Shown: in pieces, positions 1 through 64,000 of the stretch | Layout of the letters: every line of letters begins with the position of its first letter | How positions within the stretch are numbered: position 1 is the stretch's first letter | Assembly (NCBI GenBank): GCA_963666055.2 | Contig: CAXWPH010000015.1 | Coordinates: 1,248,001-1,312,000 of the forward strand | From: Acidobacteriota bacterium | GTDB taxonomy: Bacteria > Acidobacteriota > UBA890 > WLXD01 | DNA: 64,000 nt | Direction: 5' to 3' | Program-made: the position numbers and the translations under genes | The notes under the pieces: model-generated | Told to the model about the DNA's origin: nothing | What the model saw: the letters and a program-made list of their open reading frames with translations, nothing else | The model's database searches: none

Positions 1-20
1 ATGGCTCTGCCGTACGACCC

Positions 21-1235
21 ATGAGAATGAAACGTTCCCGTTTCCGCTGGCTGAAGCGAAATAGGGTCCCCGAGTCGCTCCTGCTGGTTCTGATCGCAGT
101 CACGCCCGCGCTTGTGCTGGGACAAGCGTCGGCGCAAGAGCCGCAGATCCGCATCGTCACTCCGAGGACCGCTGACGACCCTGAGTCGGTGGGCCGCATC
201 CAGGTGCTGGTCCGTGCCGGCGACGGCCCGGTTGTATCGGTTACGGCGTTTGTCGACGGGATACCGCTGGAACCACTCGCGGGGCCGCCGTACCGGTGGG
301 ATATGCCTCCGCGGGCCGGTGACTCTACGATTAGCGTGCGGGTCACAGCTCGCGACGAGCACGGCCATCAAGCATCTGAAGAAGTGCTGGTTGGAGGAGC
401 CAACGAAGTCCCGTTGTTCCACTCCGATAGCCAGGCCGTCACACTGAACATCGGTGTTTTCGACAGCTGGAAGCGACGGATTCTCGACTTGCAGCGGCAC
501 GAGGTCATCGTTCGCGACAACGGCCGCCCCCAGGAGATTCTGGGGTTCGGGCGCGAGAACATTCCGCTCCGGGCTCTGGTGCTCCTCGATCACAGTGGCA
601 GCATGGATGGCCGTATGGAGATGGCGCGTCAGGCGCTCGATCAGCTCCTGAGTAGGCTCGATGCCCGGGACCAGTTGAAGCTGGTGGCATTCAACGACCG
701 CATCAACCAGATGGTCGATTTCACCCAAGACCGTGATGCGATCCGCGTCAGCGCAGCCTCTCTGGAGGCTGGTGGCGGCACGGCGCTTTACGACGCGATT
801 CTGTTCGCGCTGCAGAGCTTCGAGACCGACACCTCATCGCCGACCCGGCCGGCCATGGTGATTCTCTCGGACGGTTGGGATCAAGACAGTGTCAACCCAA
901 TGAGCCGCGTCATCGATCGGGTTCGAGAAGTGGGCGCTACGATCTTCGCAGTGGGGCACGGTGAGGCGCTCGAGAGCGACAAGCTGCGTGCCACACTGCG
1001 CGAGATTGCCCGTTCTACGGGGGGTGAGGCGTTCTTCGTGCCCCGCGCCGACCACCTTTCCCCGATCTTCGCGCAGATAGCCAGGCGCATGCGGGCCATG
1101 TACTTCGTTTCCTTCATATCCGACACTCGGTCGTCGGGGTGGCACGAGCTGACGGTCGAAGTGCCGGAGCGTCGTCGTTTGACGCTCCTTCACAAGCTGG
1201 GCTACGTCGCCGTGGGCGACGACGGGGGACGGTGA
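21..1235 (+). CDS. Secreted VWA-domain protein (VWFA-related type) with N-terminal Ig-like domain
   Basis: Signal peptide; MIDAS motifs LLDHSGSM, GGTALYDAI, ILSDGWD; C-terminal beta domain. Confidence 0.85.
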   Translation: MRMKRSRFRWLKRNRVPESLLLVLIAVTPALVLGQASAQEPQIRIVTPRTADDPESVGRIQVLVRAGDGPVVSVTAFVDGIPLEPLAGPPYRWDMPPRAGDSTISVRVTARDEHGHQASEEVLVGGANEVPLFHSDSQAVTLNIGVFDSWKRRILDLQRHEVIVRDNGRPQEILGFGRENIPLRALVLLDHSGSMDGRMEMARQALDQLLSRLDARDQLKLVAFNDRINQMVDFTQDRDAIRVSAASLEAGGGTALYDAILFALQSFETDTSSPTRPAMVILSDGWDQDSVNPMSRVIDRVREVGATIFAVGHGEALESDKLRATLREIARSTGGEAFFVPRADHLSPIFAQIARRMRAMYFVSFISDTRSSGWHELTVEVPERRRLTLLHKLGYVAVGDDGGR

Positions 1236-4200
1236 AGTTGGGGAGCCGGCAGTTGTGGGTCCACGCCCTTGCTGCGCTGCTGGTCAGCGGGTTCCCGGCA
1301 CTGGACCTTTACGGTTCGGTTGCTCCCCAGGAGACGGTTGCCGCGCAGGAGGGCGTCGTTGTTCCTGGCGGTAAAGAATTCGCCCGCTCGTATCTCGGCA
1401 TGGTGGAGGGGCGTAGCAAGGACTTTCTTCACGAGCTTGCCGAGTACCTCCAGGAACCCGGCATGCGCACGCGTGCCTTGCGTCTGGACAAGGCGATCGA
1501 CGAGCTCCTTGATTACGAGAAGCTGCAGCAACAGCTCCGTGGCAAGCACGGTGCGGAGCCGCCGAGCTTCGCGCACCCGGATGCTTCTGCCTATGCCAAG
1601 GCTCGCGACCTGGTTGGTTGGTTCGGTGTTCGGCCCGTCGAACTTGACGGCCCTCTGAGCCTGGAGCTGCGTGGCGGCGACTCACAGAAGCTCAGGCGCG
1701 AGGTATTTGCTCACCTCGGCTACGACATCCCCGAGCTGATCGCGCTCTGGGCGAGCGGTGAGCCCATCCACATGCCCGTGCCGAAAGAGACGGCTGCCGT
1801 GATGTTCGGTGGCGGCGCCTGGAAGCAGGAGGTCTTCGACAAGCAGTTCACGCCCACAGAATTGTTCCGCGAGTTCCTGCGCGACAACGAAGCGCGCTGG
1901 GTGATGCTCGGCTACGTACGACTCGACCCCGACACTCGCGATCTGTTGCGGGCGACGATGGGGCTGCGTGAGCCGTATCGGGACCGCCGCTTGAGCAGCG
2001 TGTTCGCCGAGCTGGCCCACTACCTCCGAAGTCATGACGGCGCGCTCGTGCTGCCGGGCGAATCGCGCCTCGCCTGGACGAAGATACTGGGCTCCTGGAA
2101 CTCGCCCTCGGATCTCGTGCGACGGCTCGTGGATCGCGACGACGGACGCGCACTCCACCTGTGGCGGGCGCTTTCCCTGGTGCCACCACGCCGGGCCCGC
2201 TTCCTGCTGACACACGGTGCCACCGACCGGGAGAGCATCGAGCGGTGGGCGAGCGATCTCTACGGCAGCATCCGCATCCCCGGTCGCCAGCAGGCGCTGC
2301 GCTGGCGGGGTGACCTGGCCGACCTGTTCCTGCAGCTGCGCCTCCGTCCCGACGGCGAAGGCATCAGCTGGCTCGGCGGCGGCAAGGCATGGATCGCGGC
2401 ACTCCGGAGCGACCGCGTGGTGAGTGACCGCGCCGCCCTGGACAAGGAGCTGCGCGACGAGCGGGTTCGAGAGGCGGCGGATCACGGTGCTGCCGTCGAT
2501 GCCGAGATCTTGCGACGACTCGTCCAGGGGTTCGAGGGCTCCGAGCTTCAGCAAGGTACCCACGCGATCGAGCGGTTTGTCGCCATTCAGGCGGCCTTTC
2601 GGTACCAGCCTGCGGCCGCCACGCCCAGGACGGTCACCCTGTTGTATCGAAACTACGATCGCTTGGCGCAAGCCTACGGGTTTCTTGTCGGCCCCACTCC
2701 CATCCATGCCGATAGCGTCGAACGCCTGATCTACTTTCTGGGGCGTGCGGCAAGCCCGCACGACGATAAGCAACGGGAAGCCGCGGCAAGGCAGGCGCAG
2801 GCGACGCTGCTCATCCTCAAACGACTCCTGGATAACGGCCGGGTGCCCGCGGAGCAACGCCACGAGGTGCTCGGGCAGCTTTTGGATCTGCCGCTCGATC
2901 AAGAAGCCGGAGGCTTCGGCCGCGGCCTCGCCGACTGGTGGCGGCAGACACTCCTCCCTGCCATCGGCCACCAGGGCAACTTCGCCGACGCCGAGAGCCT
3001 CAGCCAGAGTCTGGTCGCAGCCCTGGCGGACCGGGCACCGGCAGCTGAAGTGACGGTCGACGGCATCCAACTCCGCTTCTCCACCGGCGACATGTGGGTC
3101 TCACGCATTCATGACAGCCTCCAGATGCAGCGGTTGGCACCGTTCGGCCACGTACTCGAGCTCGATGCGATAGCCGCCGAATACGGGGACAAGTCGAGCG
3201 CCGAGCTGGGGCAGCTGGGCAACGAGATCGAGGCACGGGTACGTCCCGTCTGGAACGCGCTGCGGGATTCCGTCGCCACGGCGATCTATGAGGGCGACGG
3301 CGATGACGAGGTCCCTCTGCCGCTCAAGCGCCAGGATCTCCCGGACCAGGTGGGGCGCCTACTGCGCGATGCCGGCAGGAACGAGAACCGTCCCGAGGAC
3401 TTCGCGGACGTCCGCAAGCACCTCACGAGCTGGTTCACCGACTCCCTGGTGGCGGTTGCCTACGCGATTCATATCAACGATCCGAGGGGGCTCTACTTTG
3501 ACGATCGCCAGCCCGCCTGGCTGCATCGACTCGGTCCTCTCCAGGAGTCGCCTAGAGACACCGGGCCGTGGCTGCACACGCGGGAGGTGCGCGACCAAGC
3601 ATCAGGTCTGCAGCTGCAGAACAGCTTGCTGGGCGTACCCGGTCACCTTGGCCACTGGGCGCTGCGCATGCAGACACTGCAAAGCGGGGTCAGCTTCGCG
3701 GCGGGGTCGGCGGCGGAGTCATGGAGTGAAGCGGTGTTCGCCGTCCATCCCGCCGCGCTGAGTGCTCCGTCGCTGCAGGCTCTGACGGCACGGCTAGATC
3801 GCGCCGCCGAATGGGTGGAGGCCGCCGCGGCGGTCTCCGATCCGGCGCTCCCTGCACCCTGGCTCGAGTCGGCGCATGCCGTGTCCACGCTGGAGGGGAT
3901 GTTGAACCTGTTGCACCGTCCGGCGGACGCTTGGCGGTTGCGCCAGGACATCGCGGCGGGCGATGCCCAGTCTGCCTTGGAGCGCATGACGCCAGGCGAT
4001 CGCTACCTGCTCGTCTGGGGGGCGGAAGATCTCGCGCACGCGATCGATCCAGCGCCGCGCTGGGAAGCGGACAACCTGGTGGGATTACCCTACTGGCGCG
4101 GCGCCGGAACTCTCGGTCTGACCCACCCGAGCTTGGTCCCGAAAGGTGAAGCCGCCAATGCGGTCACCGATGGTCTGCTGTACGCGCGCGTGCTCGGGAT

Positions 4201-4435
4201 TCGAGTCGAGCTGGCGCGGGGCCTCGCCGAAAATGGCTACCCCGCCGCTCTGGCAGCGCCATTGCTACTTCCTGCCATGGGCGCGGCGCTCCAGGCCATC
4301 GATCCGGACACTGCAACCGTCTGGGACGAGATCGCCATCGCGGTGCCCAATGTGGTGACTCCCGAAGCGGTTCGCAACTGGGTTCTGGAGCTCGCCTTCA
4401 ACGAAGACCTCACACCCGCGAGGATACCCTTCTAG
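1232..4435 (+). CDS. Large secreted hypothetical protein (~1067 aa)
   Basis: Long ORF; GTG start at 1232 overlaps the VWA gene stop (GTGA); hydrophobic N-terminus. Confidence 0.75.
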   Translation: MKLGSRQLWVHALAALLVSGFPALDLYGSVAPQETVAAQEGVVVPGGKEFARSYLGMVEGRSKDFLHELAEYLQEPGMRTRALRLDKAIDELLDYEKLQQQLRGKHGAEPPSFAHPDASAYAKARDLVGWFGVRPVELDGPLSLELRGGDSQKLRREVFAHLGYDIPELIALWASGEPIHMPVPKETAAVMFGGGAWKQEVFDKQFTPTELFREFLRDNEARWVMLGYVRLDPDTRDLLRATMGLREPYRDRRLSSVFAELAHYLRSHDGALVLPGESRLAWTKILGSWNSPSDLVRRLVDRDDGRALHLWRALSLVPPRRARFLLTHGATDRESIERWASDLYGSIRIPGRQQALRWRGDLADLFLQLRLRPDGEGISWLGGGKAWIAALRSDRVVSDRAALDKELRDERVREAADHGAAVDAEILRRLVQGFEGSELQQGTHAIERFVAIQAAFRYQPAAATPRTVTLLYRNYDRLAQAYGFLVGPTPIHADSVERLIYFLGRAASPHDDKQREAAARQAQATLLILKRLLDNGRVPAEQRHEVLGQLLDLPLDQEAGGFGRGLADWWRQTLLPAIGHQGNFADAESLSQSLVAALADRAPAAEVTVDGIQLRFSTGDMWVSRIHDSLQMQRLAPFGHVLELDAIAAEYGDKSSAELGQLGNEIEARVRPVWNALRDSVATAIYEGDGDDEVPLPLKRQDLPDQVGRLLRDAGRNENRPEDFADVRKHLTSWFTDSLVAVAYAIHINDPRGLYFDDRQPAWLHRLGPLQESPRDTGPWLHTREVRDQASGLQLQNSLLGVPGHLGHWALRMQTLQSGVSFAAGSAAESWSEAVFAVHPAALSAPSLQALTARLDRAAEWVEAAAAVSDPALPAPWLESAHAVSTLEGMLNLLHRPADAWRLRQDIAAGDAQSALERMTPGDRYLLVWGAEDLAHAIDPAPRWEADNLVGLPYWRGAGTLGLTHPSLVPKGEAANAVTDGLLYARVLGIRVELARGLAENGYPAALAAPLLLPAMGAALQAIDPDTATVWDEIAIAVPNVVTPEAVRNWVLELAFNEDLTPARIPF

Positions 4436-4453
4436 CATGTCCTCCACGGCCTG

Positions 4454-6463
4454 CTAGTGATCCGGTTGGGCTAGTCCGGTAGGTAGCGCCACGGCGGCGA
4501 GCGAACCGGAGTGGGCCGGCCCGCCTATGGGCAGCACGATGTACTGCCTGCCCTCGTGCATGTAAGTCATCGGCGCGCTGTTGCTCTGCGCCGGGATATC
4601 CACCGTGCCGAGTCGCTCGCCGGTGAGCTTGTCGACCGCGTGCAACAGTGGAGCGCCGCGGCGGCCCTCGGCGTAGATGAGCAGTGTCTTGGTAATCACC
4701 TTGGTGGCGTGCGACGGCTTGCCGGTGTTGGGGATATCGAGGCCTTGCAGTGCCGGGTGATGGATAATCGACTCGGGTGTGTCGCCGTTGGGGATCCACC
4801 ACAGATGCTCGCCGGTGTTCAGATCGATCGCCGTGATACGACCGTAGGGCGGCTTGAGGTAGGGCAGTCCCTGGACCCGGCCAGGCCCGACGCTCGGTCC
4901 GCTCGCCCACGCCATGACTGTCTTGCCGATCGGGTTGGGATCGTTGGCATCTGCCTCGATGCCGGGGATCAGCGATTGCCCGGAGCAGGTCTTGGTAGAC
5001 GCGACGTAGAGGATCTGGGTCTGCGGGTCGACCGCTGCTCCTCCGGGGATGTTGGTGCCGCCGCCCCCACCGGGGCAGATCAATGAGGTCTTGAAGCCCA
5101 GGTTGTTGTCGCGGTGTAGCGGTGGGTTGAAGAGCGGGCCGAGCTGGAATTCGCTGAGCATCTCTACCGCCGCCTGCCGGAGCTCTGGCGTGAAGTCGAT
5201 CAGGTCGTCCTCGGTGACGCCCTGCATCTCGTACGCTGCCGGCCTCGTCGGGAACGGTTGCGTCGGCGATGTTTGCTCCCCGGGGATCTTCGACGACGGA
5301 ACCGGGCGCTCCTCGATCGGCCATACCGGCTCGCCGGTCTCACGGTTGAGCACGTAGGCGAAGCTCTGCTTGGTCGTCTGTACCAACGCCGGGATCTTCT
5401 TGCCGTCGACGGTGATGTCGACGAGGTTCGGCGCGGTGGGGTTGTCGTAGTTCCAGATGTCGTGATGCACGGTCTGGAAGTGCCAGCGGCGCTCACCCGT
5501 CTTGATGTCGACGGCGATGATGGAGGTGGCGAAGAGGTTGTCGCCGGGAGAGAAGCCGCCCCAGTAGTCGTTAGTCGGCGGATCGGTGACGAAGTAGACC
5601 AGCCCGAGCTCCGGGTCAGCGGCCATCGGTGCCCATGCCGAGACGTTGCCGGTGTACGACCAGGCATCGCTTTCCCAGGTGTCGTGGCCGAACTCGCCGG
5701 GCTGCGGGATAACGTTGAACTTCCACAGGTGATCGCCAGAACGCGCGTCGTACGCCAGCACGTGCCCGGGCACGTTCTCGCGTCGGGTCTGCCGGTAACC
5801 CTGCTCGTGCGAGTTGCCCACCACCACCACGTCGTTGACCACCATCGGCGGCGAGGAGTTGGTGATGTAGCCGGTTTCCGTGGGAAGCCCCTCGTAGGCG
5901 TCGTACTCGTAGCCGAGGTCGGCCAGCAGATCTACGGTGCCCTCGTTGCCGAACTGCTCGATTGGCTTTCCGGTGACGGCGTCGAGCGCGTGCAGGAAGA
6001 AGCCCGGCGAGATCATGTAGATCACACCGCGGCGGTCGATGTTGGCGTACCCGACGCCCTTGCCATAGTTCTTCCGCATCGAGTCTTCCCAGCGCGGCGT
6101 GTAGGGCTCGCGGTAGGTCCACAACGTCTCGCCGGTGGCCGGATCGATAGCGACGACCGTGCGCCGCTGACCGGCGACGGTGTACAGCACCCCGTTCGCG
6201 TAGGTCGGCGTGGAGCGCATGATGTTGTCCACCGAGGGGCCGTAGTTGTCGCCCCGCCACACCCAGGCGACCTCGAGATCCTCGAAGTTGTCGGCGTTGA
6301 TCTGGTCGAGCGGCGAGTAGCGTGTGCTGAAGGTATCGCCGCCCCAGTGGCGCCATTCGCCGTTCTCGGTACCAGTGCTCGATCCGCCGTTCTGACCGAC
6401 CGCAGGCATCGACATCAAGCACAGGGTGAGCGCAATCGCGGCGCCCATCGCAGGTTTCGTCAT
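4454..6463 (-). CDS. PQQ-dependent dehydrogenase (quinoprotein glucose dehydrogenase-like), periplasmic
   Basis: TRYSPLDQINADN, WHFQTVHHDIWNYD, SPTQPFP, KPPYGRITAIDL, PMTYMHEGRQYIV motifs; ATG 6463 overlaps upstream stop. Confidence 0.9.
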   Translation of the reverse strand: MTKPAMGAAIALTLCLMSMPAVGQNGGSSTGTENGEWRHWGGDTFSTRYSPLDQINADNFEDLEVAWVWRGDNYGPSVDNIMRSTPTYANGVLYTVAGQRRTVVAIDPATGETLWTYREPYTPRWEDSMRKNYGKGVGYANIDRRGVIYMISPGFFLHALDAVTGKPIEQFGNEGTVDLLADLGYEYDAYEGLPTETGYITNSSPPMVVNDVVVVGNSHEQGYRQTRRENVPGHVLAYDARSGDHLWKFNVIPQPGEFGHDTWESDAWSYTGNVSAWAPMAADPELGLVYFVTDPPTNDYWGGFSPGDNLFATSIIAVDIKTGERRWHFQTVHHDIWNYDNPTAPNLVDITVDGKKIPALVQTTKQSFAYVLNRETGEPVWPIEERPVPSSKIPGEQTSPTQPFPTRPAAYEMQGVTEDDLIDFTPELRQAAVEMLSEFQLGPLFNPPLHRDNNLGFKTSLICPGGGGGTNIPGGAAVDPQTQILYVASTKTCSGQSLIPGIEADANDPNPIGKTVMAWASGPSVGPGRVQGLPYLKPPYGRITAIDLNTGEHLWWIPNGDTPESIIHHPALQGLDIPNTGKPSHATKVITKTLLIYAEGRRGAPLLHAVDKLTGERLGTVDIPAQSNSAPMTYMHEGRQYIVLPIGGPAHSGSLAAVALPTGLAQPDH

Positions 6464-7344
6464 CGCATTCCACCTCCTGAAACGGACACCGGCACGTACC
6501 CATTCGTCCAGCAACATTGATCACCTGAACTGCTGTCGTTGGCAGCCCAGTTGTCCACCCGGACGCGAAGCACATAGTCGCCGGCTTCGCTGAACGTCGC
6601 GGTTGTAATCGCTTCGCCTATGCCCTCCTCCAACACGATCTCGCGATCCTCGAACACCACCGCGCCGGGGGGGCCTTGATGTTTGAACCAGGTCAGCTTC
6701 ACCGCGACACCATCCCTGTTCGCGGTGTCGTGGTCAAACCGTTCCGAGATCTCGCTAGCCCATACCGTCAGCGCTAGCGGGCTTCCCACCGTCGCGACCC
6801 GTGGCTGGTTCAGCCTGACACCCGTAGGGTGCTGGCCCTCCATCCCGTTGGGCTCAAGCCTCAATAGAGGTGGTACGGACCCCATACCCCGCGGTCCGTA
6901 GTCGAGCTGAAGGGCGTCGATTCCCACCCTTGCCGGCACCGAATAGGTCACGCCGTTGGCACGGATGGTCCACACAACTCGCCGCTCTCCATCTCCATAC
7001 GACGCTGGCACCGTCACCGTGAAAACACCCCTGTCTCGGCGTGGATCGACCGGGAAGTGCGTCGGCTGCTCACCATTGAACACGGCTGGTTCGACGAAGT
7101 TATCCGGCCCGATGGGAATCTCGAGTATCTCCTCCAAATTCAAGTTGAAGTACCCGAACGAGAACGTGTAGGTGCCGTCTGAGTTCGCGTACCAGCCTTC
7201 AAAGAACGGAGCTACCGGTTCGCCTGCTGGTGGTCGCGGCGCCAGCGGAAGCCGCTGCACCTGCTGTGCCCCGACAGGTGCCGAGCTCATGATGGCGGCG
7301 ATCAGCGCCAAGCAAGGACTGACCCGGAGCAGGCGGCCCTTCAT
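6460..7344 (-). CDS. Conserved secreted hypothetical protein with C-terminal Ig/PKD-like domain
   Basis: Signal peptide; PFFEGWYAN..FSFGYFN, QPTHF, FSEAGDYVLRV, QCCWTNGYV; ATGA overlaps at both ends. Confidence 0.8.
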   Translation of the reverse strand: MKGRLLRVSPCLALIAAIMSSAPVGAQQVQRLPLAPRPPAGEPVAPFFEGWYANSDGTYTFSFGYFNLNLEEILEIPIGPDNFVEPAVFNGEQPTHFPVDPRRDRGVFTVTVPASYGDGERRVVWTIRANGVTYSVPARVGIDALQLDYGPRGMGSVPPLLRLEPNGMEGQHPTGVRLNQPRVATVGSPLALTVWASEISERFDHDTANRDGVAVKLTWFKHQGPPGAVVFEDREIVLEEGIGEAITTATFSEAGDYVLRVRVDNWAANDSSSGDQCCWTNGYVPVSVSGGGMR

Positions 7345-8696
7345 CTCTGAGCTGCCACCTCTGCGTTTGCTTTCCTGTTGGCAACCTGTTGCTCGTAGCC
7401 CGCCTCGTCCAAGTGGGTTACCGCAAGCCAGGCGTGCGACATCTCGTCCATCGTACGGGCGCCTCGCGCATACCAGATTTCTGGATCGGGATTCAGCGGG
7501 TTGTTCTCCGTGTTGTCGTACCACGCGGTGATAACCAAGACGGTACCCGTGGGCAACAGCGGAGCCGCGTCGTCCTCATAGATATAACTGTGGTGCCATC
7601 TGGCGTTGAAGTTGGTCACCATGCTCAAGAGTTCCTGCGAGCCATCCGGATAGATCGCCCGCATGGATTTCGCATGAAGATGCACATGCCCGTGGGGCTG
7701 GAAGCTGTCGATGCGGACCGGATGATCCCAACGGTGGAAGCCCTGGGTCATCGCGGTTCCACCGGGTGCCAGGGCAATATCACCGTCCAGACGGTACATC
7801 GCCAGGTCTTGTGTGAACTCCGGCTCGTAGTCCTCGGGATATAACCAGAGGCCAAGCTCGATCTGATCGTCCTCGACGACATAGCCCATCGGGTAGTAAT
7901 GCACGTCCCATTCGATTAGCGCGTTCACCGGCAGCAAACGGGCTGCGTCTGACGGGATGATCTCGCCGATCTTGCCCATGGCATATTCCGAGAGCATCGC
8001 CGTCCGGACCCATTCACCATCCTCGTCCTGGGTCATTAATCTAGGGATGGCGTGGTGCACGACTTGACGGCCGGCGGGGAAGGAAGGCCGTATTTCGAAG
8101 GCCCGAATCAGCCTGTCCGCGTTGAGCCCCGTCTCCACTCTCGGACGCCACCAGATGTCGCCTCCCTCGGCCGGCACCGTATAGGGTCTCGACTCGATGA
8201 CGTGATCCGGCTCGCCCAGCTGGTCTTCGAGCTGCCACTTGTTGCCCTCCGGCCATTCCACCGGGGGCGGCATATCCGCCACGTCCCCCCTCGGCGTGCC
8301 GCTATCCACCCATGCGACGATGGTCTGGATCTGTTGCTCACTCAGCCTCCAGTCGTTCTTGATTGCCTGGATCCCGACACGTGTATCGAGGTGATACGGA
8401 GGCATTTCCCTGGCGGCCACCTGATCCTTGATCCGTGTTGCATAGCGTTTAGCCTGAGCATAGGTAAGAAGAGACATCGGCCCGACTGAGCCCGGCCGAT
8501 GGCAGATCTGACAGTTCTCCTGCAGAATCGGCGCCACGTCCCGAGTAAACGAGACAGCGTTTCCCTCGCCCGACACTGACTCATCGGACTGCTGCATCGA
8601 GAAAGCGTCGCCGCGGAAAGTCAGTAGGAAGAGGAGCGCTAACAGACAGGTCCCCAATAGCCCTGGATGCCTTGCGCGTGCCGATTTGTTGCCCAT
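7341..8696 (-). CDS. Cytochrome c fused to copper type II (PHM/DBH-like) monooxygenase-like domains
   Basis: Signal peptide; CQICH heme motif with distal MPP; VVHH, PHGH and DEM candidate Cu ligands. Confidence 0.75.
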   Translation of the reverse strand: MGNKSARARHPGLLGTCLLALLFLLTFRGDAFSMQQSDESVSGEGNAVSFTRDVAPILQENCQICHRPGSVGPMSLLTYAQAKRYATRIKDQVAAREMPPYHLDTRVGIQAIKNDWRLSEQQIQTIVAWVDSGTPRGDVADMPPPVEWPEGNKWQLEDQLGEPDHVIESRPYTVPAEGGDIWWRPRVETGLNADRLIRAFEIRPSFPAGRQVVHHAIPRLMTQDEDGEWVRTAMLSEYAMGKIGEIIPSDAARLLPVNALIEWDVHYYPMGYVVEDDQIELGLWLYPEDYEPEFTQDLAMYRLDGDIALAPGGTAMTQGFHRWDHPVRIDSFQPHGHVHLHAKSMRAIYPDGSQELLSMVTNFNARWHHSYIYEDDAAPLLPTGTVLVITAWYDNTENNPLNPDPEIWYARGARTMDEMSHAWLAVTHLDEAGYEQQVANRKANAEVAAQR

Positions 8697-8872
8697 GATG
8701 CGCCCTCCTGACAGAAAAGACTGGCGTCGCATTTTGGCCGCCCACGTGAAGCAGGCTAGATGTCGATCATCGCGACCGTCAAGGGACGTTGTAAAATCGC
8801 CGGGGTCGTGATACCGCTCGTTGTGGCAAATGGAAGGAACTGCAGTTTCAGGCTCGACGGATGGAGGGTGGC

Positions 8873-10420
8873 ATGAGCAAGCGAGACACGGGCGAAACAA
8901 ACGGTGCGGAGACCAAACTGAGTCGCCGGACCTTCGCAAAGACCTCGGTCGCCGCGGGTACCGCGGCTGTTGCCCTGCCTAACACGTTGCTCAGCGCGAC
9001 CCCGGCCAAGACCGCCGCGACGAAGGCAACCTACGGTCGCGCCGTCCGTGTCGAGATGCGGGACGAAGGCTTTGGATACGGCGGTAGGGGTGCGCCTCCC
9101 TTGACCGCCCCGGTCCCCCGCACCGCCAGCGTCAACGGCTGGAAAGAGGGCACCACGATTCCCGCCGAGTACTACTTGGACGCAAAGCACTTCGCCGCCG
9201 ACGAGGCGTTCGTGGCGGAGAACTTCTGGCAGTACACCGATCAGGCGAGCCGTATTCCGAATCCCGGCGATTTCTACGTGTTCGAGTTCGGGCGCTCCGA
9301 ATCTATTCTGATCGTCCGCGGACAGGACAACGAGATAAGAGGCTTCTACAACGTCTGCCGCCACCGTGGCTCGCGACTGTGCCGCCACGACGCGGATGCC
9401 AAACCGAGCGACCCGCGCCTGTCGGTCAAGCAACTTGGTCAGAGCGGTAGCTCACCGGTGTTCCGCTGCCCATACCACGCCTGGACGTACGACACCGAGG
9501 GCAGCCTCATCTACGCCTACGGCATGCAGGACGATTTCGACCCGGCGGACAACGGCCTGATTCCCTGCCACTTGCGGGTCGCCGAAGGCCAGGTTTTCGT
9601 CAATCTCTCGAAGTCGGACACGCCGCCGGACTTCGAGTCGGTTGCGAGCCGACTTGGTGCTCTGGCCGACAAGTGGAGCCTGAAGGATCTGAAGGTCGTG
9701 GCCCGTGAGTACTACCCGATCAACGCCAACTGGAAGCTGGCGCTGGAGAACTTCAAGGAGTGCTACCACTGCGGGGCAGCGCATCGACCGCTGGTAACGA
9801 CCCACAACTGGGACAACGACGTCACCGACGAGCAGAGGGCCGAAAGGGCCGCTGCGGTTGCCGCGTGGGTTCCAGAGAAGAACCGGCGGCGGCGGCAGCA
9901 GCCCGCATCAACCGGCATGGGTGGCGAAGGCATGGACGGCGAAGGCATGGACGGCGAAGGCATGGACGACACTCCCGCCTACGGGAGCATGGGCGGGTTG
10001 CTCAATCCCGGCTTCGTCACCGGGTCGATCGATGGCAAGCCCGTGTCGATACTGTTGCCCAACATCACGGAGTGGAACCATGAGACCGGCGGCACCACGA
10101 CATTCGAGTCGACGGGCTACTGGCAAACCTACGACGATCACGTTGCGGTAGCACGGTTCACGCCGCGATCGGAGAAGTTCACCGATTGCGAGATCGTCTG
10201 GTTAGTGCATCCCGATGCCGTCGAGGGTCGCGACTACGATCCCGACAACGTGAAGGCGCTGTGGCACGTCACCATCCAGGAGGACATCTGGATCACCGAC
10301 AACAATCACGCGGGCATCGAGTCTAGCGCCTACGCCGCTGGGCGCTACTCCACCCACGAGGGCGGCCCCTCCCGCTTCATCGACTGGTACATGAAGGAGG
10401 TCGTCAAGGTCGGGGACTAA
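8873..10420 (+). CDS. Rieske non-heme iron oxygenase alpha subunit (GbcA/choline monooxygenase-like) with Tat signal
   Basis: SRRTFAK twin-arginine motif; NVCRHRG...CPYHAWTY; NWKLALENFKECYHCGAAH; QEDIWIT; GGAGGG RBS before ATG 8873. Confidence 0.9.
   Translation: MSKRDTGETNGAETKLSRRTFAKTSVAAGTAAVALPNTLLSATPAKTAATKATYGRAVRVEMRDEGFGYGGRGAPPLTAPVPRTASVNGWKEGTTIPAEYYLDAKHFAADEAFVAENFWQYTDQASRIPNPGDFYVFEFGRSESILIVRGQDNEIRGFYNVCRHRGSRLCRHDADAKPSDPRLSVKQLGQSGSSPVFRCPYHAWTYDTEGSLIYAYGMQDDFDPADNGLIPCHLRVAEGQVFVNLSKSDTPPDFESVASRLGALADKWSLKDLKVVAREYYPINANWKLALENFKECYHCGAAHRPLVTTHNWDNDVTDEQRAERAAAVAAWVPEKNRRRRQQPASTGMGGEGMDGEGMDGEGMDDTPAYGSMGGLLNPGFVTGSIDGKPVSILLPNITEWNHETGGTTTFESTGYWQTYDDHVAVARFTPRSEKFTDCEIVWLVHPDAVEGRDYDPDNVKALWHVTIQEDIWITDNNHAGIESSAYAAGRYSTHEGGPSRFIDWYMKEVVKVGD
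9923..9967 (+). repeat. 3 x 15-bp perfect tandem repeat GGCGAAGGCATGGAC (GEGMD)
   Basis: Directly visible at 9923, 9938 and 9953. Confidence 0.95.
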
Positions 10421-10472
10421 GGCGCGCCGAGCCCCCCTGGGTACGACTTAGAGCTCGAGACGGAGGAGTGTC

Positions 10473-11714
10473 GTGAGGCCAATCACGCGGGCGATCGCGA
10501 TTCTGCTGGTGCTGGCGTTGTCGGTTGCCTGTACGCCACAGCCGGCCTCCGAGCCCGCCGAAGCCACTGCGGAGCCGGGCTCCGACCAAGCCGAGCCAGC
10601 GGAAGGCGAGGAGCAGGGCGAGCCGGAAGTGGATCCTGAGCTGGCCATCATTCGGCTGGACCCGAACGACGAGAACCTCGAGGTGTGGAGAGATCGAGAC
10701 ATCTCGGACGATCCACCACGAGAGCCCGGACCGGTTGGAATCGGGGCGGCCCTGAGCTTCTTCCGGCTGCCCATCGCGGTGACCGTCGAGGACCTGATCG
10801 CTGGCGAAGTGGAGGTGGCGTTTATCGGAGCCCCGGTCGACATGGGGGTCGGCTATCGAGGCGCTGGCGAGGGACCCACCGCGATGCGCGCGCTCCGGCG
10901 CGGCGTCGGCAGCATGGAGACGATGATCAGCTGGAAGGAGGAGCTGAAGGCCGTGGACTACGGCAACGCGCCCATCGACAATCTGAGCGTCGAGCGCAGC
11001 ATGCCACCGATTCGGCGGATGGTTCGGGAGATCGCCGAGACGGGGGCGATTCCCATCATCATCGGCGGCGATCACTCCATCGAGTTCGCCAACGTTGCCG
11101 GGCTCGCCGACGTGTACGGCAAGGAGAACGTCGGCGTCATCCACTTCGATGCTCACTACGACGCCGGCGGCACGCGCAGCGGCCACCTGATCTCCCATGC
11201 CCAGCCGGTACGTCGGCTCGTCGACGACGGACACGTCCTCGGCCGGAACTTCATCCAGGTGGGCCTTCGGGGCGCCTGGCCGGGGGAGGCCGGATTCGAG
11301 TGGATGCGGGCCAACAACCTTCGCTACCACACGATGGCGGAGATCAATCGCGATGGTTGGGGGGCCGTCATGGAACGGGTTCTCGACGAGGCGAACGACG
11401 GGCCGGAGTACCTCCACATCTCCTTTGACATCGACGTCATGGACCCGGCGTACACCGAGGGAACAGGTACGCCGGTGCCGGGCGGCCTGATGCCCCGCGA
11501 GGTGTTCCCCCTCATCCGCGGCCTCTGCGCCGAGAACAACGTCGTTGGATTCGACCTGGTCGAGTTGAACCCTCTCCTCGACCCCGGCTACACGACCGTG
11601 CTCAACTCCAAACAAGTTGTCGACGAGTGCCTGACCGGGATTGCGATGAAGAAGCTAGGGCTCAGCGGCAGGGACTACCTGAGCCCGCTCACGGCGACCG
11701 ACGGCCGGCGGTAG
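10473..11714 (+). CDS. Agmatinase/ureohydrolase family lipoprotein
   Basis: Lipobox LSVAC; GGDHS, HFDAHYD, SFDIDVMDP, GTGTP motifs. Confidence 0.9.
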   Translation: MRPITRAIAILLVLALSVACTPQPASEPAEATAEPGSDQAEPAEGEEQGEPEVDPELAIIRLDPNDENLEVWRDRDISDDPPREPGPVGIGAALSFFRLPIAVTVEDLIAGEVEVAFIGAPVDMGVGYRGAGEGPTAMRALRRGVGSMETMISWKEELKAVDYGNAPIDNLSVERSMPPIRRMVREIAETGAIPIIIGGDHSIEFANVAGLADVYGKENVGVIHFDAHYDAGGTRSGHLISHAQPVRRLVDDGHVLGRNFIQVGLRGAWPGEAGFEWMRANNLRYHTMAEINRDGWGAVMERVLDEANDGPEYLHISFDIDVMDPAYTEGTGTPVPGGLMPREVFPLIRGLCAENNVVGFDLVELNPLLDPGYTTVLNSKQVVDECLTGIAMKKLGLSGRDYLSPLTATDGRR

Positions 11715-11794
11715 CAGGCCGAGTCGCGGGCCCGTCGCGAATGAGTGAGACGAGGTCGGAACCCTCGTCAGTTACTGACCCAGTGAGGCTCCAA

Positions 11795-13534
11795 ATGCAC
11801 CCGCAACGTGCCCTCATTTTTTCACTGACTCTGCTCACGACCCTCGTCTCTGTCGCCTGCAGCGATCCCGCCGATGAGACGACCCCCGCCACTCACGCGG
11901 ATTTGGTTGTCGTCAATGCCGACGTTCGTACCGTTGACCCAGCCATTCTTGCGGCAGAAGCGTTTGCCGTCGGAGATGGCCGGATTATCGCTATTGGCTC
12001 GACCGTCGAGATCGCTGCGCTCGCTGGCGACACAACCACGGTCGTCGACGCGGCTGGCTCAACGGTAATACCGGGTCTTGTCGACGGACATACTCACCTT
12101 GTTGGCGGCGCCGGGCTGGCCGTCGGTGTTGATCTGTCCGAAATAGAAGACAAGAGCGAATGGCTGCGCATCATTCGGGACAAAGCCCAAACTCTGCCCG
12201 ATGGCGCGTGGATCCTGGGCGGCGCCTGGGACCACAATCTCTCCGACGGTGTGTTGCCGACAAAGGAGATGCTCGACTCCGTCGCCCCCGACAACCCGGT
12301 GCTTCTCTGGGACATTGATCATCATTCGAGCTGGGCCAATAGCCTCGCCATAGAACTCGCCGGCGTGACGGCCGACAGCCCCGTGCCGACGGGCGGTCAA
12401 ATACTGGTCGACTCGACCACCGGTGAGCCCACCGGAGTGTTTCTCGAAACTGCAGCGGCGCTGTTCGACGATGCACCGGGCCTACAGGAAGCAGCGGACC
12501 CCGAAGCCGGAATCAGGGCGGCTGTGGCGCTTGCGAACAGCTATGGGATTACTAGCGTGCACGACATGAGCGGCAACCATGACGCGTTCCTGTCGGTCAT
12601 GAAGGATGGGGCTCTGACGGTACGAATCTGGCAGGGAGCGTTCTCAAACAATGCGAGCGCCGAGTCAGCCGTACAGTTTTTCCGCGATCTAGACGTCGAG
12701 AGAAGCCGGCTGCGGGAGACGATCGCGGAGTTCACTGGAACGAAGACAACCGGGCCGCTATTCGAGCTCGGCTATGTGAAACTGATGATCGATGGTGTTC
12801 TTTCTACGCACACCGCGTTGATGAAAGAACCGTACGCCGACAACCCGGAGGCGCAGGTCGAGCCATTCGTCAGTCGCCAGGATCTGGACACTATGGTGGC
12901 AGCGGCACACGACGCTGGCTTTCCGGTAGCAGTGCACGCCATAGGTGATGAGGGGGTGTCCTGGGTGCTGGATTCGTTCGCCGCGTCGCCGAGGCCGCCC
13001 GGTGTGCCGATAGATCGCGTCGAACACATAGAGGTCGTCACTCCTGATGATGTGCAGCGATTCAGCTCACTCGGTATAGCGGCCTCCATGCAGCCGCATC
13101 ACGCCACCTGCTGCGTCGGTAGCTACGTGGTCGATCGCATCGGCCCAGATCGCCTGCCGAATGCATATGTGTGGCGGCAAATGCTGGACAACAACATTCC
13201 CCTGGTGCTTGGGTCCGACTGGCCGACTTCTCCATTGAGTCCGCTGATCCAGATCGCCGATACGCTACACCGTGAAACCCAGATCGATGGTGCCGTTCGA
13301 CCGTGGGATGAGGGCAATAGGCTGACGTTTGAGGAAGCGCTGCACGGTTACACCCAAGCCGGCGCGAACATGACGGCCTGGGGCGATGAAATCGGCAGCA
13401 TTACCGTTGGCAAGTGGGCCGATTTCGTCATTCTCGATGAGTTGCTATCCGCTGAGGCCGACCGCAGCATCGAGAATCGCCGGGTGACGGCAACCTACCT
13501 CGCCGGCCGGCAGGTCTATCCGAGAGACCCATAG
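11795..13534 (+). CDS. Amidohydrolase 3 (YtcJ-like), lipoprotein
   Basis: PGLVDGHTH, KLMIDG, HAIGD, RVEHIE, GSDWP, GSITVGKWADF; lipobox VSVAC. Confidence 0.9.
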   Translation: MHPQRALIFSLTLLTTLVSVACSDPADETTPATHADLVVVNADVRTVDPAILAAEAFAVGDGRIIAIGSTVEIAALAGDTTTVVDAAGSTVIPGLVDGHTHLVGGAGLAVGVDLSEIEDKSEWLRIIRDKAQTLPDGAWILGGAWDHNLSDGVLPTKEMLDSVAPDNPVLLWDIDHHSSWANSLAIELAGVTADSPVPTGGQILVDSTTGEPTGVFLETAAALFDDAPGLQEAADPEAGIRAAVALANSYGITSVHDMSGNHDAFLSVMKDGALTVRIWQGAFSNNASAESAVQFFRDLDVERSRLRETIAEFTGTKTTGPLFELGYVKLMIDGVLSTHTALMKEPYADNPEAQVEPFVSRQDLDTMVAAAHDAGFPVAVHAIGDEGVSWVLDSFAASPRPPGVPIDRVEHIEVVTPDDVQRFSSLGIAASMQPHHATCCVGSYVVDRIGPDRLPNAYVWRQMLDNNIPLVLGSDWPTSPLSPLIQIADTLHRETQIDGAVRPWDEGNRLTFEEALHGYTQAGANMTAWGDEIGSITVGKWADFVILDELLSAEADRSIENRRVTATYLAGRQVYPRDP

Positions 13535-13555
13535 CATCAGTACGAACGGGGCTAG

Positions 13556-13710
13556 AGGCCGTGGTGAAAGTGTGGTGGGTCTGGCGACAGGGTCTTGCGA
13601 AGTGCAGGCAAGGAGAGAGGAGGAGGCGATGGATACCCCATCGTTGACGAGGAACGACGCAGGATACGCGCGCCACCCCCTGTCGCCCCACCACACTTTC
13701 ACCACGGCCT
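13556..13710. mobile_element. MITE / internally deleted IS with 24-bp perfect terminal inverted repeats and GCTAG flanking direct repeats
   Basis: AGGCCGTGGTGAAAGTGTGGTGGG (13556-13579) is the reverse complement of 13687-13710; GCTAG at 13551-13555 and 13711-13715. Confidence 0.75.
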
Positions 13711-13914
13711 GCTAGGCCCACCCCGGCGTAGGAATCGCGCCCGTCGTTTGACATGGCCCCGCAGCGTCGAAGGCACTGGTGTCAACGCGTCGATGAGGGG
13801 ACTGAATGATAGTTTTTGACACAGTCCAGAATTGGGCAGATGCTGAGGTCATGACCGACAAGGGGCCGCTGTTCCGAGTGTATCGAAGAACCCCCGGTTC
13901 CGGCCGGGGGCTGA

Positions 13915-16233
<2,319 letters not shown>

Positions 16234-16416
16234 CGCCCGACTTCGACCCCCGCCCGAGTGCCACTCTGGCCCTGTTGACGTGCCCGACCGAGGCCGCGAA
16301 GATCGGCGACTGACAGTTCGCTTTGCGTTCGACAAATTCTTGGGCTCCATGGCCCATGTAAGGAAACACTGGCGGGCCCCGCAAGCTAGCGTGGGTCCCA
16401 ATGTTTTCGGGGTAGC

Positions 16417-17025
16417 ATGCGCATCGCCTCCGACGGTTTTCCGTTCATCTTGCCGCCGGCGCTTATGGCCGCCGGCGCGGTCGCCGCCCAGCTACCCTCG
16501 GTGGCACTTGCCAGCGCGGTTGTCGCGGCGGCGCTAGCGGCTTTCTTTCGCGACCCCGATCGTCTCGTCGTCGCGGTGGCGAACGCCGCACTCTCACCCG
16601 TCGATGGCAGGGTGATAGGTGTGCAGAGCGAGGCCGAGGGTATCTCCATCACGGTTTTCCTATCGCTCTTTAACGTCCACGTGGCGCGCTCACCGATCGC
16701 CGGCGAGTTAGTTAGGTGCGAGGCCAAAGGTGGCGGATACGCTGCGGCGTTTTCACCGCGAGCCGGGCACAACGCGCGTGTGGAGATGGACATAGCCTCG
16801 GACACCGGCACGGTGCGGTTGTCGTTGATGGCAGGATTGGTGGCCCGTCGTGTGCTGCCTTGGGTCGGAGCTCCCGCTGCGTTGCGCCAGGGCCAGCGGA
16901 TCGCGATCATCCGGTTCGGGTCTCGTGCCGAGATCAATCTACCGGCTGGATTCGAGGCTACCGTGCGGGTTGGTGACACCGTGCGCGCCGGTCTCACCAC
17001 CGTGGCCCGGTGCACCGAGGCATGA
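16417..17025 (+). CDS. psd: Phosphatidylserine decarboxylase proenzyme
   Basis: FFRDPDR, SPVDG, FLSLFNVHV, GLVARR, IRFGSR cleavage motif. Confidence 0.9.
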   Translation: MRIASDGFPFILPPALMAAGAVAAQLPSVALASAVVAAALAAFFRDPDRLVVAVANAALSPVDGRVIGVQSEAEGISITVFLSLFNVHVARSPIAGELVRCEAKGGGYAAAFSPRAGHNARVEMDIASDTGTVRLSLMAGLVARRVLPWVGAPAALRQGQRIAIIRFGSRAEINLPAGFEATVRVGDTVRAGLTTVARCTEA

Positions 17026-17813
17026 CCACGTCAATGCCGGAGCACCGCAAGGACCGCAGGCGACGGCGTTTTCGCCGCGGCGTTTTCATGCTGCCGTCGC
17101 TGCTCACTACAGGCACTCTCTTCGCGGGCTACTACAGCATCGTTGCTTCGCTGCAGGGTGAGTATCGATCAGCCGCCATCGCTATCGGGGCTGCCTTCAT
17201 CATCGACGGGCTTGACGGCCGGATCGCCCGCCTCACCAACTCACAAACCGACTTCGGCAAGGCCTACGACTCGCTCGCCGACGTCATCGCCTTCGGGGCA
17301 GCGCCCGCCGTCCTGATGCTGTCGTGGGGCCTTTGGAATCTCGGGCGCGTGGGCTGGCTGGCCAGCTTCTTCTTCCTGGTGTGTGTGGCGCTGCGGCTCG
17401 GACGGTTTGGGGTCGAGGGCGACAGACCCTTCTTCGTCGGGCTCCCCTCGCCTGCAGCTGCCAGCCTGGTGGGTGCTGGGGCTTTCTATTGGCCCGCCCG
17501 CGTCGAGTCCTTGCTGATGGTACGCGTGCTGCTAGCCTGCTTGCTGTTGGTCTCGCTGCTTATGGTGTCGAGACTCCGATACCGTTCCTTCAAGTACTTC
17601 GACCTGCGCCGCCGGCGACCCCATATCGTAATCGTGTTACTGGCCAGCGTGATCGTGCTGATCGTGCTCGACCCGGAAAACGTGCTCCTGCTAACGGCGA
17701 CGACATACGCGCTGTCTGGCCCTGTGGACAAAGCTCTGAGCCGAATCGCTCGCCGGCGCGCGTCGAGGACCCAGCACCGCTCGGCCTCGCACTCTTCGGA
17801 GCCGGGCGCGTGA
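17022..17813 (+). CDS. pssA: CDP-diacylglycerol--serine O-phosphatidyltransferase
   Basis: DGLDGRIAR...FGKAYDSLADVIAFG CDP-alcohol phosphotransferase motif; FVGLPSP; ATGA overlap with psd. Confidence 0.92.
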   Translation: MTTSMPEHRKDRRRRRFRRGVFMLPSLLTTGTLFAGYYSIVASLQGEYRSAAIAIGAAFIIDGLDGRIARLTNSQTDFGKAYDSLADVIAFGAAPAVLMLSWGLWNLGRVGWLASFFFLVCVALRLGRFGVEGDRPFFVGLPSPAAASLVGAGAFYWPARVESLLMVRVLLACLLLVSLLMVSRLRYRSFKYFDLRRRRPHIVIVLLASVIVLIVLDPENVLLLTATTYALSGPVDKALSRIARRRASRTQHRSASHSSEPGA

Positions 17814-17909
17814 GCCTCAGCTGTGTGCCGCGACCTCGTGCGATCGTAGGGATCGCTTGGGCACGGCACGTCACGGCCTCGCGGGGGCCGTCCGTCCAAA
17901 CGATGCCCA

Positions 17910-18006
17910 TGTCCGGGTCGGAGATAGCATCGACGATTTCGATCCGAGCATCGCCGACATCGCGTAAACGGCGCTGCGGGTCTTTCTCCAAACAGCGGCG
18001 CATCAC
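17910..18006 (-). pseudogene. Ser/Thr kinase fragment (end of C-lobe)
   Basis: RRCLEKDPQRRLRDVGDARIEI matches RQCLEKEPDRRLHDIADARIGI of the kinase at 60844. Confidence 0.7.
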
Positions 18007-18016
18007 GTGTCGAACG

Positions 18017-18226
18017 ATGGGCGGGGCGTTAGAGGAGGGACTCTGGGACCTTATTCTACGGCCGGAAGAACGATGCTATGTGTCAACGCGGCCCCACCCT
18101 GGCCGGGTAGTCCGCCGGATCTTTAGCGCCAAGGAAGCAGCCTACAAGGCTTGGTACCCCTGCCCCCCTCGCTTTCCGGATCGGTCCGGAATCCGTGTAA
18201 CGCAAAACAGCTCAACAAAAGGCTGA
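18017..18226 (+). pseudogene. 4'-phosphopantetheinyl transferase (EntD-like) fragment
   Basis: IFSAKEAAYKAWYP signature; N-terminal part missing. Confidence 0.6.
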
Positions 18227-18313
18227 GTTGTCACGGCGCTTACTATAGTGATCGACGTCTCGACGTAACCGTTTGCGTGTGAAGCGTATCCATCGGTCGC
18301 CAAGAGTATAAGA

Positions 18314-18811
18314 ATGCCCGAATCGCACGACATTCGACCAGTCGCCACGGAAGACCACTCCGATTGGCTCACGCTGTGGCAGCACTACCTCGTTTTCTAC
18401 CAGGCGTCACTACCTGAGGTCGCGACGGCGCTGCTGTGGCAGCGATTGCTGGATCCGGTACACCCGTTTCGCTGCTTCGTCGCCGTGGATACGAATACTC
18501 AGCGCCTGGCCGGCATTGTGCACTTCTTCGCACATCCTGATACGTGGGAGTCCGAGCTCATCTGTTACCTGCAAGATCTATACGTCGATGAACCCGCGCG
18601 GGGCGGCGGCGTGGGCGCCGCACTTATCGAAGCCGTTCGCGACGAAGCGGAGCGTTGCGGTTGGTCGGTCGTTTACTGGCAGACCATGCACGACAACACG
18701 CGGGCACGCGGGCTATACGACAAGCTCACCGGCGGGACGGATGGCTTTGTCACCTATCGGCTGAGCCGAGCTCCGCGCCCCGCGGCCACGTCATCGGACC
18801 AATTGGGTTAG
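18314..18811 (+). CDS. GNAT family N-acetyltransferase
   Basis: CYLQDLYVDEPARGGGVG acetyl-CoA motif; YWQT..DN..AR.LYDK. Confidence 0.9.
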   Translation: MPESHDIRPVATEDHSDWLTLWQHYLVFYQASLPEVATALLWQRLLDPVHPFRCFVAVDTNTQRLAGIVHFFAHPDTWESELICYLQDLYVDEPARGGGVGAALIEAVRDEAERCGWSVVYWQTMHDNTRARGLYDKLTGGTDGFVTYRLSRAPRPAATSSDQLG

Positions 18812-18842
18812 GAGCACTGCAAAATGGTCGCGAGATCGTCTG

Positions 18843-19592
18843 TTACTTGAGGCTGCTACGCATTCGCGATCGCGAGTTCGATTTACCCGACAAGCCGCTC
18901 TCTTGTTGATCCGATGCGATCAAGCTCATCGCGAGGCCGCCGTTCGCGTCCGCCTGCACCTGCACCTCGCGCTGGAGGATGCGGTCACCCGCAACTCCCC
19001 ACGCTGTTAGCAGGTACGACCCCTTCGGGATGTCCTCGACGCGAAAGCTCCCCCGATCATTGGCGATCGCCGCATACGGGTGCGAGACCACGAGGATGAG
19101 CGCCATCATCCCCGGGTGCATGTCGCAGCGGACGCTATAGGGGCCCGTCTGCTCGAACCGGTGCTCGATCTCGTCGTCGTGCCTCAGGTCAACGTTGATG
19201 ACCACGGCCTGTGTCTGCGTCTGCGTCACGCGCACGTTGTGCTCGGTGTCGTCGCCGTTGCCGAACCGCACCTGCTGACCTCTCGCGGCGATCGCCATCC
19301 GCGGATAGAAGGTGCGGGCGAACTGCTCGATCACGATCGCCGCTGCCGGCACCTCGCGTTCCGGTGCAACCGACGCTGCCTCTGCGAGGGGCTCCAGCGA
19401 TACGACCGCCGGGCCGAGCCCATCGGGGAGCGTCGCGAGCAGCGTTGCCGCCGCCGCGTCGGGTGCAGCCGACCTGTCGGGCTCGGGACCGGCCGATCGC
19501 GAGCCGCCGGGAGCACACGACACCAGGACGAGCGTGATAACCGTCGACCCCACCATCGGCCGTCGTTCCCGGGGAGCACGTCGCGAGTTCAT
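18843..19592 (-). CDS. Cupredoxin (plastocyanin-like) lipoprotein with C-terminal carboxypeptidase-regulatory-like domain
   Basis: EHNV and CDMHPGM type-1 Cu ligands; lipobox LVSC. Confidence 0.7.
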   Translation of the reverse strand: MNSRRAPRERRPMVGSTVITLVLVSCAPGGSRSAGPEPDRSAAPDAAAATLLATLPDGLGPAVVSLEPLAEAASVAPEREVPAAAIVIEQFARTFYPRMAIAARGQQVRFGNGDDTEHNVRVTQTQTQAVVINVDLRHDDEIEHRFEQTGPYSVRCDMHPGMMALILVVSHPYAAIANDRGSFRVEDIPKGSYLLTAWGVAGDRILQREVQVQADANGGLAMSLIASDQQESGLSGKSNSRSRMRSSLK

Positions 19593-19737
19593 GCCGCGAA
19601 GTCTAACGAACTGTCGGTCTTCCAGTCAGCGGGCACGGCGTGTGAGTCCGGCGCGTCTGCCGCCCGGATCGGTCGGGATCCCGCTTGACAGTACCGTCGT
19701 TGCGGTGGATTTGATCTGGCATTGGACCTGGAACTGA

Positions 19738-20511
19738 TCAGCGGCCGCGGGCCATGAACGCGTCGACCTCGGCGGCGCGATAAGGCAAGCCGCTGCTGAG
19801 GACCTCGTGACCGTCTTGTGTCACGACGATCATGTCCTCTAGGTAGAAGGCATCGGGGCCCACCGAGACCATGGGCTCGTAGGCGAGCACCGTGCCGGCG
19901 CGCAGCACCGGAAGCGCCTCCTCGCCACTCTCGATCCCGACGCCGTGCAGGTGCCATGCGGCGTCCACATCCAGGAGCACGGCGGCCTGTCGGGCCCCGT
20001 CAGAGCTCAGGGACGGCGTCAACTCGCGCACCCGCGCCCGGCTCGCGGCCCGGACCTCGGCGACCGTTACGCCGTCGGCGATGACCTCGAGACCGGCGAG
20101 GTACCCCTCGATGAGCAGATCCCAGACGTCCGCCTGGGCCGCATCGAAATGCCCGCTCACCGGCAGCGTGCGCCCGATGTCGGCTCCGTAGCCGGACCCC
20201 GCGCAACCGATATCGAGGCGCACCAGCTCTCCGGGCCGCATCTCACGATCGAGGTGCTCGTAGCTGTAGGAGGAGCGCACGAGCTCGTCCAGATGTGCGT
20301 TGGGTCCGGACATGCTCCAGGGCCAAAAGGACGGTCCCTGGCCGTCGGCCTCCAGGCAGGCCGACACGACGGCGGCCTCGACACGACGCTGTGTGGTTCC
20401 CGCGTCGATGCGTCCGGCCGCGGCCCTAAAGGCGGCAACGGTAGCCTGTGCGTTGGCGCGGAGCAGCTCCACCTCGGCGCTCGATTTCACCCAGCGAAGC
20501 TCCCGGATCAC
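19738..20511 (-). pseudogene. Xaa-Pro aminopeptidase (M24) catalytic domain, 5'-truncated
   Basis: LRWVKS..E, LDIG..YGADIGRTLP, HGVG, YEP, LED; N-terminal domain absent. Confidence 0.75.
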
Positions 20512-20635
20512 CCTGCAGTGCCGAGGCGATAGTCGCCTCCGGAAAGGCCTCCTCGAGGGCAGTGCGCCACAGCGCCATGGGCCCCGCTACCGGGCGCAAG
20601 CCCGCCGGCGAGCCGGTCGACTCGACCCGGCGGGC

Positions 20636-22030
20636 TTCACTGGCGATACCTGGGAATGGGATGGGAAACAGTGGAGGCAGGTAGCCTCGTCGGGGCCCTC
20701 GTCGCGAGTCGCTTCGATGGTCTACGACAGCGCGCGTGGGGTGAGCGTTCTGTTCGGGGGTATAGGCGATTCGAGCTTTAGTGACACCTGGGAGTGGGAC
20801 GGCAAAAGCTGGGCCCAAGCTAGCTCGACCGGACCTAGTCAGCGCTTCAACACGGCCATGGCCTACGATGAACGACGCGGCGTGAGCGTTCTGTTCGGAG
20901 GCTCGACTACCGGCGCGAACGGCTTGGGTGACACCTGGGAGTGGGATGGCGACAGCTGGACCCAGGTCAGTGATGGCGGGCCGCCGGCTCGCCATCTGCA
21001 CGCGATGGCCTACGACAGCAGGCGCGGCGTGGTGGTCCTGTTTGGAGGCGAGCGCTTCGGAACGAAGTTTGACGACACCTGGGAGTGGGACGGGAATAAG
21101 TGGAATCAGGTCGATGTCGGCGGTCCGCCGCCCCGCGCGTTTTCCGGGATGGCCTACGATGCTGCGCGCGGCCAGATGGTGGTCTTTGGAGGCAACGCTG
21201 GAGACGGCGATCTGGGGGATACGTGGATCCTGCGTTCGGGCATCTCCTCGGCGCACTCCGACTACACCGGTGACGGCAGCACCGATCTCGGTGTCTACAA
21301 CGCCAACACCCGCCGTTGGAACATTCAGGGCAAGAGAAAGAAGGTCAAGTTCGGCGCGCCGAATGCGCTACCGGTTCCAGGCGATTACGACGGCGATGGC
21401 AAGACTGATGCAGCCTACTTTGATGCGGCCAACAGCCTCTGGAAGGTACGCAACCAGTTCACCGTCGCAGACTTCGGCCAAGCAGGGGATCTGCCCGCCC
21501 CGGGCGACTATGACGGCGACGGCAAGACCGACCCGGCGTTTTTCCGACCCGCTACCGGGACCTGGCACATCGCCGAAGGAGCGGACTTGGAGGGTGCCGG
21601 AGCCGCCACGGCGACCGGTGTGGCCGATTCGTCGCTGAGGCGAGTCGAGGAGGTGTCGTTCGGGCAGATGGGCGATGTCCCGATACCGGGTGACTATGAC
21701 GGCGATGGGATCTCCGATTTGGCCGTCTATCGCCCTTCGGGGAGCCTGTGGATCATCAAAGATCAGGGGCAGTTCAAGTTCGGCAAGAGCGGCAGCATTC
21801 CGGTGCCGGCCGACTACGACGGCAATGGCACCACCGACGCCGCGGTGTGGATCCCCACGACAGGCCAATGGCTGGTGCGCCGCGGCGCCAAGGCCAGATT
21901 CGGTCAGCTGGGCGACGCCAATCGCGAGCCCACACAATTTCGGAGAACGAGCGGGAGTCGAATCCTTGGCGGACGCAATGCTTACCGGATTTCGAGTCGG
22001 ATGAAGACTGATGCTGGCCGTTTCTCCTGA
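20636..22030 (+). pseudogene. Kelch-like (DTWEWDG) plus FG-GAP-like (DYDGDGKTD) repeat protein, truncated at both ends
   Basis: Four DTWEWDG repeats and about five D-Y-x-G-x-G-x-x-D repeats; no signal peptide or credible start; tail after about 21920 is non-homologous. Confidence 0.7.
21941..22000 (-). other. Degenerate tRNA-Ser(CGA)-like 3' remnant, possible att scar
   Basis: Minus strand CCGACTCGAAATCCGGT...GGATTCGACTCCCGC...TCTCCG; stems broken. Confidence 0.35.
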
Positions 22031-22508
22031 TCTCGTTACTGCGGCTGAACTTCGCGCCACTCGTTGAAGTTATGGGACTTATGAACGGTTGGAATGTGTG
22101 GATGAGGTCGGGATTCTGGAGCCTATAGCCCCGGAACTGCTACCCGAACTGCTACGCGAGATCCCTCGGTAATGGCCGGAGCAGTCCCGCGCACTGGTTC
22201 CGTAGACGGCAGGCCGCGGGGAGCGCAGGGACAATTCGGGGACAGGGCCACACATCGTTCGCGTGCCGTAGCCGATCCCAGTGGCACGCGCGACGTGACC
22301 AGCGCAACGACACCCCAGCATCTTTGTCTCTCGAGCCCAGCCATCTGGCATTCGCTGGTCACGATCGGGCAGATCATCGGCTCTAGCGAAATGCTGCGGG
22401 AGGAAGCCGACACCCCACACTGTTTTCCCGCGCGTGAGCCGTTCGCCCTTGGCGGTTCTGCGAGGGCGTATGTACTGTAGGAGCTCCGTCGGCGTGGAGG
22501 AGATTCGG

Positions 22509-23579
22509 ATGAGCACGGAACGACGTACCTGGCTCCGATTCGGGCCGTCGATCATTGCGCTGGCGATCCTGACATCGTTGATGGCACTCGGAGCTTCGAA
22601 CGCCCAGGAGACCGCCACAGCCTCTGCGACGTGGGAGGTGCCCAGGACACGCGACGGTCACCCGGACCTGCAGGGCAACTGGACCAACGCGACGCTGACG
22701 CCCATGGTGCGGCCGGAAGGACAGGGACCCGTGCTCACGCGGCAACAGGTCATGGCGATCGAGCAGATGCAGGCGGATGCGGTCGAGCGGGGCGCGGCGC
22801 CGAGCGATCCCGACCGTCCGCCGCCGCCGGCCGGGGGTGACGACCCGGAATGCATCGATACCGCGACCGGCTGCTACAACGAGGTCTACCGTGAGCCTGG
22901 CGAACGCGTGGCGGTCGTGAACGGCGAGCCACGCAGCTCGCTGATCACCGTCCCGGCTGACGGCCGGCCGCCAACTCTCACCGAGGAAGGCGAGCGACGC
23001 GTCCAGGCGCGGCGCGATTTTCGCGCACAGTTCGGGCGGCGAGACCATCCGGAGCTACTGCACGTGGGGCAGCGCTGCCTGGTTTCATTCGGGTCGAACG
23101 CCGGCCCGCCGATGTTGCCCAACTACTGGTACAACAACAACTACACGATCGTGCAAGCTGCCGACCACGTGATGATCATGACCGAGATGGTGCACGACGT
23201 GCGCGTCATCCGCCTCGGCGACCACAAGCGGTTGCCGACGGCGTTGCGGCCGTGGTTCGGCGATTCGTGGGGGCGCTGGGAGGGCGACACGCTGGTGGTC
23301 GAGACCACCAACCTCAACCCCGACCAAACGCTGAGTGGAGTGCCGCCTACGACGGAGCGTCGCGTCATCGAGCGCTTCACCCGCGTGGACGAAGACACCA
23401 TCCACTACGAGTTCACGATCGACGACCCGACGATGTACACGGCCGCCTGGGGAGGCGAGGTCCCCTTCGAGCGCTTCAACGACCTGCTGTACGAGTACGC
23501 CTGCCACGAGGGCAACTACTCGATGGCCAACGTGCTGAGCGGCGCCCGCTACGAGGAACAGACCGAGGAGCGCCGCTAG
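22509..23579 (+). CDS. Conserved secreted hypothetical protein (PRTxDGHPDLQGxW family)
   Basis: Signal peptide; GDSWGRWEGDTLVVETTN, ERFTR, YEYACHEGN; GGAGG RBS. Confidence 0.85.
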   Translation: MSTERRTWLRFGPSIIALAILTSLMALGASNAQETATASATWEVPRTRDGHPDLQGNWTNATLTPMVRPEGQGPVLTRQQVMAIEQMQADAVERGAAPSDPDRPPPPAGGDDPECIDTATGCYNEVYREPGERVAVVNGEPRSSLITVPADGRPPTLTEEGERRVQARRDFRAQFGRRDHPELLHVGQRCLVSFGSNAGPPMLPNYWYNNNYTIVQAADHVMIMTEMVHDVRVIRLGDHKRLPTALRPWFGDSWGRWEGDTLVVETTNLNPDQTLSGVPPTTERRVIERFTRVDEDTIHYEFTIDDPTMYTAAWGGEVPFERFNDLLYEYACHEGNYSMANVLSGARYEEQTEERR

Positions 23580-23662
23580 GCTCGGCGCCAATCCGACTCC
23601 ACCGCGCCGCCCGCGCCGAGCGGTTCGATGATCTCGTAGTGGCCGAGCGTCTTGCCGATCAT
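23580..23662 (-). pseudogene. Ser/Thr kinase N-terminal stub
   Basis: MIGKTLGHYEIIEPLGAGG then diverges; first 33 nt match the kinase start at 63198. Confidence 0.75.
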
Positions 23663-23712
23663 CCTCTTCAACTCACTGGATGTAGCCAAGTGCCCGAAGA
23701 GTGCGTAGTTGC

Positions 23713-24420
23713 TCAGGCGTCAGTGGGGCACCATCGGATCGTGTGGGCTCCCCATCGCTCATCAATGACTTCGATCAAACTGCTGAACTCACCGGTCTCG
23801 GGATCGACATAGAACTCATCTAGAATCACCGGCCGCGGTTCCCAGCCTTTCTCCCCCAGCAGCAATGGTGCCAGCGATTGCCCCTGCACCACCTCGGGCA
23901 TGGAAAGACCCGCCAGGTCCAGGATCGTCGGCAACATGTCGATCATCGACACCGGCTGGCTGAAGCGCTGCCCTGCGGCAATGCGTTCGGGCCACACAAC
24001 GATCAACGGGATACGCGTCACCGAGGGCCTGAACATAGGACCCCAGCAGCGGGGCGGTAGAGGATCCAGCAGACCGAGGTAGAAGTTCTTCTACCCGGCG
24101 GCAACACCATGGTCGGCCGCGACGATCAACAGCGTCTGATCCCACTCACCGGTAGCCTTGAGGCGTTCGACGAGCTGGCCAAGCTGAAAGTCTTGGTGGG
24201 TCATGGTCTCATCGTACAGACCACGAACGATGTCGAAGTAGGCGAGCCGGCTGATACCGGTCTTCTCAAAAGAGGCCGAGTAGGGACCGGCCACTGTCGA
24301 TCTCGAACTGGGGTAATCGCCACCCGCCGCTCGCAGCTGTCGCATCCAGTCCTCGTGGGTCGCTCGCTGGTCGGGGCTAACGAACAGGCCGGCGAATGGA
24401 GCCAGGGGCTGGTGTGCGAT
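23713..24420 (-). pseudogene. Sulfatase-like fragment with in-frame TAG (24091-24093)
   Basis: LYDE...TLLIVAADHG, RIPLIVVWP, VSMIDMLPTILDLAG; both ends missing. Confidence 0.75.
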
Positions 24421-24618
24421 TGCCCGGTGGCGAGTTCGAGACCCATCTGGCCCGAGTGCGCGCCAACCTGCACTTCTCGGATCGAGTGCTGATCGACTCG
24501 CTCGCACAGTACAGCACGATTAGCGACCAGGTATCGCTGTTCGCGCGGCTGCGGTACATCTACCGCACCGGGCGACGACTTCTACCTCGTCTATCGACAG
24601 ACGACCGCTTACGAGGGC
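24420..24618 (+). pseudogene. C-terminal fragment of an outer-membrane beta-barrel (DUF5916-like) protein, frameshifted
   Basis: SLAQYSTISDQVSLFARLRYIYRTG / DDFYLVY. Confidence 0.5.
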
Positions 24619-24852
24619 GTGTTCGTTGTCTGGCTCGTGCACCCGGACGCTCGCGAGGGCATCGACTTCGATCCCGACAACGTCAAGGCGCTCTGGCACG
24701 TGACGATCCAGGAGGACATCTGGATCACCGAAAACAACCACGCCGGCATCGAGTCCGGCGCCTACACAGCAGGTCGATACTCCAGCCACGAGGGCGGCTG
24801 CTCCGGTTTCATCAGCCGGTACATGAAGGAGATCGTCACGGCTGGGGACTAA
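24619..24852 (+). pseudogene. C-terminal fragment of a third Rieske oxygenase paralog
   Basis: WLVHPDAREGIDFDPDNVKALWHVTIQEDIWITENNHAGIES nearly identical to the C-termini of the genes at 8873 and 57476. Confidence 0.85.
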
Positions 24853-24915
24853 CGCGTCCGAAGTGCTCGTCACAGCAACCCGGGTATGAGACGAGTGGCC
24901 CTGGAGAGCGGTTGC

Positions 24916-26070
24916 TCAGGTGGATCGAGCGAGGATCTCGTTCAGGCGATCGCCCACAGTCAGCTCCTGGCCGTGGAGCATCACGTCAACGGCCACGACG
25001 AGACTCTCATCGTGAACCATCGTCGCGATGCTCGGCTCACCCCGCAGCAGGGCATCGTTGACCGCTTGGGCTGTGGTGTTCGAGTTGGCGTCGAAGGTCA
25101 GGGCGACGCAGTTCACCGGTCGCTCGAGTAGAGTTTCCTCCATCGTGAAGTAGCGTGCCCGCGCTGTGACTCCCTGGACCTCTTCGAGTCGTGCACGTTC
25201 GAGCAACCGATCGACTCTCTCCGCATAGCCCGCCCAGCGTTGCGCCGGGTCGACTGACAGCCACTCTTGCAGCGCTACGACTACACCAACGATGATCTGG
25301 CGGTCCAGCTTGAAGGGTCGCCCGAAGGTTCTGTAGTCGCCTGATTCGAACCCCGTGAAATCGAGACCGGCGACCGCGTCGATCAAGTCCTTGCGGCCGC
25401 AGATGAAACCTCCGGAGTTGGGGCCGCCGAAGTACTTGGCACTGAAACAGACCAGGTCGGCCCCCGCGGTACTGAAGCTTTGGATCGTCTCGGCCGAGTC
25501 GATCTTGTAGGCGGCGTCAACCAGCGTCGGAACGCCATGCATTCGGCTGAGCGCTGCGACTTCGGCGAGCGGCAGTGTTCCCGCTAGCCCATCGAGATGC
25601 GCCGGGAACACCACCACGGCGGTATTCCGGTCCAGGCTGGCTTTCAGCTGCGCGGCGGTCGTTTCATTTTCGTCGCCAACCTGGTGCAGGGTGGCACCGG
25701 TCATCCGCGCACAGCGGTCGTACATGTAATGGTGCGCCTGCTGGATGACGATCCGATCGGGCATGCCCGTAGTGTCGGGCAGTTGCTCCCATTTTCGTCC
25801 ATCGATGCCGGTCATGCAGGCGGCGGTCCCCAACGTAATTGCGGCGGAGGCGCCGGAAGTGACACGCGCCGCCTCTGCGCCGGCGATCTCAGCGAGGGTC
25901 TCGCCGGATCGGTCGAGCAACTCCGCCATGTTGACGAATGACTGGTTGCTCTCCTCCATCGCCGCCCATACAGCTGGCGAGAGAATGGAGCCGCCGAGAC
26001 CCGTATAGACACCACAGGCATTGATGACGGGCGTAACCCCGAGCGTTTCGTACAGGCGGTTCTGGTCCAT
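24916..26070 (-). CDS. SelA/DgaE-like PLP-dependent enzyme
   Basis: PVINACGVYTGLGGS, VTSGASAAI, LVDAA, FSAKYFGGPNSG (PLP lysine). Confidence 0.85.
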   Translation of the reverse strand: MDQNRLYETLGVTPVINACGVYTGLGGSILSPAVWAAMEESNQSFVNMAELLDRSGETLAEIAGAEAARVTSGASAAITLGTAACMTGIDGRKWEQLPDTTGMPDRIVIQQAHHYMYDRCARMTGATLHQVGDENETTAAQLKASLDRNTAVVVFPAHLDGLAGTLPLAEVAALSRMHGVPTLVDAAYKIDSAETIQSFSTAGADLVCFSAKYFGGPNSGGFICGRKDLIDAVAGLDFTGFESGDYRTFGRPFKLDRQIIVGVVVALQEWLSVDPAQRWAGYAERVDRLLERARLEEVQGVTARARYFTMEETLLERPVNCVALTFDANSNTTAQAVNDALLRGEPSIATMVHDESLVVAVDVMLHGQELTVGDRLNEILARST

Positions 26071-26153
26071 CCGTTATGGCCTCTCGTCGCTTCTCGAACG
26101 TGTTCGGGGTGGGTGGATAGCGCGATTGGAGGTGCGGGCGGCGCTAGTAGCCT

Positions 26154-27293
26154 CTAGTACGTGGTCACCTGGTCGATGATGGTCAGGGCTCGCTCAATGT
26201 CCTCCTCGCCGTTGAAGAGGTGAGGCGAGAATCGGACGAAGTCGTTGCGTGGCGACGCCAGCACTTTCTTCGCCTTGAGACGTCGTGCGATCTCTGGATT
26301 GTCGCCCTCGAAACGCGCCGCCACGATGGCGCTTCGCTCTGAGATCTCTTCTGGAGACAAGACCTGAACGCCACGTTCCAACAGGCCGTTCCTGAACATC
26401 GAAGCACTGTTTTGATTGTGTTCGGCGATCCTGTCAATCGATACGTCCAGCAGATATGCGAGTGATTCGCAGGCCGCGATGGCGGCCCCGTAGGACATCG
26501 TGCTGAATTCGAATCGGCTTGCCGAAGGCGGATACTCCAGTCGATCGGCTTGGAAGCTCCACATGTCGACGTGGCTGCGCCATCCGACGATTCCGGGGTT
26601 GAGGGTCTGCAGCGCAGGCGCCACATACATCACGGCCGCCCCGAAGGGTCCGCATAGCCACTTGTACGTCGAACAGGTGACCGCGTCGATGCCCATCGCC
26701 TGCGCGTCAATGGGCACCTGGCCGGCGGATTGGGTTGCATCGACGATCAGCAAGGCGCCGTGCTCGTGCGTGGCTTTCGCGATTCTCTGCAGGTCGTATC
26801 GTTGGCCGGCGCCGTACTCGACGTGCGACAGGCACACGACCGCGACATCGTCCTGGATCGCGGCCAGTATTTCATCCGTGTTGACGTATTGATCTTCCGC
26901 AGCTACCCAGCGGATGTCGGCACCTGTGTGCGCGGCGACTCGTACCCAGGGGTAGATCGTGCTCGGATGGCATATGCGTGTCGCAACGATGCGCGTGCCT
27001 TTTTCCGGGGCGACGGCCCAAGCCAGAGAGCTCATCAGGATGGTCTCGCTCGACCCGATTGCGATGTCCTCGGGCCGGCCGTTGAACAGCCTGGCAGCCT
27101 CCCGGTGGAAGTTGATGAAGACGCTCTCTTCGTCCGACTCGTCGAAGGACCCAGTGCCTTCTTTGGCGAGTCGCCGCTGCCAGTCGATCGCAGAGGCCGC
27201 CGCGTCACGATGCATCAGCGCAATCGAGGCGGAGTCGAGGTACGTCGACGTTGCAGCGGCGGGGAAGACGTCGGTCCCTGCTAGCGGCTTCAT
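26154..27293 (-). CDS. Aminotransferase class V (cysteine desulfurase/kynureninase-like fold)
   Basis: YLDSAS, VDATQSAG, YKWLCGPFG, RFEFST, RFSPHLFN. Confidence 0.88.
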   Translation of the reverse strand: MKPLAGTDVFPAAATSTYLDSASIALMHRDAAASAIDWQRRLAKEGTGSFDESDEESVFINFHREAARLFNGRPEDIAIGSSETILMSSLAWAVAPEKGTRIVATRICHPSTIYPWVRVAAHTGADIRWVAAEDQYVNTDEILAAIQDDVAVVCLSHVEYGAGQRYDLQRIAKATHEHGALLIVDATQSAGQVPIDAQAMGIDAVTCSTYKWLCGPFGAAVMYVAPALQTLNPGIVGWRSHVDMWSFQADRLEYPPSASRFEFSTMSYGAAIAACESLAYLLDVSIDRIAEHNQNSASMFRNGLLERGVQVLSPEEISERSAIVAARFEGDNPEIARRLKAKKVLASPRNDFVRFSPHLFNGEEDIERALTIIDQVTTY

Positions 27294-29812
27294 GAACGCC
27301 TCTGGTCTCGCGTCGCGCGAGCCCTGTTGCCGGAAAGAATCCCCACCAACTCGTCGTCAATGCTCGAGGCGAGCGTTCCCGCGGGCCGGATAGCCGCTCC
27401 TTCGAACTCGAAGTCGATTCGTCGAACCGAGCCATCCTCTATCTCGTGCGGCATCGCGATGTTGTGTCGGAACGGTGGCTTCTCTTCTGACAGATCCGTG
27501 AACTCGGTCCTCGTCATGCCCAGAGGCGTCAGGATGCGGTCATGGATGACCTCCTCGTAGGTGCTGTTGGTGACCTGGCCCGCGACATAACCGGCCGCCA
27601 TGAACATGGTGTTGTTGTACTGGAAACGTTCCCTGAATCCGACGCTGAGGTCGGCGTTCCGGATGCTGCCGACCAGGTCCTGTCGCGACAGCGTGCTTCC
27701 CATCCAGCTGACAGCGCTCTCGGGAACGCCGGTGCGATGGGTGACCAGGTCTTCCACGGTGAGGTGTGCCGACACGTACTCGTCATTGTGGACGGCGAAG
27801 CTCGGCACGTACGTGCGCACCGGAGCCTGCCAGTCGATCAAGCCGTCGTCGACAAGCATGGCTAGCGCAGTCGTCGTGAAGGCCTTCGTCGTCGAGCCGA
27901 TCAGGAAGATGGTCTGGGAGTCGATCGGACGACCCGTGCTCGTGTCCCTTGTTCCGAAGCCTTCGGCGAAGATCACTTCGCCGTTGCGCACGATTCCGAC
28001 ACCCAATCCGGGCACCCCGGCTTCCGCCACCCTCTGCTCGATCGTCTCCCGGATCGCTCCGAGTTGTCTCTCGAGTGTCGGAGTTGGCTTCGCTAGATTC
28101 GGCTGGCGCGGCGTGTGTCCGGGACCTCGCACAACCATGCCCGGTCGAGCGTCCGAGACCTCGCCGTTGTGTAGAACGACCTCCCCGTTCACGACGACGG
28201 TATGGACCCCCGTCGATATTTGATGCGGGTCAATATAGGTGGCCCGATCGATGATGGTGGCGGGATCGAAGATCACCACATCGGCATAGAAGCCTTCCCT
28301 GAGCAGCCCTCGGTCACGTATCTGGAGGATTTGTGCCGGGAAAGACGTAGCGCGCCTCACTGCCTCCTCCAAACGCACCAGGCCAAGCTCGCGGACATAC
28401 TTGCCCAAGATCTTGGGAAACGAGCCGTAGCTGCGCGGATGCGTAAGCCCCCCGGACAGCGGCCCGTCGGGAGCGATCGTTCCCCCATCAGTGCCGAATG
28501 CTACCCAGGGTTGCTGGATCGCCAGTTGAATGTCGTTTTCATTGTTGATGTATGACGTGAATCCGGGGTCGCCCTCGAGGACGAGGTCCATGACGGTGTC
28601 GCGCGGATCCTGATTCTTGGCGCGCGCGATCGCATCCAACGTCATGCCTTGATACGGGGCCAGGTTCGGGTTGTCAGCCCCGCCGACGAGGGTGATTCCC
28701 CGCGGACCGCCACCTGCCCCCATGTACTCTTTCTCCCACTCGTCGGTCTGCGTCGCCAGGTCCGTTTGAATCCGCTCACGGATCTGCTCGTCGTTCAGGC
28801 GGCGGACGACCTCGTCCCAGCCACCCTCCAGTGCCCAAGGTGGCAGCAGCGCCGAGAAGCTCGCGGCCCCTTGCTCGTAGGGATACATGTCCGCGGTGAT
28901 CTGCAGGCCTTCCGCTCGAGCATCCTCCACGCGCTGCACGATCTCGGGCATGCGGCCCCAGTTCTGCTCGTAGGCGATCTTCAAGTGCGTAATGTGCGCC
29001 GGAATGCGCGCCTCGCGGGCGATTTGAAAAACCTCATCCAGGGACGCGTGGAAGGCGTTGCCCTCGCTTCGGGGGTGCGTCTGATACACGCCGCCGTACG
29101 CGGAAGCGACCTTTGCCATCTCGACGAGCTCGCTCGTCCGGTTGTAGCGGTCCGGGGAGTACATGAGCGCCGAGTACACACCCAGGGCCCCGTCCCGCAT
29201 CGCTTGGTCGACGATCTCGCGCATTTGGTCGAGTTCTTCAGGAGTCGCGAGGCGGTTATCGTGACCCACAGTCATCACGCGGACGTTCTCGGTACCGAGA
29301 TAGGTGGCGAAGTTGATCGTTGCCGGCGTTGCTTCCAGGTGGCGAAAGAACTGATCGAGCGAGCGCCACTCGAGGTCGACACCGTAGCGGGCGAGCCTGG
29401 CCTCGTGGCGGGCCGCCATGGCATCGTTCAGCGGTGCTACCGAACTGCCCTCCCCCTCGATTTCCAGGGTGATTCCCTGCGTGACCTTGCTCACCGCGCG
29501 TGGATCAACGAAGTAGTTGGTTCCGGGATGGGCGTGCATATCGATGAACCCGGGCGAGACAGCATACCCCTGTGCGTCGATGCGACGCCTCGCCAATGCC
29601 TGGGAGAGGTCGCCGACGGCAGCGATCTTCTTGCCGCGGATGCCTACGTCGGCCTCGAACCAGGGATTCCCCGTACCGTCGATGAGCCGTCCGCCATGGA
29701 CGATCAGATCGAACGGCTCCTGTGCGGCGTGGGAATCTGCCTGAGGGATCAGGTATCCGAAAAGCAGAACTCCGACGGATAGGAGGGACAGCGGCAGCGT
29801 GGTTCTAGACAT
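27290..29812 (-). CDS. N-acyl-D-amino-acid deacylase fused to a beta-lactamase-family serine hydrolase (C-terminus apparently truncated)
   Basis: PGFIDMHAH, THLK, HPRSYGSFPK, RGLLREGFYADVVIFDP; then GSTTKAF, LVTHRTG, FQYNN; third (HxG) motif missing. Confidence 0.85.
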   Translation of the reverse strand: MSRTTLPLSLLSVGVLLFGYLIPQADSHAAQEPFDLIVHGGRLIDGTGNPWFEADVGIRGKKIAAVGDLSQALARRRIDAQGYAVSPGFIDMHAHPGTNYFVDPRAVSKVTQGITLEIEGEGSSVAPLNDAMAARHEARLARYGVDLEWRSLDQFFRHLEATPATINFATYLGTENVRVMTVGHDNRLATPEELDQMREIVDQAMRDGALGVYSALMYSPDRYNRTSELVEMAKVASAYGGVYQTHPRSEGNAFHASLDEVFQIAREARIPAHITHLKIAYEQNWGRMPEIVQRVEDARAEGLQITADMYPYEQGAASFSALLPPWALEGGWDEVVRRLNDEQIRERIQTDLATQTDEWEKEYMGAGGGPRGITLVGGADNPNLAPYQGMTLDAIARAKNQDPRDTVMDLVLEGDPGFTSYINNENDIQLAIQQPWVAFGTDGGTIAPDGPLSGGLTHPRSYGSFPKILGKYVRELGLVRLEEAVRRATSFPAQILQIRDRGLLREGFYADVVIFDPATIIDRATYIDPHQISTGVHTVVVNGEVVLHNGEVSDARPGMVVRGPGHTPRQPNLAKPTPTLERQLGAIRETIEQRVAEAGVPGLGVGIVRNGEVIFAEGFGTRDTSTGRPIDSQTIFLIGSTTKAFTTTALAMLVDDGLIDWQAPVRTYVPSFAVHNDEYVSAHLTVEDLVTHRTGVPESAVSWMGSTLSRQDLVGSIRNADLSVGFRERFQYNNTMFMAAGYVAGQVTNSTYEEVIHDRILTPLGMTRTEFTDLSEEKPPFRHNIAMPHEIEDGSVRRIDFEFEGAAIRPAGTLASSIDDELVGILSGNRARATRDQRRS

Positions 29813-29899
29813 ATGCGATCCTCCCCACCTCATGTCTACGTGCCCGGCGCGTGGAAAGACGAAGTGGGATGACAAAGCGGATGGCTGTGTGGAGATGGT

Positions 29900-31282
29900 T
29901 CATTGCTTCCGTGACCAGGCGTAATAGACGGGAACGCCGAGCCCAAGAACGGCGAGTCCGGAGAATGCCTCGACCGGTCGCTCGAAGAGGCTCGTGATCC
30001 CGATGGCGACAACGGACGTGAGGAAGAACGCTGGAACGATCGGGTAGCCCCACACCCGATACGGCCTTGGGAGGTCGGGTCGTGTGCGCCTGAGCGTGAA
30101 GACGCTTGCCGCGGCGGCCGCGTAGAGGAGGATCACCGCGAACGTGGCGTAGGTGAAGAGTTGCTCGAACGTCGCCGAGAGTGCCAGGACACACGCCCAG
30201 GCGCACTGAAGCCACAGGGAGACGTGGGGTGTGCGGTACCGCGGATGCACACGAGCCACCGAGCTAAAGAACAGTCCGTCCTTGGCCATGGCGTAGTAGA
30301 CGCGGGCCCCTGCCAGGATCGACCCGTTGGTAGACCCGAATGTGGAGATTACGATGGCCGCGGCGATAAAAACCGCGGCGCTTGGACCCAGGAGTGCCGA
30401 CGCGGCCCTCTCCGCCACTGTGAGCACCCCTTGCATCTCAGTGATCGGTAGCGCCAGGACATACACCACATTCACGAGAAGGTACGTGACCGTGATGGTG
30501 GCGGTTCCGAGCACGAGAGCCCGGGGCAGAGTCCGGGCAGGATCCTTGATCTCGCCGGCAGAAAAGTTGAGGTTGCTGAACCCGTCATATGACCAGAGGA
30601 CCGCGATCAGGGCAATCAAGAACCCGCTGAGCAGTGAACCGCTGTCGACACCTCCTACCGGTGTCGGGAGCTCGCCCGCCGAGCCGCTGCCGGCCCAAAG
30701 TCCTAGAGCGATGAAGATTGCGATCGCTGCAACCTTGAGTATTGTCGAGACGTTCTGGATCAACGCGCCGAACCGGAGGCCGAGCACGTTCATCGCGGTC
30801 AAACCGATGATCGTCGCCACCGCGACGAACTGCCCAGCCGACAAGGACACGGTGGCTCCAGCGAGCGATCCGGAAACCAATACGTTGTCGATGGCGAGAG
30901 CCGGCAAGAAATAGCCGAGGTACACCGCGAAGCCCGTCGCCACCGCGGCGATGGCGCCCGGTTGATAGACCAGAAAGATGATCCATCCGAACAAGAACGC
31001 CGGCAGAGGCCCGTAGGCCTCCCGGAGATAGACGTACTGGCCGCCAGCCTGCGGCATCGCTGCCCCGAGCTCTGCGTAGGTCAGGGCTCCCGCCATGGCC
31101 AGCAATCCTCCCACCAGCCACGCCGCAAGCAGCAGCATCGGATCGGGCAGTGATTCCGCCATGATTCCGGTCGTGAGGAAGATCCCGGAACCGACGGTGA
31201 TTCCGATGACCAAGAAGGTGGAGTCGAGTAGACCGAGTTCGCGTACCAGCTCTCCACCGGCTTCGTGCGGGTCGGGAGTCAT
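29900..31282 (-). CDS. APC-family amino acid permease
   Basis: VGSGIF, YAELGAAMPQAGGQYVYLREAYG, WSYDG, ARVYYAMA, RPYRVWGYP; many TM helices. Confidence 0.93.
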   Translation of the reverse strand: MTPDPHEAGGELVRELGLLDSTFLVIGITVGSGIFLTTGIMAESLPDPMLLLAAWLVGGLLAMAGALTYAELGAAMPQAGGQYVYLREAYGPLPAFLFGWIIFLVYQPGAIAAVATGFAVYLGYFLPALAIDNVLVSGSLAGATVSLSAGQFVAVATIIGLTAMNVLGLRFGALIQNVSTILKVAAIAIFIALGLWAGSGSAGELPTPVGGVDSGSLLSGFLIALIAVLWSYDGFSNLNFSAGEIKDPARTLPRALVLGTATITVTYLLVNVVYVLALPITEMQGVLTVAERAASALLGPSAAVFIAAAIVISTFGSTNGSILAGARVYYAMAKDGLFFSSVARVHPRYRTPHVSLWLQCAWACVLALSATFEQLFTYATFAVILLYAAAAASVFTLRRTRPDLPRPYRVWGYPIVPAFFLTSVVAIGITSLFERPVEAFSGLAVLGLGVPVYYAWSRKQ

Positions 31283-31977
31283 ATCCCCGCGACGACAGAC
31301 GCGTCGGGCTGGACGGCGACCACTGCCCGAAGCTTGGCCTCGGCTGCGTTCAGGTGGCGCAGCAGAACCTCAGCGCACTCACCCTGTCGACCGCGGGCCA
31401 GGAGGTCGGCGATGGTCCGGTGCTCGGCTACTTGCGTAGCCGCAGCATCGTCGCTGTCTGCACCGTCCACCAAGACCAGAGCGAGACGAAGCTCGGCCAG
31501 GGTGGTCTGGAGAAGGTTGCTCATCCGTTCGCTCTTCAGGAACTCCACCAGGTACTGATGAAAACGCATGTCTAGCTCGACGGCGCGTGGCCAATCCCTT
31601 GCCAGGCTCGACGGGCCCATCTCCTCGACGAGCTTCCCCATTCGCTCGAACTCAGCGATGGGAGCACCACGACTCGCGTTCACAGCAGCAAGCTCGAGCA
31701 GCCTGCGTACCCCGTAAATGTCGGCCACGTCCCCTTCCGTGAGCGTCATCACAGCAGCGCCGCGATGTGGGCTGTGCTGCACCAACCCCTCGTAAACGAG
31801 GAGCCGGAGCGCCTCTCGCATGGTGTTGCGCGAGATCCCAAAGACAGACGCCAGCGACACCTCCTGCAGCGGCGTCCCCGGTCGAAGCTGCCCCTGGAGG
31901 ATCTGCTCTCTCAGCGCGCCGGCGGCCTGGTCGGAGGTGCTCTTTCGGTCGATTCGTAGGCCCTGCGGGTCGCTCAC
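31279..31977 (-). CDS. GntR-family (FCD) transcriptional regulator
   Basis: LRPGTPLQE..LA..FGISRNTMREAL; DMRFH and EH in the FCD domain. Confidence 0.92.
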   Translation of the reverse strand: MSDPQGLRIDRKSTSDQAAGALREQILQGQLRPGTPLQEVSLASVFGISRNTMREALRLLVYEGLVQHSPHRGAAVMTLTEGDVADIYGVRRLLELAAVNASRGAPIAEFERMGKLVEEMGPSSLARDWPRAVELDMRFHQYLVEFLKSERMSNLLQTTLAELRLALVLVDGADSDDAAATQVAEHRTIADLLARGRQGECAEVLLRHLNAAEAKLRAVVAVQPDASVVAGI

Positions 31978-32072
31978 GCTGGTGTTGCTCCGTAGAAGAG
32001 GGTGCCTATCCCCGCTGCTGGCCTCAGCGGTGGATCATGGCCAAAGGGGACACGATCCCTGTATTATTGGTC

Positions 32073-32087
32073 AATTGTTGAACAATT
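32073..32087. promoter_or_regulatory. Palindromic GntR-type operator candidate AATTGTTGAACAATT
   Basis: AT-rich palindrome in the divergent promoter region next to the gntR gene. Confidence 0.6.
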
Positions 32088-32158
32088 TGTCAAGCGACAC
32101 TTTCAGATAGGCCTTAGGGTGCACGAGAGCGCGTCGGCCAAGACGAGGACATATCAGC

Positions 32159-33301
32159 ATGCCTAGAGCAGCAAGGCTCGTACAGCTAACCGTCCTGTGT
32201 CTGGCGGCCTCCGTCGCGATGCCCGCCTGCGGAAATTCCCCCGAGGCCGGTACCGAGCGGGCGGCAACGGGCGGCCTCGGAGACCGAGACGTTGTCGTCG
32301 GCAACCTGGGAGCCAAGATCGACGAATACTTGACCGGGCTCACCCCGGATCGCTTCGCCGGCAGCGTTCTGGTGGCGAGGAAAGGACAAGTCCTCCTCAA
32401 CAAGGGCTATGGGATGGCTATTCGATCCGCGCGCATCCCCAACTCTTCCGAGAGCGTCATCGTCATCGGCTCGATTACCAAGCAGTTCACGGCGGCAGGA
32501 ATTCTCAAGCTCGAGATGCAGGGGACGCTGAGCACGGACGATACGCTTCCGATGTATTTCGAGCAGGTTCCGGACGACAAACAAGGCATCACCCTGCATC
32601 AGTTGCTCACCCACACGGCCGGCTTGATCGACTACACCGGTGACTGGGACGCCGATGGAGATTTCGAAATTGCCCCACGCGACGAAACGATCCAAGAAGC
32701 GCTGGACGCGCCTCTAGTTGCCGCTCCTGGCACGGAGTTTCACTACTCCAACTCGAGCTACAGCGTGTTGGCAGCCATCATCGAGAAAGTCTCAGGCCAG
32801 TCCTACGAGGAGTACCTGAGCGAGAACATCTTCAAGCCGGCCGGCATGAATACGACCGGCTATCGAATGCCGGATTGGGACAGCCACGTCGTCGCTCACT
32901 ACTACGCCGAAGACGAGGACCTAGGCGGATTCCTGGAACGGCCGTACCCTCAGTGGAACCTCCTCGGAAACGGCGGAATCCTGACGACAACGGGCGATTT
33001 ATACCGGTACCACCTTGCCCTTGAAGGGGAGGAGATCCTGTCCGCTGCTGCGAAGGAGAAGTTCTACCGGCCTTTTCTGGACGACTACGCGTACGGATGG
33101 AGCATCGAACAGACCGACCACGGTCTTCTCATCCAACACTCCGGCGGTGGGTCGTTCGGTTCGAGCGACAGCGCTCTTTTCCGTCGCTACGTTGAAGCTG
33201 AGGTCGTCATCGTCGTCCTGGGTCACCAGGCTTACGATGGGCAGAGCATGACCAGGCAGGTCACCTCCGAAGTGGCAAACATTGTGTTTACCGACCAGTA
33301 G
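32159..33301 (+). CDS. Serine hydrolase (beta-lactamase class C-like) lipoprotein
   Basis: GSITKQF, LLTHTAG, YSNSSY, HSGG; AMPAC lipobox-like motif. Confidence 0.9.
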   Translation: MPRAARLVQLTVLCLAASVAMPACGNSPEAGTERAATGGLGDRDVVVGNLGAKIDEYLTGLTPDRFAGSVLVARKGQVLLNKGYGMAIRSARIPNSSESVIVIGSITKQFTAAGILKLEMQGTLSTDDTLPMYFEQVPDDKQGITLHQLLTHTAGLIDYTGDWDADGDFEIAPRDETIQEALDAPLVAAPGTEFHYSNSSYSVLAAIIEKVSGQSYEEYLSENIFKPAGMNTTGYRMPDWDSHVVAHYYAEDEDLGGFLERPYPQWNLLGNGGILTTTGDLYRYHLALEGEEILSAAAKEKFYRPFLDDYAYGWSIEQTDHGLLIQHSGGGSFGSSDSALFRRYVEAEVVIVVLGHQAYDGQSMTRQVTSEVANIVFTDQ

Positions 33302-33636
33302 CTCGATGTGAAGGGGCCCGTGACTTTCCGTGATTCCGGAAAACCGCGAATCGGGGTAGCTGAAGAGCTCTTTGTTCTGGCGGAGCCTCTTGAGCTCTCC
33401 ACTCCGGTACACGCGCCTCTCCAAACGCGCTTCTCCAAGTTCGCGGGTGACGCCTTCCTCCATCATCCGCAGGTCGGAGGTTCGAATGTCGAGCCCTGGC
33501 AAGTCGCGTACTTGTACTGGCTCCGTTTCGGGTACTTCATGGGTGGCAACTCCAGATCGGGGACCTTGCCACGATGATGCACTGAGATCAGGAGCCATGC
33601 ACCAACGCCTCGTGCACTTCGAACAACGAGACCGAA

Positions 33637-35031
33637 CTATGGCTGCCAGACTCCGATCCCGTCCTCAAAGACGAAATTCGTACCAAAGGGTGCCGACAGG
33701 CGCACGACGAGATCGATGATCTCCTTTGCTAATTCGCCCTTCGCGAGACGCGGTGTGCCTCGCGTAGTTCTTCCGTCTCCATGCCAGAGAGCGTCCTTGT
33801 GGCCCATTTCGATTGGATGGAGCTTGAGCTCTACCATCCGGTGCCCCTTGAACACGGGGATCGCGACCACGCTCTCGAACCACACCGCGTTCTCCGGCAG
33901 CATGGCGTACGCGCCCTTCTGCCCCTCGGGGTCGTAGACAGCGCTGACCAGAGCGTTGGGGTCGACGACATCAAACGCCTCGTATGTATCCTGAGACACC
34001 GGCTCCTCGGTCTCATACTGAAAAATGAAATCCGCCAAGCTGTAGAAGATGGGCTTGCTCTTGTAGATCTCGATACCCCTGAGCCGGTGCGGCCCGTGGA
34101 CGATATAGGTGACCGCGCCCGCGTCGAGACACTTCTTGATGAACCCGATGAGCCACGGCGGCGGCTCCTCGTTAGTGTTGCCGCTTTCATGGGAGTGGCT
34201 GTTGACGATGACGAAATCGGCCTGCTTGGCCGCATTGCGAATCACGTGGAGGATCCGCTCCTCGTCCTGGGGGTTCACCGTCTCGATCAGTTTCGTTTCC
34301 GGTCCCTGAACGAAGGTAGTACCCCCAACCCGGAGAGGCTCCTCCGGTGACTCGGGCACGGCACTGCCAAGCTCCTCGCCGATCCGACGTAGATCTGCCA
34401 TTCGCTCAGGATCTACTTGATAGGTCCGATTGACTCGCAGCGGGTTGAGCCCCGGTCGGCCCCGAGAGTCCAAACGGGTCGGCGCGGCGCGGGCATGGCG
34501 CGCGAACGTGCTCGCCAGACCGATCAGCGCAACGCGACCCTTCTTCGTATCCAGGTAGGCGGGCGCGCTCGCGCGGCCGAGATTCATGCCGACTCCTGAG
34601 TGCACCAGCCCGGCACGCTCGAGATTGCGCATCGTCGCGACCATGCCTTCGATACCGAAGTCGCCGGTGTGGTTGTTGGCGAAATTCGCCAGATCAAATC
34701 CCATCCACTTGAGCTCGTCAGCCATCTCCGCGGGGCCGCGTTGTTCCCAGGCGCCAGCCGCCGGCCAGCCCTTGAAGTCCCACAGTCGAAGAATCGTAGT
34801 TTCGACGTTGGTGAACGCAATGTCAGCGCCTCGGACAAGCTCGACGAGGTCCAGCAGCCGCTCATCGTCGTAGATGGAAACGGGCCGAGTGATGATCGAG
34901 TCGCCGGTAGCTGCAAGCGACCAGGTGGGGGGTTCGGCGGTCTCCGATTGCGGCCCGCTTGGCTCCGCAGGGTTGGTCGCTAATAGACAGAGACTGAACA
35001 AGATAACGAGTGCGGACACGCGGATGCGCAT
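33637..35031 (-). CDS. CapA family (poly-gamma-glutamate synthesis-associated) metallophosphoesterase, secreted
   Basis: ATGDS, FANNHTGDFG, SHSHE, HGPH, PIFYSLADF; GGAGG RBS before ATG 35031. Confidence 0.88.
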   Translation of the reverse strand: MRIRVSALVILFSLCLLATNPAEPSGPQSETAEPPTWSLAATGDSIITRPVSIYDDERLLDLVELVRGADIAFTNVETTILRLWDFKGWPAAGAWEQRGPAEMADELKWMGFDLANFANNHTGDFGIEGMVATMRNLERAGLVHSGVGMNLGRASAPAYLDTKKGRVALIGLASTFARHARAAPTRLDSRGRPGLNPLRVNRTYQVDPERMADLRRIGEELGSAVPESPEEPLRVGGTTFVQGPETKLIETVNPQDEERILHVIRNAAKQADFVIVNSHSHESGNTNEEPPPWLIGFIKKCLDAGAVTYIVHGPHRLRGIEIYKSKPIFYSLADFIFQYETEEPVSQDTYEAFDVVDPNALVSAVYDPEGQKGAYAMLPENAVWFESVVAIPVFKGHRMVELKLHPIEMGHKDALWHGDGRTTRGTPRLAKGELAKEIIDLVVRLSAPFGTNFVFEDGIGVWQP

Positions 35032-35165
35032 GGCGTTGCCTCCTTCTTTGGGGGGAACCCGCTGCCTTTTGAGGGTCGACTCCGCTCCCCTTGTTTCAAG
35101 TTGCCCATCAGTCGGGGCGATATCGTCTTCTCCTTTGAGACCGTGAGGTTCAGCCATCCTCTCCA

Positions 35166-36449
35166 TCAGGTTGCGGAACGATACCTACTGCTCCGTCCGT
35201 TACGTCTTGAGCGCGCCGAGCTCACGGAGGGCAGGTAAATGTCCGCCACCTTCTCAGAGAACTCCCCGGGAGTCGCGCTTGCGAAGTTACAGAGGGTGAC
35301 GACGGAAAACTGCAGATCTGGAAAGCGTTCGTAGAAGGCCCGGTAACCGACCCAGGCGCCTCCGTGAAACACTCTGCGGTGTCCTTCGTACTCGCCGATA
35401 CTCAGCCCGAAGGCATACTGGCTACCATTCCTCCACGCCACTGGATGTGTAGAGAGGACGATGTCCATCAGCGATCGTCCACCACTGCCAAGCTTGTTGT
35501 CGTAGAAGTTCTGATCCCACTGGATGAAGTCGTCGATGGTTGTGAACACGCCTCCGTCGCCCAGCAAGTCCAAGTCGACCTTGTAGATATGCCAGGCACC
35601 GGCTTCTGTCTTGCGATAGCCGTCGGCACGCTCCCGTACGATGCCCGTCGCATCGTCGTTGAAGAAGCTGTGCTCCATGCCCAGGGGGCCGAAGATCTCG
35701 GCGGCTGCAAGTTCGCGCAAAGTCTTGCCGGACACACGCTCCGCTAGCAGCCACAGAAGAACATACGCTGCATTGTTGTAGCGGAACTCTGTTTCCGGTG
35801 GCGTGCGTAGCTCCAGCATCGCGAGGCCAGCGTAGAACTCGTCAACGGTGAGATGATCCCCATTGGCGAAACTCTGCGGCGATGTCGTTTCTCGAAGCTC
35901 AGGGCGCTCGAACACCCCGTGACCCGCCTCAGCGAGCCGAGCCAGGGTCATCCGCGGCGTGGAGAGCTCAGCGTCACGCCCCGAGTAGTGGGCCATGCCG
36001 CTAACGTGATGCACCATCTGCCGGACGGTGACTTTGTGGCCGTAATCCCGTAGTTCCGGAAGATAGGTATGGACATCTGCATCAAGATCGAGCTCGCCGC
36101 GCTCAGCCAGGATCGCGATCGACATCGCGGTGAACTGCTTGGAAATCGAACCTACCCGGAACACAGAGGATGTCGAGATCGGGATATCGTGTTCGAGGTT
36201 GGCCATCCCATAGCCCGCCTTGTGGATGTACTCCCCCTGATGAATGACCCCTACTGCGCAGCCGGGTGTGCCTTCTGTGACGATACCCTCGAAAAGCTCG
36301 TCTACTGCGAGGCTCTCTTCCTGCCAGGCAGAGGTCGGGCGCATCCCGGAGCAACCGGTCATCAACAGCAACCAACAGACTGCGGTGGAGATCCCCTTTC
36401 CCGGATTCCCCGGCCGGATCTCTGATCGCGAAGAATCCCTTCGCTCCAT
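35166..36449 (-). CDS. Serine hydrolase (beta-lactamase family) lipoprotein
   Basis: GSISKQF, YNNAAY, HGGAWVGY; LMTGC lipobox. Confidence 0.9.
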   Translation of the reverse strand: MERRDSSRSEIRPGNPGKGISTAVCWLLLMTGCSGMRPTSAWQEESLAVDELFEGIVTEGTPGCAVGVIHQGEYIHKAGYGMANLEHDIPISTSSVFRVGSISKQFTAMSIAILAERGELDLDADVHTYLPELRDYGHKVTVRQMVHHVSGMAHYSGRDAELSTPRMTLARLAEAGHGVFERPELRETTSPQSFANGDHLTVDEFYAGLAMLELRTPPETEFRYNNAAYVLLWLLAERVSGKTLRELAAAEIFGPLGMEHSFFNDDATGIVRERADGYRKTEAGAWHIYKVDLDLLGDGGVFTTIDDFIQWDQNFYDNKLGSGGRSLMDIVLSTHPVAWRNGSQYAFGLSIGEYEGHRRVFHGGAWVGYRAFYERFPDLQFSVVTLCNFASATPGEFSEKVADIYLPSVSSARSRRNGRSSRYRSAT

Positions 36450-36498
36450 GGCTCACCTCGCTGATATGCGGTTTGGTTGGCGACTGCCGTGCGGGCCC

Positions 36499-36783
36499 CT
36501 CGTCCAAGAACCAGGTGTCGCCGAGTCGGCCTTGCCGACGACGAAGCCTCCGGGCGTAGTCCAGGCCGAACTTCCCACACCAGAGTCGGATCGCTTCGTG
36601 CGAGACGATGATCCCTCGCTCCGCCAGGAGATCTTCCACGTCTCGGAAGCTCAGGCAGAACCGGTGATACAGCCACACGGCGTGGCTGATGATCTCTGGC
36701 GGAAAGCGATGTCTATGGTAGCGCTGCGGGTCAGGGTTCATCGCCGAACTCTGCCAGCCTGCTGATTTTAACTTGACAGTACC
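36499..36783 (-). mobile_element. IS6-family element left end with truncated transposase
   Basis: HRFPPEIISHAVWLYHRFCLSFRDVEDLLAERGI...WFLDE (ATG 36741); terminal GGTACTGTCAAGTT at 36783-36770. Confidence 0.85.
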
Positions 36784-36952
36784 TCTGCGGGGTGTCTGCG
36801 TCACGTGCCATCCTGAAGTACGTAGAGTCGCTCCACTGGTTGCGAATGGCACTGGTGTGTGGGCGCCCTGCTGAAGGTGTATCCGTGGAATGGCTGCAAT
36901 CGATCTCTTCAATTCGGAACGCGGTTCCGGAGCTGGCTTTGGAGTTGACCCA

Positions 36953-39634
36953 ATGAACTCGACGCAACTTGTTGCCTGCGCCCTCGTCTTCCTGATGGTC
37001 GCCGTGAGCCCGGCACCCGGGGCTGCATGGGCGCAGACGCACGTGCCCGCTCCCGAAGAGATCCTTGGATTCCACGTCGGCGATGATTTCAAGCTCGCAT
37101 CCTACGACGAGTCGATCGCCTATTTCCGGGCATTGGACGCCGCCAGCGATCGCTTGGAGCTGCGCGAGATCGGCCGTACTTCCGAGGGTCGATCCTGGTT
37201 CATCGCGTTGATCTCATCGCCGGAGAACCTTGCGAACGCCGAGCACTATCGCGAGATTTCCAAGCGCCTCGCCAACCCCGTCGGGCTGTCCGACGAGGAG
37301 GCGCGGGCGCTGGCGCAGGAGGGCAAGGTGATCGTCACGGTCGATGGGGGCCTACACGCGAGCGAGAGCGCTCACGCCCAGCTCACCATCCAGTTCGCAT
37401 ACGACCTGATCACAGAAAAGGAGGGATCGATCGCGCGCGAAATCCTCGACGAGGTCATTCTCATTCTCTATCCCTCGATCAACCCTGACGGCCAGAACAT
37501 GGTCGTCGACTGGTACCGCCAGAACCTCGGGACCCCCTACGAGACCGCCCCCATGCCGCGCCTGTACCAGAAGTACATCGGCCATGACAACAACCGCGAC
37601 GCCTACGGCCTGAACATGATCGAGTCGCGGACTGTGGTGCGGCTCCTGCGTCATTGGGAGCCGCAGGTTCTCTATACCCACCACATGACTGCGACGTTCC
37701 CCTCGACCATGTGGCTACCGCCTAACGGCGAGCCGATCAGCCCATACGTGCACCCCTTGATGACCCGGACGCTCAACCTGCTGGGGACTGCGGCCGCCCA
37801 AGCGATGGACGAGAAGGGCCTGCCCGGCGCCGAGCACATGGGTGAGTTTTACGACTTCTGGTACCCCGGCTACATCGACTACGGCAACTTCTTCCACAAC
37901 GTCGTCAGCATGTTCAGCGAGGTGGGGCTGCATACCTCACCTTCGCCGCGCTTCTACAGTGTGCGCGACTTCCCGCCGGAGCACCAAGCACTGCTACCCA
38001 AGTCGCTTCACGCGTCGCTGTGGCGCGGTGGTTGGTGGCGACAACGCGACTCGATCAACATCATGTTGGCGACCACCTGGTCGACGCTCGACATGAGCGC
38101 GAAGTTCCGCGAGCGATTCTTGTACAACCGCTACGTGGCCGGGCGCGACACCATCCGACACTACTCGGAGAGCCCGCCGTACGCGTACTTCATACCGGTG
38201 CAACAGCGTGATCCGGTGGCGGCAGTCGAGTTGTTGCGGCGGCTAGCTTTCCACGACGTTGCGGTGTACCGCCTGAATCAGGACGCGGTGGTCGACGGTC
38301 AGACCCACCCCGCGGGCACCTGGGTCATACCCATGGATCGCGCCAACGCCAACTTCGCGGCCGTACTCTTGGACGTACAGCGCTATCCGGATCTCCGCCA
38401 ATACCCCGGAGGTCCGCCCGATCTTCCGTACGACATCGCGGGCTGGACGCTGCCCTATCAGATGGACGTCCGCACGGTCGCAACTGGCTCGCCGCTCGAC
38501 GATTCGGTCCAGGCGACGATGGCGCCGGTGCTCGGTGAGACCGTAGACTGGAGCGTCGAGGGGGACGCAGAGCCCTTCGACAGCGTCCCGGGCGCTGGCT
38601 TCAACACCCATCCGATCGCCGCCGCCATCACGCCTCCGGCAGGCTCGGTAACCGGGAACGGTCCGGCGCTGCTGCTCGATCCGGCGCAGAACAACAGCTT
38701 CCGTGCCGTGAATCGCGCCTGGGGCTCGGGGGCTCAGGTACGTTTCCGGGCCGCTTCCTCCGGCGGCGCAGGGAGTCGATACATCGTCTCCGGGCTCTCC
38801 GCCGCGCAGGTCGACTCGATGGTCAAGGAGTTGGCTCTCCAAGCGGAACGTGGGCCCGCCGCCGGTGAGACCGTGCGGCGGCCCCGCATCGGGCTTTATC
38901 GGCCGTGGCAACCGAGCATGGACGAGGGATGGACGCGTTGGCTGCTCGAGCAGTACGGCTTTGGATTCGAGACCGTCTACAACGCCGACATGCGGGCAGG
39001 CGACCTGCGCGGGCGCTACGACGTCATCGTGCTCGTAGATCTGTCGCCACAACAGATCATCGAAGGCGCCCCGGTCGGCAGCGTTCCGCCGCCCTACGCC
39101 GGAGGCATCGGCCGCGAGGGGACCCGCGCCCTCGACGCTTTCGTACGCGACGGAGGGACTCTCGTCTGCCTCAACCGCAGCAGCCGCTTCGCCATCGATG
39201 AGCTCCATTTGCCAGTTCGCGACGTCGTCAGGGAACTCGAATCAACGGACTTCTTCATCAGTGGCTCGGTCGTCGAGGCGACCGTCGACACCGCCCACCC
39301 GATCATGGGCGGCATGCCGGAGCGCGCCAAGATCATGTTCATGAACAGCCCGGTGTTCACGACTGAAGAAGGCTTTCATGGCAGCGTGCTCGCCAAGTAC
39401 GCGACGGCCGGATCGCCGCTGCTGTCCGGCTTCCTGCTCGGCGAGGAGTACATGCTAGGCTACGCCGCCGCGATCGACGTCGCGCACGGCGACGGCCACG
39501 TGGTCCTGCTAGGCTTCCGGCCGCAGTGGCGCGCCCAACCCTTCGGTACGTTCCGCGTCCTATTCAACGCCTCGCTATACACTCGGGAGATAGCGGCCAC
39601 CAGCATACCGACCCCCGACTTCTGGACCTATTGA
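36953..39634 (+). CDS. M14 zinc carboxypeptidase-family protein with C-terminal GATase-like domain, secreted
   Basis: GLHASE, NPDG, GHDNNRD, THHM, PYDIAGWTLP, SMDEGWTRW. Confidence 0.9.
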   Translation: MNSTQLVACALVFLMVAVSPAPGAAWAQTHVPAPEEILGFHVGDDFKLASYDESIAYFRALDAASDRLELREIGRTSEGRSWFIALISSPENLANAEHYREISKRLANPVGLSDEEARALAQEGKVIVTVDGGLHASESAHAQLTIQFAYDLITEKEGSIAREILDEVILILYPSINPDGQNMVVDWYRQNLGTPYETAPMPRLYQKYIGHDNNRDAYGLNMIESRTVVRLLRHWEPQVLYTHHMTATFPSTMWLPPNGEPISPYVHPLMTRTLNLLGTAAAQAMDEKGLPGAEHMGEFYDFWYPGYIDYGNFFHNVVSMFSEVGLHTSPSPRFYSVRDFPPEHQALLPKSLHASLWRGGWWRQRDSINIMLATTWSTLDMSAKFRERFLYNRYVAGRDTIRHYSESPPYAYFIPVQQRDPVAAVELLRRLAFHDVAVYRLNQDAVVDGQTHPAGTWVIPMDRANANFAAVLLDVQRYPDLRQYPGGPPDLPYDIAGWTLPYQMDVRTVATGSPLDDSVQATMAPVLGETVDWSVEGDAEPFDSVPGAGFNTHPIAAAITPPAGSVTGNGPALLLDPAQNNSFRAVNRAWGSGAQVRFRAASSGGAGSRYIVSGLSAAQVDSMVKELALQAERGPAAGETVRRPRIGLYRPWQPSMDEGWTRWLLEQYGFGFETVYNADMRAGDLRGRYDVIVLVDLSPQQIIEGAPVGSVPPPYAGGIGREGTRALDAFVRDGGTLVCLNRSSRFAIDELHLPVRDVVRELESTDFFISGSVVEATVDTAHPIMGGMPERAKIMFMNSPVFTTEEGFHGSVLAKYATAGSPLLSGFLLGEEYMLGYAAAIDVAHGDGHVVLLGFRPQWRAQPFGTFRVLFNASLYTREIAATSIPTPDFWTY

Positions 39635-39686
39635 CCTGCCCCAAGTGTTTGGGCTAATGCGTAACTCATTAAATCGGTGCTGACAA
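39632..39686 (-). mobile_element. IS3-family right-end remnant
   Basis: TGACCTGCCCCAAGTGTT...; 48/55 identical to 48963-49017. Confidence 0.65.
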
Positions 39687-39692
39687 GAGATG

Positions 39693-39820
39693 GTCGCAGC
39701 CGACGGTCAGCGTTTCGTGATGTTCCCCGCCCCAACCGGAGCCAGTCCCGCAGCGGCCACGTGACGCTGGTCACCAACTGGTTCGACGAGCTGAAGCGGC
39801 TCGTGCCGACGGATCAGTAG
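39693..39820 (+). pseudogene. C-terminal tail of a kinase/TolB-propeller protein, frameshifted
   Basis: VAADGQRFVM...HVTLVTNWFDELKRLVPTDQ*. Confidence 0.75.
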
Positions 39821-40215
39821 CTGACTGGGCCGAGTCCCGCAGGCACTTGTGCTGTTGCCGCGCTACCTCTTCCCGGTGCTCCACCCCAGCCACTTCAGCG
39901 GCCTCCAGGAGCAACGCCAGCTGCTGCTCTGGGCGAGGTGGGCGATCTGTGTGGTCGGGGTGAGCCTCATGCGCGGGAGCTTACTCCCTTGCGGCCAAGT
40001 TACGTCCGCGTTGGTGGGACGCTACCTGATGCCGTTTTCTCCAACTCGGTGACGCGCGTTCCCATGAGAATTGCCGGGATCATATGTTGCGCCACCTACC
40101 CCTAGACAGGTGTGGTGTCCATCAACAAGCCGAAAGCGGCGAAATCCGGCTACAAACGGCAAACTGCTGTCGCTAACCAATGCGCCGTAAGTTGTTGAAA
40201 ACACTGGAACACAAA

Positions 40216-40260
40216 GGCGCGCCCGGGAGGATTCGAACCTCCGACCTGCGGATTAGAAGG
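40216..40260 (-). mobile_element. att site core: 3' half of tRNA-Arg(TCT)
   Basis: Minus strand CCTTCTAATCCGCAGGTCGGAGGTTCGAATCCTCCCGGGCGCGCC; 5' half absent; AT-rich flanks with short direct repeats. Confidence 0.8.
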
Positions 40261-40477
40261 TCAGAGACCTGGACTCGTAGTTCTTTGTAGCTAGTTCGTT
40301 TTCTTTGTAGTGATCGGCAGTTGCATCCTCACTCGTACAACTAGATACAAGTACAAACAAACAGAATCCGATCTTGTTTGTAGGGTTTTTGGCAAGAAAT
40401 AGGCAAGTTTCCATACAACCGAGTCCGAAGTAACTGCCACACTCCGATCAGCCGCGGCTCGTGATGGTGGCAGCTAG

Positions 40478-42730
40478 CTATGGATCCGTCGGCACGAGCC
40501 GGTTCAGCTCGTCGAACCAGTTGAGCACGACCTGCAGCTCGGTTCCCTGGGGCACCGCGCCCTCGCTCATGACAAACTCTTGTCCGTCAGGAGTGATGTC
40601 GAAGAGATGTGATCTCGGTGCAATATGGACATTAAATCGGCCTCTTGTCTCAAACAGCCGGCGGGGCTTCCCAGGGGAGAAGCCCGAGTCATAGCTGACA
40701 TCAACGACCATCATCGCCCACACCCCACTGGTCATGTAGTAGATCGCACGCCCATCCCTGGACCACATGGGCCAACCCCCGATCACGGTCGAGATCTGTG
40801 TCCTTTCGCCCGGCCCTGGATAGGGCTGCACATAAGTGTGGAACTCGCCTGACTCATTCGAGTGGTAGACGATCCACTTCCCATCCGGCGAGAACATGGC
40901 GCCGCTCTCATGAGCCGCGGAGACGGCTAGATCCAGCGGCAGCCCTCCCTCTTGTAGAGGCAGGAGCCGGATGTTCTCTCCGGTCTCTGGATGGTTCTCT
41001 TGGTAAGCGAGGACCTCACCGTCAGCCGACCACGACTGCGGGTATATGGGGTATTCGGCCTCCAGGAGTTGTCGGGCAGTCCCGCTGCCATCAGAGGGCC
41101 GTATGACGATTCTCCAGCGATCACCGTCGTGGGAACTGTGCGCGATGGATCGCCCATTCGGCGACCAGACGGGAGCGACGTTGATCCCTGAGAACGGGCG
41201 TTCGGAAAACGTTCCACGTTCCATATAACCGATCCAAATCTGACGCTCTCGACTGTCTCCGTGCTCACAGGCAATGGCCAGTTCTCGGCCGTTGGGTGAG
41301 AGTCTCGGGCCCGCACAATGGAGACCACTCGGAAGCGGCAACGACCGGCTCACGCCATCATGACTCACGGCGACGGCAACGCCCAAGCCGGAGATAACGC
41401 CCAACGACTTCACCAAGGGTTCGTAGTAGATGAAGGTGCCCATATCCGAAACATCGTAGTCCCACACCTCGTCGATGAGCCGGACCTCTTGTCCATAGGC
41501 TTCAAGGCTAGAGAGGTCGAAGGGCCGCGCCCAAAGGGCCAAATTATGATAGCTCTTCCAATAGACGAGATGTCCGGTCGGCACGTATCGGGCGCCATAG
41601 GCTGATTCCAACACAGTCTTTTGTTCGCCTGTCTCGAGCGAGACCACAGCCGCGCCCAGGACGACACCGGTCTCAGGCCGAAAAACGCTAAAGAGCACCG
41701 TCTTGCCGTCAGGCAGTATCGACGCCCGGCGATGGTCACCGCCTTTGCTCGTGTCTATGGTGGTCAGCCTTCTCGGGCTTCCCCCTTCAGCAGACACGAT
41801 GTGAAGACCCGACGAGTCGCCGTAGACAATGCCGCGTGCTCCCCACGCCTGCACACTAGCCTCGAAAGTAACGAAGATCCCAAGCGAGACTGGAGTGCTC
41901 CCATCCAGTGCGACCTTCTTGAGTTGGGTCCCCTTCGCAAATGCCACCCAGTTGCCGTCGGGAGAAAACGCAAAACGACGACCCGGGACCCCAGGTATCG
42001 GACTGAATTCGCGCTGATCCAAGGTCCTGATAACAAGCTGCGGTCTGAGTCCTCCTGAGCGGTACGCCACTCGCGTACCATCGCGCGAGATGTTGGGCCA
42101 GTCGGAGTAGGGCAAGTCCGACGGGAGGGACATCGTCAGGTGAACGGTTGATTGCGCAATCCGATCGTTGCTCGATTGGCGCCACAGGGCAGTGGTGACA
42201 GCGGCGACAGCGGCCAGCAGGACGACAAGGGTCCATGCGATCGGGAGCTGGTGGTGCCGAGCGATGGCCACGACCTGAGCGATGACTCCGGAGATCTGCG
42301 AGGCAAGCTGTGGAACTGCGCTGTCCACGGCCGTCTCCGGCTGGACCGTTGATATCGGAGCAATAAATCGGTACCCACGCCGGTGCACAGTCTGGATGTA
42401 CGTAGGCCGATGCGGATCGTCTCCGAGCTCCTGCCGGAGAATCTTGATCGCCTCGCTGAGGGAGGTTTCGGCCACGACGGTATCGGGCCAAACCGCATCG
42501 ATTAGCTCCTGTTTGCCGACCACCTCCTCCGGTTGCTGAAGCAGGTACTCCAGGAGCGCGAGAACGCGGGGCGGGAGTGAAGTTGCCCGCCCGTTCATGT
42601 ACAAGAGGCGATTGTCTGGCTCAAAGCGGTAGCACCCGAAGGCCAGGGCCCCTGAAGACTTACGGACGCGCCCCGCCCCTGATCCGCCGGGGCGATCTCG
42701 ACTTGACGCGTTGGCCGGCCGGTCCTTCAT
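40478..42730 (-). CDS. CadC/OmpR-type winged-helix regulator with TM helix and TolB-like (PD40) beta-propeller
   Basis: LIDAVWPDTVV...LRQELGDD...YIQTVHRRGYRF; TM segment; SPDG repeats; VLNWFDELNRLVP. Confidence 0.9.
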   Translation of the reverse strand: MKDRPANASSRDRPGGSGAGRVRKSSGALAFGCYRFEPDNRLLYMNGRATSLPPRVLALLEYLLQQPEEVVGKQELIDAVWPDTVVAETSLSEAIKILRQELGDDPHRPTYIQTVHRRGYRFIAPISTVQPETAVDSAVPQLASQISGVIAQVVAIARHHQLPIAWTLVVLLAAVAAVTTALWRQSSNDRIAQSTVHLTMSLPSDLPYSDWPNISRDGTRVAYRSGGLRPQLVIRTLDQREFSPIPGVPGRRFAFSPDGNWVAFAKGTQLKKVALDGSTPVSLGIFVTFEASVQAWGARGIVYGDSSGLHIVSAEGGSPRRLTTIDTSKGGDHRRASILPDGKTVLFSVFRPETGVVLGAAVVSLETGEQKTVLESAYGARYVPTGHLVYWKSYHNLALWARPFDLSSLEAYGQEVRLIDEVWDYDVSDMGTFIYYEPLVKSLGVISGLGVAVAVSHDGVSRSLPLPSGLHCAGPRLSPNGRELAIACEHGDSRERQIWIGYMERGTFSERPFSGINVAPVWSPNGRSIAHSSHDGDRWRIVIRPSDGSGTARQLLEAEYPIYPQSWSADGEVLAYQENHPETGENIRLLPLQEGGLPLDLAVSAAHESGAMFSPDGKWIVYHSNESGEFHTYVQPYPGPGERTQISTVIGGWPMWSRDGRAIYYMTSGVWAMMVVDVSYDSGFSPGKPRRLFETRGRFNVHIAPRSHLFDITPDGQEFVMSEGAVPQGTELQVVLNWFDELNRLVPTDP

Positions 42731-42765
42731 CGGACTAGCGCAGGGGCGGGCTCCTGAACCCCGTT

Positions 42766-42820
42766 CTCAAAACTTGCTCACAGAAGTCTCACGGATCCCT
42801 CAAGGATTGCTCAAGACTTC
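42766..42820. promoter_or_regulatory. Five CTCA boxes at exact 11-bp spacing (winged-helix binding site candidate)
   Basis: CTCA at 42766, 42777, 42788, 42799 and 42810. Confidence 0.7.
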
Positions 42821-42993
42821 GGGCTTCAGAAGCGGCACCCTGCCGATAGGAAGTGGTCGGCGATCCAAGCATCGCCGGACAGGAAAACTTATCAGCCGTA
42901 TGCCTCCTGGCTCAAGGGGCCGGTAGGCGTGTGCTGCGGCGGAATATGAGGAAGTATGTCATGCAACGTTTAACTGACTGGAGGCGACCCATC

Positions 42994-43830
42994 ATGAGGC
43001 CGAGCGACTCTGCCCGTGCCACGCTGTTGCCGCTTCTGGTGGGACTGGTGGTGGCCACCGTACTGCTGGCGGGCGGGTTCGCGGCCAAGACCAACGAAGC
43101 CTATGCCAGCGAGGCGTACTCAGGGCAGGAGAAGGGCAACAAGAAGTGCAATGACGGGATTGACAACGACGGCGACGGGTTGATCGACGGCGATGACCCA
43201 GATTGTCAGGGCGATGGCGGCGGCGGCCAAGGCGGCGGCGGCAAGAAACAGAACGTGCCCGTGACGGTCACATTCCGGGATGCCGGCCTCGATGGAATAC
43301 AGAGCGACGGACTAGGTGCCTACGCGGGCGTTTTCACGAAGCGCTTCGGGCGCTTGATTTTTCCCGACAATCCGAGCCGCACGCTGCAGATGTCTTTCGG
43401 TCAACTTGTGGGCTCTTGCGAACTGCCTCAAGAGCCGGAGTTTCTGTGGTCCTCCGGCTTTCCTGACGCCGAGGATGATGCTGACGTGGTGGTGAACCGT
43501 GTTGTCGAGAACAACGACGGAACGGAGACCGATCCCGACTCCGACTTTCTGGGCATGGTGGTCGGAACGATGGCGCCTGCAAGGGTGAAGATCAATTTCG
43601 ACGATCCGGATGGGCGCACGCTGCTGTGGACGGTGCGCTACAAGACCATCGATTTTCCGTGCTCCACCAACGTCTACGTTTCGCGGCTCTCGGACACGAC
43701 ATGGAGCGTCGAAACAATAGCCGGCTCACGCGATCGGGCTACGTTGGTGATGGAAAACGAGGTCGAGCAGGGAACCTACTACCTGCCTTTCCGGATGGTT
43801 GTTTCGTGTGTCAATCCCGACTGCTCCTGA
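42994..43830 (+). CDS. Secreted hypothetical protein with a C-x-DG-x-DND-x-DG-x-x-D-x-x-DPDC metal/Ca-binding motif
   Basis: Signal peptide; CNDGIDNDGDGLIDGDDPDC; Gly linker; GGAGG RBS. Confidence 0.8.
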   Translation: MRPSDSARATLLPLLVGLVVATVLLAGGFAAKTNEAYASEAYSGQEKGNKKCNDGIDNDGDGLIDGDDPDCQGDGGGGQGGGGKKQNVPVTVTFRDAGLDGIQSDGLGAYAGVFTKRFGRLIFPDNPSRTLQMSFGQLVGSCELPQEPEFLWSSGFPDAEDDADVVVNRVVENNDGTETDPDSDFLGMVVGTMAPARVKINFDDPDGRTLLWTVRYKTIDFPCSTNVYVSRLSDTTWSVETIAGSRDRATLVMENEVEQGTYYLPFRMVVSCVNPDCS

Positions 43831-43885
43831 GCGGCGCGTGACCGCAGCCGTGTCCTGGCTGGGTGCTTCTAGGTTGAAGAGGAGC

Positions 43886-45349
43886 ATGAAGCGTGCACCC
43901 CGTCCCTTCATTCTGGGCCTGAGCGCCCTCGTCTTGGGAGCTCTTTCTACCGGCGTCTCCTCCGTCGTCGACCCACCCTCGGAAGGCACGCTCACCTCCA
44001 GCGACGGGGCCCCAGAGGATCTGTTCGGCTTTTCTGTGGCAATCGATGGCGATACCGCCATCGTTGGAGCACCGAGAAACGGTGCCGGTGGATCGGCCTA
44101 TGTCTTCGTGTGGGACGGAGAAAAGTGGATCGAGCAGGCCAAACTTACTCCCCGTGACCACGCCGCGGGCCAGAGGCTCGGTTGGGGGGTGGGGATCGAC
44201 GGAGACAGGGCTGTCGTCAGCGCAATTAGCGACTCTCATGCAGGTGTCGACTCGGGATCGGCCTATGTCTTTCGACGGCGCGGGACAAATTGGGTGCAGG
44301 AGGCCAAGCTGATCGCCGACGATGCTGGACTCACGGACCGCTTCGGCTGGTCCCTTGCCATCGAGGACGACATCGTGGTGGTGGGAGCGACGCAGTTCCG
44401 TAAACCGGGCCCCGGCGCGGTATTCATCTTTCAACGCAGCGGAACAAGCTGGCGACAACTGGCGAAGCTTCGCCCGGGCGATGCGGCGACAGGTGATCAG
44501 TTCGGTTATGGAGTGGCCATCGATGGCAACGTAGTGATCGGCGTGGCACGCGACAAGGACAATTTTCGCGGGGCGGCCTACGTCTTTCGACGGCGCGGGA
44601 ACAATTGGGTGCAGGAGGCCAAGCTCGATGCCGATGAGGGAGACGGGTTCGGTGGGGAGGTATCTGTCCGGGGCGATACTGCTGTCCTCAGCGCATACGG
44701 CGCCTATGTCTTTGAGCGCCGCGCGTCAGGCAGGGAAGGCGGGGTGCCCTCGGCCGACGACTGGACACAGGTGGCCAAGCTGACCGGCAGTGACATTCTC
44801 GAAGAGGATGTCTGGTTTGACACAGTTGCGATCGAGGGGGAAACCATTCTGGTCGGAGTGTCGCGCGACGATGACTGGGGAGGCTTGTCCGGCTCCGCGT
44901 ACCTATTCGAGCCCATTCAGGGAGTCTGGTCTGAAACCGGCAAGATCACGTCCGCTGACACATCGTTTCGCAGCCAGTTCGGCTGGTCTATCGCCTTCCA
45001 CGAAACCACCATCCTGATCGGAGCCAAGGAAGAGAACATCGGAAAACCGGGGACGGCCTACACGTTTGGGCTCACTCCAGAGCAGAGGATCGTATTTCTA
45101 GAGGTCCGTGTGAGCAATCTCGTCCGCGACGGTACGTTGTCTGCGAAGGCGGGAAAAGGACTGCTCGCGAGGCTGAAGCGAGCGAAGAGATTGTTGGGCA
45201 AGGGCAAGGTCGAACGCGCCAAGAAGCAGTTGGAGAAGTTCACCAAGAAGGTGCCCAGCTTTGTCCGCCGCGGGGTGCTCTCACCGGCACTGGGTCAGGC
45301 GCTGATCGACTCGGCGGACATCACGATCGCCGAGCTCGACAAGAACTAA
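43886..45349 (+). CDS. Secreted FG-GAP repeat beta-propeller protein with C-terminal helical (FIMAH-like) domain
   Basis: Repeated FGxSVAIDGD...GA...GSAYVF...W.QEAKL. Confidence 0.88.
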   Translation: MKRAPRPFILGLSALVLGALSTGVSSVVDPPSEGTLTSSDGAPEDLFGFSVAIDGDTAIVGAPRNGAGGSAYVFVWDGEKWIEQAKLTPRDHAAGQRLGWGVGIDGDRAVVSAISDSHAGVDSGSAYVFRRRGTNWVQEAKLIADDAGLTDRFGWSLAIEDDIVVVGATQFRKPGPGAVFIFQRSGTSWRQLAKLRPGDAATGDQFGYGVAIDGNVVIGVARDKDNFRGAAYVFRRRGNNWVQEAKLDADEGDGFGGEVSVRGDTAVLSAYGAYVFERRASGREGGVPSADDWTQVAKLTGSDILEEDVWFDTVAIEGETILVGVSRDDDWGGLSGSAYLFEPIQGVWSETGKITSADTSFRSQFGWSIAFHETTILIGAKEENIGKPGTAYTFGLTPEQRIVFLEVRVSNLVRDGTLSAKAGKGLLARLKRAKRLLGKGKVERAKKQLEKFTKKVPSFVRRGVLSPALGQALIDSADITIAELDKN

Positions 45350-45520
45350 GGAGTCCGGAAAGGTGCTCTTACGCCGCCTGAGCCGGGCTGTGGTCTTTCG
45401 CTGGTCGGTGGCAGCGAACGGGCGGCGGTCGTACAGATCGCCCCGGATGAGAGCCGGTTCGAGCGCAGGCTGGCCAATGCTTCCCTGAGAAGGTCGATCC
45501 GAACGAGCAAGAACATCAAG

Positions 45521-46444
45521 GTGCTCGGCAACCTGCGGATATCGAGGAAGTTCAATCGCGCCGATGTCTGGGGGACACGGCGGTTCGCCATTGTCGCAAA
45601 GGGCAGTTACGGCTGGGGAGTCGTCGATACCCGAAGACCCCGCAACCCGAAGGAGATTGCCAAGTTAGGGCTGCTGGCCGTGAATGACGTGAAGGTGGAC
45701 GGCTCCCTCGCGGTGGTCACGAACGAAGCGGGGTTCGTCGGCGCCGGAGCGATCTTGTACGACCTTACCGATCCTTTCCGCCCATCGGAGCTGTCCCGCA
45801 TCACCCACGAGAGTGCCTTGAGCGTACACAACGCCTACCTCGACGATGGCGTTCTGTATCTCTCTTCCTACACCACCGGCAATGTGGAGATCTTTGACGT
45901 TAGCGATCCCAGCGCGCCGCGACACCTCGCCTCGGTGTCAATGGCCGCCGGCGACGTGGGGGCGGTGCAACTCGGTAGCAGCGGAACCGGAGAGACCCAC
46001 AGCGCCTTCAAAGGGGTGGGAACCGCCACTGAGGTCGGGCCGAACCGCGTGCACTGGTCCGGAACTTATTGGGGACACAGTTTCAACAACGAGGGTGATG
46101 GGTTGCTCCACAACACGGTCTGGAACTGTCCAGCCGCATCAGACATATCAGACGGCGTGGTGGACTTCAAAGGGTACTGCACTGTTACAGATCCTGATGG
46201 CGACAAGATCTACGGGAGTTGGAGTGGCGGTGGTCCTGTGACGGGCGAGATCACCGGCATCCTCGAATGGACCGGTGGCACGGGCAAGTATTCCGATATT
46301 CAAGGTGGCTTTGATTTCCAGTGCCGGGCCGTCGGTAACGACGACCAGCTGCAGGGCATGCGCGTCGCGGCTACTTGCCTACCGTCTAGTCCGTCGCAGC
46401 CTATCGCAGGCCCGCAGTTTAGCAAGAAGTCGGCGCGTCTCTAG
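45521..46444 (+). pseudogene. Chimeric ORF: LVIVD-repeat fragment joined to a fragment of a small beta-barrel hypothetical protein
   Basis: ILYDLTDPFRP, VHN, VEIFDVSDPSAP; then CTVTDPDGDKIY, TGGTGKY. Confidence 0.55.
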
Positions 46445-46692
46445 AAAAGCCGATGGCGATAGTACCGACGTCAGTTCACAGGCGCGAAACCGATTCTCAA
46501 CGCCTCGGATAGCCTGGAGGACACATCATCCGGCCCAGCTCGCCGCTCGCGCGACCGCGGCATCTCCATTGTGTGGACCGACGTATAGCGTGTGGTTTTG
46601 CGCCCCCTGGACCTTCGCATGGCTTGACGATCTGTGCGTTAGATCATCACCTGTCTCAGAAGAAGCCGCTATTGGGATTCTCCAAGCGTCTC

Positions 46693-48921
46693 CTAGTCGT
46701 CTATCCCGAAGGCCAGTAGCACATTGCCCGGTGTATTGCCGAAAAGCCCGTACCCGGATCCCAGGTACATCATCCCATCGACGATCGTTGGGGAGGTGGC
46801 ACCAATTGCGCCGCCGAAGGCCGGCACTTCGTTAACGGCTTCGTAGGTTCGTTTCGTCGTGTATTCCCAGAGAATCTCGCCGTCCGCCTTTGAATATGCA
46901 TGGAGTGTCCCTTGGGACGAGCCGGTGATTACCGCGCCGGGCACTGCGGTTGCCGCCGCCGTATAACCCGAGGAGCAAGCGTTCCAACCCGACAGGTTGC
47001 AGTCCTCCAGCCCCGGCAGTTCCCTGTACCAGACGCGCTCGCCCGTCGTCACCCGCAACGCCGCAACGGCCCCGCTCGCGTCCCGGTAGTTCAGTGGACG
47101 ATAGAAGAGCTCGCCGTCTGACGCCCCGCCCCAACCCGCGCCGTTAGGAGCAAGCCGGTCGCCGGCCTGGGCCACCCAGAGAACTGCCCCGTCGTTGTCA
47201 GGATCCAAAGCCGTGATGCGGCCGCTCTCCTGTACGCCCAGCAGCACTCTGCGACCGTTCGGCAGGTCGAGCAGAATCGCCTGGTTGACGTCGTCGCCCG
47301 GGCCCTGAATGTAGCCAGGGCAATTGACCAGACGCTCGGGACCTCGCCCGCAGCCACCTTCGTCTCGATCCGAGGACGCCGGAAGGAGGTTGGTCATCCA
47401 CAACCGTCGGCCGGTATCCATGTCGATGGCCAGTATCGAGCCGCAGGCGCCGCCGTCGAAGGACACGTTGCCGACACCGAAGTGCTCAGTGATGTTGCAG
47501 TTGCCGGTGGGCGCATAGATGGCGCGCCGTTTTTCGTCGATCGTGAGCGAGCTCCAGATGCCGGCGCCGGCTGGTCCGAACAGCGGCGTGCCGGCCGAGT
47601 TCGTCTTGTTGAGTGGCCGAGGCCGTTCTGGAAAAGAGTACGTTTGCCAGACCTTCTCCCCGGTCTTCACGTCGACGGCCACGACGCTACCCTGGAACGT
47701 GCAGCACTCGTACTCGACATAGGAACCAGGCTGCTCTTCCCACGACGCGACCGGCACATACAGGCGCTCGCCTGAGGAATCGAGCCTGACTGCGGATGTG
47801 ATCTTCGCCTGTGGATGATCGTCGGCGCGCAGGGTCCACATCTCTTGCCCCGTCTCGGCGTTGACGCCGTACACGACCCCGCTCATGTCGCCGAAATACG
47901 CGCCATAGCGGACCCCCGGTACATCATCGACCGGGCCGACCTTGACGGCGCCCCGGACCGCCGTCTGCGCGCGGTACGACCAGTGAACGCAGCCCGTCTT
48001 GGCGTCGAGCGCATACACGAAGAAGTTATCGCTCGTCAGGAACAGTGCACCGCCCACCACGCTGGGTTGCGACCAGTTGGCGACCGAGGCATCCGGGATG
48101 GCGAAAACCCACTTCAGCTTCAGCCGCGGGAGGTCCTCCGCGGTGATGCCGCCGACCGCCTCCGACGCGAACCGATGCACACCGAGCTCGGGATCCCAAC
48201 CGTTCCAACTCGGCTGGTTCTCCCAGTTGTCCAGGTTTATGGACTCTGCACACTGGTTCGGCATGGCCGCCGCCTCGCGGTGGGCAACGCCGCCGAACGG
48301 CTTGCCAGTCACGAGCTCGATGACGGCACGCTTGTACTCTTCGTTGCCGAAGATCCGGAAGCGATCACTCTCGTCATGTGCCGCGATCGGCCGGTTCAAC
48401 ACTGCCAGGAGCTCGTCGGCTTCCATCTGCTGAATATCGAACCGTGAGGGCATGTTGGCGGCAGCGGTCCCGCCCGAAACGGGGCGACCGACAGGTGAAT
48501 TGTCGTGGCAGACCGCACACCCGTTTTCGAACACACCGACCATCCTTGCAGGATAGACGGTGCGGTCGACCGAGCCACCGAGAGGCTTGCCGGTCACCAG
48601 TTCTGCCATTGCCCGTAGCTCGTCGTCCCGGAACTCGGATGTGAACTCCACCATGGGCCCTTCCATCAGGGCAATGAGCACCTGCTCTGGCTCCATCTGT
48701 CGAAGCGCCTCCCGAGTGGGTGCCAGGATCTCGTCGCTCTGATTGTCATGACAGTCGGCACAGATCGCTTCATACGTCGCCACCATGCTGGCGGCAGAGG
48801 CCATGGCCTTCGGGCCCGGCACATCTTGAGCCTGGACGGGCGAAGTAAGGAGCTGCGTCGTCAATGCGCACACAGCCACGATCACCGTCACCGCGCTCAT
48901 GGTTAGTACTCGTCTCAGCAT
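46693..48921 (-). CDS. Quinohemoprotein PQQ dehydrogenase (polyvinyl alcohol dehydrogenase-like) with two c-heme motifs
   Basis: CADCH and CAVCH; LKLKWVF, GCVHWSY, ECCTFQGSV, GPAGAGIWS, YLGSGY, GNVLLAF. Confidence 0.88.
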   Translation of the reverse strand: MLRRVLTMSAVTVIVAVCALTTQLLTSPVQAQDVPGPKAMASAASMVATYEAICADCHDNQSDEILAPTREALRQMEPEQVLIALMEGPMVEFTSEFRDDELRAMAELVTGKPLGGSVDRTVYPARMVGVFENGCAVCHDNSPVGRPVSGGTAAANMPSRFDIQQMEADELLAVLNRPIAAHDESDRFRIFGNEEYKRAVIELVTGKPFGGVAHREAAAMPNQCAESINLDNWENQPSWNGWDPELGVHRFASEAVGGITAEDLPRLKLKWVFAIPDASVANWSQPSVVGGALFLTSDNFFVYALDAKTGCVHWSYRAQTAVRGAVKVGPVDDVPGVRYGAYFGDMSGVVYGVNAETGQEMWTLRADDHPQAKITSAVRLDSSGERLYVPVASWEEQPGSYVEYECCTFQGSVVAVDVKTGEKVWQTYSFPERPRPLNKTNSAGTPLFGPAGAGIWSSLTIDEKRRAIYAPTGNCNITEHFGVGNVSFDGGACGSILAIDMDTGRRLWMTNLLPASSDRDEGGCGRGPERLVNCPGYIQGPGDDVNQAILLDLPNGRRVLLGVQESGRITALDPDNDGAVLWVAQAGDRLAPNGAGWGGASDGELFYRPLNYRDASGAVAALRVTTGERVWYRELPGLEDCNLSGWNACSSGYTAAATAVPGAVITGSSQGTLHAYSKADGEILWEYTTKRTYEAVNEVPAFGGAIGATSPTIVDGMMYLGSGYGLFGNTPGNVLLAFGIDD

Positions 48922-48962
48922 TGGATTCCTCCAGTCCAGACATTCTCGGTTTTGAAGAACAT

Positions 48963-49042
48963 TGACCTGCCCCAAGTGTTGAGGCTACTTCGTAACTCAT
49001 AGAATCGGTGCTGGCAACGTCGCTTCCGGTGCAGGCGGCCGA
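48963..49042 (-). mobile_element. IS3-family right-end remnant with transposase C-terminal tail
   Basis: Terminal TGACCTGCCCC; minus strand reads RPPAPEATLPAPIL*, resembling IS3 OrfB ends. Confidence 0.7.
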
Positions 49043-49405
49043 GAACGCGACCGACTACTCACTCCACAACACGCTACGCCAACTACTCTTCCTACCCACG
49101 ACCCGCGAACAAAAGTACAAGTCCAAGTAGGTGACCGGCTCGTTCAGCCAGAGGGCCAGCGATGTACTGAGCGCTGGGATCGTGTTCGTCGGGACGACGC
49201 TGGGGCTGACACAGGCGCAGAATCCGTTCTCCGCGCCTGGTTCCACTGAGTGAAAGCCAGGAGCGACCGGAGATGTTGGCCTGTTGCGGGCTAACATGGC
49301 GTTGGCCGGGAGACAAATGGCGTAGGGGAATGCCTCGGCGTCGAGGAACAACAACGTCGCGTGGCTCGCCGCAGGCCAAGATTCTCGCGACGGACGAGGT
49401 AGCAG

Positions 49406-50128
49406 ATGAAGGTACACGGTACGACGAGCCTGTACGGTCATACGATCGGTATTCTCGTCATCGAGGGCCATTTTCCTCGTTTGCCGGGAGCGCTCGGAAA
49501 CGCAACAACCTTCCCATTCCCGGTCTTGCACTACGTTGTGCCTGGTGCGACCGGCGAGCGTGTCGTCCGCGAGACAGACGACGTAATCGGTCCCTGGATC
49601 GATGGAGCGCGGAGCCTCGAGGAAGCTGGAGTCCGCGCGATTACCACCAGCTGTGGATTCACGGCTGTGTTCCAGGACCAGCTGGCCGAGGCGGTTGATG
49701 TTCCAGTCTTCGCTTCGAGCCTCCTACTCGTGCCTCTTATCGCCCGTATGCTGAAGTCCGGTCACCGGGTCGGCATCATGACGGCTGACGCGCGACATCT
49801 CACGTCGAGGCACCTTCAAAGTGCTGGAGTTGATCCCGACAGCGTCGTTGTAGCGGGGCTAGAGGGATGTCCTCACTTCGAAGAGGTTGTCTTCCGCGAT
49901 CAGCACGACCTGAATGTCGCTCGCATGGAGTCAGAGGTCGTGTCTGTCGCGAGTGGGCTCGTTGCGCATCATCCGGAGATCCGCGCGTTGCTACTGGAGT
50001 GCAGTCTGCTGCCGCCATTCGCGCACAGCATCCAGGACGCCTCCCAGCTTCCCGTTTTTGATTTCACGACGTTGGTCAACATGGTGCACGCGAGCCTGAT
50101 CCGGAAGCCCTTCGAAGGGATCGTGTAA
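49406..50128 (+). CDS. Asp/Glu/hydantoin racemase-family protein
   Basis: GNATTFPFPV, AITTSCGF, SSLL, LLECS catalytic cysteines. Confidence 0.85.
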   Translation: MKVHGTTSLYGHTIGILVIEGHFPRLPGALGNATTFPFPVLHYVVPGATGERVVRETDDVIGPWIDGARSLEEAGVRAITTSCGFTAVFQDQLAEAVDVPVFASSLLLVPLIARMLKSGHRVGIMTADARHLTSRHLQSAGVDPDSVVVAGLEGCPHFEEVVFRDQHDLNVARMESEVVSVASGLVAHHPEIRALLLECSLLPPFAHSIQDASQLPVFDFTTLVNMVHASLIRKPFEGIV

Positions 50129-50281
50129 TGGGCGATTGTTGGCGGGAGGCGCCCTAGCGGCTCGTATCCCGGGGGTATTCACGATGACCCAAAACGCGTT
50201 TCCTCTCTCGTCGAACAGTCCGGACGGCGCGAAAGACGATCGGCCGTGAGCAGCGCCGATACAAGAACCGGGAGCCGAGCC

Positions 50282-51205
50282 ATGCGTTGTCGTTTCAGCA
50301 GATTTGTGATCGTGGCGTCGAGCCTCGTGGCCGTGTCGGCCGCCGGGTTTGCCGGTGGCCATCCCCAGAGTGAAGGACCACGCGCCGTCGAGCCTCGGGC
50401 GGCAGCCGTCCAGTCATCAACTCGATCGGCGTTTCACAGCGAAGATGTGTACGCGCTCAGGGCGGTCGGACAGGTCGATGTTTCATCTGACGGCACCCGA
50501 CTGGCGTACAGCGTCCGGCACACCGACCGACCGGGGTACCCGTACACCCGGACATGGATCCTGGAGATCGCGACCCAGCGGTTGATCCGGCTCGGGTCCG
50601 ACGAGGAGAGTGTCTCGAATCCTCGCTGGTCGCCGGACAGTCAGCGAATCGCGTACGTCAGTCGGACGGCCGAAGGCTCGGGGGTGGCAGTCGCCGCCCG
50701 CGATGGGAGCGGCGGAACCGTGCTCGCGCCCGTCGTCGGGACCAACCACCACTTCGGTTACGCGCCGGTGGTCGGCGAGCCGCTGGCCTGGTCTCCGAAC
50801 GGCAATCAGATCGCCTTCGTGTCCGCGACGCCGGGTCCTGAAACGGAGGCGGCGAGCGGGGATCCGATGGTCATCACCCGCTATCTCTACAAGCCGGCCG
50901 GCTGGGAAGGGTCGACACGGTTTAACGACAACCGCCGCCTTCACCTCTTCATCGTGGATGTGGCGACGAAGCAGGTGCGGCAGCTGACCACGGGCGAGTA
51001 CTACGAGCATTCTATGGAGTGGTCGCCGCGCGGTGACGAACTCGTCTTTCTCTCCAACCGCGAACCCGACCCCGACCGCGTGTTCAACTACGACATCTTC
51101 ACGGTGAAGGTGAGCGATGGTGGCGCTCGCAGACTGACCGAGACGAATAACGCCGAGTTTCGTCCAGTCTGGTCTCCCGACGGCGAGACTATCGCCTATC
51201 TCGGA
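50282..51205 (+). pseudogene. S9 (dipeptidyl/acylaminoacyl) peptidase N-terminal propeller; catalytic domain lost
   Basis: Signal peptide; PRWSPD, WSPNG, HLFIVD..VRQLT.G, WSPDGETIAY; ends abruptly. Confidence 0.7.
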
Positions 51206-51224
51206 CTCTCAGGGCCGGGCATCG

Positions 51225-51548
51225 GTGGTGGCCTTCCTGAAAGACTCAGAAATGAATGCTTGGCGGGCAAGCGGCCAGTCCCTTGCAGACTATTATCTGC
51301 CACTGGTCCAGGCGGAATACCCGGCGCTTACGCCTGACGCAGTTGACGACGTGGTGGTCCGGGGCGGCGATGACCTGGTCATAATATCCACAGGATTGCC
51401 AAGTGCCATGGCCGATTTTGTCCGGGAGCAGGAGAAAGATCGGCGCGGATTGTATTTCACCGGCGAATACCTGGGCCATGCGCACACGGGTGGTGCCTGC
51501 GCCAGCGGCCGTACAGTCGGGCGCAGCATTGCTAAACATTGGGCCTGA
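51225..51548 (+). pseudogene. C-terminal fragment of an FAD-dependent amine oxidase/protoporphyrinogen oxidase-like protein
   Basis: GLYFTGEYL...GACASGR. Confidence 0.6.
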
Positions 51549-51576
51549 CGACCGTGTGACAGTGCGCGCCTTGGGA

Positions 51577-53252
51577 TTAGATCTCGTTGAAGTACCCGTA
51601 GTTCCGAGGCACCAATTCGGTCGCGGCACGATAGCCTTCGTCCATCGCCGCCTGCGCGAGGCTCAGGCCGGCCGCGTCGGAGTTCGCGATGGTGATCCTC
51701 CCGAACGGCTGATGACCCACGACCGTGGGGTGGTTCTCGCCCGTCCACTCGGCGGGATCGAACAGCGCGTTGGTTCCCATCGCGAACCCGTGCGGCCAAC
51801 GATTGATCGTGATGGCCTCGATGTCGCGGGCGGGATCGAAACCGCCGGGCGAGAGGACTCGCGCGAGCTGCTCCCGGATCCGACGCTCGAAGTCCTCGAA
51901 CGAGGTCCCCAACATATGGGTCCGAAGCGCCGCGAGCTGCTCCCGGAGCGGAGTGCCGGGCGCGGGTGGATTGCCGCCGAACAACTCCCGAACCATGGTG
52001 CTGTGGTGCAGAACACCGGACGGGCTCTGCAATCCCACCAGCGCGGGCTTAGCAGGGTCGAGCTCCGGCCGGTATGTGCCGAAGTGCCTCGGTGTACGGA
52101 GATTGAACGTGTTGTAGAACATCCCCGGGCTGTCCACTCCGGTAATGCCCAACCGTTCGAACGACGTCCAGGTCCGAACCAAGACCGTGGTCATCATGTT
52201 CACCGCCCGGTCGGCGAGGAGGAGTGCCTCCCGCTGCTCGTCGGGTAACTCCGGACAGATGTACGGAATCATCGAGTTGTCGCAGGCGAGAATGGTCCCC
52301 TTCGAACGAACCCGGTACAGCCTGCCCGCCCGAACATAGGTAACTTCGGTCTCCCGATCGTCCGTGCGCAGGCGGCCGACGGGTGCCTCGCCCAGATGCT
52401 TGACCTGAACGGCGATGCTGTTCAGCCGGATCCTCACCGGCGTGCTCGGCTCGTCGAGCTTGGAGTAGTCCGCGCGATCCAGGACAACGTCCGCCATTCG
52501 GCCCGCCGGCAGGACGGCCGGAATCAGAGAGCGAACGATGAGTCGCGCGATGTCGGAGTTGCGCGCTCCGACACGGGCGTCCGCACGAGGAAGTCGTGCG
52601 TCGGTTGCGAAAGACCGCCACCCGTGACCAGGCGGTCCTCCCCGAACGTCTCCCGGTCGAAGAACGTCCCTCGCACCATCCCCCGGCTACGGAACGCGCC
52701 TGAATCCACTATGTTTGTGGGCTCGTCGAGCTCGACACCGATATCGCGGAGCATGGCCATGACCGGCGCGGGGTAGGTCATGGCCCGAACCATGTAGGAC
52801 GACCCCCCGTTCGAGATCAGCGTCCCCGCACTTGTCTCGAACTCGTTTCGCTTGGCGTGGCCGCCGAAGTCGTCGTGATTGTCGAGGATCAGGATCCGAG
52901 CTTCCGGACCCGTCATCTGACGATAGAAGTACGCCGCGGCCAGACCGCTGAAGCCACCTCCGACGACGATGGCGTCGTAGCTTTCGTCGACAGTTGCCGC
53001 GCCTTCCCAGTTGGCACCGTCGCGCGTCCTGTGTGCCGCCTCGAAGGACCCCGGATGGGCCCCGCGCATCCCTGTTCGGAGAGGCGGGTAGCTCTCGGCG
53101 TCACCTGGTCTGACCTGAAGCGACGTCGGCGCCGGGGGCCGGGTGATTCCCGGGATCACCATGGCTCCACCCACCACGGCGCCGACCCCCGCAACGAAGT
53201 CCCGACGCTTGATCGGTCGATGCATCCCCAATGCGCGATCGTTGTCGTTCAT
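51577..53252 (-). pseudogene. Spermidine dehydrogenase (SpdH)-like Tat flavoprotein, broken by an internal deletion/frameshift at about 52562
   Basis: KRRDFVAG Tat motif; YPPLRTGMRGAHPGSFE; VGGGFSG; DNHDDFGGHAKRNEF; ITINRWPHG; GRITIANSDA. Confidence 0.82.
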
Positions 53253-53261
53253 CTGCCCTCC

Positions 53262-53996
53262 CTAGTCGAGGACTGCCTGGTGTAGTGCGACGAGCTCCGC
53301 CATGCCCGCTACCTCGAGGTCCGGTGTCGCGCCCTCACCTTCCACCGGCGGCGTGGCGCCCCATCCTTCGGATCCTCTATGGCGATTGATCCACATCGTT
53401 GTCAATCCCAAGGCCTTCGCAGGAACGATGTCGTGGAACAGGCTCTGCGCCGTATGCAGGATCACCTCAGGTCCAGCCCCCAAGGTCCGATGCAGGTCCT
53501 CCAGCATGTATTGGAAGTTCCGCACGTCGGGCTTGTAGGAGCCGACGTCCTGCGCAGTGATGACTCGATCGAACTTGACCCCCAGCCGCGACTCGCTTAG
53601 CGCGAAGGAATCGCGGTCGACGTTGGAGAGGATCACCAGTTTGTAGTGCTCCTGGAGATACGCGAGCGCCTCCGGGCTGTCGGGGAAGGCCGGCCACTTG
53701 CCCACGGACCCTCCGAACTCCGGGACCTGCCCCTCGTCGAGCGGTACGGACCACCGCTCCGCGAGCCGCTCAATCACCGACTCGAGGATCTGGGGATAGA
53801 GCTTCTCTGGCGTCTTCCTCTCGCACGTCGCTTCCTCCTCGGCAAAGGCCACCAACAGCGTGTCGTCATCCAGAGTCAGACCGTGTCGAGTAGCCCACGG
53901 CCTCAGCTCGTTGAGGATTCCCGTCTCCCAGTCAATGAGCGTTCCGTAGCAGTCGAATGTGAGGACCTTGAAGTCGCTCAGCTGTTCGGGACTCAT
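53262..53996 (-). CDS. HAD-superfamily hydrolase, haloacid dehalogenase type II-like
   Basis: TFDCYGTLIDWE, LSNVD, YKP, HTAQSLFHD. Confidence 0.92.
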   Translation of the reverse strand: MSPEQLSDFKVLTFDCYGTLIDWETGILNELRPWATRHGLTLDDDTLLVAFAEEEATCERKTPEKLYPQILESVIERLAERWSVPLDEGQVPEFGGSVGKWPAFPDSPEALAYLQEHYKLVILSNVDRDSFALSESRLGVKFDRVITAQDVGSYKPDVRNFQYMLEDLHRTLGAGPEVILHTAQSLFHDIVPAKALGLTTMWINRHRGSEGWGATPPVEGEGATPDLEVAGMAELVALHQAVLD

Positions 53997-54037
53997 AGGC
54001 TCGCCTCGGTGGATTGACTTTTGTGACGTGCGAGTAA

Positions 54038-54057
54038 GCAGGTTGTATACAACCTGC
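54038..54057. promoter_or_regulatory. Perfect 20-bp palindrome GCAGGTTGTATACAACCTGC (GntR/HutC-type operator candidate)
   Basis: Perfect inverted symmetry with TTGTATACAA core, between divergent genes. Confidence 0.65.
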
Positions 54058-54075
54058 GGGTGGTTTCGTGCCCCG

Positions 54076-54137
54076 TGGACCTTCGCATGTCCTGACGATA
54101 GGCTTCAAGCGCTCATCCACCCTTCTGCGGTAGCGCC
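54076..54137 (+). promoter_or_regulatory. Repeated sigma70-like promoter/leader (TGGACC-N17-TAGGCT...GGTAGCGCCATG)
   Basis: Homologous copies at 57734-57795 and 60781-60843; partial copy at 46592-46631. Confidence 0.55.
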
Positions 54138-55820
54138 ATGGAACCCGGCATCAAACTAGGCCCCTACGAGATCACCGAGCAGCTCGGCGCTGGCGGCATG
54201 GGCGAAGTGTCTCGAGTACGCAATACGACGCTGGATCCTGATGTCACTAGCGAGAGAAGGAGTCGGCTGAATCAAACCGTCAGTCGAACGATTGCCGGCA
54301 TCGCTTGCGTGGCGGTAGTGGCGTGCAGCAGCGGCGGAAATCCCTACGCCGACAAGTTCACCGACGTTGATCCGGCCTGGGCGGTCACTGCCGACGAGGG
54401 CTACGAATGGGCGCTGGTCAAAGATGCCAACCTGCCGGCGATGACCGGTAGCCCGGAGTGGAACAACTACGTCGGGTTCCTGGAGGACAAGCTCCGGGAA
54501 TACGGCGTAGTCGACATGCACCGCAACAGCTGGACGTACGATCGCTGGTCCACGACGAAGGACAACAGTGGCTGGTCGTTGGTGTCAGACGGGGCGCCGG
54601 TACGCGTGGCTCATTACGCCATGAACTCCGGCAGCACCGGCCCGGAGGGGATCACGGCGGAGATGATCTACTACGACCACGATAATCCGCCCGACTCCAT
54701 CGAGGACAAGATCGTGGTGTTTCCGACGCGGCCGCACCCGGAACCTCCCTACGACGACTACTACATCAAGAACTTCACCTTCAACGACTACGAGTGGCGC
54801 GCCAATGACGACACGTACTGGGAATTGTTCCAGTTCGTGCCACCGGAGTTCAGCATCACCTTCGATATCTGGTGGCAGCTGCGGCAGAGTTTATGGCGCA
54901 TCGCAGTAGAGGGAGGCGCAGCGGGTCACGTCACCGTCTACGACATGGCCTTCGGGCGTAGCGAAGGACTGGTGGCCCGACCGATACCTCCTCTGTATGA
55001 GTTGCCGGGACTATCTCTGAGCCGTGAGGACGGGGCCAAGGTGATCGCCGATGCCAAAGCGGGCAAGACCGCCACGCTGCGGCTGGAGGCAACCGTCGAG
55101 GCATCGGAGGCCTACCAGACGATCTCGTACCTGCCGGGTCGCGACTACGGCACCCCGGGGGACGAGCAGATCCTGTTGATCAACCACACAGATGGCCCTT
55201 CGATCACGCAGGACAACGGTGCGCTGGGTCTGCTGGCGATCGTCAAGTACTTCTCCAACATCCCGCAGGAGCACCGGCCGCGAACGCTCACCGTCTTCCT
55301 CGACAACCGGCACTACTATCCGGGGCAGGAGCGCGCGGCGCACGAGGTGAGCTGGCTGGAGCGCTATCCCAAGGCCAAGGACCCCCTGGTGGGCATCATT
55401 CAGACCGAGCACATGGGCGAGAACGACTACCGCGAGGCGGACGGCGTGGTCGAGCCGGTGGGACTGGCCGAGCAGTCGTACCTCTGGTCGCGCAACAATC
55501 AGGTGCTCATCGACGCCGCGGTTGCCGCCGCCCAAGTGCATGGCTGGGAGCGCGTGCAAGTGGTGGTACCCGAGCGGCCGGGAATCAACGGCGGCCTGCA
55601 ACAGGTGTGGTGGGGGGTTGGATCCCGGGCTCTGCGCGGCTGCCCGCAGTGCCTCGATCTGCCCGGCTACGGCCTCGGCGGGTTTCTTGGTCTGTATTGG
55701 ACGACGGCGAGTGGGATCGAGCGCTGGAACAAGGACCTGTTCGAGGATCAGGCGCACACGATGACGCAGCTGACCGGTGTGTTGATGACTGCTGATCTCG
55801 ACGAGATTCGACCCGAATAG
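54138..55820 (+). CDS. PA-domain/M28 peptidase-like lipoprotein preceded in frame by a Ser/Thr kinase N-terminal stub
   Basis: First ~36 aa MEPGIKLGPYEITEQLGAGGMGEV...TTLDPDV; then VVAC lipobox, NHTDG, QDNG, TEHMG. Confidence 0.75.
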   Translation: MEPGIKLGPYEITEQLGAGGMGEVSRVRNTTLDPDVTSERRSRLNQTVSRTIAGIACVAVVACSSGGNPYADKFTDVDPAWAVTADEGYEWALVKDANLPAMTGSPEWNNYVGFLEDKLREYGVVDMHRNSWTYDRWSTTKDNSGWSLVSDGAPVRVAHYAMNSGSTGPEGITAEMIYYDHDNPPDSIEDKIVVFPTRPHPEPPYDDYYIKNFTFNDYEWRANDDTYWELFQFVPPEFSITFDIWWQLRQSLWRIAVEGGAAGHVTVYDMAFGRSEGLVARPIPPLYELPGLSLSREDGAKVIADAKAGKTATLRLEATVEASEAYQTISYLPGRDYGTPGDEQILLINHTDGPSITQDNGALGLLAIVKYFSNIPQEHRPRTLTVFLDNRHYYPGQERAAHEVSWLERYPKAKDPLVGIIQTEHMGENDYREADGVVEPVGLAEQSYLWSRNNQVLIDAAVAAAQVHGWERVQVVVPERPGINGGLQQVWWGVGSRALRGCPQCLDLPGYGLGGFLGLYWTTASGIERWNKDLFEDQAHTMTQLTGVLMTADLDEIRPE

Positions 55821-55943
55821 AGCTGACGCGGCTCCTGCTGCCGGAGCCATAGAGTCCCCGGGGTGATCAGCACCGGCGCGGTTCAGAACTAGGCTGCTCC
55901 GTCCCGCTCAGCTACGAGCGTACCTGAGTCGTTGGCGGCCGAA

Positions 55944-57476
55944 TCAGTGGTCGCCCGGCGTTACTACCTCGCTCATGTACCACTTCACGAATCCGGCCGG
56001 GCCCGTCTCGGCACCCGAGTACCGACCCGAGCGATAGGCATCCGAGCGGATCCCCGCGTGGTTGTTGTCGGTGATCCAGATGTCCTCCTGGATCGTCACG
56101 TGCCACAGAGCCTTGACGTTGTCCGGATCGTAGTCGCGGCCTTCCACGGCATCCGGGTGCACGAGCCAAATAATCTCGCAGTCGGTGCGGTTGACGTCCC
56201 GCGGGGTGAACCGCGCGATAGCAACGTGGTCGTCATAGCACTGCCAGTATCCGGTGGAGTGGGCCGTGGTGGCGTTCTGGGTCTCGTGGTTCCATGCGTC
56301 GATGTTCGGCAACAACGGCGCCACAGGCTTTCCGTCCAGCGAACCGGTCACGAAGCCAGGGTTCAGATGCCCTGAGGTCTCCGGCTTGTACTGCGACCCG
56401 TCCGACCCGGCCATTCCATCCATCCCACCTTGCCGATCGCGGCGGGCCTTCTCCGGCACCCAGGCATGGACCTTGGCCGTTTGCGCCGCCAACTGCTGTG
56501 GCGTGGCCTCGTAATCGTAGTGGTGGGTTGTGGAAAGTGCCTGGTGCGATGGCCCGCAGTGGTAGCATTCCTGGAAGTTCTCCAGCGCCAGCTTCCAGTT
56601 GGCCTTGATGGGGTATTGCTCCCGGGCAGCGATCGTCAGGTCGGCCACGCCATAGCGCTCGGTAAGCGCGCGCATCTGTGCAACCGCCGCGTCAAGCTCC
56701 GGCGGCTCTTGCGCCCGTGAGAGGTTCACGAAGATGCTGCCCTCGACCGTCCCGAGGTGGCAGGGGACCAGCCCGTTGTCGGCCGGGTCGAAGTCGTCCT
56801 GCATGCCGTAGGCGTAGATCAGGTTGCCGTCGGTATCGTACGTCCAGGCATGGTAGGGGCAGCGGAATACCGGCGAGCTACCGCTCTGCCCGAGCTGCTT
56901 GACCGACAGGCGCGGGTCGCCGGGTGTCGGGTCGGCATCGTGCCGGCACAGTCGTGAGCCCCGATGGCGGCAGACATTGTGGAACCCTCTCACCTCGCCG
57001 TCGCTGCTTCGCACGATGATGACGCTCTCAGAACGGCCAAACTCGAACACGAAGTAGTCGCCTGGGTTCGGAATGCGACTTTGGTGGTCGACGTACAGCC
57101 ACAGGTTCTCGGCGATGAATCGCTCGTCGGCGAGATAATGCCTCTCGTCGTTGTAGTACTCGCCCGGGATGGTCGTGCGCTCGCGCCAGCCGCCCGGGTA
57201 GCCGTGGCGCGCAGGCTCACGTCGGCGCCCCGCCTCTTGCTCGATGTCCGGGCCGCCGTAGCCGCCGGGATCGGGTGGCAGGGCGGGACGATGGCTCCGC
57301 CCGTAGTTCGGCAGCGCTGCCGCCTCGGTAGCCTTTCCCTCGGCGGCAACTTCACCACGCAGCGTCCCGGGGAGGGCAACGGCTGCGCCGGCAGCAACCG
57401 AGGTCTTGGCAAAATCACGCCGGTTGACCCTCCGGCCGACCACCCCGTGCTTGTTTTCGCTCCGTTCTTCGCCCAT
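55944..57476 (-). CDS. Rieske non-heme iron oxygenase alpha subunit with Tat signal (paralog of 8873)
   Basis: NRRDFAK; NVCRHRG...CPYHAWTY; ENFQECYHCGPSH; QEDIWIT. Confidence 0.9.
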   Translation of the reverse strand: MGEERSENKHGVVGRRVNRRDFAKTSVAAGAAVALPGTLRGEVAAEGKATEAAALPNYGRSHRPALPPDPGGYGGPDIEQEAGRRREPARHGYPGGWRERTTIPGEYYNDERHYLADERFIAENLWLYVDHQSRIPNPGDYFVFEFGRSESVIIVRSSDGEVRGFHNVCRHRGSRLCRHDADPTPGDPRLSVKQLGQSGSSPVFRCPYHAWTYDTDGNLIYAYGMQDDFDPADNGLVPCHLGTVEGSIFVNLSRAQEPPELDAAVAQMRALTERYGVADLTIAAREQYPIKANWKLALENFQECYHCGPSHQALSTTHHYDYEATPQQLAAQTAKVHAWVPEKARRDRQGGMDGMAGSDGSQYKPETSGHLNPGFVTGSLDGKPVAPLLPNIDAWNHETQNATTAHSTGYWQCYDDHVAIARFTPRDVNRTDCEIIWLVHPDAVEGRDYDPDNVKALWHVTIQEDIWITDNNHAGIRSDAYRSGRYSGAETGPAGFVKWYMSEVVTPGDH

Positions 57477-57795
57477 GCCGTCGCCCCGCGCTGCTTGGCT
57501 AGTCCGTGTTGACGTTGCTCCGATGCCGAGATCCTAGTCTGCTCCGATATTAGGCTCGTTCACGACCGATAGCCACGGGTCACCTGCCGGGTCGGTCTGG
57601 GTCAGGACAACGACCCCCGTTTCAGTTGCCCCGGTAGCGCGCCCGGCGGGCGGGACGGCCGCAGATTGAGCAGGTGGATACCGGAAGCGCCGGAGCCCAC
57701 GGGATCCGACGCTGACCAAGTTGAAGACGCCGTTGGATCTCGCCCGCTCCGGCGATAGGCTTCACCCGCTCACCCACCTCCCTCCTGGTAGCGCC

Positions 57796-57903
57796 ATGGA
57801 ACCCGGCACCAAACTAGGCCCCTACGAGATCACCGAGCAGCTCGGTGCGGGCGGTATGGGTGAGGGTGCCGTGGGTGTCCGCCTGCGTGGGTCGCTCCTG
57901 TAG
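57796..57903 (+). pseudogene. Ser/Thr kinase N-terminal stub
   Basis: MEPGTKLGPYEITEQLGAGGMGE then diverges and stops. Confidence 0.8.
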
Positions 57904-57906
57904 CGC

Positions 57907-59676
57907 CTAGCTCTTCTCGACGAGATTCGTCTTGACCGTCCCGTTTACGCTGGCCTTGCGAAAATACGGTCCCCAGCGCTTGCGAATCTTGTTGACCTTG
58001 TCGATGGATGCCTTCGAGGGTGGCTCTCCCGCACGGCCCATCAGGATGAACGCCATGTTGAACTCCTTCGGCGCCTTCTTGCTTCTGGGAGTCCGCTGCC
58101 CTTCCGCGGCGATGACGTCTCCGACGCCCAGGTCCACGCGGTCTCCCGCGAAGGTGATGCCTATCCTCGGATCATCGACCCGTTGGACCCCCGAGCCGCG
58201 TGCGTCCTTGACGTAGAAGAACTTGCCCACCCGCGTCCGCGGAATGAGCCCCATCAGATAACGGTCCAGAGGGCTGTATCGTTCGGTGGCACCGACCGTC
58301 GTAAAGGTCCCGTTGCCGTTGTCCCCGATGTCGTTGCCCTCCATTACCGAGGCATCCGAATCGAAGAAGAAGCTCCAATGTTGGAAATCGCGACCCAACA
58401 GATCGCTGTTGATGGCGCCGCCCTGGTCGCGGAAACGAACGTAGGCGAGCCAGCGATGGCCTACCTCTTGCCCCAGGAGGTCCATCGTCGAAAAGGTAGT
58501 GAGGGGGCGAATGTTCCGATCCGGATCCTCGGGGTATTTCGTGAGGAACCCCATCTGCACGTAGCTCTCCAATCGACCCTCGCTGCCGTAAGAGCGCGAG
58601 AAATCGAACGGATCCAGGCCGATCCCCTCGACCTGGTTCTTGATGTTGAGCTCGAAGGCGAAGGCGCCGTCCAGGGCGGCCGGGGCCGGGAAGTCGAGCC
58701 AGACGATGAGGTGGTCGTACTCGTCGGCGAAGTGACGAAAGAAGGTCTGAGCGATCCCTAGGTCGTCGATCTGCTCCTCGGCGCTGAAGCGCTCGGCCAG
58801 GGCTCTGTCGCCGGAGTCGACGGGCAGATCGGCGTCGAAGTCGATCAGGGCCAGACCACCCCCGCCGCCGGGTGCGACGCCGACCACCGCATCCACCGCG
58901 TCTACCGACCCGTAGGCGACGAGGATGCGGCCGCTCCTGAACAGCGTCACCTGGACCGTGTTCTCGTTGGTGCTACCGAACTCTGGCACGCTGGACCAGG
59001 TGATCTGCATGCTCGTGGAGGTGGTCCTTAGATAGACACCCCCGGTGGTTGCCTGGCTCGGATCCAGATCGATGAACAGGGGCGCGATGCGCGGCGGGCC
59101 GTTGAGGAACCTTCCGAGGCTACGGGTCATGCTGGCGTTGTCCGCCTCCACGAACGTCAGGTTGCCGTCGGAGTTCAGAAAGACGTGTTCGTACCTCGTG
59201 CCGAAGAACGGGAAGTCGAAGCTCGGAAACTCGATGAGAACGCTGTCGTCGTCTTGGATCTCTACCAGAGATCCGAGGTCGTCCTTGACCGGGACGGTCG
59301 AGCGCACGGCGCGAAGGTTATTCTTGCGCCGCTTGAAATTGATGCCCTGTCCCGACAGGTCGAACTCGCTGGGTTCGCTCACCAGCGTCCCATCGTCCTC
59401 GATCACCGCGACGTCGCCGACCTTGGTGACGGCGGGAAGGCTGCGGCCCGGAACGTCGGGCGCGGCAGCTGCGGAAGCCCGGGCTAGCCGCCGAAGGTGG
59501 TCCCGGTGAAAGGCCTGCCGGACGGTGTGCCCGTGGCGATGGGTGCCGCACCATGTGCGCGGGGCCTTGTGCGTAGCGGACGAGGACCCGGGCTGTGGAC
59601 GTACCTCCGAGGGCGGGAGGAGAACCAGGAGCGCAAGCAGCGGGATGAGCTTAATTCTCTTTTCTGGTTGCGCCAT
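57907..59676 (-). CDS. Secreted protein with NIDO-like domain and metallopeptidase-like domain (QEVGH)
   Basis: Signal peptide; WCGT; FPFFG...SDGNLTF...PRIAPLFIDLDP; QEVGHRW...HWS; YSPLDRYLMG. Confidence 0.8.
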   Translation of the reverse strand: MAQPEKRIKLIPLLALLVLLPPSEVRPQPGSSSATHKAPRTWCGTHRHGHTVRQAFHRDHLRRLARASAAAAPDVPGRSLPAVTKVGDVAVIEDDGTLVSEPSEFDLSGQGINFKRRKNNLRAVRSTVPVKDDLGSLVEIQDDDSVLIEFPSFDFPFFGTRYEHVFLNSDGNLTFVEADNASMTRSLGRFLNGPPRIAPLFIDLDPSQATTGGVYLRTTSTSMQITWSSVPEFGSTNENTVQVTLFRSGRILVAYGSVDAVDAVVGVAPGGGGGLALIDFDADLPVDSGDRALAERFSAEEQIDDLGIAQTFFRHFADEYDHLIVWLDFPAPAALDGAFAFELNIKNQVEGIGLDPFDFSRSYGSEGRLESYVQMGFLTKYPEDPDRNIRPLTTFSTMDLLGQEVGHRWLAYVRFRDQGGAINSDLLGRDFQHWSFFFDSDASVMEGNDIGDNGNGTFTTVGATERYSPLDRYLMGLIPRTRVGKFFYVKDARGSGVQRVDDPRIGITFAGDRVDLGVGDVIAAEGQRTPRSKKAPKEFNMAFILMGRAGEPPSKASIDKVNKIRKRWGPYFRKASVNGTVKTNLVEKS

Positions 59677-60547
59677 GTTTTTCACCTCCGAATGGTCGGT
59701 TCGGTTTTAGGGCATCGAAATCGCAGCAGCTGCATCGAGGAATGACCTGTCGAACGATTCGGACCAGCTGATCGCCCGCCTCTACTCCAAGACAAAGACA
59801 GACCGCGATCACAAGGCGCATGGGAGCCACCGAGAGCCGATAGCGACGCCTTCGATTACCCCGTACCAGCCGGACAGTCAACGGAAGGCCGGGCATCGTC
59901 TCGCCACTTGTACACACCAACCGCCTCTCGGGCGTTCAGATCAAGAAGCCCTGATAGTGGATCAGCAACCCATCAAACCAGCCGCTCGACTCGCTGCTCT
60001 ATGTCCATTGTCCACCTCGGCTATGCGTGCTGATCCTGGGCGCACTGTGTTCCGGGGTTGGGGCAATCACAAGGGGTACGGAATCGTCCCGCCCGTGTCC
60101 GTCTCACAGGCACATGGACGAACGCGACTCCTACGACCGCCCGCTCCGCGACCTCACACCTGATCCTCACGCCGTAGATCGCGTCAAGAGGAACGCCGGG
60201 GTTTGCTAGCGTGTCGCAGTTGGCGCGTGACCTCTGAAAACAGGCACTATCGGTCGGATAGCGAGCCGCTATCGCCACGTAAGGCGCACAGATAGCCGCC
60301 TGGGTGCTTCGGGACGGATCAAAGAATGCAGTCGCTCTACGGGCCGCAGAGCGTTTCTTCGTGAAGGCTCGTGCCTGCAAGAAACCGAGCCGCCGTGTGG
60401 GGAAAGCAGGGGCCTGTCGGAGGGTGATTTACTGGCGATTTGGCGTGGGAGTTTCACGCAGCGAGGGGTGACGTGTGGGTGTGGGGTCACCCATAGAGAG
60501 CTGCGTCCATATCGTGCCATTAAGGGCTTCTGGCGGGTGGCGAAATA

Positions 60548-60712
60548 ATGTTCCACAATCACCCCTCGGGTGATCCGACGCCGAGTCGAGAGGACGTCGG
60601 AATCACCCGGCAGATTCTGCAAGCCGGCGAGTTGCTGGGCATTCGCGTGCTCGATCACCTGGTGGTTGGCGCCGAGGGGTTCGTGAGCTTCAAAGAGCGC
60701 GGGCTCCTCTAG
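60548..60712 (+). pseudogene. radC: RadC/JAB-domain C-terminal fragment
   Basis: [14 protein letters not shown]...[13 protein letters not shown]...SFKERGLL*. Confidence 0.8.
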
Positions 60713-60843
60713 CTGCCGACCGTCGGTGGCGCGCTGCAGCACCCTGCTACGGGCGATTCATGTCACGACGGCACCTTCCGTGGATCCCCAAAGGCTCTGG
60801 CGATAGGCTTCAGGGTGCTCACCCACACCCCGCTGGTAGCGCC

Positions 60844-63198
60844 ATGGAACCCGGTACCGAACTAGGCCACTACGAGATCCTCACGCTGCTTGGTGCAGGC
60901 GGCATGGGCGAGGTGTATCGAGCCCGCGATACCACGCTGGATCGTGATGTCGCCATCAAGGTGCTGCCGAAGGACTTCGCCAGTGACGCTGGCCGGCTGG
61001 CTCGCTTCGAGCGCGAAGCCAAGCTGCTCGCCTCGCTGAACCACCCCAACATCGCCACCATCTTCGGGTTCGAGGAATCGGATGGTGTGCGCTTCATCGC
61101 CATGGAGTTGGTGGAGGGTCAGAGCCTCGCCGAGCGGATAGAAGCGTCCGGTCGCATTGAGGTCGATGAGGCGCTAGAGATCGCTCGCCGGATCGCGCTG
61201 GCACTGGAAGCGGCTCATGAGGCCGGTGTCATCCATCGTGACTTGAAGCCGGCCAACGTACAGGTGACTCCCGACGGCACCGTCAAGGTGCTCGACTTCG
61301 GGCTGGCCAAAGCCTACGCAGCGGATGGCAGCGATCCGTCGTCCGGCCTGAGCCAGTCACCCACCATAATGGCCGCCACGGGCACCGGCGTGATCATGGG
61401 CACGGCTCCCTACATGAGCCCAGAGCAGGCACGGGGTCAGCCGGTCGATAAGCGCAGCGACATCTGGTCGTTCGGCTGTGTCCTGTACGAGATGCTCGCT
61501 GGCAAGCGCACCTTCGACGGTAAGACCGTCAGCGACACACTGGCATCGATCCTTAAAGAGGAGCCAGATTGGGCGGCTCTGCCGCAGACGACCTCCCCGC
61601 TCATCCAGCTTCTGCTGCGTCAGTGCCTGGAGAAAGAACCTGATCGGCGACTCCACGACATCGCCGATGCGCGGATTGGCATCGTCAATACCATCAACGA
61701 CCCAGATGGGGGCCTCGGTCTGACGGCTGGCTCGGGTGAGGCTGCGAAGCCGTCTTGGTGGCAAACTATCCCGACACCTGTGGCAGCCGGTCTAGGCGTC
61801 GGCATCGCCGCAGTGACAGCCCTTGCGGTCTGGACCCTGACGACCCAAAACCAACAGCCGCCTGCGCCTCCCATGCACCTGGAGTTGAGGCTAACCGATG
61901 AAGATCTCAACCTAGCTTTTGGTGGAGCCGTCCTATCGCCGGATGGCACGCAGATCGTCTACGTCGCGGGTCCTCCATTCGACCCGGAGTTATACGTTCG
62001 CTCGCTGGATCAGCAAGAGAGTACTCGCCTAGTCTCTGGCTCTGCATTCAGACCGTTCTTCTCCCCGGACGGCCAATGGGTGGGGTTTTTCACCAACTCC
62101 GAACTGAAGAAAGTGCCCGTCTGGGCGGCACGCCTCAGACGATCTGTTCCGTCGATTCTGCTGGACCTCGAGACAGAGGCGCAAGCTGGGGGCTGGACGA
62201 CACAATTATCTTCGGCGGCTCCTCCGGTCTCTACGGCGTGTCCGCCAGCGGGGGGGAGCCGGAACCATTGACTCAACTCGAACAAGGGGAGGTCTGGCAC
62301 GCTTACCCACAGGTGCTGCTTGACGGTAAGGCGATGCTGTTCACCTCCTTCGCGGACGAACGCTCGCCTGTCACCGAAGTGCTGGATCTAGGGACGAGGC
62401 AACGAAGGGTCGTGCAGCAGGGCGGACAGGGACGCTACGTACCCACGGGGCATCTCGTGTATCACGATCAGGGAACCCTGTTTGCCGTCGCGTTTGATCT
62501 GGGAGAGCTGGAGGTCGCCCGATGGAGAGTGGGTTTTCTTCGCGTCGGATCGGAGTGGCAATAACGATATCTTCAAGCGCCGGACTGACCGGAGTCTCGA
62601 CGCCGAGCTGGTGTTGGATACAGAGGCTGACGTGTTGCCGTGGTCGATCTCGGACGACGGTGAGATGCTGCTTTTTGTGAGCGGGAACCTCTCGAATCTC
62701 GACGTGGGGATACTGGCTCTCGATACAGGTGATACGGAAATGCTCGTCGATACCGCCGATATGGAGACTTGGCCCAGTTTCTCGCCGGACGGTCGCTTCA
62801 TCGCCTTCATGTCGAACGAGACCGGGCAGGGCGAGGTGTACGTGCGGGAGGTATCGAGCGGTCGGACATTTCCGGTCTCTACGAGTACCCGCGGTGGTGC
62901 TGCCCCTGTCTGGTCGCGAGATGGAAGGGAGATTTACTACGTCTCCTCCAACAGCCCCGGCATCCTCGTTGCGGAAGTGGATTTGGAGTCGTTTTCCGCA
63001 TCTGACCCTGTCGAAGTCTCGGACATCGCCATGCGTTCCTTTTCCAACTTCGATGTCACCGCCGACGGCCAGAAGTTCCTGGTGACGGTGCCCGCTGGTA
63101 ATGATGAGACTGGGGACACGGCACCCAGCGCACGACTCAACGTGGTCCTCAACTGGTTCGAGGAATTGAACCGGCTAGTGCCGACGGGTGGCTCTTGA
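60844..63198 (+). pseudogene. Ser/Thr protein kinase-TM-TolB propeller gene with a frameshift (about 62120) and an internal deletion (about 62515)
   Basis: GAGGMG, VAIK, HRDLKPAN, DFGLAK, GTAPYMSPEQ; propeller continues in other frames; ends VLNWFEELNRLVPT. Confidence 0.85.
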
Positions 63199-64000
63199 TG
63201 ATCGGCAAGACGCTCGGCCACTACGAGATCCTCGCCCCGCTTGGTGCAGGCGGCATGGGACAGGTGTATCGAGCCCGCGACACGACGCTGGATCGTGATG
63301 TCGCCATCAAGGTGCTGCCAGAGGACTTCGCCAGCGATGCTGGTCGGCTGGCTCGATTCGAGCGTGAAGCCAAGCTGCTTGCCTCCCTGAACCACCCCAA
63401 CATCGCGACGATCTTCGGCTTTGAGGAATCCGACGGTGTGCGTTTCATCGCCATGGAGCTGGTCGAGGGGCAGACTCTCGCGGAGCAGATCAACGCCTCT
63501 GGGCGCATCCCGGTCGCCGTGGCACTCGAAATCGCTCGTCAGATCGCCCTCGCGCTCGAAGCAGCTCACGAGGCCGGCGTTATCCATCGCGACCTGAAGC
63601 CGGACAACGTCAAGATCACGCTTGACTTCAAGGTCAAGGTGCTCGACTTCGGCCTGGCCAAAGCCTACACGTTAGACGGCACCGAGCCGTCGTCCGACCT
63701 GACCCTGTCACCCACCACGATGCAACCCACGGTCACCGGCGTGATCATGGGTACGGCTCCCTACATGAGCCCGGAGCAGGCACGGGGTCAGCCAGTCGAC
63801 AAGCGCACTGACATCTGGGCCTTCGGCTGTGTGCTCTACGAGATGCTGGCCGGCAAGCGTGCCTTCGATGGTAAGACCATCATCGACACCATGGCGGCGA
63901 TTCTCAAAGAGGAACCGGAATGGGGCAGTGTTCCAGACGAGGTGCCGTGGAGAGTCGTCGACCTGTTGCGGCTGTGCATGGTGAAGAATTCCGACCGACG
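63198..64000 (+). CDS. Ser/Thr protein kinase (runs off the window end)
   Basis: MIGKTLGHYEILAPLGAGGMG, VAIK, HRDLKPDN, DFGLAK, GTAPYMSPEQ; TGATG overlap with the upstream gene. Confidence 0.9.
   Translation, partial: MIGKTLGHYEILAPLGAGGMGQVYRARDTTLDRDVAIKVLPEDFASDAGRLARFEREAKLLASLNHPNIATIFGFEESDGVRFIAMELVEGQTLAEQINASGRIPVAVALEIARQIALALEAAHEAGVIHRDLKPDNVKITLDFKVKVLDFGLAKAYTLDGTEPSSDLTLSPTTMQPTVTGVIMGTAPYMSPEQARGQPVDKRTDIWAFGCVLYEMLAGKRAFDGKTIIDTMAAILKEEPEWGSVPDEVPWRVVDLLRLCMVKNSDR

What the first reader, a model, noticed from the sequence alone, without database searches (positions are those of the whole stretch)
4454..13534. Divergent cluster that could be a self-contained periplasmic oxidation pathway for amine or guanidino substrates
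Seen: one ~175-bp divergent intergenic region separates (left) cytochrome c-Cu monooxygenase-like, Ig-like and PQQ dehydrogenase genes from (right) Tat Rieske oxygenase, lipoprotein agmatinase and lipoprotein amidohydrolase genes. All six carry export signals. Known: PQQ dehydrogenases pass electrons to cytochrome c in the periplasm, and both oxygenase types need reductant. Inference: PQQ to heme c to Cu/Fe oxygenase electron flow outside the cytoplasm. An SpdH-like gene and a second Tat Rieske gene co-occur again at 51.5-57.5 kb.
Basis: inference. Interest (0 to 1): 0.75.

Follow-up and report, generated by a model that had tools for sequence, protein, structure and literature searches.

The report
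Exported Rieske oxygenase, borrowed neighbours
The six genes are real and carry export signals, but they are likely two separate modules that happen to abut in this genome rather than one pathway; the notable one is an iron oxygenase with an export signal and no usual reductase partner, which likely draws its electrons from periplasmic cytochromes and amine dehydrogenases instead of NADH.

Summary
The anatomy is confirmed: six intact genes with export-type N-termini and a 176-bp divergent gap. The self-contained cluster is not supported. The gap is two upstream blocks that travel separately. In three well-assembled congeners the halves lie 3.8 kb, 6.4 kb and 423 kb apart, and the amidohydrolase ortholog was not found in any of them. 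Three other Acidobacteriota carry the Rieske clade without the copper enzyme, two the reverse. pqqC was not found in 4 of 4 genus genomes.

Two real modules remain. (1) A haem c/PHM-fold copper monooxygenase with an Ig-like partner (adjacent in 21 of 21 outside loci). (2) A Tat-signal clade of Stc2/GbcA-type Rieske oxygenases (16 copies here) with no canonical reductase found. Its usual neighbours are SpdH-like flavo-haem dehydrogenases (5 of 14 loci adjacent) or a small cytochrome c (next gene in 11 of 13 distant loci; complex prediction weakly supportive, 0.57 against 0.00).

The scan noted both modules earlier on other DNA; my literature searches found no description.

The parts
4454..6463 (-). 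Secreted PQQ-type beta-propeller dehydrogenase (glucose/quinate-like), 669 aa; loosely attached third gene of the left module
   Evidence: PF01011 605 bits; below the TIGR03074 cut-off, 355 vs 833; AGGAGG before ATG 6463; a 91%-identical, frameshifted copy stands without Cu/Ig genes on C7
6460..7344 (-). Secreted tandem Ig/PKD-like protein, 294 aa, with an invariant C-terminal QCCW vicinal cysteine pair; constant partner of the copper enzyme
   Evidence: Model pLDDT 76, best fold hits are tandem Ig domains with low TM-scores; Atlas PKD-like clusters; QCCW in 30 of 31 rows; adjacent to the Cu enzyme in 6 of 6 copies here and 21 of 21 outside loci; fused to it in L024
7341..8696 (-). Secreted cytochrome c domain fused to a PHM/DBH-fold two-copper monooxygenase, 451 aa
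   Evidence: C62xxC65H66, M98, H214, H215, H266, H335, H337 and M419 invariant in 60 sequences; model pLDDT 85, top fold hits PHM (E 1.5e-11) and dopamine beta-hydroxylase; no Pfam or NCBIfam hit
8697..8786 (-). Upstream block that travels with the copper-enzyme gene (likely its promoter; ends just past a conserved TTGACG)
   Evidence: Conserved upstream of the ortholog in G002, G003 and G004, homology ending at 8786; promoter role inferred, and this site was not returned by the consensus scan
8787..8872 (+). Upstream block that travels with the Rieske gene (likely its promoter and ribosome site)
   Evidence: Conserved upstream of the Rieske ortholog in G002, G003 and G004, homology starting at 8787
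8873..10420 (+). Tat-signal Rieske non-haem iron oxygenase alpha subunit of Stc2/GbcA type, 515 aa; one of 16 full-length copies in the genome
   Evidence: PF00355 + PF00848; C162, H164, C199, H202, E296, C297, H299, C300, H304, D471 invariant in 50 sequences; closest structures 3N0Q and the 3VCA/4QUP entries; twin-arginine motif in 16 of 16 genome copies
10473..11714 (+). Lipoprotein ureohydrolase (arginase/agmatinase superfamily), 413 aa; substrate not assigned
   Evidence: PF00491 242 bits; GGDH, DAHYD, SFDID motifs; below the agmatinase cut-off, 138 vs 174; best PDB hit 7ESR/7OI1; moved to the other side of the PQQ gene in G002
11795..13534 (+). Lipoprotein metal-dependent amidohydrolase (Amidohydro_3), 579 aa; not a conserved member of the locus
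   Evidence: PF07969 309 bits; ortholog not found in G002, G003, G004, and without the other five families in 16 kb of G001
24619..24852 (+). C-terminal remnant of another Tat-clade Rieske gene
   Evidence: 69% identical to residues 421-515
51577..53252 (-). Broken SpdH-like flavo-haem dehydrogenase gene (two ORFs, 300-bp internal deletion)
   Evidence: Comparison with the G002 ortholog; orthologs have open frames of 661-714 aa
55944..57476 (-). Second intact Tat-signal Rieske oxygenase, 510 aa, 62% identical to the first

Best explanation
The stretch is likely two independent exported modules left back to back by gene shuffling, not one pathway, and its twin-arginine Rieske oxygenase likely works in the periplasm on electrons passed by haem proteins encoded elsewhere. 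Left module: a haem c-fused PHM-fold copper monooxygenase (fold and ligands shown) whose own haem likely replaces ascorbate as reductant, with an Ig-like QCCW partner; the PQQ-type gene is an optional companion. Right module: an Stc2/GbcA-type oxygenase with intact metal ligands (shown), predicted to be exported folded by Tat. It likely O2-dependently N-demethylates or cleaves a methylated or quaternary amine (inferred from clade only). With no reductase found, electrons likely come from amine oxidation by SpdH-like FAD/haem b dehydrogenases and reach the Rieske cluster through a small monohaem cytochrome c docking between two subunits (inferred; weak structural support). The two modules may share that cytochrome pool, so they are probably parts of one cell-wide periplasmic redox network without forming a dedicated unit. 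The ureohydrolase and amidohydrolase are likely passengers from the same expanded amine-scavenging repertoire.
For: Independence: homology to congeners breaks at 8786/8787 in 3 of 3; halves 3,817, 6,353 and 422,557 bp apart; Rieske next to a Cu enzyme in 1 of 16 copies here, the finding itself, and within 500 bp in 1 of 66 congener loci; G061, G255 and G340 have the Rieske clade and no Cu-enzyme match, while G012 and G125 have 6 and 33 Cu-enzyme matches and no Rieske-clade match. Export: motif in 111 of 120 homologs by pattern, 14 of 17 clade loci against 0 of 145 non-clade loci; an intact tatC. No reductase: PF00175 gives only Fpr-like and PyrK-like genes, PF14759 0 of 5 genomes, GbcB-type HMM within 4 kb in 0 of 17 clade loci against 32 of 145 controls. 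Partners: SpdH-like gene adjacent in 7 of 16 (5 of 14 after removing duplicates; local null p 0.03-0.001) and within 500 bp in 21 of 66 congener loci against about 1.5 expected; small cytochrome c is the next gene in 11 of 13 distant loci and within 600 bp in 0 of 145 controls; an SpdH-Rieske(-Rieske)-cytochrome run in L100 and L217. Both haem-ligand histidines of SpdH are conserved. Complex prediction for G340's pair: 0.57, best control 0.00, partner pLDDT 89, runs agreeing in at least 90% of contacts; weak support.
Against: No activity, localisation or expression data. The halves remain within 6.4 kb in 2 of 3 congeners, Rieske-to-Cu-enzyme distance is at most 8 kb in 7 of 66 congener loci against 1.9 expected, and Cu/Ig genes lie within about 2 kb of a Tat Rieske in 3 of 13 distant loci, so some functional link may exist. 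SpdH was not found in G061 or G340, so it is not obligatory. In this genome none of the four clear small-cytochrome homologs lies beside a Rieske gene. Thermodynamics look uphill: the cytochrome has His/Met ligation, usually well above oxygenase Rieske potentials (recalled), and the Rieske lacks the bc1-type serine (PMC12445004, section 7). The three cytoplasmic Rieske genes here also show no GbcB-type neighbour, and only 22 of 74 fully flanked control loci have one, so the missing reductase is less diagnostic than it looks. Both mismatches that passed in the complex tool's calibration scored 0.60 or under. Loci are related, so counts are not independent.
Confidence: 0.55

Rival explanations
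1. One reading: the six genes form a self-contained pathway in which the PQQ dehydrogenase feeds the fused haem c, which reduces both the copper and the Rieske oxygenase.
For: Halves stay divergent and within 3.8-6.4 kb in G004 and G003, and the ureohydrolase stays beside one half in 3 of 3 congeners. An Ig-Cu fusion lies directly upstream of a Tat Rieske in L024, and Cu genes lie close in L023, L103 and L191. A cytochrome c-PQQ-Ig-Cu run exists on C6.
Against: Exact adjacency in 0 of 3 congeners; separate upstream blocks; modules decoupled across genomes; no PQQ-type gene within 1.5 kb of the Ig gene in 21 of 21 outside loci; pqqC not found in 4 of 4 genus genomes while the control rang; amidohydrolase not conserved.
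Confidence: 0.1
2. Electrons flow the other way or bypass a donor: the exported Rieske protein acts as a dehydrogenase or desaturase passing electrons to cytochrome c and respiration, or works as a peroxide-driven oxygenase.
For: Rieske-to-His/Met-cytochrome transfer would be downhill (potentials recalled). The cytochrome is the most constant neighbour (11 of 13). CntA supports a peroxide shunt without reductase (PMC10952381, passages). No canonical reductase was found.
Against: The O2-activating iron ligands, bridging glutamate and group V cysteine pair are all invariant, as in demethylases that consume two electrons. I know no precedent for a Rieske oxygenase alpha subunit as a cytochrome reductase (recall). 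No H2O2-producing partner was identified.
Confidence: 0.17
3. The exported Rieske enzymes are reduced from the cytoplasm or the quinol pool through a membrane relay (DsbD/CcdA-like, NapC-like or another reductase), and the haem neighbours serve only to oxidise the products.
For: It would solve the redox-potential problem. SpdH is absent from two genomes with the clade. Product-oxidising enzymes would also cluster with the oxygenase.
Against: I recognised no membrane relay among the neighbours listed, though most neighbours were not run against Pfam and I did not search the genome for such relays. The predicted Rieske-cytochrome complex passed weakly.
Confidence: 0.13
4. The twin-arginine peptide is not used for export (for example a membrane tether), and the enzyme is an ordinary cytoplasmic group V oxygenase using Fpr and ferredoxin.
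For: The genome has an Fpr-like and a small 2Fe-2S ferredoxin-like gene about 3 kb apart; export was not tested.
Against: R18, R19 and F21 are invariant with a conserved hydrophobic stretch; the motif is in 0 of 145 non-clade relatives; neighbours are exported haem proteins; tatA-like and partial tatC genes flank one Rieske-SpdH unit.
Confidence: 0.05

Closest known systems
Group V Rieske oxygenases: stachydrine demethylase Stc2 (identified with PDB 3VCA/3VCP from recall), glycine betaine monooxygenase GbcA, carnitine monooxygenase CntA (6Y8J)
   Same: Rieske plus catalytic domain; cluster and iron ligands; bridging glutamate; the CxxC pair matching Stc2 Cys202/Cys205 (PMC10952381 passages).
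   Different: N-terminal twin-arginine signal; an insertion of about 17 residues between the cluster-binding loops; a separate clade (SH-aLRT 100, stem 0.99); below the GbcA cut-off (229 vs 670); no cognate NAD(P)H reductase found; cytochrome c or SpdH-like neighbours instead; 16 copies in this genome.
Peptidylglycine alpha-hydroxylating monooxygenase (PHM) and dopamine beta-hydroxylase
   Same: Two-domain fold (E 1.5e-11) and six invariant residues in the pattern of the two copper sites.
   Different: Bacterial, 10-13% identity, fused N-terminal haem c, constant Ig-like QCCW partner, substrate unknown.
Pseudomonas aeruginosa spermidine dehydrogenase SpdH (PDB 7D9F-7D9J)
   Same: E 1e-121 over the full length; RRxF N-terminus; His54 and His562 haem b ligand positions conserved.
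   Different: About 33 paralogs in this genome, substrates unknown; the window's copy is broken; a role as donor to an oxygenase is only inferred.
PQQ-dependent glucose/quinate and quinohaemoprotein alcohol dehydrogenases
   Same: PF01011 beta-propeller, secreted.
   Different: Below all NCBIfam cut-offs; WNYD where 1YIQ has WDYT (that aspartate's catalytic role is recalled); no fused haem; pqqC not found in the genus.
Ureohydrolases (agmatinase, guanidine hydrolase, proclavaminate amidinohydrolase, guanidinobutyrase)
   Same: Arginase fold with the binuclear metal motifs.
   Different: Lipoprotein-type N-terminus; below the agmatinase cut-off; scores to several ureohydrolases are similar (141 to 109 bits), so 'agmatinase' is not established.

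Membership tests
Self-contained conserved gene cluster | Same adjacency in other genomes | tested here: not met
   Direct adjacency in 0 of 3 well-assembled congeners; 3.8, 6.4 and 423 kb apart
Self-contained conserved gene cluster | Shared divergent control region | tested here: not met
   Two abutting blocks, each inherited with its own gene; one consensus promoter match straddles the junction but its -35 half is absent upstream of the congeners' Cu-enzyme genes
Self-contained conserved gene cluster | Members co-occur across genomes | tested here: not met
   Rieske clade without Cu enzyme in G061, G255, G340; Cu enzyme without Rieske clade in G012, G125
Self-contained conserved gene cluster | Co-expression | not testable with these tools
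   No RNA holder was listed
Group V Rieske oxygenase (Stc2/GbcA/CntA) | Rieske CxH...CxxH motif and two-His, one-carboxylate iron site with bridging acid | tested here: met
   Invariant in 50 sequences; roles assigned by alignment to solved structures and recall
Group V Rieske oxygenase (Stc2/GbcA/CntA) | Cysteine pair beside the iron site | tested here: met
   C297/C300 invariant, aligned to Cys202/Cys205 (PMC10952381)
Group V Rieske oxygenase (Stc2/GbcA/CntA) | Cognate NAD(P)H flavin reductase | tested here: not met
   Not found by PF00175, PF14759 or a GbcB-type HMM; genome 95.7% complete
Group V Rieske oxygenase (Stc2/GbcA/CntA) | No export signal (cytoplasmic) | tested here: not met
   Twin-arginine motif in 16 of 16 copies and 111 of 120 homologs, 0 of 145 non-clade loci
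GbcA equivalog NF058607 | Score above 670 bits | tested here: not met
   229 bits
Group V Rieske oxygenase (Stc2/GbcA/CntA) | Quaternary amine substrate | not testable with these tools
   Inferred from tree position only
PHM/DBH copper monooxygenase | Two-domain PHM fold | tested here: met
PHM/DBH copper monooxygenase | Five His and one Met copper ligands | tested here: met
   H214, H215, H266, H335, H337, M419 invariant; matched to PHM's ligands by sequence pattern and recall, not by coordinates
PHM/DBH copper monooxygenase | Pfam copper-monooxygenase domain hit | tested here: not met
   No family at E 1e-4
PHM/DBH copper monooxygenase | Ascorbate-dependent hydroxylation of peptidylglycine or catecholamine | not testable with these tools
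   No assay
PQQ-dependent dehydrogenase | PQQ beta-propeller domain | tested here: met
   PF01011 605 bits
PQQ-dependent dehydrogenase | PQQ supply by canonical pqq genes | tested here: not met
   pqqC 0 of 4 genus genomes, positive control 420 bits; pqqB-like only 113-119 bits against a cut-off of 245; scavenging is not excluded
PQQ-dependent dehydrogenase | Catalytic aspartate | tested here: inconclusive
   WNYD aligned to WDYT of 1YIQ; an aspartate lies two residues later
Agmatinase | TIGR01230 cut-off | tested here: not met
   137.6 vs 174.3 bits
Ureohydrolase superfamily | Binuclear metal motifs | tested here: met
   GGDH, DAHYD, SFDID; PF00491

The most novel reading that the evidence does not exclude
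These Acidobacteriota run Rieske oxygenase chemistry in the periplasm with no NAD(P)H at all: the exported oxygenase demethylates a quaternary amine, an SpdH-like FAD/haem b dehydrogenase oxidises the resulting or a related amine, and a small cytochrome c returns those electrons in place of ferredoxin, closing a redox-neutral loop. The same cytochrome pool also powers haem-fused PHM-like copper monooxygenases, giving a cell-wide extracytoplasmic oxygenase network.
Probability: 0.27. Interest if true: 0.87.

Novelty: new variant of a known kind. Interest (0 to 1): 0.6.

Why it matters
Rieske oxygenases are described as fed by a flavin reductase, often through a ferredoxin (PMC12445004, passages). 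An exported clade wired to cytochromes would be a new electron supply for this enzyme class. It would allow NAD(P)H-free or electrode-driven biocatalysis, and it would place breakdown of betaine-like or polyamine nitrogen outside the cytoplasm in uncultured Acidobacteriota, where products could be shared. The three-protein sets in L100 and L217 make this directly testable. The six-gene cluster itself is a poor test object, because its membership is unstable.

Tried and rejected
1. Shared bidirectional promoter: rejected, two separately inherited blocks.
2. Assembly artefact at the junction: rejected.
3. PQQ gene as a fixed third member: adjacent to 2 of 6 Ig genes here and 0 of 21 outside loci within 1.5 kb.
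4. SpdH as the obligatory donor: not found in G061 and G340.
5. High-potential bc1-type Rieske tuning: no serine at the position the review names; a clade-wide cysteine (C232) could not be measured against the cluster because no Rieske model was built.
6. Expression: no RNA holder listed, no conclusion drawn.
7. Literature: searches returned no paper describing an exported Rieske oxygenase or a haem-fused bacterial PHM; two candidates read in passages (10.1101/2021.05.19.444901, PMC12314914) do not describe one. The library lacks most subscription papers, and no supplements were read.
8. The first pqqC search had no working control and was repeated with one.
9. The careful tree did not finish; the quick tree is used.
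11. The scan's earlier notes by place in this genome and in relatives returned nothing.


Full report
OBSERVATION. The six genes are at the stated place and are intact. With starts refined by ribosome-binding sites, the minus arm is cytochrome c-Cu enzyme 7341-8696, Ig-like 6460-7344 and PQQ-type dehydrogenase 4454-6463, each overlapping the next by 4 bp. The plus arm is Rieske 8873-10420, ureohydrolase 10473-11714 and amidohydrolase 11795-13534. The gap is 176 bp. Export signals were judged by eye and hydropathy, not by SignalP. Contigs from 3 of 4 runs laid (2 studies; one may be the source) bridge the gap, the Rieske-ureohydrolase join and the ureohydrolase-amidohydrolase join, so the arrangement is real. 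Names on close homologs point to Acidobacteriota.

HOW SURPRISING IS THE JUXTAPOSITION. Every family is expanded in this 5.7-Mb genome: 16 full-length Tat Rieske genes, 35 SpdH-like ORFs, 21 PQQ-type, 11 Cu enzymes, 6 Ig-like, 32 amidohydrolases and 10 ureohydrolases among 4,659 genes called by my own simple gene finder. By a crude rule, 19 runs of six or more signal-bearing genes exist. A Tat Rieske has a Cu-enzyme neighbour in 1 of 16 copies and a ureohydrolase neighbour in 1 of 16, both this locus; at least one such case arises in about 6-7% of random placements.

SYNTENY. Orthologs were traced in four congeners. In G004 and G003 the two arms are still divergent but 3,817 and 6,353 bp apart, with Tat-signal M24 and S15-family hydrolase genes between them; G003 also has 3.7 kb between Rieske and ureohydrolase. 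In G002, the closest genome, the Cu-Ig-PQQ run is intact, the ureohydrolase has moved to its other side, and the Rieske ortholog is 422,557 bp away; a 79% paralog is 21 kb away. G001 is fragmented and gave no close ortholog of the Cu enzyme. The amidohydrolase ortholog was found only in G001, without the other five families in the 16 kb read. DNA homology ends at 8786 for the left arm and begins at 8787 for the right arm in all three genomes: the gap is two blocks, each inherited with its own gene. That they are promoters is inferred; the consensus scan returned one different site that straddles the junction.

DISTRIBUTION. The Rieske clade was found in 8 of 401 Acidobacteriota genomes (E 1e-120, only four candidates scored per genome) and the Ig-like gene in 22 of 301. 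G061, G255 and G340 (100, 95, 92% complete) have the clade and no Cu-enzyme match; G012 and G125 show the reverse. The halves therefore do not need each other.

The arms stay close in 2 of 3 congeners. Rieske-to-Cu distance is at most 8 kb in 7 of 66 congener loci against 1.9 expected under uniform placement, though within 500 bp in only 1 of 66 (the 66 are the clade matches after I dropped weak, cytoplasmic-type and fragment rows). Cu or Ig genes lie within about 2 kb of a Tat Rieske in L023, L024 and L103. The small cytochrome family described below sits in a cytochrome-PQQ-Ig-Cu run on C6 and near a Cu-Ig pair on C12. A shared electron carrier is thus plausible at the level of the cell.

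LEFT MODULE. The 451-aa protein has no Pfam or NCBIfam hit. Its model (pLDDT 85) matches PHM and dopamine beta-hydroxylase. CxxCH, M98, five histidines and M419 are invariant in 60 sequences. The Ig-like protein folds as beta-sandwiches resembling tandem Ig domains with low TM-scores, carries QCCW in 30 of 31 rows, and is adjacent to the Cu enzyme in 6 of 6 copies here and 21 of 21 outside loci (21 of the 30 loci fetched, same-genus loci left out). It is fused to the enzyme in L024. Inferred: the haem supplies the copper sites, and the cysteine pair handles copper or electrons. The PQQ-type gene is optional. pqqC was not found in 4 of 4 genus genomes while a Pseudomonas control scored 420 bits, and the pqqB-like hits are below cut-off, so PQQ would have to be scavenged.

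RIGHT MODULE. The Rieske protein is closest to 3N0Q and the 3VCA/4QUP entries and keeps all cluster and iron ligands and the group V cysteine pair (PMC10952381, passages). Thirty-one clade sequences form one group (SH-aLRT 100, stem 0.99) among GbcA/Stc2-type relatives in a quick tree of 60 rows. A twin-arginine motif is in 16 of 16 genome copies and 111 of 120 homologs by pattern (two of these matches fall at the wrong place, and most misses look like late start calls). It is in 14 of 17 clade loci, the three misses being cut or split ORFs, and in 0 of 145 non-clade loci. An intact tatC is present, and tatA-like and partial tatC genes flank one Rieske-SpdH unit. No canonical reductase was found: the two PF00175 genes read as Fpr-like and PyrK-like by my inspection, PF14759 is absent from 5 of 5 genomes, and a GbcB-type profile hits within 4 kb of 0 of 17 clade loci against 32 of 145 controls. 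Caveat: the cytoplasmic Rieske genes of this genome also lack such a neighbour.

WHAT TRAVELS WITH IT. In the genus, SpdH-like genes: adjacent in 7 of 16 copies against 0.24 at random and 4% for other expanded families; 5 of 14 after removing two identical duplicates, p 0.03 to 0.001 under local shuffles; within 500 bp in 21 of 66 congener loci against about 1.5. These proteins match P. aeruginosa SpdH and keep the His54 and His562 positions, which PMC12564564 (passages) gives as ligands of a surface haem b that accepts electrons from FAD, with a catalytic onset of -0.14 V against Ag/AgCl (about +0.06 V on the hydrogen scale by my conversion). Outside the genus, a small His/Met monohaem cytochrome c is the next gene in 11 of 13 loci, 8 co-directional and 3 convergent. 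I classed loci as outside the genus by identity and neighbours, left out five as same-genus and L107 as too short; several of the 13 are related. L100 and L217 read SpdH, Rieske, cytochrome in one direction. G061 and G340 have the cytochrome but no SpdH match. Two Rieske subunits of G340 with their neighbouring cytochrome and haem scored 0.57 against 0.00 for the best of three controls, partner pLDDT 89, runs agreeing in at least 90% of contacts. The mark was reached by 116 of 157 solved complexes and 2 of 215 mismatches, but at 0.60 or under by only 18 solved ones and both mismatches, so this is weak support, and it concerns another genome's pair.

MECHANISM. Shown: intact metal sites, export-type signals, no canonical reductase found, haem-protein neighbours. 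Inferred: Tat export of the folded iron-sulfur protein; docking of cytochrome c at the subunit boundary, where ferredoxin binds in solved systems (PMC12445004, passages); amine oxidation by flavo-haem dehydrogenases as electron source; N-demethylation or C-N cleavage of methylated amines. The main weakness is energetic: His/Met cytochromes usually sit well above oxygenase Rieske clusters (recalled), and the clade lacks the bc1-type serine (PMC12445004, section 7). Reverse flow, a peroxide shunt and a membrane relay therefore remain live rivals.

NOVELTY. Eight literature searches found no description of either module; most subscription papers and all supplements were out of view. The scan noted both on other DNA (e1-782963, e1-3891518, e1-1437569); these are unchecked notes, and the counts above are my own.

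Noticed in passing
window 51577-53252 (-): The SpdH-like gene is split into two ORFs and lacks 300 bp present in the G002 ortholog; likely a pseudogene.
   Followed up: yes
window 54061-54260, 57731-57828, 60794-60876: A stretch of about 140 bp covering the upstream region and first codons of a Ser/Thr kinase gene gives 100 BLAST matches in the genome; at 54138 it is fused to an unrelated lipoprotein-like gene. It could seed the gene shuffling seen in this genus.
   Followed up: partly
G000:C2:401688-407122 and G002:C9:2059140-2063844: tatA-like and partial tatC genes sit directly downstream of a Rieske-SpdH unit; this Rieske gene occurs as three identical copies in G000 (C2 twice, C6), one beside a transposase-like gene.
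   Followed up: partly
whole genome G000 and congeners: About 21 PQQ-type dehydrogenase genes but no pqqC match in 4 of 4 genus genomes: cofactor scavenging or a different cofactor.
   Followed up: partly
L012 9532-13418, L013 5834-9602: Tat-signal creatinase/M24-like and S15-family hydrolases lie between the two arms in G004 and G003; an exported creatinase-like enzyme fits periplasmic use of guanidino compounds.
   Followed up: partly
G000:C12:461415-465164: A small cytochrome c and a gene that looks like an NHL-repeat propeller by eye face a Cu enzyme-Ig pair, echoing the lyase partner of animal amidating enzymes; not run against Pfam.
   Followed up: no
G125: 33 matches to the haem-copper monooxygenase profile in one 6.5-Mb genome.
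   Followed up: no
window 14032-16233 (+): A catalase-peroxidase gene follows the amidohydrolase; it was not seen beside the orthologous loci in G002, G003 or G004.
   Followed up: partly
window 50246-51337 and 60760-63198: Genes for a peptidase-like propeller and a kinase with propeller repeats appear truncated or split, as do several others in the window.
   Followed up: no

Follow-up and report, generated by a model that had tools for sequence, protein, structure and literature searches.

P0001 and P0002, two adjacent genes, would together encode a periplasmic two-subunit heme-copper monooxygenase in which electrons enter via the heme and which hydroxylates a small substrate, a reading to which we give a probability of roughly 60%. 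The bacterial family of putative heme-fused copper monooxygenases to which P0001 belongs is uncharacterised and is a variant of the PHM/DBH-type enzymes. A search of the open-access literature and of preprints without their supplements found no paper on this family or on the Asn-type quinoprotein clade described below, and the accessible part of PMC2938197 names PHM just as an example of the fold.

Gene organisation of the locus

The window, that is, the whole 64,000-nucleotide stretch of DNA analysed, carries three consecutive genes on the reverse strand, to which all coordinates of their features given here refer. P0001 (7341..8696, 451 amino acids) encodes a likely signal peptide followed by a monoheme cytochrome c and a PHM/DBH-type two-domain copper core, P0002 (6460..7344, 294 amino acids) a likely exported protein with two beta-sandwich domains and the predicted second subunit, and P0003 (4454..6463, 669 amino acids) a PQQ-family beta-propeller, likely exported, whose relatives are the glucose/quinate dehydrogenases. 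ATGA stop/start overlaps, read from the sequence, join P0001 to P0002 (7341..7344) and P0002 to P0003 (6460..6463). The 451-residue reading frame, both overlaps and the CQICH, VVHH, PHGH and DEM motifs had all been described in an earlier note on this DNA and were confirmed in the sequence. An AGGAGG lies 5' of the P0001 ATG, a Shine-Dalgarno-like sequence precedes each of the 3 genes, and a Sec leader can be recognised by eye in each product.

The exact ATGA overlap is a local feature, being found at 1 of 60 enzyme-partner junctions in related loci, and many of the 60 abut or share 1 nucleotide (start codons assigned by a simple heuristic). Promoter-like (1) and terminator-like (2) matches at the locus were no more than expected by chance. 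A divergent Rieske oxygenase gene (8861-10420) was considered as a part of the unit and rejected, with a homologue at 0 of 80 related loci. The nearest named relatives come from Acidobacteriota genome bins, with 85% and 75% identity. Searches of GenBank phages gave no match to P0001, and those of plasmids gave a single weak partial match to P0001 and none to P0002.

P0001 has an N-terminal cytochrome c domain

The likely Sec signal peptide of P0001, assigned by eye, spans about residues 1-33 (8598..8696), and model confidence (pLDDT) is low over residues 1-42. It is followed by a cytochrome c domain (residues 46-136; 8289..8561), which is identified by weak Pfam cytochrome matches, a structure match and residue invariance, and which contains the CQICH heme motif (residues 62-66; 8499-8513) and, at an invariant position, the likely heme axial ligand Met98 within EMPP (8403-8405). 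C62, C65, H66 and M98 are kept in 137 of 137 diverse homologues. This N-terminal domain is helical in the AlphaFold2 model, and VIA-align superposed it on the monoheme PccH (4rlr) with a middling score (Z 7.8, rmsd 2.0 over 75 residues), so that the fused c-type heme domain proposed in the earlier note is borne out, as a class I c-type cytochrome, by the invariant CxxCH and downstream Met together with the fold. The residues present suggest that the heme is likely a His/Met-ligated monoheme of the c type. Two PF01578 genes for cytochrome c maturation are present in the genome.

P0001 carries a predicted PHM/DBH-type copper core

The copper core stayed invisible when Pfam, NCBIfam and the PDB were searched with the single sequence or its close family, the single-sequence searches returning only a weak cytochrome c signal; the core was revealed only by a diverse-homologue profile and a structure model. 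The profile, which contains 137 sequences, matched human DBH (E = 4e-10) and rat PHM (E = 2.5e-5), with its HH, VHY, HxH and EM segments in register with the copper-ligand motifs of both enzymes, accounting for six ligands. The first copper domain (about residues 163-286; 7839..8210), delimited by this register and by structure matches, contains the CuH-type ligands H214 and H215 of VVHH (residues 212-215; 8052-8057) and H266 of DVHY (7899-7901). The second (about residues 293-430; 7407..7820) contains the CuM-type ligands H335 and H337 of PHGH (residues 334-337; 7686-7694) and M419 of DEM (residues 417-419; 7440-7442), as well as the subtype residues Q333, H421 and W423 discussed below. The motifs listed earlier thus stand, the list having missed the likely axial M98 and the third CuH ligand, H266.

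The CuH ligands H214, H215 and H266 are kept in 136, 135 and 136 of the 137 diverse homologues, and the CuM ligands H335, H337 and M419 in 137, 137 and 134, respectively. All ten heme and copper ligands are intact together in 133 of these 137 sequences, and none of the ten positions varies in 120 of 120 close homologues; because of this invariance we do not regard the motifs as the product of chance. With such a ligand set, P0001 would be expected to bind the corresponding metals.

The AlphaFold2 model of P0001 (pLDDT 90.9, pTM 0.86) shows the helical domain followed by two beta domains. Its best Foldseek match was PHM 1sdw (E = 1.3e-12, target-normalised TM 0.60), and through rank 31 the matches were exclusively to PHM or DBH, with a loose fit to PHM (rmsd of about 5 Å, 12-14% identity). 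VIA-align gave a Z of 18.9 against PHM 1sdw (rmsd 3.5 over 249 residues) and of 16.4 against DBH, the next unrelated chain scoring 8.0. Structure prediction, one of the checks suggested in the earlier note, therefore returned the PHM-like fold proposed there, with both sets of copper ligands, so that the fold survived the refuting condition set for it in that note. Another of the checks, a search with the Pfam models Cu2_monooxygen and Cu2_monoox_C, gave a partial answer, since neither model matched P0001 itself and, among 51 homologues, 5 passed the cut-off of Cu2_monoox_C and none that of the N-terminal model. Superposition on the known enzymes suggests that the two copper sites of P0001 would be separate and face each other across a cleft. 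The copper core contains no cysteines, and it is consequently without disulfides. P0001 has the fold and the ligands of the superfamily, yet it is neither PHM nor DBH.

P0002 is a near-obligate partner of the enzyme

A P0002 homologue adjoins the enzyme in 75 of 80 related GTDB loci, which are not independent of one another and whose enzymes share 47-85% identity with P0001. Of the 5 loci without one, 4 run into a contig edge shortly downstream. Within this genome, a P0002-type gene lies beside 6 of 6 close-subtype paralogues, one copy being truncated. Moreover, enzyme and partner occur as a natural single chain in six fusions of three arrangements, with the partner N-terminal to the enzyme (P0395, P0396 and P0259), with the enzyme first (P0254 and P0258) or with the enzyme within the partner (P0264), and the linkers of all six are without a second leader.

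The predicted P0001-P0002 complex, computed with the heme included, scored 0.83, compared with 0.00 for the best control, and so passed a mark that is reached by 116 of 157 solved pairs and by 2 of 215 mismatched ones; for this complex, these counts are only a rough guide. Runs agreed in at least 87% of contacts, with a partner pLDDT of at least 91. A profile search for solved relatives of P0002 found none, which makes it unlikely that the complex passed by memorisation. On the enzyme side, the modelled interface comprises residues 178-186, 305-318 and 403-417, which lie in both copper domains and take in the loop that precedes M419; on the partner side, it extends up to residue 276, next to two cysteines. 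The model thus supports binding of P0001 to P0002, and we consider P0002 a near-obligate partner of the P0001 enzyme, with an association that is probably physical.

The two cysteines belong to a QCCW motif (6508-6519) that is invariant in the aligned homologues (106 of 106 sequences) and retained by 84 of 87 neighbours; of the three exceptions, one is truncated, one is divergent and the third ends aberrantly. The structure model of P0002 shows two beta-sandwich domains, of which the second resembles Ig/PKD domains at a middling Z, in agreement with the Ig-like middle protein of the earlier note, which had nonetheless underrated the weight of this gene, given its near-obligate association across loci, fusions and the predicted complex. 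The N-terminal domain had no clear structural match among the matches listed, which the C-terminal domain dominates.

The conserved cysteines also bear on the possibility that the pair is a copper/heme protein and not a C-H hydroxylase, whether it serves as an oxidase, in the handling of peroxide or nitrite, in electron transfer or in copper handling; the vicinal cysteines of the partner would then form a copper or redox site. The motif is nearly universal among the neighbours, residues 269-276 directly before it contact the enzyme in the model, redoxin domains are fused to other subtypes of the P0001 family, and there is a precedent for a copper nitrite reductase with a fused heme c (PDB 3ZBM, as given in the accessible portion of bioRxiv 10.64898/2026.07.10.737718). 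However, the exact ligand set of non-coupled CuH and CuM sites is conserved, and the subtype-specific substrate-site residues across the 11 paralogues of this genome suggest substrate discrimination, so that we rate this possibility as very improbable.

Substrate-site residues distinguish a subtype within a large family

In the profile alignments, Q333 takes the place of the PHM Arg that precedes the CuM His-x-His, a position where DBH likewise has Gln, and H421 and W423 take the places of the PHM Asn and Tyr after the Met. We take these PHM residues, Arg, Asn and Tyr, to be the binders of the peptide C-terminus. Gln stands at the Arg position in 119 of 120 close homologues. Q333, H421 and W423, together with E237, K242 and E245, hardly vary among the 120 closest homologues, and in a FastTree tree of representatives, rooted at the midpoint and without a clade test, they set one subtype apart. 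Since the peptide-binding Arg of PHM is Gln here, as in DBH, peptide amidation is disfavoured.

A bacterial PAM would hydroxylate a C-terminal glycine or an N-acylglycine, with a PAL-like NHL protein finishing the amidation. PHM is indeed the closest structure to P0001, NHL-repeat proteins are encoded near some of the related loci (L069 and L127), as are peptidases and amidases. Nevertheless, besides the near-complete replacement of the carboxylate-binding Arg among close homologues, no NHL gene was identified near the pair in the window, and none is a recurrent immediate neighbour across the 80 loci, which leaves such a function quite improbable. Our guess is instead that the enzyme would act on a small, amine- or amide-bearing substrate rather than on peptidylglycine, because of the DBH-like site, the partner fusions and the C-N hydrolases among the neighbours. 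Partners are found fused to amidohydrolase, alpha/beta-hydrolase and cupin domains, and in one case to three RidA-like domains; the neighbours, whose annotation was scanned for 36 and 44 of 97 neighbour clusters, include an amidase, amidohydrolases and peptidases among many unrelated housekeeping genes.

The family is large. A search of proteins clustered at 50% yielded 12,573 representatives at E ≤0.001 and 1,036 at E ≤1e-30, and members were found at E ≤1e-20 in 64 of the 301 phylum genomes, a tally that takes in one unpublished genome (G024). Of the 11 full-length copies in this genome alone, six belong to this subtype and four to a second one, and the last is a long fusion. The four second-subtype copies have another partner, and the P0002-type partner is absent from 5 of the 11 paralogues, those of the more distant subtypes.

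P0003 is a putative Asn-type quinoprotein with an optional link to the pair

P0003 is a PF01011 propeller (605 bits, E = 1.9e-181) without a membrane anchor, and its nearest family is that of the glucose/quinate dehydrogenases (TIGR03074; 356 bits, cut-off 833). A Trp and a Lys segment align with this family, and we presume them to be the PQQ-stacking Trp and the family Lys. Alignment with XoxF places Asn338 (5450-5452) at the position of the catalytic Asp, HHDIWNYD of P0003 standing opposite PHDEWDYD of XoxF 6dam. The accessible part of bioRxiv 10.1101/2020.02.25.964783 gives this Asp, the first WD Asp, as D303 in MxaF and D299 in XoxF, and that of PMC10975547 also describes a catalytic Asp. 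WN (Asn) was found in 28 of 28 readable P0003-like matches from the best 30 loci, and four annotated plasmid-borne relatives retain WD (Asp).

P0003, two proteins from related loci (L013 and L014) and ten Gemmatimonadota proteins form a WN clade (support 1.0), and each is encoded beside an enzyme-partner pair. The departures of this clade comprise the change of Asp to Asn, the loss of the GGxNW Trp and a Cys pair plus a His near the C-terminus. Its sister gene also precedes an enzyme-partner pair in this genome, and further pair-adjacent relatives were found in G134, with the gene order seen here, G258 and G055, all three regions having been chosen because their coordinates hinted at adjacency. 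Outside this genus, 3 of 48 strong enzyme loci have a P0003 match within 6 kb, compared with about 0.4 expected (a hand count over the best three P0003 matches per genome). Across the 80 loci, a PQQ-family gene lies within 6 kb in 17 and none does in 63; a member of the P0003 clade does so in 12, and the close relatives always belong to that one clade. At the level of genomes, a P0003 match below 1e-150 was present in 23 of the 23 with a P0001 match below 1e-100 and in 17 of the other 278 among the 301 of the phylum, a comparison made over four families whose kin are not independent; for that reason, a Fisher test on this co-occurrence was set aside. A P0003-like match was also present in 49 of 50 genomes drawn from the 80 loci. 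On the other hand, a P0003 paralogue with 91% identity on contig C7 has no monooxygenase adjoining it, and close relatives occur in genomes without a P0001 match (G039, G153, G255 and G157). The link of P0003 to the enzyme-partner pair is real but optional.

A supply of PQQ was sought in the host. None of the 11 family genomes, this one among them, yielded pqqC, with 13 of 301 phylum genomes over the cut-off as the control; the gene was present in 2 of the 23 genomes with a strong P0001 match and in 2 of the 50 genomes from the enzyme loci. Scores for pqqE and pqqB in this genome were under the cut-off, the E. coli PqqU importer yielded two weak fragments only, and a loose pqqA-like pattern matched nothing in it. 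Two PqqD-like matches belong to other loci, a pqqB-like gene lies outside any pqq cluster, and none of them was retained. The probability of PQQ use is thereby lowered only in part, since completeness of the genome is 95.7% and bacteria that scavenge PQQ are common, Acidobacteria and Gemmatimonadetes among them, according to the accessible text of PMC12124388; uptake by diffusion is one possible route.

These observations bear on the claim of the earlier note that the PQQ enzyme recharges the heme, and on the reading that follows from it, in which P0003 is an ordinary PQQ dehydrogenase that acts on sugars or alcohols and serves as the dedicated electron source of the fused heme. In favour of it are the overlaps that join all three genes, the occurrence of the clade beside the pair in varied orders and lineages (this genus, L014, the ten Gemmatimonadota loci, G134, G258 and G055), the genome-level co-occurrence and the commonness of PQQ scavenging. 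However, P0003 and every readable top match have Asn in place of the catalytic Asp, clade members accompany so few of the loci, the gene also occurs apart from any monooxygenase, in the paralogue on C7 and in genomes without a P0001 match, and pqqC was rare or absent in the genomes surveyed and a PqqU homologue missing here. The gene link in that claim holds, dedicated recharging is weakened and the reading as a whole appears doubtful; P0003 is only a possible electron source for the heme.

Alternatively, the Asn-type propeller may be a different enzyme, for instance a C-N dehydrogenase without a catalytic base or a carrier of another quinone, that shares an amine-degrading or cofactor-making pathway with the monooxygenase. 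The well-supported clade with several altered active-site segments, the co-occurrence with the enzyme in genomes mostly without pqqC and the partners fused to three RidA-like domains or to an amidohydrolase would fit with this, but kinship and large paralogue expansions confound the co-occurrence and the propeller is also found without the enzyme, so that we consider it unlikely. We also raise, as a tentative idea with the odds clearly against it, that a heterodimeric, self-wired heme-copper monooxygenase and a base-less Asn-type quinoprotein constitute an undescribed periplasmic system for joint amine breakdown or the making of a quinone cofactor.

Proposed mechanism and implications

For the two-subunit heme-copper monooxygenase, we propose that P0002 would dock across both copper domains, shaping or capping the catalytic domains. 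A periplasmic donor would reduce the His/Met heme of P0001, and the heme would pass electrons on to CuH and then to CuM, a path suggested by the heme fusion and by the CcPDH-LPMO precedent described below. By analogy with PHM and DBH, CuM would bind O2 and hydroxylate a C-H bond of the small substrate. Electrons would thus enter through the fused heme in place of ascorbate, a substitution that we find plausible. A fixed donor is unlikely: the Asn-type quinoprotein would be favoured as a companion without being required, and each of the many cytochrome-reducing dehydrogenases of the genome could serve as an alternative.

PHM and DBH are eukaryotic, disulfide-rich and hard to express, and how electrons cross from CuH to CuM in them is a long-running question. 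With a bacterial core that is free of disulfides and a built-in heme that can be followed spectroscopically, this transfer would become open to direct testing. The observation is real, and the proposed enzyme is uncharacterised and experimentally tractable; in practice, co-expression with the partner is advisable, and one should not presume the neighbouring quinoprotein to be an ordinary dehydrogenase. The size of the family, both in representatives and in copies per genome as seen here, points to unrecognised periplasmic oxidation chemistry. If the undescribed system existed as outlined, it would be the counterpart of the PHM/DBH family in prokaryotes, possibly its ancestral form, and would draw electrons from a natural protein donor, and in its cofactor-making version the monooxygenase would help supply the quinone for about twenty "PQQ" enzymes in bacteria lacking PQQ genes.

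Comparison with known systems

With PHM, the catalytic core of PAM (1SDW, 1PHM and 1OPM), P0001 shares the two jelly-roll domains, the His-His-His/His-His-Met register and likely export. It differs in the added monoheme cytochrome c and the separate or fused partner subunit, in a copper core without disulfides, and in Gln, His and Trp for the Arg, Asn and Tyr of PHM, at 12-14% identity. DBH (4ZEL), which is the best profile match, and tyramine beta-monooxygenase share with P0001 the Gln before the CuM His-x-His and an extra N-terminal domain, but that of P0001 is cytochrome c-like and not DOMON, and there is no dimerisation domain. P0003, in turn, shares PF01011 and the aligned Trp and Lys segment with the membrane-bound PQQ glucose/quinate/shikimate dehydrogenases of TIGR03074, from which it differs in having no anchor, in the Asn for the catalytic Asp and in a host without recognisable pqqC, pqqE or PqqU. 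Finally, CcPDH drives LPMOs through a chain from PQQ dehydrogenase to cytochrome domain to copper monooxygenase, as described in the accessible part of PMC5960967, which is the type of chain that the earlier note had proposed for PQQ, heme and copper at this locus. The folds of that system (AA12, AA8 heme b and monocopper LPMO) are unrelated to those of P0001 and P0003, and its heme is carried by the dehydrogenase, whereas in P0001 it is carried by the monooxygenase.

Variants of the enzyme, its partner and their neighbours

In three family members, the gene at L127:5973-7403 (a related locus from a GTDB genome) and the homologous proteins P0279 and P0260, the Met segment of the CuM site reads NM or AM, not EM. 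The partner protein encoded at L127 is without the CC motif, and despite this its gene still lies upstream of an Asn-type propeller. Within the source genome, the partner gene of a 76%-identical paralogue (C14:538593-539033) ends after 146 codons, with a stop codon that shares bases with the beginning of the gene downstream; the partner orthologue at the related locus L130 is intact and fused with three RidA/YjgF-like domains.

Another 4 copies of the heme-copper enzyme (C15:1061476-1063543, C6:428372-430356 and C7:211249-215173) make up a second subtype, and their partner, which differs from the P0002 type, has 230-270 aa and is likely a lipoprotein. A further copy of 659 aa (C6:392838-394817) has a long additional stretch at its N-terminus and in this is similar to the redoxin fusions found among homologues.

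The window also encodes, on the forward strand, a Rieske oxygenase alpha subunit (8861-10420) with a Tat-like leader (SRRTF), for which GbcA was the closest NCBIfam model, under the cut-off. Its family is greatly expanded in this genome (22 matches in a whole-genome tblastn search); a Rieske oxygenase family with apparent export is unusual. Arginase/agmatinase-family and amidohydrolase-3 genes follow downstream on the same strand (10473-13534), and both products have lipoprotein-like leaders.

Possible electron sources and quinone supply

By eye, we recognised a quinohemoprotein amine dehydrogenase-like cluster (C15:1167303-1170840) comprising a gamma-subunit-like peptide, a radical SAM protein with a PqqD-like domain and a heme alpha subunit, which could possibly be a periplasmic electron source not needing PQQ. 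The whole genome contains about 21 long PQQ-family dehydrogenase genes, and the window itself encodes a 742-aa fusion of a diheme cytochrome c with a PQQ-family propeller (46693-48921, reverse strand). Searches of the whole genome found no pqqC, no pqqE match above the cut-off and no PqqU homologue. This combination is reminiscent of the NCBIfam 'acido-empty-quinoprotein' group.

Follow-up and report, generated by a model that had tools for sequence, protein, structure and literature searches.

The Rieske oxygenase encoded at 8873..10420 of a 64-kb stretch of Acidobacteriota DNA (the window) is read here, with somewhat better than even probability, as a periplasmic amine-dealkylating group V enzyme that is exported by the twin-arginine (Tat) system with its cofactors and takes electrons from periplasmic heme proteins, not from an NAD(P)H reductase. 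Given the export signal conserved in its clade and the exported heme proteins often found next to clade members, the enzyme likely oxidises amines in the periplasm on electrons that are predicted to come from those proteins. Going by its sequence, the enzyme family is known, and what is new is its predicted compartment and predicted electron source. To our knowledge, every characterised Rieske oxygenase needs an NAD(P)H reductase; this keeps such enzymes tied to cytoplasm or plastid and is a burden on their use as biocatalysts. No description of an exported Rieske oxygenase was found in the titles and abstract starts of the open-access papers listed, and the available parts of PMC7576179 and PMC10579966 hold nothing on localisation.

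The oxygenase, its reading frame and its iron site

The following features were assigned to the focal gene.

8863..8867, + strand: Shine-Dalgarno-like GGAGG, five bases 5' of the ATG at 8873 (sequence)
8873..10420, + strand: Rieske oxygenase alpha subunit reading frame, 515 aa, with Tat leader and long insert (PF00355 and PF00848)
8873..9007, + strand: predicted twin-arginine leader (SRRTF at 8921-8935, Ala/Gly h-region, putative cleavage near L-S-A/T-P-A)
9356..9478, + strand: Rieske ligands C162, H164, C199 and H202 with a 34-residue spacer (all four invariant in 48 sequences)
9389..9439, + strand: approximate 17-residue clade-specific insert (gap of 17 against 3N0Q, Stc2 and CntA; S184, V185 and Q187 invariant)
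9752..9784, + strand: iron-site motif F294-x-E296-C-Y-H299-C-x3-H304 (bridging Glu, Cys pair, aromatic at the CntA Y203 position; roles from the available parts of PMC7948474 and PMC10952381)
9923..9967, + strand: three tandem 15-bp copies encoding GEGMD, in a disordered Gly/Met/acidic loop of the catalytic domain (sequence; pLDDT under 50 at 342-368)
10283..10285, + strand: Asp471, by alignment the carboxylate of the 2-His-1-carboxylate triad (invariant; aligned with Stc2 ED)

An in-frame ATG four codons upstream of 8873, at 8861, changes nothing, and the later in-frame starts at codons 39, 62 and 77 lack a Shine-Dalgarno-like site. A true start downstream of the RR motif, which the first-pass annotation had named as evidence against its reading, is not what was found. 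Scans for promoters and terminators gave no signal above chance level. The 15-bp repeats are exact and lengthen the Gly/Met/acidic loop; GM-rich loops occur at the same place across the clade.

Judged from these letters, the protein is an intact Stc2/CntA-like (group V) Rieske oxygenase. Its PF00355 match is above cut-off, and the nearest solved proteins by sequence, 3N0Q (E 3e-53) and Stc2 (6e-51), are also the nearest by fold. The predicted model (pLDDT 76, pTM 0.78) has the Rieske plus catalytic-domain fold and aligns to 3VCA over 367 residues with Z 33.7 and rmsd 3.0. The iron site first noticed as ECYHC-x3-H together with QED was recovered as ECYHCGAAH, containing E296, H299 and H304, and as QED containing D471; these four residues are invariant and align with Stc2 and CntA. 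The Cys-x-x-Cys pair by the iron, a group V trait (PMC10952381), occurs in 126/126 clade sequences. Phe294 aligns with CntA Tyr203, a position that holds Phe in 123/126 and an aromatic residue in 125/126 clade sequences, against an aromatic in 54/95 leaderless ones; the clade therefore departs from the group Vb trait of having no aromatic there, as given in the available part of PMC7948474. According to the same part of that paper, CntA Tyr203 makes a cation-pi contact to the ammonium group and Phe is tolerated in its place. The aromatic at this position and the neighbouring genes point to a cationic N-alkyl amine as the likely substrate. Identity with GbcA itself was considered and rejected, the protein scoring 229 bits on the NCBIfam GbcA model (NF058607) against a curated cut-off of 670; the second paralog in the window, with 238 bits, also falls below it.

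A predicted Tat leader and a long Rieske spacer in one clade

SRRTFAK occupies residues 17-23 and is followed by an Ala/Gly/Val stretch with a best 13-residue hydropathy of 1.31, in agreement with the leader and hydrophobic stretch of the first-pass annotation. The Tat call was made with an S/T-R-R-x-F/L motif rule of our own making combined with conservation, and the cleavage site was placed from the homolog consensus L-R/G-A-E. Among the proteins of the host genome, the rule fires on 99/2361 N-termini versus 12/2361 internal control windows. The same rule finds a leader in 110 of the nearest 120 homologs (best 120 of 5323 matches), while the annotated starts of the remaining 10, judged from annotation, lie inside or after it; none of 116 short-spacer relatives has one. 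Conservation of RR among close homologs, on which the earlier reading depended, was found throughout, RR and the Phe at +3 being kept in 110/110 leader-bearing sequences among the best 120 of 5323. In these 110, the n-region (6-54 aa) and the linker (38-99 aa) are free to vary in length, and the Arg codons of RR vary synonymously across 60 loci. Since the control windows match in only 12 cases, and RR and Phe are conserved while n-region, linker and Arg codons vary, the leader goes beyond chance.

The features of a Tat substrate are all present, namely the S/T-R-R-x-F/L motif, an h-region, a putative cleavage site and TatC in the host genome. Summed over the readings discussed below, it is highly probable that the enzyme is exported by Tat, as predicted from these features. 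Little probability is given to a leader that does not export, whether as a remnant, a chaperone handle or an inner-face tether, with the enzyme working in the cytoplasm on Fpr and ferredoxin. Such an arrangement would fit an h-region that is only mildly hydrophobic (1.1-2.3) and a host genome that has an Fpr-like gene, a plant-type ferredoxin and two Rieske ferredoxin genes, which must serve the leaderless copies. It is opposed by RR, Phe, h-region and AxA-like end being conserved over a clade of about 45-50% identity, and by clade neighbours that are overwhelmingly exported proteins.

The Rieske motif is stretched, as originally described, with 34 residues from C162-R-H164 to C199-P-Y-H202, 17 more than in Stc2, 3N0Q and CntA and outside the 16-19 usual for Rieske oxygenases. 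The spacer is 34-35 in 120/120 nearest homologs (best 120 of 5323) versus 16-19 in 115/116 short-spacer relatives. In the predicted model the insert region has a pLDDT of 51-67, and the residues after CPYH (W, Y) are the same as in leaderless relatives. The second CRH reported within the insert does exist, at residues 170-172, but it has no special role. The Cys corresponds to the RGSxIC Cys normally present in Stc2 and 3N0Q (Cys in 86/116 short-spacer relatives), and 21 of the 120 homologs (best 120 of 5323) have another residue in place of the His, so that this CRH is not a cluster-binding pair; an extra metal site or ligand pair was rejected on these grounds.

Leader and insert mark a single clade of 80 rows with SH support 100, obtained with the insert cut out of the alignment, and the co-occurrence that the first-pass annotation had asked about was thereby seen in a FastTree tree of 127 rows with SH-like support only and long outgroup branches. 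This tree was restricted to loci of 430 aa or longer and to 40 of the short-spacer relatives, with identical genome copies omitted. Among 149 further representatives, 116 have a short spacer, 17 a long spacer and 16 no motif region; of the 17, six have the leader, eight look N-truncated and three fall outside the clade. In the host genome 16 full copies were counted, of which three are nearly identical, along with two remnants and three oxygenases that have no leader. All 16 full paralogs have RR and a spacer of 34-44, and the three leaderless ones a spacer of 17-18. Two further clade members lie in the window.

24493..24852, + strand: C-terminal remnant of another clade member (sequence comparison)
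55944..57476, - strand: second full paralog, 62% identical, with the same leader and 34-residue spacer (sequence comparison)

The host genome, which is 95.7% complete, is assigned to Acidobacteriota by its kin. Among the matches listed in a contig scan, mainly leaderless relatives, the close kin are Acidobacteriota MAGs. An exact DNA motif pattern, which misses divergent members, was matched in 8/401 genomes of the phylum and in 119 metagenome stretches. It gave 5, 18, 23 and 18 oxygenase copies in four congeners and none in 6 other genomes of the same family. Three near-identical oxygenase-SpdH pairs with a 44-residue spacer occur in different contexts (C2:337291, C2:405578 and C6:305099), one of them beside tat gene fragments; they reflect either a unit that was recently duplicated or mobilised, or strain variants that were assembled together.

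Candidate electron donors around the clade

No match to PF00970 or PF14759 and no GbcB-type or ferredoxin-reductase-type partner was found in the host genome. Of its two PF00175 matches, one reads as an Fpr-like protein that stands alone and the other as PyrK in a pyr cluster, and the sole match of fused-reductase queries is a small ferredoxin. The claim that the 64-kb window has no reductase or ferredoxin gene was upheld: none of the genome's PF00175 and PF00111 matches falls inside it, and the closest are some 28-32 kb upstream of the focal gene. A dedicated reductase family was found neither in the host genome nor in 35 clade loci, and the consistent linkage to a cytoplasmic FNR-type reductase that the first-pass annotation had listed against itself was not seen. 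Absence of a reductase was nevertheless rejected as a mark of the leader clade, because 0/45 leaderless loci have a dedicated one, or any within 3 kb, and the three leaderless oxygenases of the host genome have none beside them either. The same reductase query does find one in the short locus L009. It was also observed that most sampled leaderless GbcA-like oxygenases (L007-L080) are without an FNR-type reductase within 3 kb (0/45).

The first recurrent neighbour is a homolog of spermidine dehydrogenase (SpdH), a flavo-heme enzyme that passes electrons from FAD to a surface heme b (available part of PMC12564564). A Tat-bearing SpdH homolog lies within 500 bp on the same strand in 5/14 distinct paralogs and within 5 kb in 9/14, against a background of 0.43% and 4.7%, respectively, of 2313 genes; among genes near any SpdH (n=471) the values are 2.1% and 23%. 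A directly adjacent SpdH was seen in 0/102 copies of six exported control families. The SpdH-like neighbour matches the 7D9F family at E 1e-122 and keeps His54 and His562, as counted on the alignment. Of 28 full SpdH-like reading frames, 27 have a Tat motif and 25 match both His motifs.

Across 60 chosen genomes, SpdH motifs number 20-26 in the four congeners, with 5-23 oxygenase copies each, 6 in G250, and 0 in the oxygenase carriers G060 and G335; the 53 genomes without the oxygenase pattern have 0-1, with one in 7/53. The oxygenase and SpdH families expand together. The co-expansion with about 30 SpdH-like genes suggests an unrecognised route of periplasmic amine catabolism in uncultured Acidobacteriota. 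The host genome contains 34 SpdH-like loci (28 full-length), most of them not by an oxygenase, for an enzyme that is usually present once. A broken copy lies in the window.

51577..53252, - strand: SpdH-like flavo-heme gene, broken into two frames and lacking about 95 residues, 2.7 kb behind the second paralog (sequence)

No fusion of the oxygenase with SpdH or a cytochrome was found in a weak search (3 matches among 4558 candidates). P0271 and P0270 were rejected as leaderless oxygenases joined to unrelated genes, P0271 being without likeness to SpdH, and a 1469-codon frame in L249 as an upstream out-of-frame run.

The second recurrent neighbour, seen outside the genus, is a secreted His/Met class I cytochrome c, which was found directly behind the oxygenase in 9/30 distant loci with enough flank and in 0/18 near loci. 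In the linked cytochromes CxxCH and MP are invariant. Linkage was seen in 11/15 rows of one subclade and, convergent or in line, in two other branches. One family accounts for 27 distinct cytochromes in 757 kb of loci, and 21 of them are no more than 400 bp from an oxygenase, as found with a profile built from adjacent copies; this profile weakly matches Cbp2D 7B21 (E 0.001). In all three carriers outside the genus the cytochrome stands directly behind the oxygenase, the order in G250 being SpdH-oxygenase-oxygenase-cytochrome. In the host genome the family is never beside an oxygenase (nearest 17 kb).

A natural acceptor of this kind would also suit an enzyme running outward, a periplasmic dehydrogenase-like protein that oxidises its substrate at the iron and passes electrons through the Rieske cluster to cytochrome c and respiration. 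The invariant CxxCH and MP of the His/Met class I cytochrome, and the presence of the same family beside a PQQ dehydrogenase in the host genome, are compatible with such flow. The iron site, however, agrees with that of O2-activating group V enzymes at every residue, and mononuclear Fe(III) is in general a weak oxidant for amines, which leaves outward flow very unlikely.

Taken together, SpdH or the cytochrome, one or both, lies within 3 kb in 18/35 clade loci versus 0/45 leaderless loci, one of which (L022) has a distant SpdH-like gene just past the 3 kb limit; 17/35 clade loci have neither. These linkage counts overstate independence, because the loci, reduced from 136 to 88 at 90% identity, still share ancestry and adjacent copies were the source of the cytochrome profile. 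The proposal of a periplasmic class with a non-NAD(P)H donor, made in the first-pass annotation, is partly supported by the conserved RR, the single clade and the candidate heme donors in clade neighbourhoods, whereas its argument from the missing reductase does not discriminate.

Roughly half of the loci having no adjacent heme partner, it was also considered that the enzyme is periplasmic, that its neighbours are partners in amine breakdown only, and that its electrons come from the quinol pool through a Rieske/cytochrome b complex with an octaheme subunit. A cluster of Rieske ISP, cytochrome b and an eight-heme protein exists at C6:34-40 kb, the neighbours of the clade are mostly amine and amide hydrolases, and SpdH outnumbers the oxygenase about two to one in the host genome. 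Against this, the loci read show no membrane electron-transfer gene that recurs next to the oxygenase, and the cytochrome c linkage is tight, with a gap of often 0-37 bp. Supply from the quinol pool is accordingly rated as rather unlikely.

The focal gene itself has neither SpdH nor cytochrome adjacent (nearest SpdH 41 kb) and heads agmatinase-like and amidohydrolase-3 genes.

4454..6463, - strand: exported PQQ-type dehydrogenase in a divergent operon (PF01011; start from gene caller)
7341..8696, - strand: exported protein, divergently encoded, with a single CxxCH heme motif and a part that is probably copper-monooxygenase-like (weak PF13442; PF03712 carried by 13% of members in Atlas clusters, a preliminary lead)
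10473..11714, + strand: agmatinase/ureohydrolase-like protein with lipoprotein-type signal (PF00491; NCBIfam below cut-offs; lipobox read from sequence)
11627..13534, + strand: amidohydrolase-3 protein with lipoprotein-type signal, start not fixed (PF07969)

Members of the agmatinase/ureohydrolase family are usually cytoplasmic. An orthologous locus, L001, keeps the heme-c and agmatinase-like genes, farther from the oxygenase. On the opposite strand, the exported heme-c protein (7341-8696), an unknown exported protein of ~290 aa (6460-7344, -) and the PQQ dehydrogenase (4454-6463) form a cassette that recurs at C6:423-430 kb and C12:461-465 kb, sometimes with a small cytochrome c. The heme-c protein with the probable copper-monooxygenase part has 11 copies in the host genome, and the cassette is possibly a second periplasmic oxygenase fed by heme c. 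Elsewhere in the window, 46693-48975 (-) encodes a PQQ-type beta-propeller protein with N-terminal cytochrome c domains; in L120 and L169 a homolog of this protein stands immediately upstream of the oxygenase. A catalase-peroxidase-like gene (14032-16233), 3.6 kb downstream of the oxygenase, does not recur in the other loci read. An 871-aa fusion of CDGSH iron-binding, Fer4_19, Rieske and TPP-enzyme domains was noted at L099:6615-9227 (C15:1542611-1545382).

Proposed electron route and comparison with known systems

In the preferred reading, the folded, cofactor-loaded protein would cross the inner membrane through Tat and form the usual head-to-tail trimer. An SpdH-like enzyme would oxidise an amine and pass electrons from FAD to its surface heme b and on to the Rieske cluster, either in one step or by way of cytochrome c, for which PQQ/heme-c dehydrogenases could serve as further reductants. 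From the cluster, electrons would travel by Glu296 to the iron, which would activate O2 and hydroxylate a carbon in an N-alkyl group of a cationic amine, which Phe294 would hold in place. The insert would either reshape the surface by the cluster for a heme partner or raise the potential of the cluster. The focal copy would draw on donors encoded elsewhere in the genome.

The Rieske clusters of oxygenases lie at roughly -150 to 0 mV. For SpdH, the available part of PMC12564564 gives a current onset of -0.14 V vs Ag/AgCl, about +0.06 V vs SHE by our own conversion. The main difficulty is that the heme donors may be too oxidising for the cluster, the SpdH onset and His/Met cytochromes lying above the Rieske range. 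With the residues after CPYH unchanged, any tuning must come from the insert, a region that is modelled with uncertainty. The energetic problem would be removed in a periplasmic peroxygenase, which would use H2O2 from autoxidation of flavoproteins or cytochromes in a peroxide shunt and need a protein reductant for priming only. CntA does oxidise carnitine with H2O2 alone (available parts of PMC7948474 and PMC10952381), but the Rieske ligands and bridging Glu are all invariant, which implies continued electron flow, and the conserved insert by the cluster would go unexplained. A peroxygenase is thus considered improbable.

Beyond the single enzyme, we tentatively propose, at slightly less than even probability, a periplasmic Rieske class that works without NAD(P)H and is connected to flavo-heme amine dehydrogenases and to a small cytochrome c; the oxidation of one amine would then pay, outside the cytoplasm, for the oxygenation of another. 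It would be a bacterial iron counterpart of the CDH-LPMO system and, with genomes of one Acidobacteriota genus carrying 16-23 copies, would act as a toolkit for dissolved organic nitrogen. If this is true, the Rieske cluster can be retuned for higher-potential donors, with the insert as the likely retuning element, SpdH-type surface heme b would have a natural acceptor, and the enzyme could be driven by electrodes or cheap amine donors.

Among known enzymes, the stachydrine demethylase Stc2 (PDB 3VCA, 4QUP), the uncharacterised 3N0Q and the glycine betaine monooxygenase GbcA (group Vb) share the Rieske and iron ligands, the bridging Glu and the Cys-x-x-Cys pair with the focal protein, which adds a Tat leader and a 17-residue insert, has Phe where Stc2 has Asn, and differs in that no reductase partner was found for it. 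Rieske electron-transfer proteins exported by Tat are known in the bc1 ISP and the arsenite oxidase AioB, but these have no mononuclear iron catalytic domain. The carnitine monooxygenase CntA (group Va; PDB 6Y8J) shares the aromatic at the Y203 position, the bridging Glu and the Cys pair, and is more distant (E 1e-28); it requires the FMN/ferredoxin reductase CntB and NADH (available part of PMC7948474). SpdH of Pseudomonas aeruginosa (7D9F) has the same FAD fold, twin-arginine N-terminus and both heme-b His ligands as the neighbours described here, and no oxygenase link is described for it in the available part of PMC12564564; the host genome has 34 SpdH-like loci. The closest functional analogy is with the cellobiose dehydrogenase-LPMO and Cbp2D cytochrome-LPMO systems. 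The LPMO is a high-potential copper enzyme acting on polysaccharide, with no homology to the Rieske oxygenase, yet in these systems too an extracytoplasmic oxygenase is reduced by a flavo-heme dehydrogenase or a c-type cytochrome. As reported in the available part of PMC8981238, a c-type cytochrome of +193 mV drives bacterial LPMOs, and CDH does so in fungi.

Follow-up and report, generated by a model that had tools for sequence, protein, structure and literature searches.

The window analysed in this study is the whole stretch of 64,000 nucleotides, and its right-hand part holds three copies of a promoter-like module, each of which runs into the start of a kinase–β-propeller gene (Table 1). 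The sequence-only reading had placed these copies at 54076, 57734 and 60781, and all three are real: their first hexamers, TGGACC, TTGGAT and TGGATC, lie at 54076, 57733-4 and 60781, and each is followed by a 17-nt spacer, TAGGCT and the stretch CTCA(C/T)CCAC..GGTAGCGCCATGGAACCCGG, with ATG codons at 54138, 57796 and 60844. From approximately 54056, the left flank of module 1 is joined to the upstream region of a HAD gene, a junction that is absent in genomes G001-G004. The stub at 54138 can be recognised as far as approximately +108/+111, and its reading frame continues into the 560-aa ORF of an M28-like peptidase, for which no Pfam hit was obtained (cargo 54246..55820); this stub–cargo junction recurs in G001 (L005) with a different stub allele, and the cargo has CTG here where G001 has an upstream TTG. 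It had been proposed that the third copy alone leads into a full kinase domain. The kinase domain behind this copy is indeed whole; however, the ORF stops at 62271 after 475 aa because of a frameshift in the propeller, which is incomplete. The copy of the upstream part only, at 46592-46631, was recovered as described (35 of 40 positions match 54060-54099 when recomputed), and it belongs to the repeated piece 46410..46631, of which G004 has three tandem copies with a module after each. The minus-strand stub noted at 23662 does read MIGKTLGHYEIIEPLGAGG and then breaks, but it has the other start type, carries no promoter module and follows a sulfatase 3' end.

Table 1. Features of the window that bear on the kinase pieces and their cargo
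Feature	Position	Strand	Remarks
Sulfatase 3' end and promoterless MIGKTLGHY-type 5' stub	23606..23726	-	Break at +56
3' kinase stub (…VTNWFDELKRLVPTDQ*)	39693..39820	+	Behind M14 peptidase gene and IS3-like end
Repeated upstream piece	46410..46631	+	Ends in left half of module (46588-46631)
Promoter-like module 1	54070..54137	+	TGGACC 54076-81, 17 nt, TAGGCT 54099-104, leader
5' kinase stub 1 (MEPGIKLGPYEITEQLGAGGMGEV)	54138..54245	+	Degenerate to ~+108/+111; in frame with cargo ORF
Cargo: predicted M28/PA-type peptidase, lipoprotein-like signal	54246..55820	+	96% identical copy in G001
Cargo: Rieske ring-hydroxylating oxygenase alpha subunit	55944..57476	-	
Promoter-like module 2	57727..57795	+	TTGGAT 57733-38, 17 nt, TAGGCT 57756-61
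5' kinase stub 2	57796..57865	+	Break at +70; faces 3' end of convergent gene
Cargo, opposite strand: uncharacterised protein	57907..59676	-	Resembles clusters with NIDO domain in 22-44% of members
radC 3' fragment, itself repeated	60521..60713	+	Just upstream of module 3
Promoter-like module 3	60775..60843	+	TGGATC 60781-86, 17 nt, TAGGCT 60804-09
Kinase-PD40 propeller gene	60844..63200	+	Whole kinase domain; conserved C-terminal tail ends ~63200
Second kinase, MIGKTLGHY-type	63198..64000	+	Overlaps previous stop (TGATG); intact 886-aa ORF extends past window

Junctions left unspanned by reads had been named beforehand as the mark of repeat-induced misassembly, an explanation to which we give almost no credence. 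Contigs from other runs bridge the left junction of module 1 (52859-54146 of X1, X2 and X4), the junction of stub 1 at 54138..54245 (X2 and X4) and that of stub 2 (X2, 57825-57955), and an X1 contig (61425-62504) spans the kinase ORF stretch with 0 differences. These bridges over the window junctions come from two studies and likewise show 0 differences, and identical junctions are found in separately assembled congeners; in favour of misassembly, a 13-kb inverted near-perfect duplicate on C8 may itself be an assembly artefact. Since the same arrangement is found with 0 differences in two studies, the process is slow and not a programmed switching. No alternative joints, circles or excised forms were detected at 98% likeness in the contigs of 4 runs, from which rare variants drop out; candidate joints at 90% likeness had short sides and were gone at 98%.

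Genome-wide, we counted 70 5' stubs, that is, the promoter-like module or an upstream gene end followed by the start of a kinase–β-propeller gene, together with 64 3' stubs, and 48 starts whose kinase domain is whole; of these starts, only 19 have an ORF of at least 850 aa. The phenomenon concerns both ends of the kinase gene, and the mirror-image 3' stubs had been missed by the sequence-only reading; a near-identical 35-nt kinase tail is present in 62 copies. Once pairs within one gene, neighbouring pairs and an inverted duplicate are excluded, the kinase pieces are co-oriented in a ratio of 79:14, and exactly one called gene lies in 41 of 70 gaps between pieces. The same stub pattern is seen in three congeners, within what is likely a genus of Acidobacteria, with a co-orientation of 103:6 at congener loci, trivial pairs included; at loci from other kinase-bearing genomes stub density is 7-13-fold lower, and such genomes also hold a few stubs (8 per 102 full genes). 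The proteins scanned as cargo (63, of which 57 adjoin stubs and 6 lie at the Ku locus) are hydrolases, dehydrogenases, sulfatases, peptidases, receptors and a few other kinases, and not toxin or immunity variants of the anchor gene's own system. Many arrays adjoin tRNA genes and integrases, and a kinase piece is found within 10 kb of 15 of 28 integrase loci, compared with 23% of the genome. The best match of a stub is rarely the neighbouring kinase, which would fit import and gives no sign of local duplication, and local target duplication was rejected on this ground. A specific replacement of the gene's middle, leaving 5' stub, cargo and 3' stub, was also set aside: 3' pieces, which account for 35% of all pieces, come next on the same strand in 18 of 42 cases, so that no preference is seen. 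The candidate for a second family with stubs did not hold, the 11 '5' fragments' of family 18 being a separate 73-bp upstream repeat, and control families have less similar ends, so that the family census is partly biased by detection.

A uniform spread of breaks had been named in advance as the finding that would speak against a hotspot, and what we find is far from uniform. The breaks of the 70 5' stubs lie between -16 and +479, with a median of +76, and 63 of them fall within 200 bp (KS p ~1e-27 versus uniform), with a detectability of 75-100% up to +630. The sequence-only reading had placed the breaks of the stubs at 54138 and 57796 (approximately +108/+111 and +70) at or just past the GxGGMG loop, but genome-wide the breaks are not tied to this loop; a fixed break there was rejected, apart from a mild excess (+45..+80 holds 18 of 70 breaks, against 10.5 expected from a fitted exponential). 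An apparent bias in break frame was set aside as an effect of alignment ends. Internal kinase fragments are likewise concentrated before +350. Part of the bias towards short lengths is ordinary decay, because erosion is directly visible at one locus, where remnants of 369, 260 and 67 bp are found. The hexamer–spacer–hexamer pattern has 72 matches in the genome and 0 when read backwards and is therefore not due to chance, and the spacer measures 17 nt in 65 of the 72, across two alternative first hexamers. A strict sigma-70 scan of the module found no site, with only 6-7 of 12 consensus positions matching, and a search for structured RNA in the module gave 6 pairs, none changed on both sides, and no conserved covarying structure. 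The outer edge of the module is sharp, at approximately -66 to -72; since outer flanks are often common to subsets of copies, this edge is not a constant junction, and visual inspection of the aligned outer ends showed neither the terminal inverted repeats nor the target-site duplication of a MITE or Pack-type transposon with captured genes.

The junctions between stub and cargo are best read as illegitimate joins. Clean examples have overlaps of 1, 1, 2, 6 and 10 nt or insertions of 1-23 nt, and a truncated gene, C2:110916-112191, is found 99.45% identical between two kinase pieces on C13, which points to a recent illegitimate capture. Pairs sharing a stub–cargo junction have unrelated upstream DNA in 24 of 27 cases, and upstream DNA is changed in 11 of 13 independent groups, one pair at an IS end having been dropped. 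In three aligned cases the allele switches inside the stub or module, which marks a crossover at that point. C14:334011 has its upstream DNA in common with G004 L056, where a full kinase is present, and matches G002 L028 from approximately +27 onward; between C6:315305 and C15:796523 identity starts inside the -35/-10 spacer and amounts to 99.85% over 3.2 kb; in C14:44351 and G002 L033 the kinase subtypes differ to the left of the AIK motif, and the cargo to its right is 96% identical. The crossovers are positioned in the spacer, near +27 and near +112, and among these and the breaks no fixed crossover site was found. Of 23 pairs with a common outer flank, 11 are full-versus-stub and 5 are stub-versus-stub with different cargo. 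The same upstream DNA can also precede a full kinase in one genome and, in another, a stub with cargo; with the recurring junctions and the identity switches inside the module, this supports the earlier suggestion that kinase 5' ends are a recombination hotspot at which cargo is exchanged. The same cargo is found at different loci behind different anchors, some cargo matches another stretch of its own genome at 99-100%, and in intact genes synonymous-site homogenisation is highest at the ends (0.68 and 0.75 versus 0.37-0.68 between). Kinase ends are, however, a hotspot and not the main route of shuffling. Of the shared-block ends relative to congeners, 552 of 685 (81%) lie away from any kinase piece and 13% lie at a piece versus 4.2% by chance, and cargo–cargo joins also occur, so that the general mosaicism of the islands dominates.

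These pieces could have been left by birth-and-death decay in hyper-mosaic islands, where indels hit abundant and dispensable kinases and the ends remain, with crossovers in stubs being incidental and orientation being inherited from tandem kinase clusters. Starts without a long ORF (29 of 48), remnant lengths that differ at orthologous loci (besides the locus above, 1350 and 183 bp, and full and 516 bp), an internally deleted stub in G001, the many shared-block ends away from kinase pieces, the integrase loci close to pieces, some breaks that are IS or MITE ends and the few stubs of other genomes all agree with such decay. However, kinase sequence clearly resumes behind no more than 2 of the 70 stubs (a loose cut-off gives 6, against 5 in a reversed control), and these 2 are the only clear cases of a simple internal deletion joining both ends, a candidate that was rejected. 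In a simulation of in-place decay, which is crude and to which it applies that propeller fragments are harder to detect than ends, 8 of 9 regimes left 24-93% of short stubs with another kinase piece after them, and values as low as those observed arose only if at most 3% of dead genes leave a stub, which would need more than 2,000 dead copies. Non-coding tail stubs and comparable full tails both have a median of 1 mismatch in 36, so that stubs are no more decayed than full tails, and the internal fragments gathered before +350, the changed upstream DNA of shared junctions and the 7-13-fold higher stub density than at other kinase-bearing loci likewise speak against decay, which we consider unlikely as the general explanation.

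Selection for promoter capture, by which genes put behind a strong kinase promoter and ribosome site through deletion or insertion are retained and stubs persist as portable promoters, is an improbable cause of the pattern. In its favour are the largely constant spacer, the CTG in the M28 cargo, the in-frame runs of 8 stubs into ORFs of at least 390 aa and a PQQ gene whose ribosome site has any of several upstream pieces no more than 50 bp before it. A same-strand gene follows 32 of 42 promoter-bearing stubs versus 13 of 27 other stubs (p=0.02), a share that nevertheless does not exceed the 64% of the island background (p=0.11), and the earlier idea of a portable promoter is weakly supported; moreover, 24 of 69 stubs face a convergent gene, the 64 3' stubs have no promoter, and the scans of the module gave neither a strict sigma-70 site nor conserved covariation. 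In-frame fusion as a selected outcome was dropped, the 8 of 45 same-strand cases being not obviously above a rough chance estimate. Promoter donation is probably a side benefit in some cases, and promoter capture is secondary. The sharp outer edge, the near-identical tail, the single-gene spacing with co-orientation and the 29 tyrosine-recombinase matches, enriched near arrays, could instead suggest a dedicated system, namely an integron-like tyrosine recombinase, an HUH nuclease or a phage recombinase using module and tail as attachment sites. We regard this as very improbable: inner breaks and crossovers fall at many positions, and the outer edge, with its flanks shared by subsets of copies, is not constant. 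An intact integron integrase was not found, the best TIGR02249 match (149 bits, below the cut-off of 265) being a broken C-terminal fragment that covers 105 positions, contains a stop and lies ~28 kb away from the closest array; a crude scan for attC hairpins (RYYYAAC..GTTRRRY with folding) gave 10 matches genome-wide and 0 within 10 kb of a piece; and RecT and Y1/HUH transposases had no match in the 95.7% complete genome.

The reading that we prefer, with a probability of roughly 60%, is that a kinase–β-propeller family, amplified and for the most part dispensable, provides homology anchors in the conserved 100-300 bp at either end of its genes, and that single cargo genes are added or swapped at these anchors in island DNA. 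Kinase ends are likely self-multiplying homology anchors that build integron-like arrays without a dedicated enzyme, and the earlier interpretation as a whole is partly supported. According to this model, cargo is initially linked, as the sequence shows, to the start or the end of a kinase gene; the position varies, and the joint ranges from an overlap of 10 nt to a short insertion. A crossover inside the stub or module, seen in the mosaics and presumably carried out by RecA, would then move junction and cargo beside another kinase copy of the same genome or of a congener. The moving unit may be a fragment or circle carrying cargo and one kinase end, and a single crossover beside a resident end would duplicate this end, keep its orientation and enlarge the pool of anchors. 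Later deletions, visible at three loci, would shorten the remnant. Ku-LigD is a candidate for the joining enzyme and ComEC-mediated uptake for the source of fragments; RecA, Ku-LigD and ComEC are all present in the genome. A more far-reaching proposal, possible but held only tentatively, is a self-amplifying, enzyme-free capture platform, in which one genus would have turned both ends of an ordinary receptor-kinase gene into att-like anchors whose uniformity is maintained by recombination, and end-joined fragments with a cargo gene and one anchor integrate beside any of >200 resident ends; the family would then spread as selfish anchors and be the genus's integron substitute for scavenging enzymes.

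Integrons hold mostly single accessory genes between co-oriented repeats, as do the arrays described here, and their promoter is supplied from outside the cargo. Unlike integrons, the present arrays have no intact IntI, attC-like hairpins or fixed crossover point, and cargo lies on both strands. Islands integrated at tRNA genes leave a gene fragment at one end of the added DNA and can accrete in tandem, but their fragments end at a fixed att core, whereas the kinase fragments end anywhere from -16 to +479. The architecture resembles IS26 translocatable units or Rhs orphan arrays, without their enzymes. With IS26, a unit of one repeat and adjacent DNA is added next to a resident repeat, giving arrays, by a RecA-independent reaction that needs Tnp26 (PMC4196232). 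As in these pseudo-compound arrays, unique genes are here separated by directly oriented repeats, mostly one gene at a time; however, the repeats are kinase/PD40 gene pieces (PF00069) that vary in length and not an intact IS with a DDE transposase, and crossovers occur at varied points of homology with no transposase. Homology-facilitated illegitimate recombination has been proposed for T6SS immunity arrays and Rhs orphan modules (PMC5361080, PMC2884548), where a one-sided homologous anchor and an illegitimate join likewise add foreign genes and displace part of a resident gene, repeated rounds giving arrays. In those systems a single locus is the anchor, and effector or immunity variants belonging to that system are the cargo; here >100 dispersed anchors derive from both gene ends and are themselves multiplied, and the catabolic enzymes that they take up are unrelated and lie in either orientation. 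In the minimal mobile elements of Neisseria, homologous recombination within conserved flanks exchanges the genes between them (PMC3787668). Those flanks are intact single-copy genes at fixed loci undergoing two-sided replacement, whereas the present ones are short remnants of paralogues, and the cargo changes locus. The paper listings of our literature search held nothing on kinase-end-anchored gene arrays.

The way in which bacteria insert wholly foreign genes when no integrase or transposase takes part is an unsettled issue in the evolution of accessory genomes, and most of what is known about homology-facilitated capture comes from transformation experiments and a few toxin loci. In this genus, each genome has ~130 junctions, near-identical donors lie in the same genome and crossovers are visible, so that rates, microhomology and the roles of RecA versus Ku-LigD become countable. 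If the self-multiplying step holds, the copy number of the kinase family may partly reflect its use as a landing pad and not its protein. In practical terms, stubs give false kinase N-termini on unrelated proteins, as in the 8 in-frame fusions found here, and break short-read assemblies.

The sequence-only reading had described three modules in the window, each a promoter-like element before a kinase start, together with a half copy at 46592 and a minus-strand stub at 23662, and all of these were found where it had placed them. Two hexamers with 17 nt between them are followed by a leader and then by the 5' end of a Hanks-type kinase gene. When intact, this gene encodes about 900 aa with a PF00069 domain, a stretch whose sequence reads as hydrophobic, repeats of the PD40 propeller type and, at the C terminus, a NWFDELKRLVPT tail. 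The majority of the kinase's nearest database relatives are labelled Acidobacteriota, which makes a host from that phylum likely.

Leftover starts (5' stubs) and ends (3' stubs) of this kinase–β-propeller gene, together called pieces, were counted throughout the genome. A DNA profile of 43 whole kinase domains matched the genome 158 times, and 128 of these matches cover the start; 71 starts are broken before the domain end, and exclusion of one divergent intact kinase leaves 70 5' stubs. Their breaks lie from -16 to +479 relative to the kinase ATG (median +76; 63 of 70 within 200 bp), and a uniform spread along the domain, which the sequence-only reading had named as speaking against its proposal, is rejected (p about 1e-27). 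As a control for detectability, slices of 60 nt were taken from 18 congener kinases; 75-100% of them were recovered from +30 to +630 and fewer beyond, so that along most of the domain detection does not account for the bias to early breaks. The tail profile gave 98 matches. Once one palindromic double was dropped, 33 of these are full ends and 64 are pieces shorter than 1.5 kb, with a median length of 116 bp. A whole kinase domain is present at 48 family starts, and in 19 of them the ORF reaches 850 aa or more. One contig carries a 13-kb inverted duplicate (C8:29538-42541 and 53958-66961; 99.9%) which extends to the contig end and is possibly an assembly artefact; some pieces are counted twice because of it, and without it there are 70 5' stubs, 62 3' stubs, 46 whole-domain starts and 31 full ends.

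The kinase-piece junctions in the window are not an assembly artefact. Contigs from the runs of two studies, one of them possibly the source, span 52859-54146 and 54174/6-54475 with zero differences, contigs of one run bridge 57825-57955, and at 98% likeness the run contigs contain no alternative joints across the window junctions.

The promoter pattern occurs 72, 45, 32, 22 and 3 times in five members of the genus, the last being an assembly of 240 contigs, and at most four times per genome in 36 other genomes, like its control. Among 80 congener loci (1.47 Mb), picked around matches to the promoter pattern and the window, there are 67 5' stubs, 39 whole domains and also short tails, with a co-orientation of 103:6. 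In 75 loci around related kinases of other genomes, there are 8 stubs to 102 full domains and, among the tails, 2 short ones to 29 full, while the same method applied to 25 windows of the present genome gave 21 stubs to 37 full domains and 27 short tails to 31 full. Other paralogue families of this genome (11-31 members each) have 0-3 orphan end fragments, a comparison which the less similar DNA ends of those families bias toward the kinase.

Neighbouring pieces up to 10 kb apart lie on the same strand in 143 cases and on opposite strands in 14. With the C8 duplicate set aside, and with 28 pairs from the same gene and 34 pairs of adjacent pieces left out, this becomes 79 vs 14, which exceeds the 64% strand concordance among island genes (p=7e-6). 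Using gene calls from our own hexamer model, exactly one gene was called in 41 of 70 gaps between pieces. The unrelated genes adjoining stubs (cargo) are on the same strand after 45 5' stubs and opposite after 24, and before 3' stubs the figures are 28 and 36. The 63 proteins scanned, out of 125 selected genes (stub neighbours and the Ku locus), are mainly hydrolases, sulfatases, peptidases, PQQ and flavin oxidoreductases, and receptors. For 15 of the 28 integrase loci a piece is no more than 10 kb away, compared with 23% of the genome, and tRNA genes adjoin several arrays. A Lys-Glu-Thr tRNA cluster, duplicated at 99.8%, adjoins two different arrays (C7:18700-19226 and C10:20556-21078).

The proposal that kinase 5' ends act as recombination hotspots is supported by 27 stub pairs with a common junction and cargo, the upstream DNA being unrelated in 24. 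These pairs form 14 groups, or 13 once a pair with only an IS end in common is removed, with the upstream side changed in 11 of the 13. A common outer flank is found in 23 pairs: 11 are a full gene versus a stub, 5 are stubs with different cargo, 5 are both full and 2 are the same. By alignment, the switch points lie within the module: in the spacer between the hexamers, close to +27, or at the AIK motif, where two kinase subtypes are joined. One congener (G001) keeps the junction between the window stub at 54138 and its predicted M28-type peptidase gene, but its stub is of a different allele and internally deleted. In four congeners the region upstream of the HAD gene found in the window is without the module. 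Synonymous identity among 12 intact kinase genes is highest at both gene ends, and tail stubs agree with the consensus as closely as comparable full tails, and both are consistent with continuing exchange or a recent origin.

Decay of whole genes in place would also leave stubs, and at one locus erosion of the remnant can be followed through 369, 260 and 67 bp. When decay was simulated between kept genes, however, a further kinase piece lay behind 24-93% of short stubs in eight of nine regimes, compared with 2 clear cases observed among 70, and low simulated values arose only in regimes where 45 or 6 out of 1,500 dead genes left a stub. The blocks that this genome shares with congeners also speak against a strong reading of the hotspot idea: of their 685 ends, 91 fall at a piece in the congener (13% vs 4.2% by chance) and 34 do so on both sides, while 552 fall at none. 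The companion idea, that the stubs serve as portable promoters, has modest support: a same-strand gene follows 32 of 42 promoter-bearing stubs (vs 13 of 27 other stubs), but the share is not above background.

In cases where the donor survives, the stub and cargo are joined illegitimately. A 1,277-bp piece of contig C2 bearing a truncated gene recurs, 99.45% identical, between two kinase pieces of C13, and a 2.3-kb copy meets a 3' stub at a common CTGAA. Other clean joins have an overlap of 1-10 nt or an insertion of up to 23 nt, and some junctions are IS or MITE ends; the set comprises 42 listed junctions, of which many have an older donor. Cargo is also joined to other cargo in this way, so such joining is not specific to kinase pieces. 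At one 3' stub junction a short segment that lies downstream in the donor itself is inverted (C2:332152 and C2:374778 vs C6:299983), an outcome expected from template switching or multi-fragment joining.

We favour, with a probability of roughly 0.6, a mechanism of accretion in which kinase ends act as anchors, that is, as homology for crossovers that add or swap cargo. A fragment that carries an entire cargo gene and runs a short way into the neighbouring kinase would be end-joined or captured, and could then integrate by a single crossover at any resident kinase end, duplicating that end and keeping the orientation; subsequent crossovers would reassort cargo, and deletions would shorten the stub. 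We read the joins, the crossovers and the trimming from the sequence; what we infer are the intermediate and the enzymes. The genome encodes RecA, ComEC, and Ku together with a full-length LigD, which shows availability only. Searches of the genome found no intact IntI, attC sites at arrays, RecT or Y1 transposase. A broken C-terminal integron integrase fragment lies at C10:50422-50736, beside a small gene pair predicted from translation to be antitoxin-toxin-like.

The kinase-end arrays do not belong to integrons, IS arrays or att-bounded islands. Their architecture matches that of IS26 translocatable-unit arrays (PMC4196232) and their chemistry the homology-facilitated illegitimate recombination proposed for T6SS/Rhs arrays (PMC5361080, PMC2884548). 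They differ from minimal mobile elements (PMC3787668) by using dispersed remnants. No description of kinase-end anchors was found in the literature searched, most subscription journals being outside its coverage.

Further features of the window and their copies (L006 and L008 are congener loci)
Feature	Window position	Strand	Further copies
radC 3' fragment	60521-60713		C15:73482-73645; C15:2122246; L008 8683-8842 and 12094-12285
Upstream piece	46410-46631		L006 6936-7144, 10189-10397 and about 12967-13187
57-bp repeat (TGACCTGCCCC), presumed IS3-like end	39630-39686; 48961-49017		14 genome copies in total
Sulfatase 3' end + kinase start	23663-23726	minus	six other loci
Winged-helix (Trans_reg_C) protein with kinase-type propeller and C-terminal tail	40478-42730	minus	
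Rieske oxygenase paralogues	8861-10420; 24626-24856; 55944-57476		

Several of these features recur in their own right. Two copies of the radC fragment flank cargo 3.4 kb apart in the congener G002, and, like the kinase ends, this fragment may act as an anchor. The upstream piece forms three tandem copies in G004 at a spacing of about 3 kb, of which the first leads into a stub, the second into a full kinase and the third into a copy of the promoter alone; it is preceded there by short direct repeats, which resemble integrase arm sites, and relative to it the PQQ gene is inverted in the window's genome. The 57-bp repeat, which we take to be an IS3-like end, is often directly 5' of cargo or stubs. 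The sulfatase end is kept together with the kinase start as an anchor-like unit of its own, and the Trans_reg_C protein is likely a domain swap. The middle Rieske entry is an orphan 3' piece with 83% identity to 10196-10424. A separate 73-bp repeat lies 5' of several unrelated genes (C12:445401-445473 and 14 other places) and may be another portable regulatory piece.
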